Below, piece after piece: positions 1 to 64,000 of a stretch of 64,000 bases of DNA. Origin of the DNA: Eutreptiella sp. 'Long Island Sound 2002' (lineage: Eukaryota; Protista; Euglenida); assembly GCA_964036045.1 (NCBI GenBank), contig OZ038378.1, forward strand, positions 59,458,001-59,522,000, in the 5' to 3' direction. Each line of letters opens with the position of its first letter. Positions within the stretch are counted from its first letter, which is position 1. The notes beneath the pieces are model-generated. The model was not told the DNA's origin. It saw only the letters and a program-made list of their open reading frames with translations, and did not search any database. The position numbers and the translations under genes are program-made.

Positions 1-372
1 CGCAGCCCCATCAGTTCATGTTTCAGGTGCTTGCTCTGCTTCACTCGGTCACTTATGGCAATGAGACAGTGCAGCTGGGTCCGTGTCCATACATCCAACA
101 TCCGTCCGATTGGGTCCCAGGGGCCAATACCCAGCTCGCAGTAGGCAGTGCACCGGCATATGGGACGCCGCAGCAGGTACCACTGTGGTTGATATGGGCT
201 CTGCTGTCTGCCACTAGACCAAGTTCCTTGAGTCCTGTGGCTCACGTTCTGGGCTATCAACCGCTGGTGACCGTGGCACTCTGGAGGCGCACAGTACCAG
301 ATGTCTGGGTTGCAATGTGTGCTGAAGGTGAAGGACCACTAGTGGACGAGGCGCCACATAGGAGATCAAAGG
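1..372 (+). mobile_element. Truncated second copy of the LINE 3' coding region (near-identical to 7107-7478)
   Basis: Matches 7107-7478 at offset 7106 with few substitutions. It breaks at GGAGATCAAAGG, where TTTGAGG repeats begin, and runs off the left edge of the window. Confidence 0.85.
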
Positions 373-1951
373 TTTGAGGTTTGAGGTTTGATTTTGCGGG
401 TACTAGACGCCTTTCGGCCCCGGGGGGCCACCTGGTCGGGCCAGGTGATATCCTCCCCACCCGGTCCTAGTGGGGGGCCCTCCAAGACGCACCTCCTGCC
501 TGGTGGCGGAGTCCCCCGGGTTCACAGACCTCGGAGCCCCGTCCTTCCCCGGCGTCCCCGTTTCGCCACTCCCCGGTCAGTGCATCAATTCGCAGCCGTG
601 GCTGCGGGCGCTTACCCACTGCGTCGCCCCCCTAATGCGTGGTCGCCCGGGGCGCCGGCACCGCCGGGCCCGTGCTACTGGCTTGTCGCCAGTGGGACCC
701 CCTTGGGCTGGCGCGGAGGCTGCCTAGCCTAGGGGTTGGGGCGTGGCGCTGTGCGCCACTACTGCCTTGGCGGGTGCAGTGTCCCGTCTGTGTGTGCTCG
801 GCGCTCCCAGCCGGTTCGGGGGGGTTCGGGCCGGTGCCTGGTGTTGTGTCTCCCCTTCTTCCCCCTTCCCGCCCCGCGTGTTCCGCGCTGCGTGTGGCGG
901 GCTGTCCCGTCCGGGTGTCCCTTACCCTCGCTCGCTGGTACGCCATTCCATGCGGTCTGTGCGTTCCGCGCGCTCGGTCCGGTTGCCCTTCCGGTGGTCC
1001 CCGCGTGTCCTTTTCGTGTGTGTGCGCTCGCGCTCTTGCGGTGTCCGCTCCCCGCTGGGTGGTGTGGCGCGCGCATCTCGCGTGGTCCCGGCACTGGGCG
1101 CTGGTAGGGCCGTTCCACGTGGTCCGTGCCCCTCCGCGTGTCCTGCCCTGGTCCCGTGCTCCGTCTGGCGTGCTTGGGGGGGGGCGGCCCGGTCCCGGTT
1201 CCCCCCTACTTGGCTTGGGGTCGTGGGGGCGGCGGCAGGGCGCCCCCGGGGGGGCGCCTTCGACCGTTGCGTGGGGCGTTTCGGGTCTTGCGCTCCTCCT
1301 CCCCCGACTGCCCGTCCACTGGGTGGGCTGCCGGGGTCCGCGTTGTGGGCGCGGGCGTGCGGTTGTGGGGGCCCCGCTCTGTTCCGGTGGGGGGGGAGAG
1401 AGGTGTCGACTTGGTGTCCAGGCGCCGGTCCGCCGGAGTCCCATGACGAGCCCGATGCGCACGGAGCTTCGCCCTGCAGGATGCGAGGGGGGGTTGGGGT
1501 GACCGTGGCTGGTGTGGTGCACCAATGTTCCGGTTCATGGCCCTGCAGAGCACCCCTACTGCAGGCTGACACTTAGCACAGGGGGAGGGGGTTGCGGGCG
1601 CGTTTGTTCTGTGACCCGGGTGCCAGTGTATCTCAGAAGGCAGCCGCCCTGGAGGTAGCGCAGCCGGCGCGCGCGGCGAAGGAGCTGGTTCGAACCCCGT
1701 GACCGGTGGTCTCCCACCGATCCCTTCGAATACCGGACAAGGCCTCCCGTCGACCTGTTCGAGTACAGGTGACGGTGCGCACTGCTGCAGGGGTGGGTGG
1801 CTCCCATGTGTTTTGTTTTTCTAGGGTGGGGGGTAAAACGAACGAGACCTCCACCCGATCCACCGGTATCGGTGGTGGCACGAGTTGCTGGAGGGGGGGG
1901 TGGTTCCCACGTCGCCAACTAGAGAGCTCTACGTGCAGGGATGCCAGGAGC

Positions 1952-2023
1952 ACCAACGCCTGGGATCGAACCCCCGCACTGGACGATTGAAGACCTACGC
2001 TCTCACTACTGGGCCGCGGGAGT
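1952..2023 (-). ncRNA. Degenerate tRNA-like sequence (possible SINE head), not a functional tRNA
   Basis: Minus strand has an A-box-like CGGCCCAGTAG and a B-box GGTTCGATCCC at canonical tRNA spacing (41 nt from position 8 to the T-stem). The anticodon stem does not pair. Confidence 0.4.
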
Positions 2024-2284
2024 CTCTTACGCGACTTAGGGGTGCCGTTGGCTATGAATCCAGTCCCGAGGGTGGGGCCGTGCGTTGTGAAGCGTGTTGC
2101 GCGTGCCGGGAGGCCCCAGTCTACGTGCACGGGGCCGGGACAGGGGGGGAGGGGGCTGGGTGGGGTGCGGCACCGTCGGATCGCCGACTGACGTGTACAG
2201 GGGTAAGAGGCGGACAGTAGCACCGCCGGATCGCCGACTGACTGTAGGGCGGGGGTTCGCTCTGCCTCTTATCGTCCCTCTGCC

Positions 2285-4505
2285 TTCCCTGGGCAGGCAA
2301 CAAAGCGGGCGTCACTGGCGTTGTGCTGTCCATGGGGGGCGTGGCCCCCCATACCACTCCGGTTCGTGCTCACCCGGCCTCTCCGGGTACGTTCTGTGCG
2401 GCGTCCCGGTGCGCAGGCGTGGGCCCGCTTGTTCTTCGCGGCCCCCATGTGAGCCGGCGGCTGGAGCGGGGGGGCGGGTCACACTCCAGCTCCCCTCTCG
2501 GGTGGGAGGGGCCCATCCTCCCTGCCTCCGGGGGTGGGGGCCGGGGCCCCCGCGGCTGGCGGGCTGGTGGGGGGGCGGGGGGGGGGTGTCGCGCCGCGGC
2601 CTCCCTGCTCTCGTTCCGGGCGGCGGCCTGCGGTACTCCTTTCTGGCTCTCTCCGTGTCGCTGGCGCGCTCCCTTCCGGCGCGCGCGTGCGGTCGGGGTT
2701 GAAGTGCCGCCCCGGGGTGGGGGGGGGTGAGGGGCGGCCCGTGGACCGCTCCCCTGGGGGCCCCAGCTGACCTGCAAACCCCCCCTCTGTCACGTCGGAG
2801 TGGGCTGTGGTTACGGGAGGGTCATGTGGGGCACGGCCTCCTTCGTGTTCCGTTGTGCGCGTTGCTCCGGCACGCCGGTGTGGGTTCGCGGGAGCAGGTC
2901 CAGCCGCCGCTGCCCTTACCGTGTCGCCGTTCCTCCTGAGGGTGGGGGCGCCCCCCCGGCCCTGGGGGGGCGGAGGGCCGCGCCTGTGGCTCCCCAGCTG
3001 GGGTGGGTGCGGGGGGGGGTCGGGGGGGCCGCCCCCCCCCCGCCCGCTCTCGGGCCTGTGTGGGAGGGGGGGGGGGAGTGGGGGGGGGCCTTTGGTCCCC
3101 TGGCGATGCCTCCTGTCGGCCAAGGGGGGGGGGGGGCGGCTTGGCAGTCCTGGCCCCGGGGGCCAGCCATCGGCCAGGGGGTCGCGCCCTTCCCCTGCCC
3201 CCCTCTACCGAGACCTGGATTCTCGCGCAGGCCCTCTCTGGGGCTCCTCAACCCCCCGGCCGTTGTCGCGCTGCGCTGGCCGGCCGGGGGTGGCCATGAG
3301 GGTTAGCGGTCAGTGGTTAGCGGGCTGCGGGGCAGCAGGTTTCCCCCCGTGCTTGTTGTCTCCGCACTCCCTCCCGCGGGAGGTGGCGCGCCGCTTTCCC
3401 TGGGTAGGCAACAAAGCGGGCGTCACTGGCGTCGTGCTGTCCATGGGGGGCGTGGCCCCCCATACCACTCCGGTTCGCGCCCACCCGGCTCCTCTGGGCA
3501 CGATCTGCGCGGCGTCCCGGTGCGCAGGCGTGGGCCCACCTGTTCTTCGCGGCCCCCATTTGAGCCGGCGGCTGGGGCCGGGGGGCGGGTCACACTCCGG
3601 CTCCCCTCTCGGGCGGGGGGGGGTCCCTCCCCCCTGCCCCGGGGGGTGGGGGCCGGGGCCCCCGCGGCTGGTGGGCTGGTGGGGGGGCGGGGGGGGGGGG
3701 GTCGCGCCGCGGCCTCCCTGCTCTCGTTCCGGGCGGCGGCCTGCGGTACTCCTTTCTGGCTCTCTCCGTGTCGCCGGCGCGCTCCCTTCCGGCGCGCGCG
3801 TGCAGTCGGGGCTGAAGTGCCGCCCCGGGGTTGGGGGGGGTGAGGGGCGGCCCGTGGACCGCTCCCCTGGGGGCCCCATCTGACCTGAAACCCCCCCTCT
3901 GTCACCTCGGAGTGAGCTGTGGTTACGGGAGGGTCATGTGGGGCGCGGCCTCCTTCCTGTTCCGTTGTGCGCGCTGCTCCGGCACGCCGGTGTGGGTTCG
4001 CGGGAGCAGGTCCAGCCGCCGTTGCCCTTATCGCGTCGCCGTTCCTCCTGAGGGGGGGGCGCCCCCCCGGCCCTGGGGGGGCGGAGGGCCGCGCCTGTGG
4101 CTCCCCTGCTGTGGTGGGTGCGGGGGGGGGGGGGTGGGGGGGCCGCCCCCCCGCCCGCCCTCGGGCCTGTGTGGGGGGGGGGGTGGGTGGGGGGGGGCCC
4201 TTTGGTCCCCTGGCGATGCCTCTCGTCGGCCGGGGGGGAGGGGCGGGGGCGGCTTGGCAGTCCTGGCCCCGGGGGCCAGCCATCGGCCAGGGGATCGCGC
4301 CCTGCTCCCGCCCCCCTCTATCGAGAGCCGGATTCTCGCGCAGGCCCTCGCCGGGGCCCCTCATCCCCCGGCCGTTGTCGCGCGGCGCTGGCCGGCCGGG
4401 GGTCGCCGTGAGGGTTAGCGGTCAGCGGTTAGCGGGTTGCGGGGCAGCAGGTTCCCCCCCGCGCTCGTTGTCTCCGCACTCCCTCCCGCGGGAGGTGGCG
4501 CGCCC
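2285..4505. repeat. GC-rich direct tandem duplication, about 1.11-kb unit, 2 copies
   Basis: Anchors recur at about 1110-bp offset: GGCAACAAAGCGGGCGTCACTGGCG (~2295/~3405), GTGGTTACGGGAGGGTCATGTGG (~2805/~3920), GAGGGTTAGCGGTCAG (~3298/~4410). Many G-runs vary in length between copies. Confidence 0.85.
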
Positions 4506-4592
4506 TCGTACGTTGTGCCATACCGTGGGGGGGGCGTAGGTCGGGGGGCCCAGCCCCCCTCCCCAACTCTCCCGTACCCGCCGTCTGGGCCT

Positions 4593-5612
4593 TCACCTGC
4601 GCCGCCGCTTGTGTGGGGGCTGGGGCTGCGGCGGCGGCGGGTTGTGCCGGCGGTAGCGCCAGTGGGCGAGGGCGCTACGCAAAGCCCGGGGGAGCCAGTT
4701 GTTGGCGTCCGCATCCGTGATGCGGAGCACCGCTCCCCCTTCCAGGAAGGCCGGCCACGTCGGCTCCCTGTCGGGCCACGCCGCCCGGATCACTGACCTG
4801 AGGACCCTCTCGTGGTCCTCTGGGGCCGCCCACCCCCCCGGGGGTGCCTCTCGGTTTCCTCCGTCCCTCCGGAGGAGCACGGCATCGAAGGGCCGGTTCC
4901 TCGACCTCCTGGAGGTCCCCTGGTTGGCCCAGCACAACCACCCGTACACTTCCCCCACCAGGAGGAGGGTCTCCTCCCCCAGAGGGTCCGGGACCGCGCC
5001 CCAGTCCCGGTCCCATGGCCGGCCCTCCTCCGCCCCCCGTGCCGGCTCCCCTCGCTGCCCCTGCGCCTGCGGCGCCGATGCCGCGCCCCGCCCCCCCTCC
5101 GCCGAGGCCATCCGCGCCGGCTCCGCCCTCGGCGCGGGGGGGGCTTGCTGGTGCTGGTGTCGTGGGGGTTGGGGGGGGACGAGCTCACCGGCGTCAGGGT
5201 CGATGTTGTAGAGGTGGTGGTGGTGGTGGTGGTGGTGGTGGTGGGTGTGGTGTGCCGGCATCTGTTGGATGCCAGGGGGGATGCACCTCACCGGCTGCAC
5301 GTCCGGCTGCGGGGGCGCTCCGCCCTCTGCCCCCCTCCCGTCGCCCCGCCCTCCTCCCCGGGCTCCCATGCCCCGTCCCGCCTGTCCCTTGGGGCCCGCC
5401 GCGCCCTTGCCCTTGCCCTTGGGCCCCTTTCCAGCCCCATGCCCGTGTCGCGGGTCCCGCCTCCCGTCCCCCTCGCCCTGGCCCGCTCGCTCTCCCACCC
5501 CCCCTCGTCCTGCCCCCTGCACCTGGGTTCCCTTCCCGCGCCCCTGAGCGCCCTTCCCGTGCCCTGGCCCCTCCCCGGCTATATACGTGGCCAGTTTCGG
5601 TTCATGTGGCAA
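4593..5612 (-). CDS. Low-complexity ORF (GK-rich, poly-His, Trp-containing C-terminal segment), possibly a repeat-borne ORF1 fragment
   Basis: 339-codon ORF. The poly-His comes from a (GGT)n tract at ~5213-5250. The C-terminal part (GEVYGWLCW...LAHWRY) looks non-random, but long ORFs arise by chance in this GC-rich DNA. Confidence 0.25.
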   Translation of the reverse strand: MPHEPKLATYIAGEGPGHGKGAQGRGKGTQVQGAGRGGVGERAGQGEGDGRRDPRHGHGAGKGPKGKGKGAAGPKGQAGRGMGARGGGRGDGRGAEGGAPPQPDVQPVRCIPPGIQQMPAHHTHHHHHHHHHHLYNIDPDAGELVPPQPPRHQHQQAPPAPRAEPARMASAEGGRGAASAPQAQGQRGEPARGAEEGRPWDRDWGAVPDPLGEETLLLVGEVYGWLCWANQGTSRRSRNRPFDAVLLRRDGGNREAPPGGWAAPEDHERVLRSVIRAAWPDREPTWPAFLEGGAVLRITDADANNWLPRALRSALAHWRYRRHNPPPPQPQPPHKRRRR

Positions 5613-7935
5613 GGGCGGTCATCAATGGGCTGGTGACCAATCGCATGATATATCCATCGGTGGTCAATATCCCACCAGAACTGGTTTGCCATGCCATGGA
5701 GGGTACCATTAGCCGTACATACCGCTCGACCTTTGGCCTGCCGCCGAGAACGCCGCGCTCTGCAGTGTATGAGGTGGTCCAGGATGACCTTCTGGATGCC
5801 AAGTTGTGAGCTACCGTTATCATTGAGCTGTTGAAGACCCTGAATAGCACCAATCACCTGCTCCGTATGGCTCTGTGGGAGCACTGGCTGCAGCCGTCGC
5901 TACATCGCCTGGACTTGGACATGAACAGAATCAAGGATCGACTGCGAGCAATGAACATCACATTGGTATCAGTACAACGGGACAGTTGGGTGGCTCAAGG
6001 ACTCACCATTAACTCCAGCGGCCCGCCTGAGGGTGCATTGTATGTCTTTGGGGATACCAGCCTGAGGAGCACCTGGGGAGGTGCAGTGCAAGTGCGAGAT
6101 GCCAAAGGTAGGGTATACATCAGTATGGTGGTACACATGTCGGCCCAGGGTCTCAGTACCAAAATTGTGGAGGCCACTATGATTATCTCTGGCATCATGG
6201 CGATGGATACACGGCTGGGCAGATTGGGTCTCAGTGAGTGGGAGGTATGGTGCTGGTCCGATTGTTTACTGGCAGTTCAGTCCGCCAGGTCTGGTAAAAT
6301 TCAGGACATGGGCACCAGCATCGCCGACCGACTAGTAATTAGGGCCAACACTACGAAACACTCGAGAGTGCACTGGGGCTGGTGCCCTGCACAGCACGAT
6401 TCGGGGGCGGAAGACTGGATCTCCTTGGCCAATCGCGAAACGGATGCCCTCGCGCGAAGAGGAGCTGAAGGTGCGGGGTTGTTGTGGACAGCACCGGAGG
6501 CTTGGCTGGACTACACCACCGTGTTTCCTGTACAGGCAGGTCGGCTGGTGCTGAACGTCAAGAGCTTGCTGTACAGTGAAGGTAAGTCCCATGTGCGGTG
6601 CAGGTCTCATCACTCGCGAATGATCAGTCAACACACATGGTCCCTTGTGCAGCAGGAATCCGTGGAGGCCAACCGACAATGGGCGAAGGTACAGCCTCTC
6701 AATATCAAGGAGTGGGGCTTTCTGAGGTCCTGGATGTTATATCCGGAAGTGGAGGCCTGGGAAGTGGACAAGCTGGACATGCCCTGCGGTGAGTGTGGGC
6801 TTTGGAGTCCGTCAGTCCGTGTGCATCAGCTGCATGAGTGTTTACGCACCAAATTGCGTGTTCTGGCCTGGGTACGCGAAGTTATGTCTCTGGGGATGGA
6901 ATTCAGATTTCCCAGACAGCGCCTTTGCCCGCGCTGGGGCAAGTTGACTGTGGCGGGCAAGCAGTCTCTTCATATTGTCTGGTCCCACCCCTCACGGGTG
7001 GCTGCAGTACATGGCATGGTATCTCCATCTGACAAAGTATGGGCTGTATGGCTGGGAGCTGGGCTCCCGAAAGGCATAGTTACGGTTCTGGCGCGCTTGG
7101 GCATGCCGCAGCCCCATCAGTTCATCTTTCAGGTGCTTGCTCTGCTTCACTCGGTCACTTATGGCAATGAGACAGTGCAGCTGGGTCCGTGTCCATACAT
7201 CCAACATCCGTCCGATTGTGTCCCAGGGGCCAATACCCAGCTCGCAGTAGGCAGTGCACCGGCATATGGGACGCCGCAGCAGGTACCACTGTGGTTGATA
7301 TGGGCTCTGCTGTCTGCCACTAGACCAAGTTCCTTGAGTCCTAAGGCTCACGTTCTGGGCTATCAACCGCTGGTGACCGTGGCACTCTGGAGGCGCACAG
7401 TACCAGATGTCTGGGTTGCAATGTGTGCTGAAGGTGAAGGACCACTAGTGGAGGAGGCGCCACATAGGAGATCAAAGGGGCGCACTGTGTACTGGGTGCT
7501 GGTGGGCCGAATTGTGCAGTGGGAAGGAGTGAAGGTTCAGGGAGATCTGGCGTGCATGCAGCTCTGCGTGCCTTGCGTGCTGCCTATTATGCTACTCAGC
7601 ACAGGTCATCACAGCTTGAAAGGGGTTCCACCAGAGTTTCTGGTGTCGGCCCTCTCGTGTCTGCAGGCAGCGTGAACCGGCAGTGGGAAGAGCGCGGCAT
7701 GGAGCCCAGGCCGTTCATGCGATGAGATCACGTGATGCAGAAGGCCTGGAACCCTCAACAACGTGGGCAGCATGGAGATCGACGGCAGCAGCATGGTCGC
7801 TTCGATCAACCAGATGATATCTGGCCAGACGACCGTAACGTGGGGTTTAGGCGCTTCCGCTGAAGCTTTGTGAGCTCTATATTATGCAGGCTGCCTGTTA
7901 TCTGCCAGTTATCTGCAGCCTGTTATCTGCAGGGC
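5586..7935 (+). mobile_element. 5'-truncated non-LTR (LINE) retrotransposon: RT thumb remnant, RNase H, Cys/His motif, short-repeat 3' tail
   Basis: Frame opens near 5590 with RT thumb-like NRMIYP...TFGLPPRTPRSAVY and has an in-frame TGA at 5807-5809. 3' tail of TTATCTGC repeats at ~7895-7932. Confidence 0.7.
5831..7675 (+). CDS. LINE ORF2 C-terminal part: RNase H domain plus CxxC...H...C zinc-binding motif
   Basis: RNase HI motifs LYVFGD, EATMI, WCWSDCLLAV, HWGWCPAQH, NRETDALARRG, followed by CGECGLWSPSVRVHQLHEC. Confidence 0.75.
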   Translation: MKTLNSTNHLLRMALWEHWLQPSLHRLDLDMNRIKDRLRAMNITLVSVQRDSWVAQGLTINSSGPPEGALYVFGDTSLRSTWGGAVQVRDAKGRVYISMVVHMSAQGLSTKIVEATMIISGIMAMDTRLGRLGLSEWEVWCWSDCLLAVQSARSGKIQDMGTSIADRLVIRANTTKHSRVHWGWCPAQHDSGAEDWISLANRETDALARRGAEGAGLLWTAPEAWLDYTTVFPVQAGRLVLNVKSLLYSEGKSHVRCRSHHSRMISQHTWSLVQQESVEANRQWAKVQPLNIKEWGFLRSWMLYPEVEAWEVDKLDMPCGECGLWSPSVRVHQLHECLRTKLRVLAWVREVMSLGMEFRFPRQRLCPRWGKLTVAGKQSLHIVWSHPSRVAAVHGMVSPSDKVWAVWLGAGLPKGIVTVLARLGMPQPHQFIFQVLALLHSVTYGNETVQLGPCPYIQHPSDCVPGANTQLAVGSAPAYGTPQQVPLWLIWALLSATRPSSLSPKAHVLGYQPLVTVALWRRTVPDVWVAMCAEGEGPLVEEAPHRRSKGRTVYWVLVGRIVQWEGVKVQGDLACMQLCVPCVLPIMLLSTGHHSLKGVPPEFLVSALSCLQAA

Positions 7936-8265
7936 GGTCGCTCATATATTTGACAGCAGAGAGCACAGTGGTGCGTAGCTGGTGGTGGGATTTTCCATTT
8001 TATTAGGTTTCTGAGATTAGATCAGTCAGTTTGAGAGCACGGCCTGATATGGCCCTGCTGCAAGAATATATTGGCGTCCTCCACATCAGCCCTCGACCAA
8101 TTGCTGCTTGAGGACTGAATTACTCGTTGGGAGGTGGCTAGCCAGTTAGAGAGGCATGAGGCATGGTTGTCAACATACCTTCAGATTTGACAAGGACTCA
8201 ATTCACGTTATGGCAATTGCGAAGCAATAAATACACTCAGTGATTTCTTGAATGTGATGGAGGAT

Positions 8266-10760
8266 TCAAAAATGTGCAGCAGTGTTTTGTCGGTGGGTTG
8301 CATTGGATTCGAGGGAAGGATGCAGCAAGGTGCAGAAAAGAGCAGAGATACGAAGGTGAGCTTGCGGTACGGTATGGTAAGGTGCAGGTACAAAAGCCTT
8401 GAAGTGAGTAGTCCGAAAGGGAACCGGTCGCACCGGCAAACAACGACAACCTCCAATCCAATCCAATCCCTCCTCGTCTTCAGCCTCCCCCCCCTCCTCC
8501 TCTTCGGTCTCCTCCACCTCCTCCTCTTCGGCCTCCACCCCCTCCTCCTCTTCGGCCTCCTCCCCCTCCTCCTCTTCGGCCCCCTCAACCCCCTCTCCCC
8601 CCACAAAAACATGGTCGCCCTCGAAATACCGCAGGCGCTCCTCGTAGTGAGCGATGTTGTCGGGCGACGACTCACGTGGGCGGAGCCGTTCCCCCCCTTG
8701 GTACACCTCCTCCGCGTGTTGGTGCGCCGGCACCCTCACGTCCCCCAAGTCTCCCTTGTCCCAAAAGATGTTGCGCACCGCCCGGCTCAATGGGTGCGCA
8801 AGGGGCAGGAGGAGCTCGCAGGGCACCTCCCACTCCCCCTCCTCGTTTGCCCATGCGGGCAAACCCTGCTCTTCTCCGTCCTCTGCGACCTTGACGGTTG
8901 CGAAGTCAGAAATTCCGGAAAAAAAAATTTCTGGTTGGCCCTCCCCCCACTCCCGGAACATTGCGGAGTGTTCCGGCCTCTATTTGGTGTTCTTTTTGGA
9001 GTCCCAAAAAGAGCTAATGGTGACTTGAGGGCAATACCATTGCCCCATGAAGGTATTGCCCTCCTCGTCACCCACAACCACCGCCGGGGGTTCCCATGTG
9101 GGGGGCAATGTGCCACCCGCGCGAACCCCGCGGCGCGACCTCGCGAAAGGGGGGTCCCTGGCAGACCCGGCGCACGATGAACGGTTCGCGCGGGCCCGTG
9201 CTTTGGGGGCGGGGAACCACGGCCTGCAAGACCTTGACGTTAGCGTCGAAGGTCTCCCCCACAGTGAACGGGACGAGCTCGCGGTCCTTGGGGTCGGCGA
9301 TGGCCAGCACCTCATCATTCTTCATCGTGCTGACCAATGCTGCAAAAAGGATTCATGCAGTAAGGTGTGCCAACGACAAGAAGCGTGCTCCCTAACCCCA
9401 CTGCAAGCTCGTGTCACCTAACCCAAGCAACACCAAAACCCACTCCTAAACATATATGGGCCCGTAATGGGCCATTGCTAAGACCCCAAAGACGAGAGGT
9501 GCGCTCCCAAATGCCACTCCAGGCTTGGGTCACCAAACCCAAACAACATCAAAACCCGCTTCTATACATATATGGGCCCCTAATGGGCCAGTGCTAAGGC
9601 CTCAAAGACGAGAGGCGCGCTCCAAAACCCCACTCCAAGCTTGTGTCACCTAACCTAAACAACACCAAAACCCGCTTCTATACATATATTTTCCGGTATT
9701 GGGCCGTTGTCACGTCACGGCAAAGAGGATGGGAAAGGCACATACGTGACTCCTTTCGTTTCGCTGCTTCCGCACGGTCCTTGGCTTCCCGGCGCTCTTT
9801 CATCTTCCGAATGACCTCCTCCGCACCCTTTCTCCCTAAACAAACCAACCAACAAATGCACAATGTGCGGGAGAAAAGAGGGGCAAACAAGAAAAAATGC
9901 ACAATTAACACAAAAAGGATAAGCAAACAAGTGACGCCACCACGGGGATACCTCGCTCGCCTGGCATCTTGGGTGCACCCTCGGCGCGCGGCTTTAGCGA
10001 ACGGCGTCTCTCTTCCCAGTCCTTTATCCTCTGCTCCATTGCTGCTGTAAACAAGGGTTGACGGTGAACGAACGGAACCATGTAACACATGCCATGGTCC
10101 TATGGTGCGTAGCGGTGCATACCACATTCCGCCTCGATTTGTGGTTGCGGGGAGTGCTTTGGCGTGCCCGGTGGAGCTGGACTTGGACTGGAACTTGGAG
10201 TGCGAGCAATGTCACCCAAGTGCTGAATCTCAATCTCCTTTTGCCATTGCGCGTTTTGGTTGTCTGGTTGAGGTTCTTCGCGCCATGCCTGATTCCATGG
10301 GTCTTCGGCTTCTTCCATGGGTCTTCCTTCTTGCGCTTCTTCTCCTTCTTCTTTTCGTTGCGCTTGGTGTTAAAGTTGGTGGCGTTGTTGTTGGCCAAGG
10401 CCGTAATACCAATTGATCTGCCACGGGTGGGGCCCGTCAAAGGCGATCTCATCCTCTTCTGCAACACAAAGAATAGGTAGGATGGAGGTAGGATAGAGAA
10501 AGCACACATTGTGCATGAAAATGACGTGAAACGCACAACCAAATCGAAATGTTTGCAACCACATACCATCCGCGGGGGGCCGACCAATATTCCGTAGGAG
10601 TCTCCGCATCCTTCTCGTACGCCTCCTCCGGCAACTAGATTTCCTTCTCCTTCCCAACTTTTCCCTTCCATGGCTTCTTAAATTCTTTGGGGGGCAACAT
10701 ATGAGGGTCGTGGGGCGGCGATGGGGGTACACGGGTGGGTGCGCTGATTGGGTGGGGACC
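8266..10760 (-). pseudogene. Decayed multi-exon gene for a charged (E/K/R-rich) protein
   Basis: Candidate GT-AG introns at 10459-10566, 10045-10122, 9836-9951 and 9340-9745 separate open K/E/R-rich exons. The last exon has an in-frame TAG at 8980-8982, an apparent frameshift and EEEEG repeats. Confidence 0.5.
9397..9690. repeat. About 116-bp tandem repeat, ~2.5 copies, inside a predicted intron
   Basis: CCACT..AAGC..GTCACC.AACC.AA.CAACA.CAAAACCC recurs at ~9397, ~9513 and ~9629. Confidence 0.85.
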
Positions 10761-12239
10761 CGGAGCCTGGTATGCGGCCTCGGGGTTATTCCTATCCCAT
10801 GCAGCAGTGGCGGTGGCTTTGGCAGACAGAGTTTTGCGAACTGAAGAGCTACAGAGCGCCAGCAAATGCACATCTCTTAACCTGGCACGCGATGCGTCTG
10901 TCCTGCCTGTCAGAAATGTAAAGTGATAAAACAAAAATGTTTTTAGTTCTGTCAAAATTTGACCGTGGATGCGCGTGCGCAATGTGGGCAGATCCTTTAG
11001 TCGTACGTGTAGTCCTAAGCCGTACTAGCAATCGGCCCGCGCAAATGCGCAGGTTTCAAACAAAATTTATAGAGTGATAGGGCCGCATCCTCACAGTTGG
11101 GTATCCAGCCTACGCGGTGATCCTATCAGGGTTCGCACTGGTCCCATGGGTAGGGATGGCAGAGGCTCCGCATTGATCTTGTTGTCGGCCCATCACTCAC
11201 GGTATGAGACGTTGAAGTTGGATGGCATCTACGCTGTGAGCTGTGGAAGATCTCAGTCCAATATTTCCGGCCAAACGATGTTTTCAATGGCTCCATAGTT
11301 GTTTGCGTCCGGGGTTGCGGGGAAGTGCCGCCCGGGCCCGAAGAGGTGCCCAGGGGTCCCCCTCTAAAGGATTCCGTGGAGCCGCAGGGGAGACAGCCGG
11401 AGGAGCTGTGGCATGTGATTCCTAGGTTGGGTTGCGCAGAGACTGCAGCAAATTGCGCAAGTTCCCGTTGGTATCCTTGGGAGGCCTCAAGCTCTCCTCC
11501 ACAGAAGGCACCGGTGAGGGCGCCCGCTGTGGCGAAGGGCTATCAGCCACCACAAGAACATCCGCCGAGGATGCTGCCGGGGATGGCAACCTTGCGCGGA
11601 CCCGGGGATGGCGACTGTGGTGCCGAGACGGCACCCGGGGGGATTCCGTGTTATGCCACAGACACTCCACTTCACTGTTGGGGCTACAGCCGAAGGGATT
11701 GAAGCTGCTTACAGACATGAGTACCTGCTAAGAGCTATGAGTGCACCGAACAGGGGGGTATTGCACCAGTGATGCAATGCCGGCAGGACGTTCGCTCTAA
11801 GCCGCTCAGGGACATCGAGGAAACCTCAGGGGATTTGCAGAAATCGACCGGGGTGTCCACATGCCCCCAAGTGTGCTCCATGTTTAAGGAGGGGATATGG
11901 AATGCCCAACCGAAGACTTGGGAGGGTGGTGCTGACCCGCGGACCATGGAGGGTGATGAGGCGAACTACACGGCCTTCCTCCTTGGGAGGCCATCCTTGC
12001 AAGCCGCCAGCTGCAGTACACAACGCATTTTAAAATTGCCACGTGCCTGGGTCGTCTTGTGCATTTTGCACACGACAATGGCCATGGGCCGCTTGCACAA
12101 CCCACGACACGTCAAAGTATGCAAACAACCATGTCATGCACTGTGCTTGCACATTGGCCTCCCTGTGGATGGCCGACCACGGACGACCCGACACCTCGTC
12201 CACCCCCTCCACGCGACAGCCCCCCCCCCCCCCCCTGGC

Positions 12240-12780
12240 TGCTGTGCTCGTTGTGACCATGTTTCAGAAAGCGGTTACTACTTTCCGAAATGTCACCCGA
12301 GAACATAGCCACGCCAATTGGCTTAATGTTCTGCAACATGGTATCTACATCATGCTCAAGGCTTAGTAGAGACCATGATGCTGTTCCGACACTACACGGT
12401 CGCCGAAAATCACGGGCCACAGCAGCACAATTCAATGGGTTGGGGCCTTCATATGTACAATAGAGGGCCTGCAGCAGGTCCCACATGTTCGCGATGGTCT
12501 TGTACTTGGCCGAGCTTGGCCTAATGCCGAGGCACTTAGCAATATCCGGGCATGCGTCAAAAAAATTGGCCGTCTCCTACCCGTCCGGGGAAGCTGACCC
12601 ATAAACGCTCCAACCTGCAACTTTCCGACAGGGGAACTTGCAAGTCTTGACGGAGCGCAGGGGTGACCGACCTAGCCTCCCGGTCGCAAGTGCCATGCTC
12701 GGCCAGGGATGCCATGGAGGTAAGGAGGGGCCAGGGCCACATGCAGGCTTCCCTGAACCACATCATTTCGCAAGATGGCA
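12240..12780 (-). pseudogene. Possible Transib/RAG1-like DDE transposase C-terminal remnant
   Basis: DG*ETANFFDACPDIAKCLG...WSLLSLEHDVDTML..IKPIGVAMFSGDISESSNRFLKHGHNEHS resembles the H...IG..SEE..ES.NK.....H pattern of Transib/RAG1. It is interrupted by a stop and frameshifts. Confidence 0.35.
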
Positions 12781-12982
12781 TCGCAAGAGCAGATGGACGA
12801 GCTGATGAGGCAGGCATATGTCGTGTTGTGCGTTCTAGCGGTGATCTAGGGAATCGTTCTAGTCTTGATCTAGGCAGCACGATCGGCCGCTAGACTATCG
12901 CTAGAACGCCGCTAGAAAAGTTGCCTAGAACGCCGCTAGAACGCTTCTGTGTCTGCTACACAATGCGGCGACCCAGGCGCTG

Positions 12983-13900
12983 ATGGCGGATATCCTGGAG
13001 GCGCAAAGACGGGCACGGCAGGCTCCGGCCGAGGAGGCGGAGCCAAAGGCCGAGCAGGCCCTGAAGGGCAAGGCACCCCCCCTCCCCAAGCCTAAGGCCA
13101 AGGCCGAGCCCCAACCCCAAGCCCCTCATCCAACATCGCCACCCCCTCTCCCGTTGGTCGCCCGGAAGCAGGGGTCGGCAGCGGTCCCCGCGGGGGAGGA
13201 CCCGGAGGTGGAGTAGGCGCGGGGGGAGCTCAAAGGGCTCTTGGGTTCCCTTGCAGCCTCCAAGGCGGCCAAGGGAAGGGCTGAGACCAAAGTCTCCCAA
13301 TGGGAGACGAAATTGGCCAGCCGCCGGGAGGGATGGGATGCGGAGAGGATCCACTGGGGGGAGGCCAACCTTCGCAAGGCGAAGGCGAAGGTTGCGGAGG
13401 AGGAGGAGGCGATCGATGGGTTCGATCGCGCGGTGCGGCAGAGCGAGAGGGAGTTGGCGGCAGTGGTGGCGAGGGTGAAGGAGGAGGAGGTGGACGAGGT
13501 GGTGGAGTTGGACGCGGAGGCAGAGGAGATGGAGGAGGAGATCGTGAAGAGGGAGGAGGAGGCGAAGGCGCTGGTGGCGTTGCCGGCGGGGGGGAGGGCG
13601 AGCCAGTGGCTCAGGCAGATGATGGGGTCGAGGGGTGCGGGGGCCCTCCAGGTCTTGCCATGGGACCCGGCTGTCCTGGCTGGCCCCACCTCCCAAAACC
13701 TGGACACCCCCCTCCTCGTCGCCCCGGAGAGTCCGGTATGGACTCTCCGGTTTTTGTTGGTGCAGGTGCACCACCGGCTGTTGGGGGCGGGGCGGTGGGT
13801 ATGGGTGGACGAGGGGGGGGTTATCCACCTGGACAAGGCCCTGCACCTAGGGGTGGTCAACGGGTCGTGGGGGTGGCAACGTGAGTTGCCCGGGCCGGGG
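12983..13900 (+). pseudogene. Coiled-coil/acidic ORF of unknown function, interrupted by an in-frame TAG
   Basis: ORFs 12983-13216 and 13241 onward are in the same frame, separated by TAG 13214-13216. A/E/K-rich heptad-like sequence. Confidence 0.35.
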
Positions 13901-14369
13901 AAGCGATGGGGGGAGGTGCCCCCCCCCAAAAAAAAATGGGGGCGAAGATGTTTGAGTAGGCGCAAACCAACATCTTCACCCCCGAGCGGAAAAAGGGGGG
14001 GGGCACCCACGGGCGATGGGGGATGGAGTATGTGGAGAAGGCCTCGGTGTGGAAGCAGACCTGGTCGGCGCTGTGCTGTGCAGCGCCGGCGCTGGCGCGG
14101 GCGATAACATAGACGGATAGCGTTAACAGGTGGTTCTGGGAGTAGTTACAGGCGGTTAGCGCCCGCTCGGCCAACTGAACAGCCAGAATCGGTGAAGATG
14201 CAACCGTACTGCACACCGATCGATGCGCCTCAAAAATGGGCATACATCTGTGTAATTAGAAAAAAAAATGCCGCATTGTAGCATAAATTCTTTTCTGCGA
14301 TGCGCACACGCGCGCCGCCGCCAGGCCCGCGCCTGGACACGACGACGACCAGTCTGAAAATAATAGAAA

Positions 14370-15538
14370 CTAGCAATCGGCCCGCGCAAATGCGCGGGTT
14401 GCAAACAAAATTCATAGAGTGATAGGGCCGCGTCCTCACAGTTGGGTATCCAGCCTACGCGGTGATCCTATCAGGGTTCGCACTGGTCCCATGCGTAGGG
14501 ATGGCAGAGGCTCCGCATTGATCTTGTTGTCGGCCCATCACTCACGGTATGAGACGTTGAAGTTGGATGGCATGTACGTTGTGAGCTGTGGAAGATCTCA
14601 GTCCAATATTTCCGGCCAAACGATGTTTTCAATGACTCCATAGTTGTTTGCGTCAACCTGTAAGTCTGCTGCTGTCCATACTTTGAAAGCGCTTAAATTT
14701 CCGCAGCGCGATAGAGCAACATAAAGTTGACCATGTGAAAATGGTCGGGTTGCCAGTAAGAGACCCACTTTGGAAAACGTTTGACCTTGGCTTTTGTTAA
14801 TGGTCATACAGAAGGCTAACTTTACAGGAAATTGGCAGCGAATGAATTTGATAGGGAGATCATCATCATCAGATACAATGAGATTGATTCGGGGTATGCA
14901 AACGGAGTTTCCTTTGTGTGTTCCTGTTAGCACCGTTGCTTGGATTGTGTAGCGAAGACACGAAGTAACACTCAATCGGGTGCCATTCATAAGGACAGCA
15001 ACACGATTCAAGTTGCGGATGAGTATTATTGGTGCTCCAACCTTAAGATTGAGACAATGTTGTGGCATTCCTGATGGGAGTAACGTGTTTAAGAAATCGT
15101 TTGGGTAAATGTTGGACTGGGCTTCAGAATCTTCATCAAAATAGAAGTGATGCAGTGCGGCATGAAGTTCGCTCTAAGCCCGCTCGGGGGCATAGAGGAA
15201 ACCTCGGGGGAAGTGCAAAATTTGATCCACCCGTGTGCCGTGCTGTGCAGCGCCGGCGCTGGCGCTGAGGATAACATCGACCAATAGTGTTAACTGGTGG
15301 TTCTGGGAGTAGTTACAGGCGGTTAGCGCCCGCTCGGCCAACTGAACAGCCAGAATCGGCGAAGATGCAACCGTACTGCACACGGATCGATGCGCCCCAA
15401 ACATGCGCATACATCTGTGTAATTAAAAAAAAAATGCCGCCTTGTAGCATAAATTATTTTCTGCGAGGCGCACACGCGCGCCGCCGCCAGGCCCGCGCCT
15501 GGACACGACGACGACGACCAGTCTGAAAATAATAGAAA
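14370..15538 (-). mobile_element. Non-autonomous Helitron derivative C2 (1.17 kb)
   Basis: Perfect CCCGCGC-AAAT-GCGCGGG hairpin (14381-14398) plus CTAG (14370-14373). Contains a Pif1 3' fragment. Its ~300-bp 5' end is shared with C1. Confidence 0.8.
14598..15165 (-). pseudogene. Helitron Pif1 helicase C-terminal fragment
   Basis: IYPNDFLNTLLPSGMPQHCLNLKVGAPIILIRNL, NGTRL, QFPVKLAFCMTINKSQGQTF, FSHGQLYVALSR. Confidence 0.9.
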
Positions 15539-15652
15539 CTAGTGCGAATGCCCGCGCTTGAAGCGCGGGCCATATCACCATATCACCATAGACCATATCT
15601 CACACCGCACCGCATTTCACATGCCCAATACAACACACCTCATGTTCCGCAC
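15539..15652 (-). mobile_element. 3' portion of the first non-autonomous Helitron array unit, separated from its remainder by the LTR element
   Basis: CTAG at 15539-15542 plus the CCCGCGC-TTGAA-GCGCGGG hairpin. The sequence resumes at 34136 (CTCATATCCCGTGCC) exactly as in intact units. Confidence 0.9.
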
Positions 15653-17035
15653 TGTAATGAAAAATGGGCATCGGGGCATCAATTGGCCATTATTGGACCA
15701 GAAGTTTCATTAAAAAGCATCACAAATCCTCTAATCCGCATTAACAATTGAGGATCGGCATGCCGCCCCCGACAGTAGGAGCGGCCCCATGACGAATGCC
15801 GAGACGTGGACAGAAATTCTCAAATTCTGTCGATTTTTGTACAAGACGGAATACAAATTGTTTTTTGCATTGAAATGTCGACAATTCCGTCCTTGATCGC
15901 ATCGGTCCCAGCCGGTTTCGTCGACACCGCCTTGGACCACAATGATGATTCTCAAGTCGGTTTCAAGAAGCCGCCTTGATTCCAACGTCGCCGACAACAC
16001 CACTTGATTCTCACAACCACGTCGTGTTTTTATCACATTGATTTCCATTTTGCCATGTTTACCATGTTGATGAATTTTTGTGTCTCTCATGTTGTTTGCA
16101 TGATTCGTAATTGCTCACAATCAAATTCGAGACACACCATTTCCATTGAGTATGATCACATGTGAGTTGCCATGTCAAGAATCCTCAATTCTCCAACATG
16201 CATGACTTCACATGTATGCATTTCTATGCACATGCATAATTCATGTTTCATAGATTCATGCATGATCATGCTCATTAACTACACATGTGTCAAAGCACAT
16301 ACATGGCATGTGTTCCCCACTCCCCTCAACTTTGGGTCACACCTCCCCATGGGCTTGGATATCAATTCAAGCCAAAAGTCACATTTTTTTGCATGAACAT
16401 GCAATGTTTTGCTTTCATGACCCATGGTGAACATTTTTGACTATGTGTCAAATTTTGGAGTTTTTGCATGACATGGGTTCAACACTTCACCCATGCTTTC
16501 CTCTCTCTCTCTCCCCTTCTCTCTCCCATGATGTGTTGTCTCTTTTGTTCCAAAGCAATTGCTCCATATCTCAGGACCTCCTTCTCCTTGCCGAAATTAT
16601 GTTTCAATCTCAATTCGTCGCAATGCCATGAATTCATTGATCCACCGAATCAATTCATTCGAATCATTGACAAGGAATCAGAATTTGGAGAACTCGTATT
16701 GGTGACGTACCAAGGTTTTGAACCACGCATCTTCGTTTGTTTGGGTTTTGTCTAGTGTCCGTTTGTGCTTCAAGGGATTGCTGAATTTTGCATAATTAGG
16801 GTGAGCCCCATTAAAACAAACACCAAGGCATCTCAATCACCACCTTCAACTTCCTAAAGTGCTTCCATTAGGTTTTACATTATCTTAAACTTTTTGGATT
16901 GCATTTTTCGAAGGATTTTCCTTTTTCAGATTTTTTTACTCTGCTTGGAGAATAAATTTTGATCCTGCGCTCCATGGCTCAACTAACACCACCCGCCATG
17001 GATAAGATAATAAGCTCCTCTCCAAGCTTATTACA
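15653..17035 (+). repeat. 5' LTR (1383 bp)
   Basis: TG...CA termini. About 15-20 differences from the 3' LTR counted by eye (~98.5-99% identity). Confidence 0.95.
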
Positions 17036-20000
17036 TGGTAGCAGTTCCGGTTCCCCAATCGGGGCCACATGGGGCGATGTTAAACACCCCAACCTCTCCC
17101 CTCAAGCAATGGAAATCGTTGGGAAGCACGCCCCCCGATCAGCCCCGAAGCACAAACTTAAGGTCCGGTCGTCGTCCTCCCCTCCTACCTCGCGAAGAGT
17201 CAGTTATGGCCAAGGTCAGGGTAGTGAGTTAGCTAGCCACACGGTGCATCATGAGTTGTACGATGTAGCAAGTGGTATAGGAGGTATTAGTGTTAAGCGT
17301 AGGCGACTGGATGATGGGACCGCCGAGACGGACATAGCTATGCCGTCTTGGGTGATCAATACCCTTGTGAAAAGAGTGGTTCGGGCCATGCGAGGGAAGC
17401 CCAAGAGTGGGGCTTCACAGGGGTCCGATAAGGATGTACCAAATGTACCAATGGACTCCCAACCCGAACCCCAATCGGAGGATGCCCGTAGTGAGGCAGC
17501 GACCGGTGTAGTAGGTGCGGTACTTAGTCAGCTTCGTAGGCAATCGGCGGCACACGGCGAAGAACTCCTCCTCTTAAAGGGTGAACATCAAGTGTTAGGG
17601 TCCGAGGCCACCAAGGCAATGGAGGTGGCCAGGGAAGCATCCCAAAAGGCCCAATTGGCCTCCGAGACAGCGGGCCGGAGCGCCGCTACGGCAAAGGGGG
17701 CCAACACGCAGACAACCGCGTTGCGCGACGACGTCTCTCACATCAACAAGCGGCTCGACGAGCACGAGGCAGCCACACGGGCAGACGGAGAGGCCTTGCG
17801 GGGCCGTATACAAGCCTTGGAGGAGGCCAACGCCGCCAGGGGCAGCCACAGCCCGCCGAGCGACGCCGCCACCGAGGTCCGGGCGGCCAAGGTGACCATC
17901 GAGGCGACCAAGAGAGACGTTGCGGCCATGTCGGCCGACGTCAAGGCTGCGGTTGCCGCTGGGGAGTTACTCCGGGGCACCAAAGCCATCCTGGAGGGGC
18001 TCCAGGTCGAGGTGCGCTCCGCACGCAGCGGGGGCGCCCAGCACACCAAGGACATCATCGAGCTCACGGAGACCGTCCGGAACGTCACCGAGACGGCCAC
18101 CCTCGCCCTGCAGGGCGCAGAGGAGGCAACAGCGGCCATCGACAAGATTAAGAGGGACGCCGCCGCCACACGGGAAACCGCCATCGCCAACAACAAGTCC
18201 ATCGACACCACGAGGCGGGACGTCGAGGCCGCGTGGAGCGACATCACCGGTCTCCGCGACGACGTCAAGAAGATCGAGGCAGCCGCGGAGGTCAGCAACC
18301 AAACCCTCCAGCGGCTGCGGCGGGACACGGACGCCAACGTCAAGACCGCCAACAGCGACGCGAAGGCCGCAAGCCAACGGGCAGCCACAGCCCAAGGCGC
18401 CGCCGACGAGGCCAGGACGGACGCAGCTGCCCTGCGCAGGGAGCTGCAGGCGGCCCAGGCCCAGGTCGAGACCCACGCCGCGGCAGTCCAGACGGCCAAA
18501 CGGGAAGCGGCCGACGCACGGCAGCAAGCCGCCGCAGCGGGGGACGCCGTCAAGCTCCTCCAGCAGCGGATCGCCGCCGTCGAACAGGAGAACGAGCGGC
18601 GGTACAACGCGCTGCAACGGGCGTCAGACACAGCCCAAGCAGCGCAACAGGCCGAGGCCGAGAGGGTTAGGGCTCAGTTTCAGGCAGTTCATAGCGCCCA
18701 GGAGGATTGGCAAGCCGCCGTCGCCGTAGAGGTAGAGTCTCTTAGAGGTATGCAGGCTGAGCTAGTAAAAGCACCGGTCGCAAACACCTCCATTGGACAG
18801 GCAAGCATGCATGATAGTGCGGGATTTGCTGAATTGGTTCAAGAAGCGCGGAAAGCTGCACTAACAGCCAAATCAGAGGCAGATAGAGCCGAGTTGAAGG
18901 GTTCCAGTGTGGAACAGATGCAAAGTTTGCATCGACCAGCCCAGGAGGACGCAGTGGGGAGGGCTGAGGCGGCAGCACTCGAGGCTAGGCAAGTTGCTGT
19001 TGCTACCCGGGAGGACTGCAATACTTACGTGCAAAATGCACGTAGATTGGCCGGGGACGCGCAAGCAGCTTATGAGAGACTGGCGCAACAGCCCCCGCCC
19101 CCCTCGCCAGGTCCCACGCCGTCTGGGTTGGATGATTTTCAACAAACGGCTCAACGGTGGTTGAAGGAATGTGAAGCAAGTCCCTCAGTGGCTCGGCAAC
19201 ATGCTGAAAATGCTAGCGAGTTTGCCAAAAGAGCGAATGTGAGTGCTGGCCAAGCAGCAAAACGCGCGGAGAGCATCAAAGATGCTGCTCATCGTGCAAT
19301 AGGTGAGTCACCGGGCGGTGCTGGACCACCCCAGCAGTTTGTGACTGAACTGAAGTTTGAACTTGGACAATTGCAGTCTCAATTTCGAGACTTGAACCAG
19401 GAAATAGGCCAAAAAGTCAACGAATTCGTTGATTTGGTGTCCGACGTCAAATTAGACACTTGCAATAGGTTGGACGACTTAGATGGCAAATTGGCCAGAC
19501 ACTCAGCCACAGGGTCATCCCCCAAAGGAGGTCCGAGTATGGATGGCCTTGAAGCTGACATGCAGCAATTCCGAGAAGAGCTGAATGACGTTTGGGGACG
19601 AATGGAGGCGGACGCCGAGGCATATGATTACTTGGATGAGCGCTTGACGCGGTTGGAAAACAAGACGACTCCAAGTCTAGGGGAATTGGGGCCACGGGAC
19701 AATTCCCGGCCCCCTCGGTTAGACCGCCCCGGTCCCGGACAGCAACCCGCACGTGAAAGAAACGGTTCCTGGTATGAAGACCGTAGGTCAGAACGGTCTG
19801 AGAGGTCTGAAACTAGGGGTAGGGCTTGGTATGATCGGCCCGCCGACCGGCATAGGCGTAGCAGTAGGGATAGCCTACGTAGTGTCCGGTATGGTAGTTA
19901 CAATCGAACCGAGCGGCGTTTTGATCCCCTTGAAGGCTTGCCGGAACCGCCAGGGTGGTGGAAAAGTGGCCCGTATGGACCGCTGCCCGGAGTCTTTGGG

Positions 20001-21593
20001 GTACACGGAGACATTCGCTGGTTCCAGATTGCCCCCTATTTTCAAGACGGTTACTTCATTCCCGGAAAGGCATATCGCACAGCTGCAGAGCTGAAAAAGG
20101 ATATCATACAGAAACGGGCTAAAATTCAGCCCACAGGTATTCCCGTAGAAATGGCTTTCAAGGAGGCCAAGCCTCCATTGAAGTTTAAGTCTTTCACGGA
20201 CATCCCGCGGAATGCAACGGCGGCATCCGATGAAGGGATGTTTGGGGAGCATAAGAATTCCTGGCTCGATCCGAGGACAAAGAAGGCCCTTCAAAAAACG
20301 GCCGAAGTGCCTGTTTGGGACGGTGAGCCTGCCACTTTGGAGCGTTGGATCCATAGAACGCTTCGCTGGAGGCGAAATTATGCCAACAGATTTGATCAAG
20401 ACCAGCAGGCAAAGATCTTAATTGCGGCCATAGAAAACGAGGGTGTAAGGGATAGGATCGAGAAGGCATATGATCGCGAAGACATGTCGTTGAAGGATCT
20501 CTGGTTCTGCATCACCGGGAGAGTGATGGAAAACATCCATCGTCCGGAAGCCGTTTGGCACGCACGACACTTACCTAAGGTTGTTTTGACCTCTAGCATT
20601 TTGGCAGACTGGATGTCGGACTGGATGGAAGAAGAGGCTGATATCCCTGATGGTGTAACAATGCGGCACGCGACTGCACAGTTGCTTGCTGTTCTTGAAC
20701 AATACACCAAGGATGTGCCGGCAGACAAGGAAGTTAAGGCAGCATACAACAAGCTTTACTCTTTGCAGGCAGAGTATGCGGGGGTTGAGTTCAACTACCT
20801 GGAAATTTTCCTCATGATGCTGCCTCTCATCCAGGCTCGGGAGTACCAGGAGCAACAGGAGGAGTATATGAATAATCCTACTGGCTCCGAAGCACGAAAG
20901 GTGCGGGCTTTTGGAAGTAAAGGAGGTGGGACGGGTGACCGGTCTCGCAGTAAAAGTCGCGATGGCAACCGACATGGAGGAGAGTCCAAGCGCTCTCATT
21001 CTCAATCAGGGGCACATCGTGATTTTCGGAATCGCCGGGATAGCGTCACCAGCAATACCTCCCACGCATCTTCCTACAGCCAGCGGCGTAAGGAAGAAAT
21101 CCAGAAGTCCAAGCAACGGTGGAACAATTGCGCCAATTGTGGTCAACCGGGCCACTGGGCACGTCGCTGTCCCCATCCAAAGGATGACAAAAAGACTATT
21201 CCTCAAAAAGGTCCACGGAGCCAGTCCAAATGGCGATCTAGAGCCAAATCAGACGATATATGTAATCGTTGTGGCCAAAAGGGTCACTGGGCATCTGAGT
21301 GTCCCAACAAGGGCGGCTCACAAGAACGGTCACGGGGATCTCGAGACCGAAAGGGGTCTAAGGACCGCGATCATGATACACGGAACCGCCGTCGTAGCCA
21401 AGATCGCGGGCAAGGGTCCAAGGACCGAGGACGCGGGTCCCAGGACAAACGCTCAAACTCTCAGGAGCAGCGTCGCCAAGGTTCAAATTCCAAGGATCGC
21501 TCACGGTCTCGCTCATCAGCAAAACCGGATGACATTTGTCGTCGATGTGGTGGTAAGGGGCACCACGCCAAGGATTGCCCAACAAAGTTGTAG
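16974..21593 (+). CDS. gag: Very large Gag: long Ala-rich coiled coil, capsid-like region, three CCHC zinc knuckles in an RS-rich tail
   Basis: Open frame of ~1540 codons. Knuckles CANCGQPGHWARRC (~21129), CNRCGQKGHWASEC (~21261), CRRCGGKGHHAKDC (~21538). Capsid-like VPVWDGEPATLERWI. The true start is uncertain because the first ATG lies inside the LTR. Confidence 0.85.
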   Translation: MAQLTPPAMDKIISSSPSLLHGSSSGSPIGATWGDVKHPNLSPQAMEIVGKHAPRSAPKHKLKVRSSSSPPTSRRVSYGQGQGSELASHTVHHELYDVASGIGGISVKRRRLDDGTAETDIAMPSWVINTLVKRVVRAMRGKPKSGASQGSDKDVPNVPMDSQPEPQSEDARSEAATGVVGAVLSQLRRQSAAHGEELLLLKGEHQVLGSEATKAMEVAREASQKAQLASETAGRSAATAKGANTQTTALRDDVSHINKRLDEHEAATRADGEALRGRIQALEEANAARGSHSPPSDAATEVRAAKVTIEATKRDVAAMSADVKAAVAAGELLRGTKAILEGLQVEVRSARSGGAQHTKDIIELTETVRNVTETATLALQGAEEATAAIDKIKRDAAATRETAIANNKSIDTTRRDVEAAWSDITGLRDDVKKIEAAAEVSNQTLQRLRRDTDANVKTANSDAKAASQRAATAQGAADEARTDAAALRRELQAAQAQVETHAAAVQTAKREAADARQQAAAAGDAVKLLQQRIAAVEQENERRYNALQRASDTAQAAQQAEAERVRAQFQAVHSAQEDWQAAVAVEVESLRGMQAELVKAPVANTSIGQASMHDSAGFAELVQEARKAALTAKSEADRAELKGSSVEQMQSLHRPAQEDAVGRAEAAALEARQVAVATREDCNTYVQNARRLAGDAQAAYERLAQQPPPPSPGPTPSGLDDFQQTAQRWLKECEASPSVARQHAENASEFAKRANVSAGQAAKRAESIKDAAHRAIGESPGGAGPPQQFVTELKFELGQLQSQFRDLNQEIGQKVNEFVDLVSDVKLDTCNRLDDLDGKLARHSATGSSPKGGPSMDGLEADMQQFREELNDVWGRMEADAEAYDYLDERLTRLENKTTPSLGELGPRDNSRPPRLDRPGPGQQPARERNGSWYEDRRSERSERSETRGRAWYDRPADRHRRSSRDSLRSVRYGSYNRTERRFDPLEGLPEPPGWWKSGPYGPLPGVFGVHGDIRWFQIAPYFQDGYFIPGKAYRTAAELKKDIIQKRAKIQPTGIPVEMAFKEAKPPLKFKSFTDIPRNATAASDEGMFGEHKNSWLDPRTKKALQKTAEVPVWDGEPATLERWIHRTLRWRRNYANRFDQDQQAKILIAAIENEGVRDRIEKAYDREDMSLKDLWFCITGRVMENIHRPEAVWHARHLPKVVLTSSILADWMSDWMEEEADIPDGVTMRHATAQLLAVLEQYTKDVPADKEVKAAYNKLYSLQAEYAGVEFNYLEIFLMMLPLIQAREYQEQQEEYMNNPTGSEARKVRAFGSKGGGTGDRSRSKSRDGNRHGGESKRSHSQSGAHRDFRNRRDSVTSNTSHASSYSQRRKEEIQKSKQRWNNCANCGQPGHWARRCPHPKDDKKTIPQKGPRSQSKWRSRAKSDDICNRCGQKGHWASECPNKGGSQERSRGSRDRKGSKDRDHDTRNRRRSQDRGQGSKDRGRGSQDKRSNSQEQRRQGSNSKDRSRSRSSAKPDDICRRCGGKGHHAKDCPTKL
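17036..17044 (+). promoter_or_regulatory. Primer-binding site, initiator tRNA-Met type
   Basis: TGGTAGCAG immediately follows the LTR's terminal CA and is complementary to the 3' end (...CUGCUACCA) of many eukaryotic initiator tRNA-Met. Confidence 0.75.
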
Positions 21594-23375
21594 GGGGATG
21601 GCAAGCTTCTAAAGTCGCGTGCTCCACGCGACAGAGGCGCCCGGATGCCACGCCCCAGATTATCGGCCAATGGCAAGCCCCGCCGACGGCCAGCTCGCAC
21701 TGTGGATGTTAATAGGGTGCTGTCACGTTATCAGTCGCCGGATATCCACGTGTCTTCAATTCAACTGGATGAGGCAGGAACCGAAGTCCTCCGGTTCCCG
21801 CTAAAGCCCAAGAATCGAAAGACCAACAAAATGGTTGAACTCGTAGTGTCATCAGGCATTCAGCTTAGTGATTCCCTCAATTTGCCTGAAATCATGGTTC
21901 CGGCTTTGGTTGACACTGGGGCACAAATTGAGGTCTTAGCTGGAGAAGAACTTTTCCCGAGCGCGGCACTGATCGACGCACCCCATCCAGTACAGTTGGT
22001 GACTGTAGGCCGTAAGCCCTTGTCAGGTGGTCGTAAGGGTGTCTTGTCTACCGTACGGGTACCGGTAGAAACACCTGAAGGGTTACGAGTGTTTAAGTGC
22101 GTACAAGTCTTCATACATGTGGCCGCCATAGGACCTCGCCTAATATTGGGGTTTCCCTTCTTGTTGAGGTATGGGTTAGCAGTAGTGCCTGGAAGGGATG
22201 CCCTAGTGAGTCTGGATAGTTTCCAGAGAAGGCGGAAGCCGGCTTATCAACATGGGGGTATGTCTGAGTATGCGCTGGAGGTGGCAGGAGCACATATTCA
22301 GGCTGAATATTCCACGGAGTTAGTTCGGCCGCGGTATTTTAAATGGGTGGCACCTGACATCACGCTGCAGTCGTGTTTGAGTGGCAAACAACATGTTGAT
22401 AAACGTACCACCAAAGCCCGTAGGTCTTCAGATGCCACCACGGCACCGACGGTCAGCTTTCTGGACAGCAAGCTTGAATATTTTCAGTCTGATTGTGTCA
22501 ACACACGTTGTCACCGCCCAGCGCACCTGGTATGGGACCACATAGGTCAAGTGCCCACAGCAGGCATGTGTTTTTGGTGTTTTCAGCGATCCTTCGGGGA
22601 GCCTGAGCCAGACTGGACTCCTCAAGAGTTGGCTCAACGTAGGAAGGGGGTATCGTACGAACCCCGTAGGTCAATCTCAGAGACAAAGGTCATCACGATT
22701 CCTTCATTATCACGCAGTCTCGCCAACCTACAAGGGGTGGTGGATCTCTCAGCCTACACCAACGAGCAACGCCCCCCTACCCCGACTCGGCGTCCTCGAC
22801 GTCCTTCAATCCCCATTCCCCCATCAGCCACAGAATCACCGGCCAATCAACAGTCTTTCGGGCCAGCTACGGCAGCCCCATCATCAGAGTCAGCCGGTCA
22901 AGAAGTTTCTCTTCCTCCCTCCCCTCCTCTCTCCTCTCCGCTCTCCCCCCCATGTATGTCTCCTACTCTCGTCGAACTCATTCAAGCTCATATTTCTTCA
23001 AATCCTCTTCGGGTCAAACAGGTCAGACCAGAATCCATTTTACCAACAAAGGGTACGCCCGGGTCCGCAGGCTACGATTTATACGCCGCGGCCGATATTC
23101 TTATTCCCTCCGGAGGACAGCAACGGGTACCCACGGGGTTAGCATTCACTACCCCCGCTCTCACTTACGGTAAGATTCAGGACGGGTCAGGGAACGCGAG
23201 CAAGTTAGCGTTAAGGGTAGGGGCAGGGGTAATCGATCACGATTACACGGAAGAAGTCGATATTTTATTAAGCAATCAAGCACCTCGGGATCATATGGTG
23301 CGGCAAGGAGACAAAGTCGCCCAAATGACCCTCGAACTTCATCTCAATCCTTTAGTTCAACCAGTCTCCGAATTA
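21594..23375 (+). CDS. pol: Pol segment 1: aspartic protease, spacer, dUTPase
   Basis: ALVDTGAQ...RLILGFPFL protease. dUTPase motifs AGYDL, GVIDHDY, GDKVAQ. In frame with gag across the TAG at 21591-21593. Confidence 0.85.
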
Positions 23376-23414
23376 TAAGCCACGGAACGCGGTTCCGGCG
23401 GGTTCGGTAGTACA
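23001..23414 (+). pseudogene. dut: Trimeric dUTPase domain within pol
   Basis: All five motif positions are present. Motif 5 (ERGSGGFGST) follows an in-frame TAA at 23376-23378. Motif 2 is altered (QDGSG instead of xRSG). Confidence 0.9.
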
Positions 23415-25247
23415 GACACACCCAAAGGTATGGTACCTCCCTCCCCGGGTAAGCCCCACCCCCCCTCCCAGGAAGAGGGAGTCCAAATCTCTCCAGTTTC
23501 ATCAAGCACACTAACCTTACTTTCTCCATCTCGCGCACAAGAGTACGTCCTCTTGGTGTGCACATATATTACCCTTTGGGTGGCGGCGCACAGGGCTGGC
23601 ATGATTCAGGCGGGCAGTGAGACCGCTGATCAGGGTTCTGCAGCGAACCAAGCCCTGGGGCTAGTGCAAGGACTTGTATGTTCTTTGTTGCTGGCCTATT
23701 CAGACAGCATCAAGGGTCACAATCATGTAGACCCAGCCAACAGTGGCGATCTGTCGGGTACGGAGCAGTTTCCTCCGGTACCTACACATAAATCCAAGGC
23801 CTTGGTCCCAGTACGACACGCTGGACCTGCAATGGGCGTTGGTCTGCCACACAGGGTGGCAGTTTTGCTTGCTAACACATTAGCGGAGTTCACTGGTACT
23901 GAACCAGAGTTGGTTGTAGAGGAGGCCACAGGTAGCATGGAAACCGAGTTACCAAGTGTCAGTAACCGCGCCACGGTAGGCCACCCCGGCGCCAACCCTT
24001 CGGGGTGGGGATCGGCCCGTATAAACTCAGCTCAGGTTACCGAGTTGAGGGCGGTTACATGTGAAAGTCTGGCGTTGACAGACTTAGATCTGTGGGCGGA
24101 TTCTGAAAATTCAGACTGCGCGACTGATTCTAGAGTCAGTTCTGACATTGCAGCTAGCGACACCGGCGGTGGTGGGCCGTCCAAGGTGCTACGAAAGAGC
24201 ACCAAGGCGGTTAAGTCCTCATTCCGTACCCATGAGGGTCGAGGCAATATTCGGCATGTTCAGGCGGCGGCCAGACGCAAAGCGCGGCAAAAATGGCTGC
24301 GTGATAGGGATGATTTGGCAGTCCGCCAGGATATTGTCCTTCGCATTGAGCGATGGGCTAAGTCGCTGGTTGACAAGTGTCATTTCCGGGAATTTACGGA
24401 TGTATTCAGTAGTAAACGGCTTGCTCGTTTCCCGAAATATTGGGATGAGCAAAAGGACGGGTTGTCACAGCCATGGGCCGGAGAGAACCTTTGGTTACAT
24501 CCTCCCGATAGGCTGTGGGAGCAAACCGTTCAAAAGTTGAAGTTTGAGCAAGGCCAAGGTATCGCTATTGTCCCGACATGTAAGGATAGGGATTGGTGGT
24601 GGTCGCTGAGCGAGGTGGTAGTAGACTGGGTGGATGTGCCGGTCGGTGAACCTCTTTTTGTAGATCATGATGGTAAGGTACGCTCAGCCGATAGGGAGTA
24701 TCATATAGTTGTAGTAGATGCGCTAGGATGGACTCCTGAGGAGTCACAGGCGGAACCAGCGGATACCGCCGACAAGCAGCGCGCTGTATGGGACTCGACC
24801 CTTCCCCGCGGGGATTGTGTCGCCCTACACCCGCACGACTGCACAGTTTCCGCTCCCTTTTCACACACACACCCCAAGCCTTCCTTAGAGTCGCTCATGC
24901 ATGGTACTTCTAACCATCTAGTACAACAGGTTTCGTCCGTACAGGTCGAATGCCGCCAGATGCAGCGACGGGCACATCGCGAAGCAACCAAACGGGCCAA
25001 GTCAGGGGACATCAGTCAGTCAGAGTCCGAAGCATCCCCAGGTCCCGATAACTCCAGTATGGAGGAGTGTGATACCATGCATGAGCGGCCATTGGTAACT
25101 ACACCCCCGGTAATGAATGTGTCTTGTGTGGATAGGTCTAGTCTGGGTCCTAGGGAGATAAGCCAGCATGATTGGGTACAAGGCTACCGCCGCCACATCC
25201 GGTCTGTCATCAAGTCGGATGAGGACTGGGAAGGATGTGAAGACCTC
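23379..25247 (+). CDS. pol: Pol segment 2, containing a Dam/DIRS-type adenine-methyltransferase-like domain (~24300-24730)
   Basis: DDLAVRQDIVLRIERW...TDVFSSKRLARF..YW...DGLSQPWAGENLWLHPPDRLWEQTVQKL...GIAIVPTCKDRDWWWSL follows the DxFAS...W...W-NPP...K...P.W...W pattern. Confidence 0.65.
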
Positions 25248-25250
25248 TAA

Positions 25251-27281
25251 GCCAAAATTATGGCTCGGTATGAAAAAACCGTTTTTCATCCCATTCGCAC
25301 TCAAGATGTGACCCCGGAAGCCAAAAAGGCAAGAGGGCCACATTCTACGCTCCGCTTGGAGCTCTTGCCTGAACATGCTGGCCCCAGAGCTGACAAGCCC
25401 ATACGAGCCGTGGGTGAACATGAAAAAGCGTTATGGGATAAAATCGTGAAGTTCAAGGACCGTGGCATGCTACGAGATGCAAAAGGGCAGCCACAATGGG
25501 TCGCCAGAGCGTTCTTGGTGCCAAAGCCAGGAAAAAATGATTGGCGGTTGGTCATTGACTACCGTCATCTTAATTCCTGCTTAAAGGGCAACAGTTTTCC
25601 GCTGCCTGTCATTGAGGACCAAATTGCCAACCAGGAGGGCAATTTTATCTTCTCCATCATCCATTTGGAGGATGGTTTTCATCAAATGCATCTGGAGGAG
25701 AGCAGCAAGCATCTTACTGCCTTCTGTACTCCATTTGGCATTTTTGAATGGAATGTCCTTCCAATGGGTGTTAAGGTGGGGCCTGCAGCCTACCAACAAA
25801 TGGTCCAATATGTGACACGCAATTGTCCTCAATCCCGACCCTACATTGATGACATTCTATCGTCGTCAGGGCGGAATGTTTTAGAGCCGGACAAGCTCAC
25901 AATTGAGCAAAAACAACAACCGGGAACGCTCAAGAAATACTTTGAGGCGCATTATGAGGACCTGTGCAAGATGTTTGATGCACTGGAGGAGGCTCAGTTA
26001 ACAGTTAAGCCCTCCAAGGTCCATCTATTCAAACGGATTGTCCAGTATGTGGGTCACATCCTTAAAGATGGATGTCGATATCCGAGTCCCACCAAAATCT
26101 CAGCAGTAAAAGAATGGAAATGGGAGGATATCAAAACAGCCAAGCACATGAAGGGATTCCTTGGGCTCGTGGGCTGGTATCAGGTGTATATTGACAAATT
26201 TGCCCAAATGGCGGCACCGCTGATGAACGCCCTCAAAGGCAAATATCAATATGAGCCCAGGGACCCTAATGCCCCACGGACATCCACTGGAGTGCCTCAA
26301 AAGAGGAAGAAAATCAAGTTAACACCTAAGGAAGCCCGAATTCATTGGACCGATGAAATGAAAACCAACTTCGAGGCCCTTAAGAATGTGTTAACCGAGA
26401 AAACCAGGCTGTACTTACCCAAGCCAGGCCTGCCGTGGCGCATCATCACTGATGCGTCCAATTATGCAGTCGCTGGGGTCCTTGAGCAGCAGCAGGAAGA
26501 TGGTAACTGGCACCCAGTTGCCTTCTATTCCCGCAAGCTGCAAGGGAACAAGGCCGGCGTCAATGGGAGTACCAAAAACACAGGGCAGTTTGCCTGGACT
26601 CCAAGGGAGCAGGAAACATATGCCATTGTGTGTTGCCTGTTGAAATTTCAGTCATGGATCGGAGGATCTGCAGTTGACATCCAGACTGATCATTCAGCCA
26701 TTGTGAAATGGTACAAGGAGGACTTGTGTACAATTTCTGGGCCGTTAGGACGGCGGGGACGTTGGCATGAGTTTTTGAGCCGGTTCAACCTTATTATTAC
26801 TTACCGTCCAGGTGAGGAGAATCAGGTTGCCGATGCTCTTTCTCGGTTTGCCTATCCAGCAGGAGAGGCCCAAGACACCAACTTCCATGGTGGGGATGAT
26901 GACCTGGCTGGATGGGAGGAAGCCGAAAAACAGGAATGGCAGTCTGTGCGTGATTACCTTAAAACAGCGGAGCCCGAAGCCTTTTCCCATGAGCAAGCCA
27001 TGCTTAACCAGCTACAGGTAGCCACAGTGGCTGCACTACAAGCGGTTAAGTCGGTCAACACGGTTGAGGCCGAGGCACCCTACGTCGCAACAGACGGGTC
27101 CAAGTTTAGCACTCTGGAGGAGCTTTTCATCCACTCCGTGGGGGACGAAAGCCTGGCAGGGCCATCAAGCCGCTGTCAGACGCGTCCCCAGATCGTGAAT
27201 GGTCGAAAATACACCCGTGCTCAAAAGAAGAGACTGAATTTGGACTCTAAATCCGACACAAGGCACAGTTGGCATCACTGA
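25251..27281 (+). CDS. pol: Pol segment 3: reverse transcriptase and RNase H
   Basis: DWRLVIDYRHLN, IIHLEDGFHQM (Asp replaced by His at 25662), VLPMG, YIDD (25842-25853), IITDASNY, EQETYA, TDH, NQVADALSR. In frame with segment 2 across TAA 25248-25250. Confidence 0.95.
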   Translation, partial: AKIMARYEKTVFHPIRTQDVTPEAKKARGPHSTLRLELLPEHAGPRADKPIRAVGEHEKALWDKIVKFKDRGMLRDAKGQPQWVARAFLVPKPGKNDWRLVIDYRHLNSCLKGNSFPLPVIEDQIANQEGNFIFSIIHLEDGFHQMHLEESSKHLTAFCTPFGIFEWNVLPMGVKVGPAAYQQMVQYVTRNCPQSRPYIDDILSSSGRNVLEPDKLTIEQKQQPGTLKKYFEAHYEDLCKMFDALEEAQLTVKPSKVHLFKRIVQYVGHILKDGCRYPSPTKISAVKEWKWEDIKTAKHMKGFLGLVGWYQVYIDKFAQMAAPLMNALKGKYQYEPRDPNAPRTSTGVPQKRKKIKLTPKEARIHWTDEMKTNFEALKNVLTEKTRLYLPKPGLPWRIITDASNYAVAGVLEQQQEDGNWHPVAFYSRKLQGNKAGVNGSTKNTGQFAWTPREQETYAIVCCLLKFQSWIGGSAVDIQTDHSAIVKWYKEDLCTISGPLGRRGRWHEFLSRFNLIITYRPGEENQVADALSRFAYPAGEAQDTNFHGGDDDLAGWEEAEKQEWQSVRDYLKTAEPEAFSHEQAMLNQLQVATVAALQAVKSVNTVEAEAPYVATDGSKFSTLEELFIHSVGDESLAGPSSRCQTRPQIVNGRKYTRAQKKRLNLDSKSDTRHSWHH

Positions 27282-28993
27282 ACATGATTGAGACTATGTC
27301 TTCCATGAGTTGGCATATGCCGGGGGTGGAAACCCTCGTTGTCGGAGACATAGAAGCCATTAAAGTGCCCCCCGCAATCTCTGTCCTTTATGATGCCTGG
27401 TCCTCCCACTATGAGCTTGACCCGTTCTTTGCTCCCCACTGGGATGCTTTACGGCAGCACAAGTTCATTGAGGTTGACGGACAGTCATATACACTGCATA
27501 ACAATAAGGTGCGAAGCAATGGACGTGTGTGTGTACCATATGACTTGGTCAAACAAGTCATCAAAGCTTGCCATGAGTATGCACACCCTGGCATCAGAAA
27601 AACCCTGGAAATTTTCAACCGGAAGTATTCTTGTGCATATCAATTGAAAGAACTACACCAAATGGTGCAATCAATTGTCAATAAGTGCAATATTTGCGGC
27701 CAAACTAAGGGCCGTAAGGCTTTACAGCCACAGTCCAATCATCCTGCACCAGTACCTGAGTACCCGTTTGCATCAGTCTGTGTTGACTTTTGTGACCTCA
27801 GCGGACGTCCTTGTACCGCAAACGGCAACACATATGATTATGTTTTGGTCGTCGTTTGCCGTTTAACGGGCTATGTGGTGGCAGTGCCATGCAGTAAGAC
27901 CCTGACCGCACTTGGTCTAGCGGATCTATATCTGGAGAGGGTGGTGCCCGTCATGGGTATGCCCCAAGAGATCTTTTCAGACCAGGACCATCTGGTTACG
28001 GCCGAGTTCTTCAGCGAACTCTGTAAACTATCAGGGATCAGCATGAAGCAATCCACCATCAAGAGACCCCAGTCAAACGGGCGTGCGGAACGAGCAGTTC
28101 AGGTGGTCGTTGAATCCCTCAGGCAGTGGCTGGTGAAAACAACTCAGCAAAACTGGGCGCAGTTGTTGCCACTAGCCATCTGGGCTTCCAACGACATCCT
28201 TGGCCCGATCAGTGGGTATTCGCCACACTATCTAGTGTTTGGCCGCAATCCCATTGGATTTGGAGACTGCCCACCCATTCTTCCCCAATCTGAGTGTCGG
28301 GATGCAGTTGGATTCTTCCAACAGTTGGTGCAGGACCGCCGCTACGTACGGGACTCCCTGAATAAGATTCACCGCCGTAAGGCGGAGGAATTCCGAAAGG
28401 CGCACCCTCCCCATGTCTATGTCTTTGGGGAGAAAGTCTGGTACAGGGACTACAAGACTAAGAAAGGTACTGATAAGCTGCATCGGGTCTGGGAAGGACC
28501 AGGTGAAGTCCTTCAGCGCCTAGGCAGCAATACTTACTTGATAGCTACCGAACGAGGCGAAATGGCGCTAGACACTATGCGTCTCAAGCCTTACGTGGCC
28601 CCTGAGGAGGGTACTCCTCCTCTGCACTACTATACGGACCAGGATTTTCTGGTCGAGTCCGACAAGTACGTCATTGAGGACATTGTTTCTCATACGACGG
28701 TTGGACGGGGGCGCCGTAAGCACATAGAGTGGGAGGTCAAGTACAGGGGGTACCCAGAGACCGAATTTCAGCCCGCTAGTGCATTCATGCACGATATTAA
28801 TGATCTCTGGACCCAGTACAACAAGAAACATAAAATTGACCTCCAACTTAGCGACATTCGCCAAGTGCTGGCCCGTTCGGCACCAAATTCTACATTGGAT
28901 GCGGAGTTTGAGGCCCGTCTGGTTATCCAGACTACGCAACGTACGGCCTGGAGGGCCTTGGTAGCCTCATTTAAGAATGATACACCTTTTTAG
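27269..28993 (+). CDS. pol: Pol segment 4: integrase with C-terminal chromodomain
   Basis: HHCC zinc finger (CHEYAHPG...CNICG), VDF/SDQD/ERAV DDE core, WEGPG (GPY/F), chromodomain YVIEDIVSH...EWEVKYRGYPETEFQP. Reads in the -1 frame relative to RT. Confidence 0.95.
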   Translation: MASLNMIETMSSMSWHMPGVETLVVGDIEAIKVPPAISVLYDAWSSHYELDPFFAPHWDALRQHKFIEVDGQSYTLHNNKVRSNGRVCVPYDLVKQVIKACHEYAHPGIRKTLEIFNRKYSCAYQLKELHQMVQSIVNKCNICGQTKGRKALQPQSNHPAPVPEYPFASVCVDFCDLSGRPCTANGNTYDYVLVVVCRLTGYVVAVPCSKTLTALGLADLYLERVVPVMGMPQEIFSDQDHLVTAEFFSELCKLSGISMKQSTIKRPQSNGRAERAVQVVVESLRQWLVKTTQQNWAQLLPLAIWASNDILGPISGYSPHYLVFGRNPIGFGDCPPILPQSECRDAVGFFQQLVQDRRYVRDSLNKIHRRKAEEFRKAHPPHVYVFGEKVWYRDYKTKKGTDKLHRVWEGPGEVLQRLGSNTYLIATERGEMALDTMRLKPYVAPEEGTPPLHYYTDQDFLVESDKYVIEDIVSHTTVGRGRRKHIEWEVKYRGYPETEFQPASAFMHDINDLWTQYNKKHKIDLQLSDIRQVLARSAPNSTLDAEFEARLVIQTTQRTAWRALVASFKNDTPF

Positions 28994-29100
28994 GCGTAGT
29001 TCACTACTTCGGGCTGAATTTTGTGTGTCTTGTTGCCCTTGTCATGTGCCACATCACCTTCCCTGGCTATGTGCAGAACTTTATATAGCTTTATATAGCC

Positions 29101-29946
29101 ATGCATGTTCAATCCAAGCTTGGTTCCCATTCGCAGCTTATTGGTCCACGTTGTATTGGGATTCATCAAGACCACCAAGCGCTTTGGGAAATGGTGTGTG
29201 CCAGGATGCGGAACGAGGTCAACTTAGCCGGTGCTCAGGCCATGGTCATGGTGGTGGGGTTATGGCAAGACGGGATACTGCAGCTCTCCATGGGTAAAGG
29301 CAAGCCTGTGTGCCATGTCATGCCCATGCCTATGGCCTGGGTGGTGTTCTTCACACCCAATCTATTGCACGGAGTATGGAAGGCCAACCCTGAGGCAACG
29401 GGAGCACGGGCGAGCATCACGTACCGTGGGTACCTCGCGCCGGAGTTCTTGAAGGACTCGGTGGTGACTCAGCAAGATGCGACGGACTTGTTTGAAGTCC
29501 CGGTGGATCTTGAAGGCCCGGGTGTCCAGGTCTTTACGCTGAGTGCCGGGTTCCTCATCGCCGTGTCCCCACGCCGACACCACCAGAAACACCACTTCTT
29601 TGAGGAGTGGAAGATGTCGTGGGATGTCTTGCCGGAGTCCCGTCATTGTCCTGGTGACCGTCGAGCGTGCCAAGCGGGCCCCCAGTTCAATTTCCGTGAA
29701 GGGGGCGTCTCAGGCCATGTGGCCATCCCGCCGGCCCTCGAGACCTCCATGGCAACGTCAATGTCATGGCCTCCGATGTGTGACTACCGGTTCTGGATCA
29801 ACCAGGCAATTTATAACTGGTACCCGGGTGACGACCACGATTGGTACACAATGGTACCGTGGCACGTCCGGAAGCCCAATGCCAACAAGGCCCGGAAGAA
29901 CCGTCGGGCCCGCAATGCGAAAGAAGGTGTGGTTATAGGGCTTTAG
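29101..29946 (+). CDS. Extra ORF after integrase: AlkB-type 2OG-Fe(II) dioxygenase domain plus an unknown C-terminal region
   Basis: IGIHQD (HxD at 29164-29172), LLHGVW (His 29368) and RASITYR (R-x5-R at 29407-29427), with ALKBH2/3-like spacing. Confidence 0.65.
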   Translation: MHVQSKLGSHSQLIGPRCIGIHQDHQALWEMVCARMRNEVNLAGAQAMVMVVGLWQDGILQLSMGKGKPVCHVMPMPMAWVVFFTPNLLHGVWKANPEATGARASITYRGYLAPEFLKDSVVTQQDATDLFEVPVDLEGPGVQVFTLSAGFLIAVSPRRHHQKHHFFEEWKMSWDVLPESRHCPGDRRACQAGPQFNFREGGVSGHVAIPPALETSMATSMSWPPMCDYRFWINQAIYNWYPGDDHDWYTMVPWHVRKPNANKARKNRRARNAKEGVVIGL

Positions 29947-31794
29947 CCTACACTTGCGGTCTCAACCCTTCCCGGTAAAGTGTGTAGTGGCATAGTCTAA
30001 TGATCTCGGCCCTTCCTTCGGGATTGTGAGTCCTGATCTCGTCCTATTTGCCAAATTCTGCAGTCAAGAGGGTTGGGACATCAGAATTTCAGGACCAGGC
30101 AGAAATTTTGACCCTACATTCTGAATTTCAGGGCCAATCAGAATTTTTTTTTTGACCTCGCACTGAATTTCTGAATTTCTGTTGGCCCGGTAGCTAAAAC
30201 TGAGGCACTGCGGACCTATTGTCTTGACATTGTGATAGGATACCAATTTTCTGAATTTCTGGTTTGGGTTCGGCACTTCTTGTGTGGCCCTACCGTCACG
30301 GTGAGGATCCCGAGGCTCGGCCCTTTGCGTCATTGTGGCCCTGCCGTACGGATGTCATGCATGGATCCGTTGTGCATCACACTTGAGCTCCCCTTCTCAT
30401 TTTTTCAGGATCAAACAAGCATCAGAAATTTCAGTGATATGCAAAAAAAAGTACCGTGAATTTCTGAGGTATTGCATTGCTACCTTGTGAATCCTTCGCC
30501 CGTTCCTTCGGGAGTGCGTGGCCTGGGGTTTGCCGGGTTCAAGCGGGTAGTTCGACCCCTTGCTTTGAAGCATGAGTGGTCCTGCCGCACCGCTTACGAG
30601 TGATGAGGGGCCTCAGCCGCTATTTCCCTCTCTCCATGTGTTCGGTAGCATGTTAAGTTAGGGTTCATCACATTTGCAAACATGTCATACCCTGCTCTGC
30701 ACCCTTTCGGCCCGTGTGTCGGAAATGCGTGGCCCTAGGCGGTGTAGGGCACATTACATTGCTCGACCCCTTCCTTATTAGGTTGTGTGGTCCTGTTTTT
30801 GCTTTGGTAGGGTGACAACATTCGTTTTTGTGCCATCTCTTCTCCATATTTCTCCTCCACCCCCTGAAGTTGTCCTGAAATGTCCAGCAGTGAAGTACCC
30901 CCCTTCCCATGGGTACAGGGGGCCGGTTTTGGTTACAGGGTGGCTAAAACGGGTGGGAATTGGTGCATTGGGTCCCAAGGGGCCACCAGAATTTTACGAA
31001 ATTCATTTTTGATTCATTTTTGAATTTTTATAACATTCCTGGTCGGTCCCAGGGGTCCAGCCAGCCAGTCAGTCAAATTCTTCCTCCCCTCCCTTGTTCC
31101 CATCCCGATTCCCCTGCTCTTTGTCTTTCTCTTTGTTTTTGTTCTTTGTGTTCGCCAGCCATCGCGTTCAGGTGTCCAATGCCCGAGGCCGGGGTCCGCG
31201 TGGCCGAATTTCAGCTCAATCCTTCCCCGAAGTCCGAATTTTAATTCTGTAAGTCTATGCCTCAACCCAGCTCCGACAGTTTGCAGTGCGTGTACCGTCT
31301 TGTCCACCAACGCCATGTCCGCGTGTACGCACGGTAAACCACATGTCTCAGTGCGTGTACCGACTTCGTTGGCATCGCCATGCTCGCGTTAGCGCACGGT
31401 AAACAACGAGGGTCAGGGTCAGGGTAGGGTTCAAGCCCCCTCCCCGAGGCAATTCGGGCGTGAGAGGTGACAGCCCCCCCCCCCCACAACCCATAATTCA
31501 GGCTGCAGAATTTCTACAGCCCGACAGGGTCACTTTGGGAGGGTCACAGGGGTACACAGGCGGTTACAGTGAGCCTGAAATTGTTTCACACGCCTCAATG
31601 GGGTCCCAAAGGACTCTTAGAACTTTACGAAAACATTTTTCGACCCGTTTTCAATTTTTGGCGCGATTCCTGGTCGACATCAGGAAATCAGCCAGCTGTC
31701 AGCCAGAATTCTGACAGCCCCCCCCCCCCGCCCCTCCGGGGTGAAAGTATGTTTTTCACCTCCGGGACCCGGGCGGGTGATATGGGGTACACTC

Positions 31795-32560
31795 CCCCCT
31801 ATTTTAGGGATGCCGAGTACAACCATATACTCTCTTCCCGCCAATTGACACCTAAGCGGCACTGTGAGGTACAGATTAGATCCAGATTGACAGTTTTTTA
31901 CTGCATCAGAGCGAACACCAATTTTTGATGCCAAAAATGGGGTTTTTGCATTTTTCGTCCGATATTGGCGATGAAAGTGTGTAAGCCCCCTATTCTGGGT
32001 ATGCCGGATTCAGTTCGGATGCCGGTTTGGACCCACGGGACACTGATTCACCCCCCCCCCCCCCTGCTGCTGCAGATTCTGATTTCTGGCTGGCATCAGG
32101 CAAAAATCGATTTTTTTTGACAAAAAATTCAATTTCTGTCAAATTTTTGCCATAGGGGGTCCATTTCATATACAACCCCCCTATTTTGAGGGTGCCTGAC
32201 GCACTGGCGACCCTCGTTTGCCACCAGATGAGGTCCTGTGACCTGCAGCAGGGTGCAGGATGGTGCTGTTTGTCAAATTTCAGCACCGCACATTTTTCCA
32301 AGGGGCTGAAAATGCTCTTTTTTGGGAAAATTGACCAGAACTGATGTCCAGCACCCCCAACCCCCCTAATTTGAGGGTGCTGAGATCAAATATGATGCTC
32401 GTTTTGCGCCATATCACAGTGGGATGACAGAATTTCCATTTTTCAGTGTCCAGAGTTCATTCTTCCCGTTTGTCATTTTTTTCACGGTGAAAATGGGAAT
32501 TTCAGCTTAAATGGTCCAGCCTGAAGTACAAGCCTCATACCCCCCTATTTTGAGGGTGCC
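31795..32560. repeat. Five copies of a CCCCCTATTTTGAGGGTGC-like motif at ~180-190-bp spacing with dissimilar spacers
   Basis: Copies at ~31795, 31986, 32176, 32361 and 32540. Confidence 0.7.
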
Positions 32561-32738
32561 GGATTCAACTGTGACATCCGTTTGCTCTCAAATAGCCTCA
32601 GTGCATGGCCATGGGCCTGTGGGGGTCGGTGACATACTTCCTCCAAAGAAATCCCTCAACCCCTTTTCATTGACGATTTTTTTGCCAATTTGGGTTGAGA
32701 TCGACCACGTGCATGGCCGGGACACCATGACGTAGTCT

Positions 32739-32748
32739 AGGAAGGGGG
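32739..32748 (+). promoter_or_regulatory. Polypurine tract
   Basis: AGGAAGGGGG directly abuts the TG of the 3' LTR. Confidence 0.9.
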
Positions 32749-34130
32749 TGTAATGAAGATGGGCATCGGGGCATCAATTGGCCATTATTGGACCAGAAAT
32801 TTCATTAAAAAGCATCACAAATCCTCAAATCCGCATTAACAATTGAGGATCGGCATGCCGCTCCCGACAGTAGGAGCGGCCCCATGACGAATGCCGAGAC
32901 GTGGACAGAAATTCCCAAATTCTGTCGATTTTTGTACAAGACGGAATACAAATTGTTTTTTGCATTGAAATGTCGACAATTCCGTCCTTGATCGCATCGG
33001 TCCCAGCCGGTTTCGTCGACACCGCCTTGGACCACAATGATGATTCTCAAGTCGGTTTCAAGAAGCCGCCTTGATTCCAACGTCGCCGACAACACCACTT
33101 GGTTCTCACAACCACGTCGTGTTTTTATCACATTGATTTCCATTTTGCCATGTTTACCATGTTGATGAATTTTTGTGTCTCTCATGTTGTTTGCATGATT
33201 CGTAATTGCTCACAATCAAATTCGAGACACTCCATTTCCATTGAGTATGATCACATGTGAGTTGCCATGTCAAGAATCCTCAATTCTCCAACATGCATGA
33301 CTTCACATGTATGCATTTCTATGCACATGCATAATTCATGTTTCATACATTCATGCATGATCATGCTCATTAACTACACATGTGTCAAAGCACATACATG
33401 GCATGTGTTCCCCACTCCCCTCAACTTTGGGTCACACCTCCCCATGGGCTTGGATATCCATTCAAGCCAAAAGTCACATTTTTTTGCATGAACATGCAAT
33501 GTTTTGCTTTCATGACCCATGGTGAACATTTTTGACTATGTGTCAAATTTTGGAGTTTTTGCATGACATGGGTTCAACACTTCACCCATGCTTTCCTCTC
33601 TCTCTCTCCCCTTCTCTCTCCCATGATGTGTTGTCTCTTTTGTTCCAAAGCAATTGCTCCATATCTCAGGGCCTCCTTCTCCTTGCCCAAATTATGTTTA
33701 AATCTCAATTCGTCGCAATGCCGTGAATTCATTGATCCACCGAATCAATTCATTCGAATCATTGACAAGGAATCAGAATTTGGAGAACTCGTATTGGTGA
33801 CGTACCGAGGTTTTGAACCACGCATCTTCGTTTGTTTGGGTTTTGTCTAGTGTCCGTTTGTGCTTCAAGGGATTGCTGAATTTTGCATAATTAGGGTGAG
33901 CCCCATTAAAACAAACACCAAGGCATCTCAATCACCACCTTCAACTTCCTAAAGTGCTTCCATTAGGTTTTACATTATCTTAAACTTTTTGGATTGCATT
34001 TTTCGAAGGATTTTCCTTTTTCAGATTTTTTTACTCTGCTTGGAGAATAAATTTTGATCCTGCGCTCCATGGCTCAAACAACACCACCCGCCATGGATAA
34101 GATAATAAGCTCCTCTCCAAGCTTATTACA
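32749..34130 (+). repeat. 3' LTR (1382 bp)
   Basis: Copy of 15653-17035, followed by the TSD CGCAC. Confidence 0.95.
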
Positions 34131-37100
34131 CGCACCTCATATCCCGTGCCACCTGACTCGTGTCTCAATCATCATATCCCGTACTCTATGAGTGAAACTT
34201 ACCCCTCCTAAACTGTACTCTGACAGCACATTTGAAACCGCAATTCGTATAATCCATATTTCCAAACACATCACCCGTACCTCACACTGTGTACAACATA
34301 CCGCATATCCCGTACCTCGTATCCCGTACCTCACTCAAACATCATATCCCGTACTTTATGATCGAAATTTACCCCTCCTAAACTGTACTCTGACACCACA
34401 TTTGACACCGCGATTCGCATAATCCATATTTCCAAACACATCACCCATACCTCACACTGTGTACAACATACCGCATATCCCGTACCCCGTATCCTGTACC
34501 TCATGAGTCATGTCTCAAACCTCATATCCCGTACTCTATAAGCTAGAGAACTGTCGCCACTGCTGCCTGTTGGCTAAAATCGCCAGTAGTGAACAGGCGG
34601 GATGATTCGTGCAGATACCCGGATAATCGATTGTACAGTACATACAGATTTTGAAAACACGTGATTCCATGATTTCAGATCGATTTGTCGTGCCAGAAAT
34701 CGAAATCGCAAATCCGCCAGATGCCATTTGGTTGGCACGCGCGCGCGCCAGCAGCAGCGTGCACAATTGGGAGGATTTTTTGGGTATGACGAACGACGAC
34801 GAACGAACGAACGAACGAACGAACGTCCATACCACAATTAAATATATTAACTAGTGCGAATGCCCGCGCTTGAAGCGCGGGCCATATCACCGTATCACCA
34901 TAGCACCATACCTCACACTGCACCGCATTTAACATACCCAATACAACACACCTCATGTCCCGTACCTCATATCCCGTGCCACATGACTCATGTCTGAAAC
35001 ATCATATCCCGTACTCTATGAGTGAAATTTACCCCTCCTAAACTGTACTCTGACACAACATTTGACACCGCAATTCGCATAATCCATATTTCCAAACACA
35101 TCACCCATACCTCACACTGTGTACAACATACCGCATATCCCGTACCTCGTATCCCGTACCTCATGACTCATGTCTCAAACCTCATATCCCGGACTCTATC
35201 AAACCTCATATCCCGTACTCTATGAGTGAAATATACCCCTCCTAAGCTGTACTCTGACACCACATTTGACACCGCGATTCGCATAATCCATATTTCCAAA
35301 CACATAACCCATGCCTCACACTGTGTACAACATACCGCATATCCCGTACCTCGTATCCCGTACCTCATGACTCATGTCTCAAACCTCATATCCTGTACTC
35401 TATAAGCGAGAGCACCACTGCTGCCTGTTAGCTAAAATCGCCAAAAGTCAACAGGCGGGATTCTTCGTGCAGATACCCGGATAATCGATTGTGCAGTACA
35501 TACAGGTTTTCAAAACACATGATTCCATGATTGCAGATTGATTTCTCGTGCCAGAAATCGAAATCGCAAATCCGCCAGATGCCATTTGACGGGCACGCGC
35601 GCGCCCCAGCAGCAGCGTGCACAATTGGGCGGATTTGTTGGGTATGACGAACGACGACGACGACGACGAACGAACGAACGAACCATACCACAATTAAATA
35701 TAATAACTAGTGCGAATGCCCGCGCTTGAAGCGCGGGCCATATCACCATATCACCATAGCACCATATCTCACACTGCACCGCATTTCACATACCCAATAC
35801 AACACACCTCATGTCGCGTACCTCATATCCCGTGCCATCTGACTCATGTCTCAAACATCATATCCGGTACTCTATGAGTGAAACTTACCCCTCCTAAACT
35901 GTACTCTGACACCACATTTGACACCGCCATTCGCATAATCCATATTTCCAAACACATCACCCATGCCTCACACTGTGTACAACATACCGCATATCCTGTA
36001 CCTCGTATCTCGTACCTCATGACTCATGTCTCAAACCTCATATCCCGTATTCTATAGGCGAGAGAACTGTCGCCACTGCTGCCTGTCTCCTAAAATCGCC
36101 AAAAGTCAACAGGCGGGATTATTCGTGCAGATATCCGGATAATCGATTGTACAGTACATACAGATTTTTAAAACACATGATTCCATGATTTCAGATCGAT
36201 TTCTCGTGCCAGAAATCGAAATCGCAAATCCGCCAGATGCCATTTGACGGGCACGCGCGCGCGCCAGCAGCAGCGTGCACAATTGGGAGGATTTTTTGGG
36301 TATGACGAACGACGACGAACGAACGAACGAACGAACGAACGAACGAACGAACGTCCATACCACAATTAAATATATTAACTAGTGCTAATGCCCGCGCTTG
36401 AAGCGCGGGCCATATCACCATATCACCATAGCACCATATCTCACACCGCACCGCATTTCTCAAACCCAATACAACACACCTCATGTCCCGTACCTCATAT
36501 CCCGTGCCACATGACTCATGTCTCAAACATCATATCCCGTACTCTATGAGTGAAATTTACCCCTCCTAAACTGTACCCTGACACCACATTTGACACCGCA
36601 ATTCGCATAATCCATATTTCCAAACACATCACCCATACCTCACACTGTGTACCACATACCGCATATCCCGTACCTCGTATCCCGTACCTCATGACTCATG
36701 TCTCAAACCTCAGATCCCGTACTCTATCAAACATCATATCCCGTACTCTATGAGTGAAATATACCCCTCCTAAACTGTACTCTGACATCACATTTGACAC
36801 TGCGATTCGCATATTCCATATTTCCAAACACATCACCCATGCCTCACACTGTGTACAACATACCGCATATCCCGTACCTGGTATCCCGTACCTCATGACT
36901 CATCTCTCAAACCTCATATCCCGTACTCTATAAGCGAGAGCGCCACTGCTGCCTGTCTCCTAAAATCGCCAAAAGTGAACAGGCGGGATTATTCGTGCAG
37001 ATACCCGGATAAACGATTGTACAGTACATACAGATTTTGAAAACACGTGACTCCATGATTTCAGATCGATTTCTCCTGCGAGAAATCGAAATCACAAATC

Positions 37101-39901
37101 CGCCAGATGCCATTGGACAGGCACGCGCGCGCCAGCAGCAGCGTGCACAATTGGGAGGATTTTTTGGGTATGACGAACAACGACGAACGAACGAACGAAC
37201 GAACGAACGAACGAACGAACGAACGTCCTTACCACAATTAAATATATTAACTAGTGTGAATGCCCGCGCTTGAAGCGCGGGCCATATCACCATATCACCA
37301 TAGCACCATATCTCACACTGCACCGCATTTCACATACCCAATACAACACACCTCATGTCCCGTACCTCATATCCCGTGCCACATGACTCATGTCTCAAAC
37401 ATCATATCCGGTACTCTATGAGTGAAATTTACCCCTCCTAAACTGTAGTCTGACACCACATTTGACACCGCAATTCGCATAATCCATATTTCCAAACACA
37501 TCAGCCATACCTCACACTGTGTACAACATACCGCATATCCCGTACCTCGTATCCCGTACCTCATGACTCATGTCTCAAACCTCATATCCCGTCCTCTATC
37601 AAACATCATATCCCGTACTCTATGAGTGAAATATACCCCTCCTATGCTGTACTCTGATACCACATTTGACACCGCGATTCGCATATTCCATATTTCCAAA
37701 CACATCACCCATGCCTCACACTGTGTACAACATACCGCATATCCCGTACCTCGTATCCCGTACCTCATGACTCATGTCTCAAACCTCATATCTCGTACTC
37801 TATAAGCGAGAGCGCCACTGCTGCCTGTTGGCTAAAATCGCCAAAAGTCAACAGGCGGGATCATTCGTGCAGATATCCGGATGATCGATTGTGCAGTACA
37901 TAGAGGTTTTCAAAACAAATGATTCCATGATTTCAGATCGATTTGTCGTGCCAGAAATCGAAATCGCAAATCCGCCAGATGCCATTTCACGGGCACGCGC
38001 GCGCGCCAGCAGCAGCGTGCACAATTGGGAGGATTTTTTGGGTATGACGAACGACGACGAACGAGCGAACGAACGAACGAACGAACGAACGAACGAACGT
38101 CCATACCACAATTAAATATATTAAATAGTGCGAATGCCCGCGCTTGAAGCGCGGGCCATATCACCGTATCACCATGGCACCATATCTCACACCGCACCGC
38201 ATTTCGCAAACCCAATACAACACACCTCATGTCCCGTACCTCATATCCCGTGCCACATGACTCATGTCTCAAACATCATATCCCGTACTCTATGAGTGAA
38301 ATTTACCCCTCCTAAACTGTACTCTGGCACCAGATTTGACACCGCGATTCGCATAATCCATATTTCCAAACACATCACCCATACCTCACACTGTGTACCA
38401 CATACCGCATATCCCGTACCTCGTATCCCGTACCTCATGACTCATGTCTCAGGCCTCATATCCCGTACTCTATCAAACATCATATACCGTACTCTATGAG
38501 TGAAATATACCCCTCCTAAACTGTACTCTGACACCACATTTGACACCGCGATTCGCATATTCCATATTTCCAAACACATCACCCATGCCTCACACTGTGT
38601 ACAACATACCGCATATCCCGTACCTCGTATCCCGTACCTCATGACTCCTGTCTCAAACCTCATATCCCGTACTCTATAAGCGAGAGTGCCACTGCTGCCT
38701 GTTGGCTAAAATCGCCAAACGTCAACAGGCGGGATTATTCGTGCAGTTACCCGGACAATCGATTGTGCAGTACATACAGATTTTTAAAACACATGATTCC
38801 ATGATTTCAGATCGATTTCTCGTGCCAGAAATCGAAATCGCAAATCCGCCAGATGCCATTTGACGGGCACGCGCGCGCGCCAGCAGCAGCGTGCACAATT
38901 GGGCGGAGCGCGCGCCAGCAGCAGCGTGCACAATTGGGAGGATTTTTTGGGTATGACGAACGACGACGACGACGACGAACGTCCATACCACAATTAAATA
39001 TATCAACGTTGCGAATGCCCGCGCTTGAAGCGCGGGCCATAACACCATATCACCATAGCACCATACCTCACACCGCACTGCATTTCACATACCCAATACA
39101 ACACGCCTCATGTCCCGTACCTCATATCCCGTGCCACCTGACTCATGTCTCAAACATCATATCCCGTACTCTATGAGTGAAACTTACCGCTCCTAAACTG
39201 TACTCTGACAGCACATTTGACACCGCGATTCGCATAATCCATATTTCCAAACACATCAACAATACCTCACACTGTGTACAACATACCGCAAATCCCGTAC
39301 CTCGTATCCCGTACCTCACTCAAACATCATATCCCGTACTTTACGATCGAAATTTACCCCTCCTAAACTGTACTCTGACACCACATTTGACACCGCGATT
39401 CGCATAATCCATATTTCCAAACACATCACCTATACCTCACACTGTGTACCACATACCGCATATCCCGTACCTCGTATCCCGTACCTCATGACTCATGTCT
39501 CAAACCTCATATCCCGTACTCTATAAGCGAGAGAACTGTCACCACTGCTGCCTGTTGGCTAAAATCGCCAAAAGTCAACAGGTGGGATGATTCGTGCGGA
39601 TACCCGGATAATCGATTGTACAGTACATACAGATTTTTAAAACACGTGATTCCATGATTTCAGATCGATTTCTCGTGCCAGAAATCGAAATCGCAAATCC
39701 GCCAGATGCCATTTGACGGGCACGCGCGCGCGCCAGTAGCAGCGTGCACAATTGGGTGGATTTTTTGGGTATGACGAACGACGACTACGACACGCGCGCG
39801 CGCCAGCAGCAGCGTGCACGATTGGGAGGATTTTTTGGGTATGACGAACGACGACGACAAACGACGACGACGACGAACCATAGCACAATTAAATATAATA
39901 A
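34131..39901 (-). repeat. Head-to-tail tandem array of non-autonomous Helitrons (7 units including the split one; 0.67-0.90 kb each)
   Basis: CTAG plus CCCGCGC-TTGAA-GCGCGGG hairpin at 34851, 35707, 36379 and 37251, with degenerate versions at ~38125 and ~39006. Each unit has one or two ~190-bp internal subrepeats and a (CGAA)n tract of variable length. Confidence 0.9.
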
Positions 39902-40791
39902 CTAGTGTAAATGCCCGCGCTTGAAGCGCGGGCCGTACCGACAACAGGGCAGCTATACTCGCGAAGTTGGCCCCTTGGAGGAATCCGTAACTTTCGTTGA
40001 AAGGAGTGTTGCAAATGGATTTTTACCACGTTGCAAACTGTGACATCTATTAGTTGGACGCAAAACACTTCTAATGGGCATTATCTCTTTTGCGGTAAAG
40101 TATTCGGTGTTTGTATGTTTGCAGTGTTGTAGCTAACGAATTCTGAAAAAAAAGTAATGAGGAGGACAGTTTAAAGGCACCACGTAACGCCGCTTGGTTA
40201 ATTTGTACTTGGAAGTTGTCGAGGGTTTGAAGATTGAGCGGCTTATAGTAGCAAGCCATTGCTCTTTGGGAGAACCCAAAAAGAATTATGACCAACTTCC
40301 TTACCCGAAGGGAATGAAGATGCTTACCAGACACAATGTGGCAAATAATTGCGTTTGAAAATTGTTTTGCTATTTAATGGGACGAAACATATTTTCAGAC
40401 AAATAGAACCTTGACAATATTCACTTTAGGGGCAAGTTCACCCACACACCAACAGGAATGCCAACCGACAATAGCTACATGAGAGGTGAATCTCGCATCA
40501 TACAAGGTTCAAAGCGTTTTCTTACTTGCTGGCGTCGCCCCAAGCACATGTTCCTACAATGACACGGCTTGTACGGCATAATGTACATTGTCAGCGGCTG
40601 CGCCGTTAGTGATAGAGGTTGACTTAGCACCAAAGTCGTAGTCAGGGTTAGGGCAAGGGTCAAGGTGAGGGTTGGTTTCAAATATATGTTGAAAACGGTT
40701 GGTTTCAGATGTAAATGGAACGTGAACAAGACACACCCCGGTGTCAGGTGGAGCCACACGTCATCCAGCAAGGCAATTGACCACGGCGAAA

Positions 40792-43700
40792 TCAAGAAAA
40801 AATTTCAGACCATACAATGTTCGGAGTGTTTGCTTCCTTAGTTACATCCCCCCAAGCACGTTCCCCTAAAATGACGCGAACGCCACGGCGTGAGGTAACC
40901 CGGGAAAAGCCAACATATAGCTGTCCATGGGCAAAAACAGGATTCTCCAAGAGCAACCCCAATCTTTCAAACGACTGCCCTTGGGAGCGATTAATCGTCA
41001 AGGCGAAAGCCAACTTTATTGGAAATTGTCGCCTAATAAATCTGATCGACAACATTTCAGAATCACCACACGTCAAATTGATGCGTGGAATGAGCACAAC
41101 ATTTCCTTTTCGGAGACCTGAGACAATTTCTGCTTGGATGTTGAAATCCAGGCACTTTGTTACCAACAAGCGTGTTCCATTCATCAACCCCTCTGTACGA
41201 TTGAGATTGCGCAGTAGAATGATAGGGGCCCCGACCTTAAGCTTGAGCTGGTGACGTGCCATGCCCGGAGGCTCAAGCTTGTTCAAGAGTTCCGGAGGAT
41301 AGGTAGCTGCATCTTCTTGGCAATCGGCACCAAAATAGTCCTTACTAACATAAAGAAACTCCTCTCCTGGCAAGCTCTGCAGCGCCGCTTCGTTGATAGC
41401 ATTGGTTTCTTGATTTCGGGGTGCCAGAATACAACCAGACATAATTTCCTCCTTGTTCATGGTTGGAAAGACGTGGTTTACCAGTGGCCAGGGGTCATCG
41501 CTTGGGATCAACATGTCTTCTGGTATGGGCAACGGATTCTCGATGGTGTCCTCCCCAACGGATAGCAACCAGCGTGCAAACTCACGGGTCTCGTCATCGT
41601 CAACTTGAGAAGTGCCTCGCACCCGAATATTGGTCGTCAATTCGAGTGTTTTGAAATAGGGCCAGAGGAAGGATTTCTTGAGAGTAGCTGCTATCATGGC
41701 CGCTCGAGAGCCACGAGGTACAACGGGCAAAATTTGCCTCCAATCCCCCGTCATGACGACGGTCTTGCCCCCGAAGGGAACAAGTCGCAGTGCTTCATCA
41801 TTGGCACCCATGATATCTTTGAGCAATTCATCCAATACACGGAAGCAATCGTTGTCTGCCATGGGCGCCTCATCCCACACAATGAGTTGGCACTCATGAA
41901 GTTCCGCGGCACGTTTGCTCTCCACAGGAATGGATGATGTTCCGCCCTTTTGCGGCGAAATACCAAAAGCTGAGTGCGCAGTTGAACCATCATCCAAAAG
42001 AAGAGAAGCGATGCCACTTGAGGCAACCGCAATCGCCCGTCGTCCCTGACTCCGTACATAGGCCAACATTAAATTGTTCACGTAAGTCTTTCCGCAACCA
42101 CCGCAACTCAAAATGAAGAAGCACTTTGCGTCGTTGTTGTCCAAATGTGTACTCGCAGTGACCTGGTCGTAGATGTTGCGTTGCTGCTCTGTCAAGGTTG
42201 GCACACCATCCTCAACAACACGTCGCAAGTGTGCAACATCATACCCTTCATCGTGACCGCCAGGCTTATGGGACATTGCACTGGGCACTTGAAACGGCAT
42301 AGAAGGAAACGAGCGAAGAGAAAGTCCTTGCTTTTGCAGCATGCCCTCGACCCGCAATAGGGCTTCATTCACAATCTCGGCATGCGTTGGCTCGTTTTTT
42401 GTGCCAGGATGTGTACGTTGCCAATTTCAACGAATGTCGCTGATGAACTCTTCCTCGTACTTTAACCACAGCTTGTAGGGATCTTTTGGGGAGTTGTACT
42501 CCAAGATGGTGCAAAAAAGAAGTCGTAGTCGGCCGGATTTGTAGTACATTTTTGCCTCGTTCAGACATTGTTCCCACTCGGTGTCATCTTCTAGAAGGCC
42601 GCGACGTACGCCTGCTTCTTGAAAAGTGGCACATAGGTTGCCGTTAACGGTACGCAAATCTTGGAAAGAGGTTGCACCAGCAACATGGTGTAACAATAGT
42701 CGGAGAAAGTATACTTCGCCCGCATTCGGGAGCACAAAGTACATGCGACCAATTACCGTGTTTAGTCCTCTCTTCCGAATTTTCCATTCTTTGGTCTTTG
42801 CATCATACGTGAACCGCTCGGGATAGTCCGTGTACAGCAAGTGCTTACCGAAAGCATGATCCGGCTTGGCGTTGGACTTCAACCAAGCGGTTAGTGGTGT
42901 GTCGGGGGGTCCATCTCCAACGATGTCAGTAAGATGTTGTTGGTCGTGCCATCGAACGTGCTGCTGGTTTTCTAAGTGAACTGGTAGCCGCAATACCGCG
43001 GGAAATTGCTCATGTAAGTCAAATGCCAATAGTCTCCACACTCCTTCAGATGTGCAAATGTACCGGCCCTCCACGAACTCCACAACTTCGTTGACTTGAT
43101 CATCTCGTAGGGTGGCGTCGTACCGGTCAAACCCCTTGTAAATATACTCGTGCAAGTATTTGATAGCCGCAAGTGAGGCACAGTACTCCACGTTGATGTG
43201 GCAAGCATATTTTCTGGCCAACGCACGCACATGTGGAACCACCCAACGATTATCAAGTTCATGCCCCCTGCATGTTATAGTGCGGCCGTTGTTGCGACGG
43301 CGATAAAGAGGATATCCATTTTCGCTGTTCATGGTCACATCTTGGAATTCCTTCGGGTACCGATTCTTACAATGTCCATCCTTCATGCATGCACAGTTCG
43401 GGCCGAGGGAACCGCATGGACCGTGCATGTAGCATTTTGCAATAATCTCGTACAGCTCCGGGTCCTCATCCTCGTCTGGAATCTCAGCACAAATGACGGA
43501 ATCATAATCGTCAGGTGTGAGCAATTTGTAGCCGGCGGCAAAGATAACCAGGATATGTGCATGTGGTAGCCCACGTTTTTGAAATTCGATGACATACATG
43601 TGGCCGACTGTGCGACCAAGACAACCATCCTTCAGAAGGTCTTCTAACGAAGACTGCAGCTTCAGCTTGAAAACACGGGTAATCAAATCAGGACGATCAT

Positions 43701-46560
43701 TTGGTTTTTGTCCTGGCAGTAGAGCGGCCTCCACCTCCGGCCAATTGGGATTGGCTGTCATGGTAATGAACAGGTCTGCCTTGCCCCGTTTGCTACAAAT
43801 AGCAATCCCATCCTGAAAAGCGGCATGAAGAGCGCGCGGACTCCCGCCAAAAGAGCTGGGCAAAATTACCCGCTTTTCAACGGATGAAGCGTCGCGATCA
43901 CCTTTTTTGGTGGCATCTTCAACACCCGAATACAAATGTGTGCGCAATTTGGACTGGTTCTGAGAGACATATTGCAAGCGTTGAGATTCCACTTTGCGGT
44001 ACTGGTCCACGATGTATTCTTCGTACAATTTTTGACATCTTTGCAAATAATTTCCAGTGTACGATTCCGGACGTTGCATGAGGTAGAAGGCGGCAAAGTC
44101 TCGGGCTGTAACCGTCTGACGGCTTTTGGCCTTTGGGGCATTGCCTTGCTCTAGATTTTCGCACCCGCCGCGCTGACGCCGATAAGTGACATTGAGGGGA
44201 ATGTCAGTTGTCCACCCTTGCTCACCGCGCGGAAAAAGGAGTACAAAGTGTAAAGGATCGTAGGCAGAGTTCAAGTCGGTGATACGTTTGACCCCACCTC
44301 CATGCATGCGGACCGCAATGCTACGAGGAGCGGCGACATGACTGCCATCCGGAATGAACGCTGCAATGTCGCTGACACGGGGAACATTGTAGGTGCGTGG
44401 GTCAACGTTGGCATTGCACCGCAGCAAGATGGTCACATTGGGGACCTCAAGTTCAGCCGAGTGTTGAAAAACCTGTACATAGGCGTTGTGTGTGTTCAGC
44501 ATAGCTCCCAGTTGGCGGAGTAGATCCTCTCTCAATTCCGATGACAGTGGAAGTCCTTGCCATGCCTTCAGTTGATCTTCGGTTTCCAAAATGTACACCT
44601 GTGCAAACCGGGCTGGTTGATTTTCTCTCGGCCTCAGGGGACCCATGCGGTGATACACATTTCCAGACACCCGAAACTGGTGGGGGCCACCCGCCATTGG
44701 CCCTTTCGTGAACCGCATGTCGATATTTGCTTCAAGAGAGGCCATGGTGAAGGCTGAGTTGTACTTTCGAATGTTTTGCCGAAAATGGCGTCCCTGTCCG
44801 GTTTGCTCGGTCAATAGGGTTTTGAGCGGTTCCGGTCGATCAAGCAGAATGGGCAGTTTCACTTGTCCGCCACGGCAACAAATGGTAGGTCGCTCGGCAC
44901 TCCAACGTAAAGCGTGACAATGTTCACACTCCACTTCCATGTTGTCAAGGACGTGACGCTTGATGTGGGTAATATCTTCATCGGCGTTTGATCTAAACAA
45001 GCATTCGTGGCGCAACCTTTGCATTTCCAATGCATGGGCCCTCCGCGCTCGCCTTTGCTCATTGATGTTGTCTTTGGCCTCTGGATATCGCTCCCGTCTT
45101 TCCTCATTGATGTTGTCCTTGTTCTGCGCGTACGCCTCTGGATATCGCTCCCGTCTTTCCTCATTGATGTTGTCCTTGTTCTGCGCGTACGCCTCTGGAT
45201 ATCGCTCCCGTCTTTGCTCATTGATGGTGTCCTTGTTCTGCGCGTACGCCTCTGGATATCACTCCCATCTTTGCTCATTGATGGTGTCCTTGTTCAGCGC
45301 GTAAGCCTCTGGATATTTCGCCCCTCTTTGCTCATTGATGTTGTCCTTGTCCGCCTCTTGATATCGCTGCCGTCTTTGCTCATTGATGTTGTCCTTGTCC
45401 GCCTCTTGATATCGCTGCCGTCTTTGCTCATTGATGTTGTCCTTGTTTGCCTCTTGATATCGCTCCCGTCTTCGCGCATTGATGCTATCCTTCTTTTGCG
45501 CGTACAGCTGTTTATATCGTTCTCGTCTTTGCTTATTGACTTCGTCCCTGACATCTTGATATCGTTCGCGTCTTTGTTTATTGAATTCGTCCTTGCTTTG
45601 CGTGCATCGTGCTCGTTTTTCAGCATGTCCATCATCGCTTTCCCCTGCATTTAGGTCTAAATGTGGTTCTCGTGTTCGCTTTTTTCGTGCTTCTACACCA
45701 TGCGTGTCCGCAGAAATGGGTTGTGCCATCACATTTGGAGATCCGAGTGCACGTGATGCACTGCTAGCCGGGTGGCCAAAGTTGGGGTTCATATGTGGGT
45801 TCAATCCGAACCGGCCTGAGCCAAGCGGCGGAATCCTCGCAAAGCTTTGGTGGGAAGATGGATCAAACCAAGGCTGGTCGGGAACGTTTTGTGGGGGCAT
45901 TGGCAGATATGGAGGGAAGTATGGCTGAGCTTCGGATAGTAAAGCTGTTGATGTGTAATTGACCGCCATGCGATGGACACCCGGGGACGCAACGGCACTG
46001 GAACTTAGAGGCATGGTGAAGGACAACGACCCGGGCGTTGGGATTGGCCCCTCAAATTGTACATTTGGGGTGGATGGGGTACAGCTTGTTGCCCCAAGCG
46101 GTAACGGCAATGGACCAGGTTGAATGTTTGAAGTTTGTACAGGTGGAGGATTGGATGATATTGACGGCGACGAAGCTTCACGCACCGCCATAACTATCCC
46201 CGAAAGCATCATTGCTGACATAAGATCCCTCCAGGCATAGTGGTCTTCTTCTTGCCAAAAGAAAAGACGACCCGTAATCCGCTTTTGAGTTGCATCCATC
46301 CAACGGTTGAAAATGGGATAATAGTGCATATTCTGTTGTACGAAAGCATGCACTCTTTCCGCGTCATGGTCGGATAATTCAGGCAACATGGCGCAACAAA
46401 TCAATCTTGACAAAGAAGAAATGGAAACAATAAGGGCAAGAACCTGACTGTTCGGTGTGGCCATGTATGCATAGCACATTGGATGTGCACTGGGGTTTTT
46501 TTTCTTGAAATGGTGTTTAGTGATTGGTTGTATTTTGGGCGTACGTAGCCTTGTATGCAT
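40792..46560 (-). pseudogene. Helitron RepHel (basic repeat N-terminus, HUH Rep, Pif1 helicase): one frame of ~1920 codons with two in-frame TGA
   Basis: ORFs 45259-46560, 42427-45030 and 40792-42372 share one frame. HUH YVIEFQKRGLPHAHIL, KYLHEYIYKG; Pif1 GGCGKT, IVWDEAPM, GDWRQILPV, AFALTINRSQGQ, HGQLYVGFSRV. Stops at 45259-45261 and 42427-42429. Confidence 0.95.
45075..45480 (-). repeat. Coding minisatellite: ~4 x 60-bp and ~3 x 48-bp units (KDNINEQRRERYPEA...)
   Basis: Repeated CTCTGGATATCGCTCCCGTCTTT.CTCATTGATG.TGTCCTTGT on the + strand. Confidence 0.9.
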
Positions 46561-49500
46561 ACCACATTGGAATGATGTCCAGTGATTGGGTATACATGCG
46601 GCAAACCTCGAGATGCTATAATGGCATCATGCCCCTACCACTCCATCCTTTACACCTAGTCGCTCTGCCTTCTTAATTGTCATTCGCCAAGTGAGCCTTC
46701 ACTAAAAGGCACATTGGTATGTGCCACAGCCACAACTACACACTGAATTGTACATCGCCACCAGACATCCTTTGGATGTTGTAGTTGTGATCAACTATCG
46801 AGATCCCTATTGACGTGTCCGTTTCTGTTTGTCATTTGCGGTGGTGAGAACATGCACATTGTTCTCCACCCAGCAATCGATGGTGTTGGTTGCGAATGGC
46901 CCACCCAAGGCAATACCAACATGGCCTTGGGTCTCCAGCGAAACATCCAGCACATAATTTTGCTGCCACTTCCCGGATTTTCGGTAATCCCATCCGCCGT
47001 GCCTTTTGCTGCACTTGATCATGGCCAATGGGACTTTCCACATCGATATAATCCAACGGTCTCTTCTCTTCCTCCGTTCCTTGAAGAAGTGGGGGAGCCC
47101 AGCTTGGCAACGACGCTGATGGTTGTGCCCGAGGCATTATGTTTGATTGATGAGGTCTGAAATTGCAGTTTGTGTAAGTGCGTGTGTGCTTCAGGGCAAG
47201 GTAAGAAAGGCAAGGAAGACATCATGCACGGCCGAGAAACATATTTCAAAAACAAAAAAAAGCAAGGTTTTTGTATGAAAATGGAAAGAAAACATTTTGC
47301 AGGACCAAGAAACATTTTGCAAACAAAAAAACAAGGTTTTTGTATTGTTTTTTTGTCTATTTTGAAAATTAGGCCAACTGGACCCACAACTGGTCAATGG
47401 ATTGAAAACTGGTCATTTTACCCTACAAACTGGCAATAGGAAGTTGCGCGTCATGCCCGACTTACAGGAGGTTTCCATCTCGTGTTCACCCCTACCACCA
47501 AAAGGCGGAGGTAACTTCCACGAGATTTCCCAACCCTCCAAGCGGTTCGGCTCTTACCCACGAAGGGCAGCCCCGGTCAAAGGGCACATGACAACCCACC
47601 TTGGCGGAAAGATCACCAATTTCCAGGCTGGGCCGCCCATGGAAATCGGAGTTGGGCCGAAGCCACACTCGACCACCCAAGGCCGCAGTACGTAGTACGC
47701 AGTACGTGGTGACTACACCAACCTCCATTTTGCAATCTTCAACCTACCCCCAGCCGAGTTCTTATGATGGTTCGTGATGGCGAACGATCTGGAACCCTTT
47801 GACCTTGTGTCATATACCTGCTGATATCAAAGCAGATTTCCAAACTTCACCTAAAAAAAAAAGCAATGGTCACCGCCAAAACAACTGATGAAGATGATTT
47901 GTCAAATTTGCTCTCTTTGGTGTCCAACATCGCATGTGCTTGGGACAGCTTTTTTTTTTCCATGGTACTGCAGTTTTTTCACGCAACGGACCATCTTGCA
48001 TATTGCAAAACCATTGTTTGCATATACAGACTGACTGATGACAGATAGCAGCAACAGAAAATCAAATCCGACATCAATTCCGCTGCTGTTCTGTGTGAGC
48101 ATGAATGTCCCTGCTGAACCTTCAAAACATAGGAATACAGCACGAAATTGCACTCATTTAACCAAAATGATGGAATGGTAGATTCACTGACAACCACAAA
48201 CATTGCAACGAAAACCATGGTGGCCAAGATTGTGCAGTCAGACCCACTTCTGCTGCAGCATGAATGCGTTTAACAAAGCACATATCTCAAACCAGCAACT
48301 TGCACTTGAATTGAAATTGGACCAAGCGCTGGGACATCCAGTGCAAGAGCTCTGAATTTGGCAGCAGTGCAGTATCACTGGAAAGGGCGTAAATGGAACC
48401 TCTTTCACCTCACAACCGCCATCTCAGGCAATGGAGCAAGGACATAAGCCAGCTTCGACCGAGCACAGCAACGGAACTATCCTGCTTAGCAAGCACAACA
48501 ATTGGTGACCAAGGACGTCCTTCAACATCAGGCGCAGGTGGTACTCACGATACGGAATGCGCTTCTACACAAATGATGCGAATTGTGCTACTTTACAGCG
48601 GAACGAGCCTAAACACTCCAAGTCTTTGCTCCCATGATTGTGTTTGCCATTGGCGGTTGCACAACAATTTTGTGTGTTGCCATGTACGTTAAACACGCTT
48701 CTAACCCCCATGAAAATCTACTATAACACCAAGCCGGACCATAGCCCTTGAGGGTGTTTTCGCATAGTTGCAATTATTGTGGGGATCATGCAGGTAATAA
48801 CATTAAGGAGCTGTCACTTGTAAAATCATGCACAATCAAGCAAGTCAAAACCTCCATGCAGGGGGGTGTGCCCTTCTCTTGGGGGGTAGCTATCTTCTTT
48901 AGCCACCAGCCCTCAATGGGACTCATGCAATTAACCACTTCCACACAAAAACATTTCAACTCAAAAACTCGGATTATGCACTACTTACGTATTTGGATTG
49001 TGCACTTTGATTTTCCTCCCATACCAACCAAAAATTGAAATCCCGAACTCATGATTGTTGCTTGTTGGTAGGCCCCCTCCCTTTGAGTAGTGGTGTGAAT
49101 CTTAATCTATTTCGATGCATTCACTCAGGTGGTGTTGTAAATAGGTAGTCAGTTTCAGTTTTTTGCGCCAGTCCAAGGGGTTTGCATGTCATAGTTTGTG
49201 TGTGGCTTGCTGTTTTTGCATGCTATTTTTTCTGGTTTTGTTTGATTGCAAAAGTGAGGGGATCACAGAATGTTCAGCGTGTCACTCACCGATCTGCACC
49301 TATCTAGGTAAATAGCCCTGAGTAGCCCTGCTCGCTGGCCATTCCATCCACTGTCCATCCCACAGAAGTGGGGAATCTACCCATACGGGCCGTCAGCTTC
49401 AGGGTGGCGGGCAAAGCCGGGCAACTCCAGACACCAAGGTCAACCCCAGGTCTGACCTACCCTTCAGGGTGCTGCAGCCCATGGTGTACATGAAATCCAT

Positions 49501-49764
49501 GTTGCACTCGCGCATCGCTCAAACATCTATCAACTGCGGGCACTCCACACCCTGGATTGCAAAAGCCCACATAACACAGGATCTAAACTACAGAGCAGCA
49601 GGCAATTTGCATTGACCAGATTTTAATGAAAACGTACGAGCCACACTTTCACATTTGAATCCCACAACGACTATCCCGGCCATTGATATATCAGATCCAA
49701 TTACATAGTTTGCGACAACATGTGCCATGATGGCCACGACTGCAAGAACCAAATAGACTTCCTT

Positions 49765-51960
49765 TTACGCCTCAGCCTCCCCATTTTCAGCCGCAGCATC
49801 CGTCATCTCCGTGTCGGGTTCTGCGGCTGGAGCCTCCTCAGCAGCAGCCTCTTCCTCGGTGGTAGGGGCAGCCTCTTCCTCAGCAGCACCCTCTTCTGCT
49901 GGCCCGTCCTCTTTGGTTTCCTCTCTCAGCAGGGGGCTCAGGTTTAGGTTCAGGGGGCAAATCAATATGCTTTTCTTCAACCACTGTGTAACTGGCCAAC
50001 CGACGGTAAAACAGTGGTGTGTTGCTTCGGTCAGCTTGCACACCTGTGAAAGCAAACGATGCATCAACACAAAACGACAAATGATGCATGGGCAAAGCAA
50101 TTCACCAGAACAAAAACAGTAACAGACGCAAAATCGCACTTGCAGGGAGAGATTATCAAGCAACTGGTGCTCATGGGAAACAATCAATGGGACCCGTGAA
50201 CCTACTTGAGGAAAACTTGGGCATCCATTAATTGACAGGGAATTGTGTACTTCGAGGTCAGGCAACTCCATGCCCAACTGCGAGAGAAGGTTGAAAACGC
50301 ACGGAAAACTTCAGGGTGATAGGTGTTGAATTTCAGCAGTTGAGGTTCTACCTTTTAGGTGCCTGCAGGTCCAGGAAATCCTCGGACGAGAACGCACAAA
50401 CACATTGGCAACTGACCGGTTTCAACCAGCGGCGACACAAAAAGGGTGTGGAGGAACACCTGCACTGCGCAGCAAACTGTCCACCTCGCGTTGCGTCAAC
50501 TCCCCAAAAGCATGCAGAACACTCTTAATAACATCACGTCGAATCTGCCCAGAGGCCCCCATGGGTTTGTCAAAATATTACAATGGCGCTGCCAGCCTCG
50601 CGTTCACGTGCGTTGTGGTCTGCTTCACAATACGATATCCGCGTGCCCGGTCCTCCTCATCCTGAACCTTTCGCTTTGCCTCCTCCTCCTCTCGCTTGGC
50701 CTTCAAATCCTCCTCCCATTTCTTGCGGTCCTCCTCCTGCTTCGCTTTCATTTCCTCCATTTCTTTGGCTTTCGCTTCAGTTTCGGCCTTCGCACGCTCT
50801 TATGAAAAGCAGGGAAGTGACCGTCCTTCACAAACACTGTGCGTGGATGCACCGTCGAATCCTGAAGGCTGGCTGATGCGTGTACATGGCGTTATAATCC
50901 GAAAACACTTTCGGTAAATCGATCTCTGGGATCACCCCAGTGCCACGTCCGACAGTCAACCACCCTTCTCTCATGTGCTGCAGCACTGGACCTGCACGAT
51001 GTCCCTCATCAGAAGCAATTTCTCGTTGGGTTAGTTTTGGGAGTTCCAAATGGTACAAGCACAAAGAGCTACCAAAAAAAATCAACATTGGCAAATATTT
51101 TGGGAATATGAACTGCACTCTGGCTGGGGTGGTGAAGGCCAGCATGCAAGACATCTATTTGCCAAAAATGAGCTGTCCGTTTTTGTCAAATCTCTTTCTT
51201 CTGGTGAATTGCTCAGAAACAGCTGATCGCCATGAAATCCTTTAACACCAGAACATCTCACTCAAATTGACATGGTGTTTGGCATGTCCTCATCTTCAAC
51301 CCTGCTGCTAAATTCGAAAGTCCTGCTGCCCAACCCTGCTGCTAAATTCGAAAGTCCAAAGCTCAAGCTGCAAACAACACAACTCGAAACAACACCTGAT
51401 CATCTGTCATGCACAGTAGTCTTCGAGTTTTTTAATACGTCCGACGTTTTTTTCAGCGCGGCCAATAGTTCGTCGTTGGTTGCCTCGTACTCCTCTCGCT
51501 GTTTCAGCAACTGGGCTTGTGTTTCCTGGTGCTCCTCTTCACGTTTGCGTTTCAGCGCAGCAGCCTACCAGAACGAGAACTGCGTTATGCTCATGATCGC
51601 TTTCGACGTCAAAACGACCGCAAGTCGCCGGCTCAAGTTGCGAACAATACAACTCGAAACAACACCTGATCATCTGTCATGCACAGTAGTCTTCGAGTTT
51701 TTCAACACGTCCGACGCTGCTTTCAGCGCGGCCAATAGTTCGTCGTTGGTTTTGAGGCACCTCTGTTCTCTTCTTCATCTCCTCTTCATCCATGTCCTTT
51801 TCTTCCTCCTCCAACTGCTTCTTTTCCTCTTCCTTGGCCTTTTGCTCCTCTTCAACCTTTTTGGCATTCAAGAAGCTCAACATTTCGATTACAATCACTG
51901 TTACAAAGGAGGTAGAAAGAATGGTTTTCAACATGTGTTACATGTTTGTTTTTCCTTAAT
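49765..51960 (-). pseudogene. Multi-exon charged/coiled-coil gene carried inside the Helitron, upstream of RepHel on the same strand
   Basis: E/K-rich open segments at ~51700-51890, 51430-51565, 50580-50800 and 49765-49930, a candidate GT-AG intron at 50799-50852, and an internal duplication (~51370-51480 vs ~51640-51750). Confidence 0.45.
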
Positions 51961-52848
51961 TGTTCATTCTAACCAAATGAAAATCTAAATCAAAAAATCT
52001 TCACCGAGTGTTGCCCGCCATAGCATGCATCATCAGTCACTGTCATCATTTGACTGCATTACTACCTATCAAGTGCATTTGAACGCTTGACCGGGCGGTT
52101 TGCGGACCGGCCGGATCCGTTACCGCCTGCAGCAATACCCTAAATGCTACGCACAGTATCAGTATTCGAAAAGCAAAAGTACATTTGCGAATCTAAAATT
52201 CCCAGACATCGCATTTGCAAATCCAAAACTCATTTGCGACGACGACGAACGAACGAACGAACGTCCATACCACAATTAAATATAATAAGAGAGAGAGAGA
52301 GAGGGAGTCCTGCATAGCCATTCCCCCGTGTGTCACAGTCGCGTCCATTTCTCAAGATTTTTTTGGGATCTGCAGGATATTTCCGGATAGATCTACGGAT
52401 TGAGACCCAGGCTCTTGGTTGATGTAAAAAAATTCAGATCTGGTGGTAAAAATCGCCAGATATATTGCTAGCAACAGAGCGCCCTCGGGGGATCCAGGTC
52501 ACAGTGACGGCTCGTTTGAGCGCTACATAGCACCAAATCTTGTGAATGGTGGTTGTACGGGTAGCTCCACACCCAGGCTACCTAGGGGGGACGGATCCTG
52601 TGGGCTTTTTTGTGGTTGGGCTCTTAGTCTGCCTTCGGCACTGCAGGTACCTCGTGCTTTTGACTACGGTTTTCTTGTTTTTCATAACGGTGTCCATGGA
52701 AAACAGCTACCGTGGTCTTGACGAAGGACAATTTTCTTTGTCCTTCAAGTGGACAGATTCCACGAGTCTCCGGTTGGCTCAAAAAGATCCTTTTGCGGCT
52801 GCTCTACTCGATAAAACGGTGACTAGTGTGGGTTTGAGTAGGTAGCAG

Positions 52849-53076
52849 TCTGACATGGGATGGGCTGGCGTTCTTTGCATTAGAGTAACGGAAGTGCACA
52901 TACACGTGTACAGCGGGAAAGATGAAACCCCATGCACGCACAGTTCGGGTGCGGTGCATCATACACTTGCATGCGGATTGTATGGCGACGTGCTGCACTA
53001 TTCGCTACATCTCGTATTGCAGGGTAATGCGCATGTGACCAGTCTTTGCTTGTTCCGTTTGCTGTGTTGTTGAAGT
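52849..53076 (+). repeat. 5' pseudo-LTR (228 bp)
   Basis: Identical to 59827-60054 except two C/T differences seen by eye. Confidence 0.9.
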
Positions 53077-53188
53077 CACCACAACTGATCGAGAGCCGTT
53101 CGTCAACACGCCGAGTACACGTTCAGTTAATCTCTTCACCGACAAGACCGACAAAACCGACCAGCAGAACAGCATCGACGTACACATC

Positions 53189-54334
53189 ATGCCCGACAAC
53201 AAGTGCTTTACATGTGGAGGCATTGGACACTATGCACGCGAGTGTCCCAACAAAGGAACGGAATCGCAGCGGCGGAGCAATCAAGACGACGGGAATACCC
53301 CATGCGGCAAATGGGATGACGGTACGGACCAATACTTTTGCATTCACCACAACAAGTTGGTCGGACATGCGTCGAAAGATTGCCGCTTAGCCCGAGGCAA
53401 GACGGATAACAAATACCAGCCATACCCGAATAGAGAGGCCTCCCGCACGCCAAGCGCCACGTTCGTACGAGAAACCATGGCTGCGGCCATGCCGCAGTTC
53501 GCAAAGCAGCTGCTGATCGCGAACATTGACAAGGGAGTCGTACTCACGTTCGAGCGCACCACGACGGCCACGGATGTGGAAGCATTGCGCAAGGCAATGC
53601 CCGGGCTGGGGCTCATGTATCACCACGCGACGACTATCATCGTGGAGACGCGCACGGAGGAGGAGCGCACGACCATCGAGAAGCGCCTCCAAGGGGCACA
53701 AGACCATGGGAAGACGATTACAATTACACGACACGACAAGGAACAGCCGGCGGAACAAAAGGGCCCCATCCAATTTGGCGACCCGCCCCCTTTGCAATTT
53801 GGCCCAGCGGCGACCACGCCTTCACCAACGACAGCATCAGGCGGGCAACCCACGCCGACACCGCCCGGGGATGGGCCCACACCGATGGACACGGGAAGCT
53901 CGGCGCCAAGTGAAGGCAGCACACAACCGGCTGCAACACCCATGGCACCGCACACGCCAGGCCTGGACGCACGCATGACCACCATGGAAAACAGGATGGG
54001 CGACATCGAGGTGCGCGTCAACGGCATGGACGGAAAACTGGACCAGCTCATCGCCAACAGTGGAGGCAAGCGCAAGGCCATTGTGCGACCACGTGCGAAC
54101 GGATCGGACATGCCCGACAGTTACACGGCTGGCGCCACGTGCTGGGTGGTCATGAAGGCACACGACACTGCACACTGGGCCGCCCACAAAATCACCATCA
54201 TCACATGCGACAAAAACGGGTTCAAGGGTATGCCATGGTCAGCCGAGAATCTTCCCATCACCGATATCGACGTGATCGGCACGCCTAGCCATGTGATGAA
54301 GGAAGAGGACGCCAAAAATCTGGCTTTAAACTGA
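53189..54334 (+). CDS. Gag/ORF1-like protein: CCHC knuckle, second Cys/His motif, RRM-like segment, Pro/Thr linker
   Basis: CFTCGGIGHYARECP; CIHHNKLVGHASKDC; IIVETRTEEERTTIEKRLQGAQDHGKTITITRHD resembles the C-terminal half of an RRM. Confidence 0.75.
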   Translation: MPDNKCFTCGGIGHYARECPNKGTESQRRSNQDDGNTPCGKWDDGTDQYFCIHHNKLVGHASKDCRLARGKTDNKYQPYPNREASRTPSATFVRETMAAAMPQFAKQLLIANIDKGVVLTFERTTTATDVEALRKAMPGLGLMYHHATTIIVETRTEEERTTIEKRLQGAQDHGKTITITRHDKEQPAEQKGPIQFGDPPPLQFGPAATTPSPTTASGGQPTPTPPGDGPTPMDTGSSAPSEGSTQPAATPMAPHTPGLDARMTTMENRMGDIEVRVNGMDGKLDQLIANSGGKRKAIVRPRANGSDMPDSYTAGATCWVVMKAHDTAHWAAHKITIITCDKNGFKGMPWSAENLPITDIDVIGTPSHVMKEEDAKNLALN

Positions 54335-54357
54335 GGCCGGATTGCCTCACACAGTGG

Positions 54358-56733
54358 GTGTGCCCCTGCGCGACGTGTATGATACACAGTACTGTGACTG
54401 TCACTGCACAGATCGACAAATTCATGCAGCAGTGGCACATACCGAACTGTTTCTGGACATGCGGCTATTGGGAGACGATGCACGACCTTGCGGACACCAA
54501 TGATGACATGTTCGCAGCGGAGACGAGTGACTTACTGGGGCAACTGCAGGCGACCCAGCACGACATGCTCCGCGATCTCACCTACATTGCAGTACTCCGA
54601 GCGGGCATACAAGGACGTATCCAACACATACAACAACAGCAGCGCGAAATGCAGCGGCGCAAGCAAGAGTCGATGTCCCCACTGACATTCGACCTGCACA
54701 GCGACTACCCGGAGAACCGGTCAGTGCGAGCGCTGGGACACGCTGCCCACAAATACCGTATCGTGAGCACATTGTGGACTGCATGGGCGAAGGCACAGGG
54801 TATCAGCATATGGGCGATGGTGAAAGGATCGGAGGTCCGCACATTCCTCACGTGGATGGTGCGATGGTTGACGGAGCATGCACAGGGATACATGGGGCGC
54901 TTGCCGCTCGACCCAAGGCCGACGACACTCACTATTCCGCCACGTCAGCCCACATCCGGGCACAGTGCCGCCGCCAACACGAAGAGGCTCAAAGCATCGC
55001 GCCACGAGCAGAACAGGGGGAGAAGCACAGGCTTGCACACGGGCATGAAGCCGGCGAAACGAACCGCTCTCGTCGCTGCATGCCAGCGGACATTGGGGGC
55101 GACGATAGCGCTGCAGACATCAACGATCCTGGACACCAACGGCATCGCAGTGCAGTCCTGGCGCTCTGCCGAACGAGATGCCGGGGCCTGGCCCACAATG
55201 TGCATGGCAGCCACAGGGCGCTCCGATACCAGTGCGATATGGATCCCTCCCTCCTGGGACTGGGATGCAGAGTGTGCGCTCACAGTGCAGGACATTACAC
55301 ACACCATGCAGACACACCCGCGTTCCAGAGTGACCATCGTCTGCCCTGCAGCATGGTTCACCTCACAAACACACATGCAGGCATTACACGCAAACACACC
55401 AACGCTATTGGCAAGGGGACATGTACACGGGGGGAAACTGGATATGAGCATATGGATAGTACAGAATACCCCCCTGCACATGTGGGAGCCGGACTGGGGG
55501 GTCGTCATCAACTTACTAGGGTCCGAGGTGCACAAATGGGGACTGTCGCTGTGCCACGAAAATTTTCTGATTGCGCCTGCTAGCGGACCCCGCTACGAGC
55601 AGCGATATTGGGAACAGTGGCACAGAGAGGTACATATCCGCAGAAATATATATAACAGCAGGGGAGGCTGGGATAGCATCCTGGACTCCATTGGCCGGAT
55701 GAACGAGATCATCACACTGTGCCCGGCGAAGTGGGTGCGCGAACTGGCACGTATGACGACATACACCAGTGCAGCGGACCTGCGGCGCCCGGGCACATGG
55801 ATATACTGCGCATACCACCCCATGTACGGCCTCCGATATTGGGGGCAGACGGGGGCCCAGGATACCATTAGGGCGGTGGGGGAACGTTTTTACGAAGAAA
55901 TCACTGATGCGAAGCGGTGGCATACCACATACGGGAAAAAGGGCGTCAGGGGCCCCCCATACATACATACACTGCACCACACGGGTATCGAGCACTGGCA
56001 GGTTATACCAATACGCCAGGTTCGCCCATCACAGGCAGATGCTGTGGAGCAATACCACATAACACACAAGGGCCGAAACTTAAACTCCCGAGGTTCTACA
56101 GCCCACAAATACATGCAATGCCTGATACGTTCCAGACTGTACAGGCACCTGACAGATACAGCACTGCACGACCACGCCATGTGGACCCGCATGATACAGG
56201 CGAAACGCATAACACACGACCCCATGGACTGTTTGACCATCATCACTGCCGCCAAGAAAGTGATGGCGGTGGACCAATACCATATGCTCCGCAGGAGACT
56301 GCTGGAGTACGTCCACGACCGAACAGGCCTGATGTTGCCCACGTCCCTGCCCATACGAATACCATACGCAACTACACACATGCGCCGCACAATCCAACAG
56401 GCATGGCACCAGTTCTTACACACAGTGCTGTACCCCAAACCCATACGCAAATATCTGGCGCACATCCTCACCGTGGTAAGCACGAAGCCTGCAAAGGCCC
56501 AGGACGTGTGGTGCGAGGACAGGATAGATAGTTCTGTGGCTACCATAAAACGGCAGCTACGGCAACCTGCGGCACACTGCGGGTGCCCACAGGAAGCTGG
56601 CGCCACACACATGCGCACACATGTCACTGCATACGGCAGACGACCGGGTGCACCACTTCGGCGACGAGTGGTCGCCACTGTTGTGCATGCGATTGCAGCA
56701 ATCTGTTTCACCCACAGTGCACACGCTGCATGA
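54358..56733 (+). CDS. PLE ORF2, first part: unknown N-terminal domain, GIY-YIG endonuclease, CxC linker
   Basis: TWIYCAYHPMYGLRYWGQTG...VGERFYEE...IEQYHI...LN. HCGCP linker. Shifts into the RT frame near the CA-rich tract at ~56605-56620. Confidence 0.7.
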   Translation: MCPCATCMIHSTVTVTAQIDKFMQQWHIPNCFWTCGYWETMHDLADTNDDMFAAETSDLLGQLQATQHDMLRDLTYIAVLRAGIQGRIQHIQQQQREMQRRKQESMSPLTFDLHSDYPENRSVRALGHAAHKYRIVSTLWTAWAKAQGISIWAMVKGSEVRTFLTWMVRWLTEHAQGYMGRLPLDPRPTTLTIPPRQPTSGHSAAANTKRLKASRHEQNRGRSTGLHTGMKPAKRTALVAACQRTLGATIALQTSTILDTNGIAVQSWRSAERDAGAWPTMCMAATGRSDTSAIWIPPSWDWDAECALTVQDITHTMQTHPRSRVTIVCPAAWFTSQTHMQALHANTPTLLARGHVHGGKLDMSIWIVQNTPLHMWEPDWGVVINLLGSEVHKWGLSLCHENFLIAPASGPRYEQRYWEQWHREVHIRRNIYNSRGGWDSILDSIGRMNEIITLCPAKWVRELARMTTYTSAADLRRPGTWIYCAYHPMYGLRYWGQTGAQDTIRAVGERFYEEITDAKRWHTTYGKKGVRGPPYIHTLHHTGIEHWQVIPIRQVRPSQADAVEQYHITHKGRNLNSRGSTAHKYMQCLIRSRLYRHLTDTALHDHAMWTRMIQAKRITHDPMDCLTIITAAKKVMAVDQYHMLRRRLLEYVHDRTGLMLPTSLPIRIPYATTHMRRTIQQAWHQFLHTVLYPKPIRKYLAHILTVVSTKPAKAQDVWCEDRIDSSVATIKRQLRQPAAHCGCPQEAGATHMRTHVTAYGRRPGAPLRRRVVATVVHAIAAICFTHSAHAA

Positions 56734-59569
56734 GCATGCTGCGGCGGAACTCAAACGCATACGAGACCAGGTACCACACTTACGGCCCTTCAACTTCCGC
56801 ATCTTTAGTACTGTCGTCCATAGGACCGTCGGGAAGGGTATACCCCAGACGCCAGACCGCGCGGCACCGCACCCAGCGAACGCCACCACGGCGCTGATGC
56901 GACGCTTCAAACGCACACACACACACTGGAAACCGGTGCGGTTGGACAAAAACCAGGCATGTTATACTATGCTGTGTGAGTATGTATACTTGATACTTGT
57001 GCACAGGGTGTTCGCTGACTCACCCAACTATAAGCACTACTACACGGCGACCAGTACATGGATAATGTCCGAGGTGCTGACCATCTACTACTACATGTGC
57101 TCCATAGCCATACCAACCCTACACGCGCGCACGAACCCACGTACGCTGCGCACCAACCTGACCCACAACGTCCCGGTACTGAAGGGTATCAAAATGCCCT
57201 ACGCAAAGGTCCGGGCACTGTGGGACCCAGGTAAACTGCGGGGGGGAACAGGAGATGACAAACTGTGGGAACAACTGCGTGATGACATTTTTCAGCAAGC
57301 CATACAGGTGTACCATGAAGCGGCACTGAAAAATCCTGACATACACATGCCAGGGACACAGCACGTGTACGGGGCACGAAGGGGCAAGCGGTGGAAGGTG
57401 CCAGGGGTGAGGGTCAGCATGAAAAACAAGTCCATGCCCCTGATGATTGACGATGCAAAAACTCGTGAAATCTTCACGCAAGCAGGACACATGTTTGAAG
57501 CTGCACTGAAAAAAGTGGGACGCATCCAACATGTACTGGTAAAAAAGTATATGCAGACCTTCATCACACTGGAGATCGTTGACCAGCAACATCTCCTGTG
57601 GGGGTTCCTGGAGCCCTGTAAGCGCATGTATGCATCCAGGGATATCGCCACAGTGGCGTTTGAGTTTGATGTGGAGCGAATGTATCCGAATATCCGACGC
57701 CAGCGAGTATTGCCTGCATACCGCAACCTCGACAGACGCATGAGACAAATGGAAAACATCACCCGGGGGGAGCAGCAAACACACATCTCCATTGCAAAAG
57801 GTCGGGCCCGCCAACTGGATGGGCTCGGCCACAAGGGTACGCGCCATTTTGATGTATATACCATGGAGGAGTTCATGGAACTCCTCGCTTTTCATCTGCA
57901 CCTGAATGACTTTTATGGGATGGGGGAGGAGTTGTGGCGACAAGCAACAGGAGTTGCCATTGGGGGTTTCTTGAGTGCGGCGAACGCCGACATCGTACTG
58001 ATGGAAGCGGAAAGCCGAGTGGGATGGGGGGCAGAATTCCCCGACACGGTACAGTTGGCACCCTTTCGTGATAATGTCTTCGGGTTTTGCCCGGAGGCAG
58101 AGGCGCACTATTGGATTCCGAAAATCAAAGGTTTTTTGGAAAACATCTATGGCCTACCGCTCACGTACGAGACACTCGGCCATAGCGCCACATTTTTGGA
58201 GTGCCAAGTTACTATTCAGGGCCACATCCGCTGGGGCCTGAAGAATAAAAAACTCTTGTCCCACCTGGGCAAAGCACCAGTGGTGCAGCGATACCCAGAC
58301 CCCAGGGAGCCCAATGCAAGGGATGTGGTACACGGCCTGGCGGTTGGCTTGGGCCTCAAGTGCGTGCACATTGCATCAGATGACGACAAACGGCGGGAAA
58401 ATTTTGTACATACCATATGGGAGTTCACACAGGGTGGGTACCCAAGGACCTGGTGGGAACCACAGCTCAGGGGCGCATACAACATGCACCCATCATTACG
58501 ACAGGTGAAGTGGCCCCTCCTGGGGGCACACATGATGTGGGAATGCCCTGTCCCACCTGGACTCGTGTACATACAACAGCGCGCGCTGCCACAGATAAAC
58601 CTACACACAGACATGCCACACATGGATACCTTCCTTTGCCACTCAGGTGAGTTAATGACGGTGCAGCAATATGTCAACATGCATCCACCACAGCCACCGC
58701 CTGTAATTATGAAGAAGCGCACAGCGGCCGCGGATGAACGGCAGACAGCCAAAAAGCGCCGCGTGCATGCGCCCCCCCTGCCTGCACGTGTGACACGCAG
58801 CGCGGCTCGTGCACTGGGCATGGACGTCCGCGACGTCCATGAATTACAGCGCGCGCCAGGAGGGGCCTGCACACCACAACCCCACGCAGTGACAGCAATC
58901 CAGCCACCACGCACAGAACGTGTAGGCGATGTTACCGTACAGTACCATCTATACCCAAAACGACGAGATGCACAGGCCAAAAAAGTGCGCACGGCAACAT
59001 CAACAACGAGGCCCTGTAACAGGGTGAGCCAGATCACAGAACCGGCCGTTACGCCACAGGTTCGCAGCCAGAAGGGAAGGGGGGGGGGGGGCAGGACACC
59101 CCGCAAGCGCGCCAGACCACCGTCACCGCGCGCACCACCGTCGACACGCGCGTGTATGTCCAAAAAACGCCGATGTACAGGTGTGCGGGTGCAGAACTGC
59201 TCTCCTCCCACAGCCCAGAACAGGCCTGCTAACCCAGCAGAACCCCAGAGGTCTCTGCCCAGTCTGGACCCTGCGTGCACACACACTGCCCAAAAACCCC
59301 CCGTGAGCGCTGACCATGCAGGGTCCAGCGATACACCACTGCCCGACGAACCTGCAGCAATGCCACACACACAGCAACAGTTGTCAGACGACGACTCAGA
59401 TACGCATAGCGAATCTGGGCCTACCACGCTGGTACCTCGGGGGCCGACTGTCAGCCCCCACCAGGTGACACAGGTATGGCAATGGTGGAACAAAGAAATT
59501 GCCCCGTGGCGCGGCATCATACTAGGTCGCTGGGAGGCCGCACGGTTTGACTCAATGCCCACACTCTAG
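56621..59569 (+). CDS. PLE ORF2, second part: reverse transcriptase with long Pro-rich C-terminal tail (probably inactive)
   Basis: VRLDKN, FEFDVERMYPNI, WRQATGVAIGGFLSAANADIVL, PFRDNVF (the xxDD site reads FRDN), ATFLEC. Confidence 0.85.
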   Translation: MSLHTADDRVHHFGDEWSPLLCMRLQQSVSPTVHTLHEHAAAELKRIRDQVPHLRPFNFRIFSTVVHRTVGKGIPQTPDRAAPHPANATTALMRRFKRTHTHWKPVRLDKNQACYTMLCEYVYLILVHRVFADSPNYKHYYTATSTWIMSEVLTIYYYMCSIAIPTLHARTNPRTLRTNLTHNVPVLKGIKMPYAKVRALWDPGKLRGGTGDDKLWEQLRDDIFQQAIQVYHEAALKNPDIHMPGTQHVYGARRGKRWKVPGVRVSMKNKSMPLMIDDAKTREIFTQAGHMFEAALKKVGRIQHVLVKKYMQTFITLEIVDQQHLLWGFLEPCKRMYASRDIATVAFEFDVERMYPNIRRQRVLPAYRNLDRRMRQMENITRGEQQTHISIAKGRARQLDGLGHKGTRHFDVYTMEEFMELLAFHLHLNDFYGMGEELWRQATGVAIGGFLSAANADIVLMEAESRVGWGAEFPDTVQLAPFRDNVFGFCPEAEAHYWIPKIKGFLENIYGLPLTYETLGHSATFLECQVTIQGHIRWGLKNKKLLSHLGKAPVVQRYPDPREPNARDVVHGLAVGLGLKCVHIASDDDKRRENFVHTIWEFTQGGYPRTWWEPQLRGAYNMHPSLRQVKWPLLGAHMMWECPVPPGLVYIQQRALPQINLHTDMPHMDTFLCHSGELMTVQQYVNMHPPQPPPVIMKKRTAAADERQTAKKRRVHAPPLPARVTRSAARALGMDVRDVHELQRAPGGACTPQPHAVTAIQPPRTERVGDVTVQYHLYPKRRDAQAKKVRTATSTTRPCNRVSQITEPAVTPQVRSQKGRGGGGRTPRKRARPPSPRAPPSTRACMSKKRRCTGVRVQNCSPPTAQNRPANPAEPQRSLPSLDPACTHTAQKPPVSADHAGSSDTPLPDEPAAMPHTQQQLSDDDSDTHSESGPTTLVPRGPTVSPHQVTQVWQWWNKEIAPWRGIILGRWEAARFDSMPTL

Positions 59570-59826
59570 CAATGGTACACAGCGAAGTACCGATACGACC
59601 ACCATTACTACTACCAAACCCAGGCACCACCACCACAGGAAATGTGGGAGACAGGTATTTTGGAATTCTGCTCCCCCGAGGCCAGGGCGTGGATGGCGCA
59701 GCGAGACATGGAGCAGGCATACACCAGTTCATCCGACGACATGATGTAACATGTGTTTACATGCTGGACTGTGTTTGTCAACACAGTACCACCTATAGAA
59801 CAGAGGGCCTCTTTCCCCCCTTTTTT

Positions 59827-60054
59827 TCTGACATGGGATGGGCTGGCGTTCTTTGCATTAGAGTAACGGAAGTGCACATACACGTGTACAGCGGGAAAGA
59901 TGAAACCCCATGCACGCACAGTTCGGGTGCGGTGCATCATACACTTGCATGCGGATTGTATGGCGACGTGCTGCACTATTCGCTACATCTTGTATTGCAG
60001 GGTAATGCGCATGTGATCAGTCTTTGCTTGTTCCGTTTGCTGTGTTGTTGAAGT
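59827..60054 (+). repeat. 3' pseudo-LTR (228 bp)
   Basis: Direct repeat of 52849-53076. Confidence 0.9.
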
Positions 60055-60709
60055 TCAGAGGGACTTCTGTTTTCTGCTAGTGAGGTTGAAGAGTCGGATA
60101 ACGAAGAAGAAAGCTATAAACGAAAGAACGCAAATCTTGGTTGCAGCTAAGGAGGCTGCCTCTTCCCGGGCTTGTGTTGAGGCCGGAACAAGGGGTTTGC
60201 GGACCAAGAATCAAAACAGCACGGTGAGTCAAACGGGTCATCATAGGTTGAAGCATACCCCGGGCCGCAAACCCACCTTGCCGCATAGTATTGAGCAAGC
60301 ATTGTTCAAGTACGTAGACGAGTACCGTTGGCGTGACAAAAAGGCCTAGTGAGAGCATGAGCAATGCCCCCATGCGCCGAAGGTATACCCTCCCTCCTTC
60401 AGTGTAGCAGACCCCATTTGTGGCAGCAGGCAGATTTCACCTATATCTACATGCGCGCCTCATAGTTTGGGGTAGATGTGTCCATTTCATGAAAAATTGG
60501 TGTATATGAGTAGGGTGGATCGTCCTCTACAAGATGACCAACTTGGTTTTTGCGTGGTGAGCCAATGAACCCTCTCCCGAAGCGCGACTGTGACCAGTAC
60601 TGAACAAAAATCACCAAAAAGCTGCAACTAGGCAGTGAACTCTTTAGCAAAACCCTCTCCCTCCATGGGGTAAGTCGTGTCAAAACAAACCAACGAAGGC
60701 ATTTCTGAG

Positions 60710-60964
60710 TATGTAACTGCTAAGATGTGGCCTTTTTTGTTCACATGGACACGTACGCGTTGAAATGTCAACTCGTACGCACTGATTTTCCGCACCGTAC
60801 GCACTGGGTACCAAACGCGCACGCGCTGCGTACGATTTTGCGCCAAACGCGTACGCAGTGGGTACGGTTTGGTAAATCAGTGCGTACGAGTTGGGATTTT
60901 AACACGTACATGTTGGGCTTTTAACACGTACGTGTCCATGTGAACAGATCTTAGCAGTTACATA
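60710..60964. mobile_element. Foldback MITE-like element with nested inverted repeats, flanked by TA
   Basis: TATGTAACTGCTAAGAT / ATCTTAGCAGTTACATA outer arms; GTTCACATGGACACGTACG middle arms; CAACTCGTACGCACTGATTT perfect inner arms. Confidence 0.7.
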
Positions 60965-61309
60965 GCCTGGGTCAAGCCATACCATCATGCCATAAGCGGT
61001 ATGGGGTCAGAAATTGGGCTGTTTCGGCCCAGATTTATTTTGGCTCAAAAAGTCCAAAAATGGCCCCTGGTACGGGTCCTACGAGTAGGGCTGACACAAC
61101 CAACCCCTTATCCATTGATCAAAATCCTCTGTGCCATCTGGGTCCCTCAGATTCCCCGTCATCCTGGGAGCTTGCAAGTGTTATCCGGTGTGGTGTCGCG
61201 CGACAGGCGCTGATGGAAAAGGGTCGTGAATTTGAAAGCGCATGTGGCGCCAAACCATAATTTAATTTCTGCTAAATCTGGTGAATCTGTTATTTTAAAT
61301 GTGTTAACT

Positions 61310-62401
61310 AGGGGCGAGATTTCAGGACGATAATCGTTAACTCCGTCTCGCGGGAGAGTTAACGATTATCGTCCTGAAATCTGGAGGGACCGAGCCAGAG
61401 TTAACGATTATCGTCCTGAAATCTGGGCCAACCGCCAATTCACCTGGGGTTGTGACCAATCAATAAAACCGGCTCTTCGAGCCGGTTCCAATGAGCCTAT
61501 CCGGAAGAATTTTCATTTTTCAACCGAAAAAAACTTTTTCGTAACCGGCAATAACCACGGTTGTCATGATGACATCGTCATGACAAGAGGAATAAATAAC
61601 AAAATAACTAGTTTGCATAGAGGAAGAAAACTGGGTAGTATGAACATAATCGGGCCGTTTTTATGTCGTTTTTAATCATTTTCGCATGAATTTCCTTCAA
61701 ATTTAAGGCAGATTCATCTACAAATCCATTCTCCTCAATTTGTAGACATCATGTCTAAAAGAATGGAGAACATGCTTGATGCTGGATTGCCCCCGCCACC
61801 ACCGGTGGACGACTTCATGCGCTTTCCTCCTCGGACCGTTCCTCGCGAGAACATCTGCAACAAGTGTTCTAGGGAGATTTTCGTTTTGCGGCCATTGCGT
61901 GGTGGTAAGCGGATTTCTTGCAATGCTTGCAATGCCCCTTTTCATGAGAAATGCTTCTACAGCTCTGTTGTGAAGCCAGAGGATGGGGTGGGCCCTTGTT
62001 GTCTTGAGGCACAGTAGTATGCCCATCAATCTATCTATATATCTATCTATAAAAATGGACATGTGTATTGTTGCATGTTGTTGTATAGTGGGACTTTTTT
62101 TTCCCATACAGGTTTTTTTTCATGCCCAATGTGGTTTTCAAGCGTTCACTCACTTTGCTTTGCCTTGCACGTGCTTGAGGAGGGATGGGGCATGTGGCGC
62201 TGATATCTATAAAAATGGACATGTGTATTGTTGCATGTTGTTGTATAGTGGGACTTTTTTTTCCCATACAGGTTTTTTTTCATGCCCAATGTGGTTTTCA
62301 AGCGTTCACTCACTTTGCTTTGCCTTGCACGTGCTTGAGGAGGGATGGGGCATGTGGCGCTGATATGGAGTTAACGATTATCGTCCTGAAATCTCGCCCC
62401 T
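61310..62401. mobile_element. 1.1-kb element with perfect 35-bp terminal inverted repeats (non-autonomous DNA transposon)
   Basis: AGGGGCGAGATTTCAGGACGATAATCGTTAACTCC (61310-61344) is inverted at 62367-62401. The core motif also occurs at ~61357, ~61398 and ~62433. Internal ~160-bp duplication at 62045-62365. No TSD found. Confidence 0.65.
61751..62017 (+). CDS. Small PHD-finger-like ORF inside the TIR element
   Basis: CNKC...ISCNACNAPFHEKC...GPCC matches most of the C4HC3 pattern; the last Cys pair is irregular. Confidence 0.45.
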   Translation: MSKRMENMLDAGLPPPPPVDDFMRFPPRTVPRENICNKCSREIFVLRPLRGGKRISCNACNAPFHEKCFYSSVVKPEDGVGPCCLEAQ

Positions 62402-62564
62402 TGAGTTAACACTTTTAGGTAATCGTTCAGTGTTAACGCTTATCGTCCTGAAATCTCGGCCCTATAGGAGCGTTAACACTGAACGATTATGTAATAAAAT
62501 GTTGTTTTTAATAAGAAATCCAAGTGCCAGCAGCAGAAACCTATAATTCGCCTGTGGTGAACTA

Positions 62565-62715
62565 CCCTTGTCGCACCCTTGTTGCGCCCTTGTTGCGCCC
62601 TTTTCGCGCCCCTTGTCGCGCGATAACACCCCTTATCGCGCCCTTATCGCGCACCCTTGTCGCGCGATAACCCCCTTATCGCACCCCTTGTTGCACCCCC
62701 TTGTCGCGCCCCCTT
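62565..62715. repeat. Degenerate ~11-12-bp minisatellite, (CCCTTGTCGCGC)n-like
   Basis: About 10 imperfect copies of CCCTT(G/A)T(C/T)GC(G/A)C. Confidence 0.85.
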
Positions 62716-63199
62716 TTGTGTTCTATTCGTAGGTGTCCATTGCACTTTTCCCTCTGCCCTTGTTCTCAGACCTTCTCTTGTGTCCGTGGGGACTTGCCGG
62801 TGGTCATGGAGGCTTTGGGTGCAGCCGGAGTGTGCATTGGGGATTGGGTGGAACAACACAAACGGGTTTTGGGGACACGAAGGGTGGTGGGACCGGGTTT
62901 GGTGTTGCAAGCTGCCACGGTAAGGGCATCTGATGAGCAGCTAACCTTCGATGCAACCACTACTTTTGCCCACATCCGTGTGACACGACAGGTTTTTGGG
63001 GAGGTCACCGGGTCGTGTCTCAGTGACATGATCTACCCCATTATGGATGCCAACCCCAACCTTTTGGGTTGCACCCTTGATTTGGTGAATGCCGACACCG
63101 ATGCACTGGTGTCTGTTTTTCGAAGCAAGGTGAGCCCGAAGGTTGGAACACGGGTCACCAACTTCATCACCCCCCTCTTCCAGGACCTTGATGCAGATG

Positions 63200-64000
63200 G
63201 GAAAAGAAAAACCGGGTGCCAATTTTCTGCCCAAAGGGCAAAAAAGGAAGAGGTCGCCGTGATACATCACGAGCGAGTTTTTGAGGTGAAGGACTGTGCC
63301 TCTGTTTTGCCGGTTTTTTCTCTTCCTTCAAATGGGTCCACGGCCTGGGCCGACCCATACTATGGTTTCACCACCCCGTTTTTTTATACTTCCGCCACTG
63401 TTGTTGCATGGCCATTGCATAGTGCAGATCCACTCATTGGTTCCGGTGACGCACCGATTGAGTCCCCTGAGTGGGAGGGTTTCAATGAATCACTCCCAAA
63501 CCTTGTTCGCTTGGAGCACTGTGTTTTGCGTGCCACTTTGAGTGCCTCATTGTGGGCACTACATCTGTTAATCTCATGTGGCACCCTCAGAAGCCAAGGG
63601 TGCACAAGGCACGTGATGAGTTGGACTGTCCTTGTTGGGAAGCGATGCATGGAGGTGGTGAAATTGGCACCCCCATCCCCGAGGACTCTCACCTGATCCG
63701 TGCTGATGCTGGAACCATGTTGGTGTTGCGACATGGGCACCTGGACCGTGTGGGATGCGGCGGTGACGCAAAACTGTTCCACAAAATCACTTTTGACGAA
63801 TTTGTGAAATTTGACCTCGATGCCAATGACATATTTCTGCTTCGTTCCACACTCATGCGCCAGCTGCGGGGAGTAGCGATAGGGGGAACATGTTCTGCAC
63901 CATTAGCCTGTGCCTACTGCATCCAACGTGAAAACCTATACTACCAGATAGTCCGCCCCTTTGCACTCCACCCTGTTGCACAACTGCACCCTCTGCACCT
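63200..64000 (+). pseudogene. Second, divergent Penelope-like RT remnant running off the window
   Basis: A frame not in the ORF track (codons starting at 63663) reads ...KLFHKITFDEFVKFDLDANDIFLLRSTLMRQLRGVAIGGTCSAPLA, colinear with ...TMEEFMELLAFHLHLNDFYGMGEELWRQATGVAIGGFLSAANA of the first PLE. Confidence 0.7.

Follow-up and report, generated by a model that had tools for sequence, protein, structure and literature searches.

Ty3/Gypsy retrotransposons that combine a DIRS-type DAM domain with a chromodomain are described as DAM-LTR or EpiLTR elements and include a group in Euglena gracilis; the EpiLTRs add a cytosine DNMT (10.64898/2026.05.21.726589). The screen behind this preprint used hmmsearch at E ≤ 1e-5 for a DAM domain in a non-DIRS LTR element, the usual motif reported there is NPP, and dUTPase, AlkB and dioxygenase go unmentioned in its main text. 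An AlkB-type domain is encoded in the separate ORF2 of Phalaenopsis Gypsy_Pa_2799, an element of the Ogre/Tat lineage; the domain lies near known plant and human RNA demethylases and acts as an m6A RNA demethylase in vitro, and neither a DAM domain nor a dUTPase is listed for the element in the available part of that article (PMC9289625). A dUTPase between the protease and the reverse transcriptase is featured in the bdelloid elements Juno, Vesta and TelKA, in basidiomycetes and in the planarian element Burro (PMC5408684, PMC6431247). The rotifer elements are without a chromodomain, and methyltransferase, AlkB and oxygenase terms are absent from PMC5408684.

The window, which is the whole stretch of 64,000 nucleotides analysed here, contains a defective member of a Ty3/Gypsy LTR retrotransposon family that is present in many copies, the host being likely a Euglena-type alga. 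Its Pol carries a dUTPase, a DAM-like domain and a chromodomain, and it is rather probable that its ORF3 encodes a circularly permuted dioxygenase of the AlkB type. The features are as follows.

15648..15652, plus strand: 5' target-site duplication CGCAC, repeated at the 3' flank
15653..17035, plus strand: 5' LTR with TG...CA ends, 98.8% identical to the 3' LTR
16974..21593, plus strand: gag ORF of about 1540 aa with three CCHC knuckles (Pfam zf-CCHC x3) and a long low-complexity N-terminal part
17036..17044, plus strand: PBS-like primer-binding site TGGTAGCAG, from sequence
21894..22214, plus strand: aspartic protease (DTG motif; 84% to sister protein P0012; no Pfam match)
22998..23417, plus strand: dUTPase (Pfam E 7e-22; sister E 5e-31)
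24261..24734, plus strand: DAM-like (DIRS-type) adenine-methyltransferase domain with an HPPD motif (PHROG111 E 4.4e-6)
25377..26123, plus strand: reverse transcriptase, YIDD (Pfam RVT_1 E 2e-21)
26433..26852, plus strand: RNase H (Pfam RT_RNaseH E 9e-20)
27521..28252, plus strand: integrase, zinc-binding and core domains, 3' of the frameshift (Pfam Integrase_H2C2 E 3e-8)
28409..28597, plus strand: GPY/F-like module, GPG variant, from sequence
28664..28831, plus strand: chromodomain (best PDB match HP1, E 0.0023; 80% to sister)
28992..29924, no strand assigned: 933-bp segment with nearly all of ORF3, missing from some copies; its ends share AGG(C/T)GT
29101..29946, plus strand: ORF3 of 281 aa, probably a circularly permuted 2OG-Fe(II) dioxygenase of the AlkB type (profiles, conservation, structure search)
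32739..32748, plus strand: polypurine tract AGGAAGGGGG, from sequence
32749..34130, plus strand: 3' LTR with TG...CA ends, pairing with the 5' LTR
34131..34135, plus strand: 3' target-site duplication CGCAC, from sequence

The two LTRs differ by 16 substitutions and one indel over 1383 columns, and with CGCAC on both flanks they establish the LTR-bounded, duplication-flanked element that the first-pass annotation had delimited. The TGGTAGCAG at 17036 is similar to the 3' end of tRNA-iMet. Direct TG..CA LTRs, the target-site duplication, the primer-binding site and the polypurine tract, together with the order protease, reverse transcriptase, RNase H and integrase, place the element in Ty3/Gypsy (Metaviridae), and the Ty3 reverse transcriptase is the best solved relative of its own (E 3e-29). 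Every Pol module annotated at first pass was found in the same order, from protease through dUTPase and the DAM-like domain to the chromodomain. The latter sits at the C-terminus of the integrase as in chromoviruses, though the HP1 match is weak, and it gave no Pfam match at E ≤ 10 in the sister proteins; the GPY/F-type module that precedes it reads GPG. The first ATG of the gag ORF lies within the 5' LTR. An Rfam search returned 0 matches, and the RNA run X16 yielded scattered short contigs only (share 0.05), which is no evidence of expression.

This copy is defective. In-frame stops are located at 23376-23378 and 25248-25250, the first of them interrupting the dUTPase ahead of its last motif, and the pol reading frame is shifted near 27252. 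The first aspartate of the reverse transcriptase is lost (IHLED versus IDLED in 6 of 6 sisters), as is the motif-2 arginine of the dUTPase (QDGSG versus QDRSG in 6 of 6 sisters). Two sister proteins (2395 and 2399 aa) hold all Pol modules in a single frame. Because a single ORF carries them in P0012 and P0021, the Pol modules are, as judged from sequence, native to the family and not nested insertions, and this extends to the methyltransferase segment, for which nesting had been raised as a concern. Like the DAM-LTR elements described in the preprint, the window element is a Ty3/Gypsy element with a DIRS-type DAM-like domain and a chromodomain, and its dUTPase occupies the same position between protease and reverse transcriptase as in the published dUTPase-bearing elements; it differs from the rotifer elements in having a chromodomain. 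Pfam scanning of 10 element ORFs and of P0012 and P0021 identified no cytosine DNMT, the domain that sets EpiLTRs apart.

The open reading frame with an HxD..H..R-x5-R signature recorded at first pass is present at 29101-29946. Its first half contains H22, D24, H90, R103 and R109, and its second half N239 and Y241. The E. coli AlkB counterparts, the ligand positions of that enzyme, are N120, Y122, H131, D133, H187, R204 and R210. ORF3 shares with the AlkB family (E. coli AlkB, bacterial ALKBH8-like) the HxD...H triad, R-x5-R, the NxY strand and a lid region of the form R..Q.G..F/Y, the last two being C-terminal. The halves thus appear in swapped order, a feature missed at first pass: the HxD/H/R/R half comes before the lid/NxY half, in contrast to the canonical lid/NxY before HxD; NxY and HxD flank the breakpoint, and HxD is followed by a helical insert. 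There is no sequence-level match to the family, and neither ORF3 nor its relatives match Pfam, PHROG, NCBIfam or relevant (AlkB) PDB sequences; a search of the PDB with the ORF3 profile gave a single irrelevant match (E 0.17). Because the order is reversed and a 2OG-FeII_Oxy_2 match is absent, ORF3 is regarded as a permuted AlkB-like variant and not as a canonical member.

Profile comparison of the separate halves is consistent with this permutation. The AlkB C-half profile aligns with ORF3 89-109 and the N-half profile with 186-241, and the sum of the two is 42.3, a value that none of 400 column shuffles, none of 400 block shuffles and none of 300 shuffles in further runs attained. Single halves are weak: as many as 7 in 400 block shuffles match the N-half score, and a reversed profile scores 15.9-16.8 against 17.9-18.6 for the true one. 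HMM-to-sequence ranking reached an AUC of only 0.63-0.75. Rotating the AlkB reference against the whole of ORF3 gave flat scores, probably because a linker separates the halves, and global-mode hhalign was likewise uninformative. The permutation hypothesis had been recorded ahead of the VIA-align structure search, in which a blind comparison with 48,161 chains placed E. coli AlkB at rank 1 (rmsd 3.6, 75 aligned) from a poor model and with a Z of 4.1, below the 7-8 usual for models without a clear match. This alignment sets ORF3 164-240 on AlkB chain residues 28-121, that is, the C-half of ORF3 on the AlkB N-half only; OsALKBH1 (rank 10) and ALKBH5 (rank 33) are also listed. AlphaFold models of ORF3 are poor (pLDDT 35.0 alone, 36.7 with 21 alignment rows). 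VIA-align of the single-sequence model returned unrelated folds with no AlkB in the top 50, and Foldseek of the models against PDB and BFVD gave 0 matches at E ≤ 0.001. A complex prediction of the ORF3 halves with Fe, in which the alignment was not used, scored 0.01 and has no evidential weight either way.

Searching 1.84 billion representatives identified 25 ORF3 relatives at E ≤ 1e-3; P0068 is a repeat protein and a false hit. Alignment A2 excluded P0068 as well as P0003, P0004, P0005, P0056, P0062, P0067, P0069, P0070 and P0071, which are frameshifted, short or tandem-repeat sequences. Four full-length types, 25-38% identical, have a common order of halves and retain the seven AlkB cofactor-site positions. 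Among 18 relatives, where covered, the iron triad is conserved at H22 in 7/7, D24 in 6/7 and H90 in 11/12, the arginines R103 in 8/11 and R109 in 12/12, and the NxY residues N239 in 9/10 and Y241 in 8/10. Five divergent relatives start 12-20 residues ahead of HxD. A second subfamily is represented by four full-length copies of 312 aa on different contigs, and many other relatives are frameshifted fragments. A phage tblastn search gave no match, the metagenome match L001 is a chance match of 17 residues, and the ORF3 profile gave 20 weak matches at E ≤ 1 in 201 bacterial genomes, the top two being unrelated proteins.

At least three different deletions affect the ORF3 region, and the deleted copies retain the DAM domain. 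One further contig (X7, record 16; 15 differences) spans the integrase end and the region upstream of ORF3. The sister-copy comparison proposed at first pass therefore divides: the Pol modules are present in the sisters, and ORF3 is missing from some copies. As some family members have lost ORF3, it counts, on the copies compared, as an accessory gene of the element. A nested element with its own target-site duplication is disfavoured by the lack of terminal inverted repeats, by the position of the last seven codons of ORF3 beyond the missing segment, codons that copies 92-93% identical also have, and by the multiplicity of distinct deletions.

An assignment of ORF3 to the TET/JBP-type 2OG-Fe(II) dioxygenases, or a TET/JBP-like activity, is unlikely. 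Acting on the newly made DNA, such an enzyme would oxidise thymine or 5mC, and the copy would then escape CpG silencing or engage the base-J pathway. Tet_JBP is annotated on 11% and 34% of members in the nearest ESM Atlas clusters (scores 0.88-0.89), CpG methylation is reported to be heavy in Euglena gracilis in the available part of the preprint (10.64898/2026.05.21.726589), and the element is CpG-depleted (observed/expected 0.64-0.91). The Atlas scores, however, lie below 0.9 with 149-157 shared features and are a lead only, and an Atlas search with the ORF3 C-half gave no usable match. A look for TET/JBP reference proteins in 401 genomes returned 0. ORF3 has no Pfam match to Tet_JBP (PF12851), and the structure-search top 50 holds three AlkB chains and no TET/JBP title. 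The R-x5-R ending and NxY suit AlkB, which is preferred on motifs and titles.

It is quite unlikely that ORF3 is unrelated to AlkB, or a non-catalytic passenger gene riding in the 3' region with chance motif matches. The lack of a family match, the weak scores, the poor models, the frameshifted fragments and the deletion forms would all fit this explanation, but the seven cofactor-site positions all rank among the best conserved of ORF3 at 25-38% identity, the same swapped mapping comes from two methods (profile tests and VIA-align), and the second subfamily has kept its full-length copies.

The DAM segment, a candidate for a domain of the DAM-LTR kind, reaches 4.4e-6 with the PHROG111 DNA methyltransferase profile, where the preprint screen set E ≤ 1e-5, but only E 0.09-0.18 with Pfam Dam in this copy and its sisters, the value of this copy lying far from the cut-off. 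Of the profile matches predicted at first pass, the dUTPase was recovered at E 7e-22, Pfam Dam remained sub-threshold (E 0.18 here) and 2OG-FeII_Oxy_2 gave none. No match to the domain was found in the viral contigs searched. Identity between subfamilies is 83%, comparable to protease and integrase (81-84%), and linkers fall to 35-45%. The motif is HPPD in 9 of 12 sequences and HPTD, HPPY or HPAD in the remainder, differing from the NPP of DAM-LTRs and from the (N/D)PP(Y/F/W) of active N6-adenine methyltransferases, and for this reason the adenine-methyl writer role first assigned to it is doubtful. The complete toolkit envisaged at first pass, with an active DAM writing 6mA on cDNA and ORF3 erasing methyl marks from RNA or DNA in one circuit, is distinctly improbable: DAM conservation equals that of core domains, and in three species 6mA is more abundant on DAM-LTR insertions than on the remaining LTR elements, but NPP occurs in 0 of 12 sequences, retrotransposon DAMs were inactive when assayed heterologously (both as given in the available part of 10.64898/2026.05.21.726589), DIRS MTases are considered likely inactive (PMC4738411), and some copies drop ORF3 yet keep DAM.

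For the permuted AlkB-type reading, the protease would free the Pol domains, the dUTPase may exclude uracil from the cDNA and the chromodomain may tether integration, the last two by analogy with other elements in which these roles are established. The N-half of ORF3 would supply the Fe triad and two arginines, and the C-half the nucleotide-recognition lid and NxY strand, completing one AlkB fold; the permutation probably arose by tandem duplication followed by trimming. The predicted enzyme would demethylate RNA of the element itself or its nascent cDNA, and by analogy with the orchid Gypsy AlkB in vitro it may act on alkyl marks or on methyl marks set by the host (m1A/m3C or m6A). The HPPD DAM would more likely bind nucleic acid or recruit host 6mA machinery than methylate by itself. 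ORF3 would be beneficial yet dispensable, which may account for its recurrent deletion.

DAM and chromodomain LTR elements, an AlkB-bearing Gypsy element and dUTPase-bearing Gypsy elements are each published, and the novelty first claimed narrows to the four-way combination, which was not found described. Both the window element and Gypsy_Pa_2799, as described in the available part of its report, have the AlkB-type domain, likely so for ORF3, in a separate ORF; ORF3 differs in being invisible to Pfam and in its apparently swapped halves. The new part is likely ORF3, of which the index searched gave no earlier record, and the swapped order would be an undescribed rearrangement in a DNA/RNA repair enzyme that has been studied intensively. 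Chances seem about even that ORF3 is the founding member of a family of active AlkB-type dioxygenases that are circular permutants by nature and have been disseminated by the LTR retrotransposons of a single algal lineage, and that with dUTPase, DAM and chromodomain it would form the most complete base-modification kit seen on one retroelement. If true, an eraser would join the writers and readers of the newly described DAM-LTR/EpiLTR elements, and Gypsy elements would have acquired AlkB-type genes twice independently. A naturally occurring circular permutant would demonstrate that the AlkB fold allows its lid and catalytic halves to be reordered, and the permutation would account for the escape of the ORF3 family from Pfam-based screens, by which further such genes may have been overlooked. 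Copies that carry ORF3 and copies that lack it, both present within the same samples, would provide a natural comparison of the effect of the enzyme on retrotransposon RNA and DNA.

The LTR retrotransposon at 15653–34130 and the other features of the window are as follows.

15653–17035, 5' LTR, 98.8% identical to the 3' LTR by self-comparison
29101–29946, ORF3, 281 aa
32749–34130, 3' LTR
15527–15652 and 34131–39900, repeat array with a unit length of about 870 bp, containing 170/204-bp subrepeats and (ACGA)n, at very high depth in sequencing runs X1 and X2
14598–15173, minus strand, second PIF1 fragment
40792–46626, minus strand, Helitron Rep-PIF1 helicase with in-frame stops
53039–59569, plus strand, three long overlapping ORFs (431, 814 and 1006 aa) with a CCHC knuckle at the start and otherwise no Pfam match, probably ORF1 of another retroelement
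1–9200, GC-rich repeats and ORFs of 280–620 aa with no Pfam match; a 372-bp repeat (1–372 and 7107–7478, 98.7% identity) possibly forms the ends of another element

The LTR termini are TG...CA and CGCAC flanks the element at either end, confirming the LTR-bounded, TSD-flanked element of the first-pass annotation. The 5' LTR is directly followed by TGGTAGCAG, and the 3' LTR is preceded by a purine tract. The insertion interrupts one unit of the 870-bp array, with Helitron pieces on both sides, and in contigs from three runs 15649 is directly connected with 34134, the arrangement expected of array units without the insertion. Besides estuary metagenomes, runs that carry the labels organism A and organism B contain this stretch. 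The gag ORF encodes three CCHC knuckles; its first ATG lies within the 5' LTR and the frame continues across the LTR end and PBS (16974–17044). The gag stop TAG is in frame with pol; after it come G-rich bases and, approximately 20 nt downstream, a hairpin (21591–21650), together a possible stop read-through signal with a non-significant fold z of -1.7.

Pfam recognises dUTPase, RT, RNase H and integrase in the pol region, and the nearest solved structure to the RT is that of Ty3. The window copy is dead: its Pol contains two in-frame stops and one frameshift, and substitutions have replaced the first aspartate of the RT as well as the motif-2 arginine of the dUTPase. The family is not dead. 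Among the 73 members of a sister cluster are P0012 (2395 aa) and P0021 (2399 aa), in which a single frame spans the proposed order of protease, dUTPase, adenine-methyltransferase-like (DAM) domain, RT, RNase H, integrase and chromodomain; this makes the dUTPase, the DAM domain and the chromodomain native modules rather than nested insertions. Between the two subfamilies, domain identity is 84% for protease, 70% for dUTPase, 83% for DAM, 91% for RT, 88% for RNase H, 81% for integrase and 80% for the chromodomain, compared with 35, 45 and 41% for the three linkers, which indicates selection on each domain. The linker from protease to dUTPase, otherwise 35% identical, contains a Cys/His cluster (22440–22600) that is retained in P0012 and is a possible extra zinc finger.

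The DAM segment matches PHROG111 (DNA methyltransferase, E 4.4e-6) and weakly Pfam Dam (E 0.09–0.18), with no match in a PDB search. Available portions of a 2026 preprint (10.64898/2026.05.21.726589) describe DAM-LTR elements, some of which, in Euglena gracilis, bear chromodomains and DNMTs, so DAM with a chromodomain on a Gypsy element is already known. Those portions report NPP in almost all DAMs and no detected DAM activity in E. coli, whereas the catalytic position here reads HPPD in 9/12 sequences and NPP in none. These two observations make the suggested role of the domain as an adenine writer doubtful; it more likely binds or recruits.

ORF3 has no match in Pfam, PHROG or NCBIfam and no relevant one in PDB. 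It belongs to a cluster of 24 close members, and a search among 1.84 billion representatives returned 25 matches; the relatives listed all derive from ENA long contigs. The four full-length types share 25–38% identity, and one is present as four 312-aa copies, each on a separate contig. In a related protein, P0004, roughly the first 100 residues of ORF3 are amplified in tandem. The HxD motif of ORF3 is just 22 residues after the start, and five divergent relatives likewise begin 12–20 residues upstream of it; the half found ahead of HxD in AlkB is therefore absent from that place. The C-terminal half instead reads R..Q.G..F...P....Q.IYN.YPG, resembling the lid and NxY strand of AlkB. PWH immediately follows NxY, where the HxD strand of AlkB is found, which hints at an origin by tandem duplication and subsequent trimming.

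The swapped order of halves was framed as a hypothesis before it was tested, using 67 AlkB references left from 214 after redundancy filtering. In profile alignments the reference C-half aligns to ORF3 89–109, reaching HxD on realignment, and the N-half to 186–241. Observed scores were reached by 0/400 column and 1/400 block shuffles for the C-half and by 1/400 and 7/400 for the N-half, which is weak alone because its reversed profile scores close to it (15.9 vs 18.6). The sum of both halves was matched by 0/400 shuffles of either kind, with similar results in other runs. Where covered, relatives conserve (AlkB numbering) H131 (7/7), D133 (6/7), H187 (11/12), R204 (8/11), R210 (12/12), N120 (9/10) and Y122 (8/10). 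A poor ORF3 model (pLDDT 37) aligned against 48,161 chains placed E. coli AlkB first at a low Z of 4.1 (rmsd 3.6 over 75 residues, model 164–240 on chain 28–121), OsALKBH1 tenth and ALKBH5 33rd. A second model did not return AlkB among its top 50 matches, Foldseek gave no matches at E ≤ 0.001 with the ORF3 models, and HMM-to-sequence ranking was weak (AUC 0.63–0.75). ORF3 is very probably a 2OG-Fe(II) dioxygenase and quite likely a permuted AlkB; the AlkB-like ORF of the first-pass annotation keeps its motif positions, with the halves apparently exchanged.

ORF3 is accessory. In contigs of runs X1, X2, X4, X5 and X8 a 933-bp segment is missing and 28991 is joined to 29925, and those of X7 and X9 carry a nearly identical joint; further deletion joints are 29000–30253 and 29332–29750. 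The ends of the 933-bp segment share a short near-match, and no inverted repeats were found there. The ORF3 tail is not part of this gap and is common to diverged copies, and one contig of diverged sequence spans from the end of the integrase into the region upstream of ORF3. Copies lacking ORF3 fit best as deletions from an ancestor that had it. Directly upstream of the ORF3 ATG, CTTTATATAG is duplicated within an indel-rich stretch (29080–29100) and could be the trans-splice acceptor of a separate ORF3 mRNA.

The functions of dUTPase and chromodomain are established in other elements, and both likely act similarly here. ORF3 would be made as its own, separate protein, and this putative enzyme would demethylate the RNA or cDNA of the element; according to the consulted part of PMC9289625, the AlkB of an orchid Gypsy element removes methyl groups in vitro. 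The main rival is that ORF3 acts by oxidation of 5mC or thymine.

Each module has precedent: passages of PMC5408684 and PMC6431247 place dUTPase between protease and RT, and PMC5408684 shows capture of an enzymatic ORF3 to be common. The claim that the four-module combination is undescribed holds for the literature searched, in which subscription papers are scarce, although the preprint figures might show dUTPase. The same literature yielded no circularly permuted AlkB. Neither appears in passages of PMC4738411, PMC6338049, PMC8868631, PMC3248453 and PMC5890265, and 'permutation' in the checked passages refers to methyltransferases. It is the likely permuted AlkB family that lifts this element above the routine.
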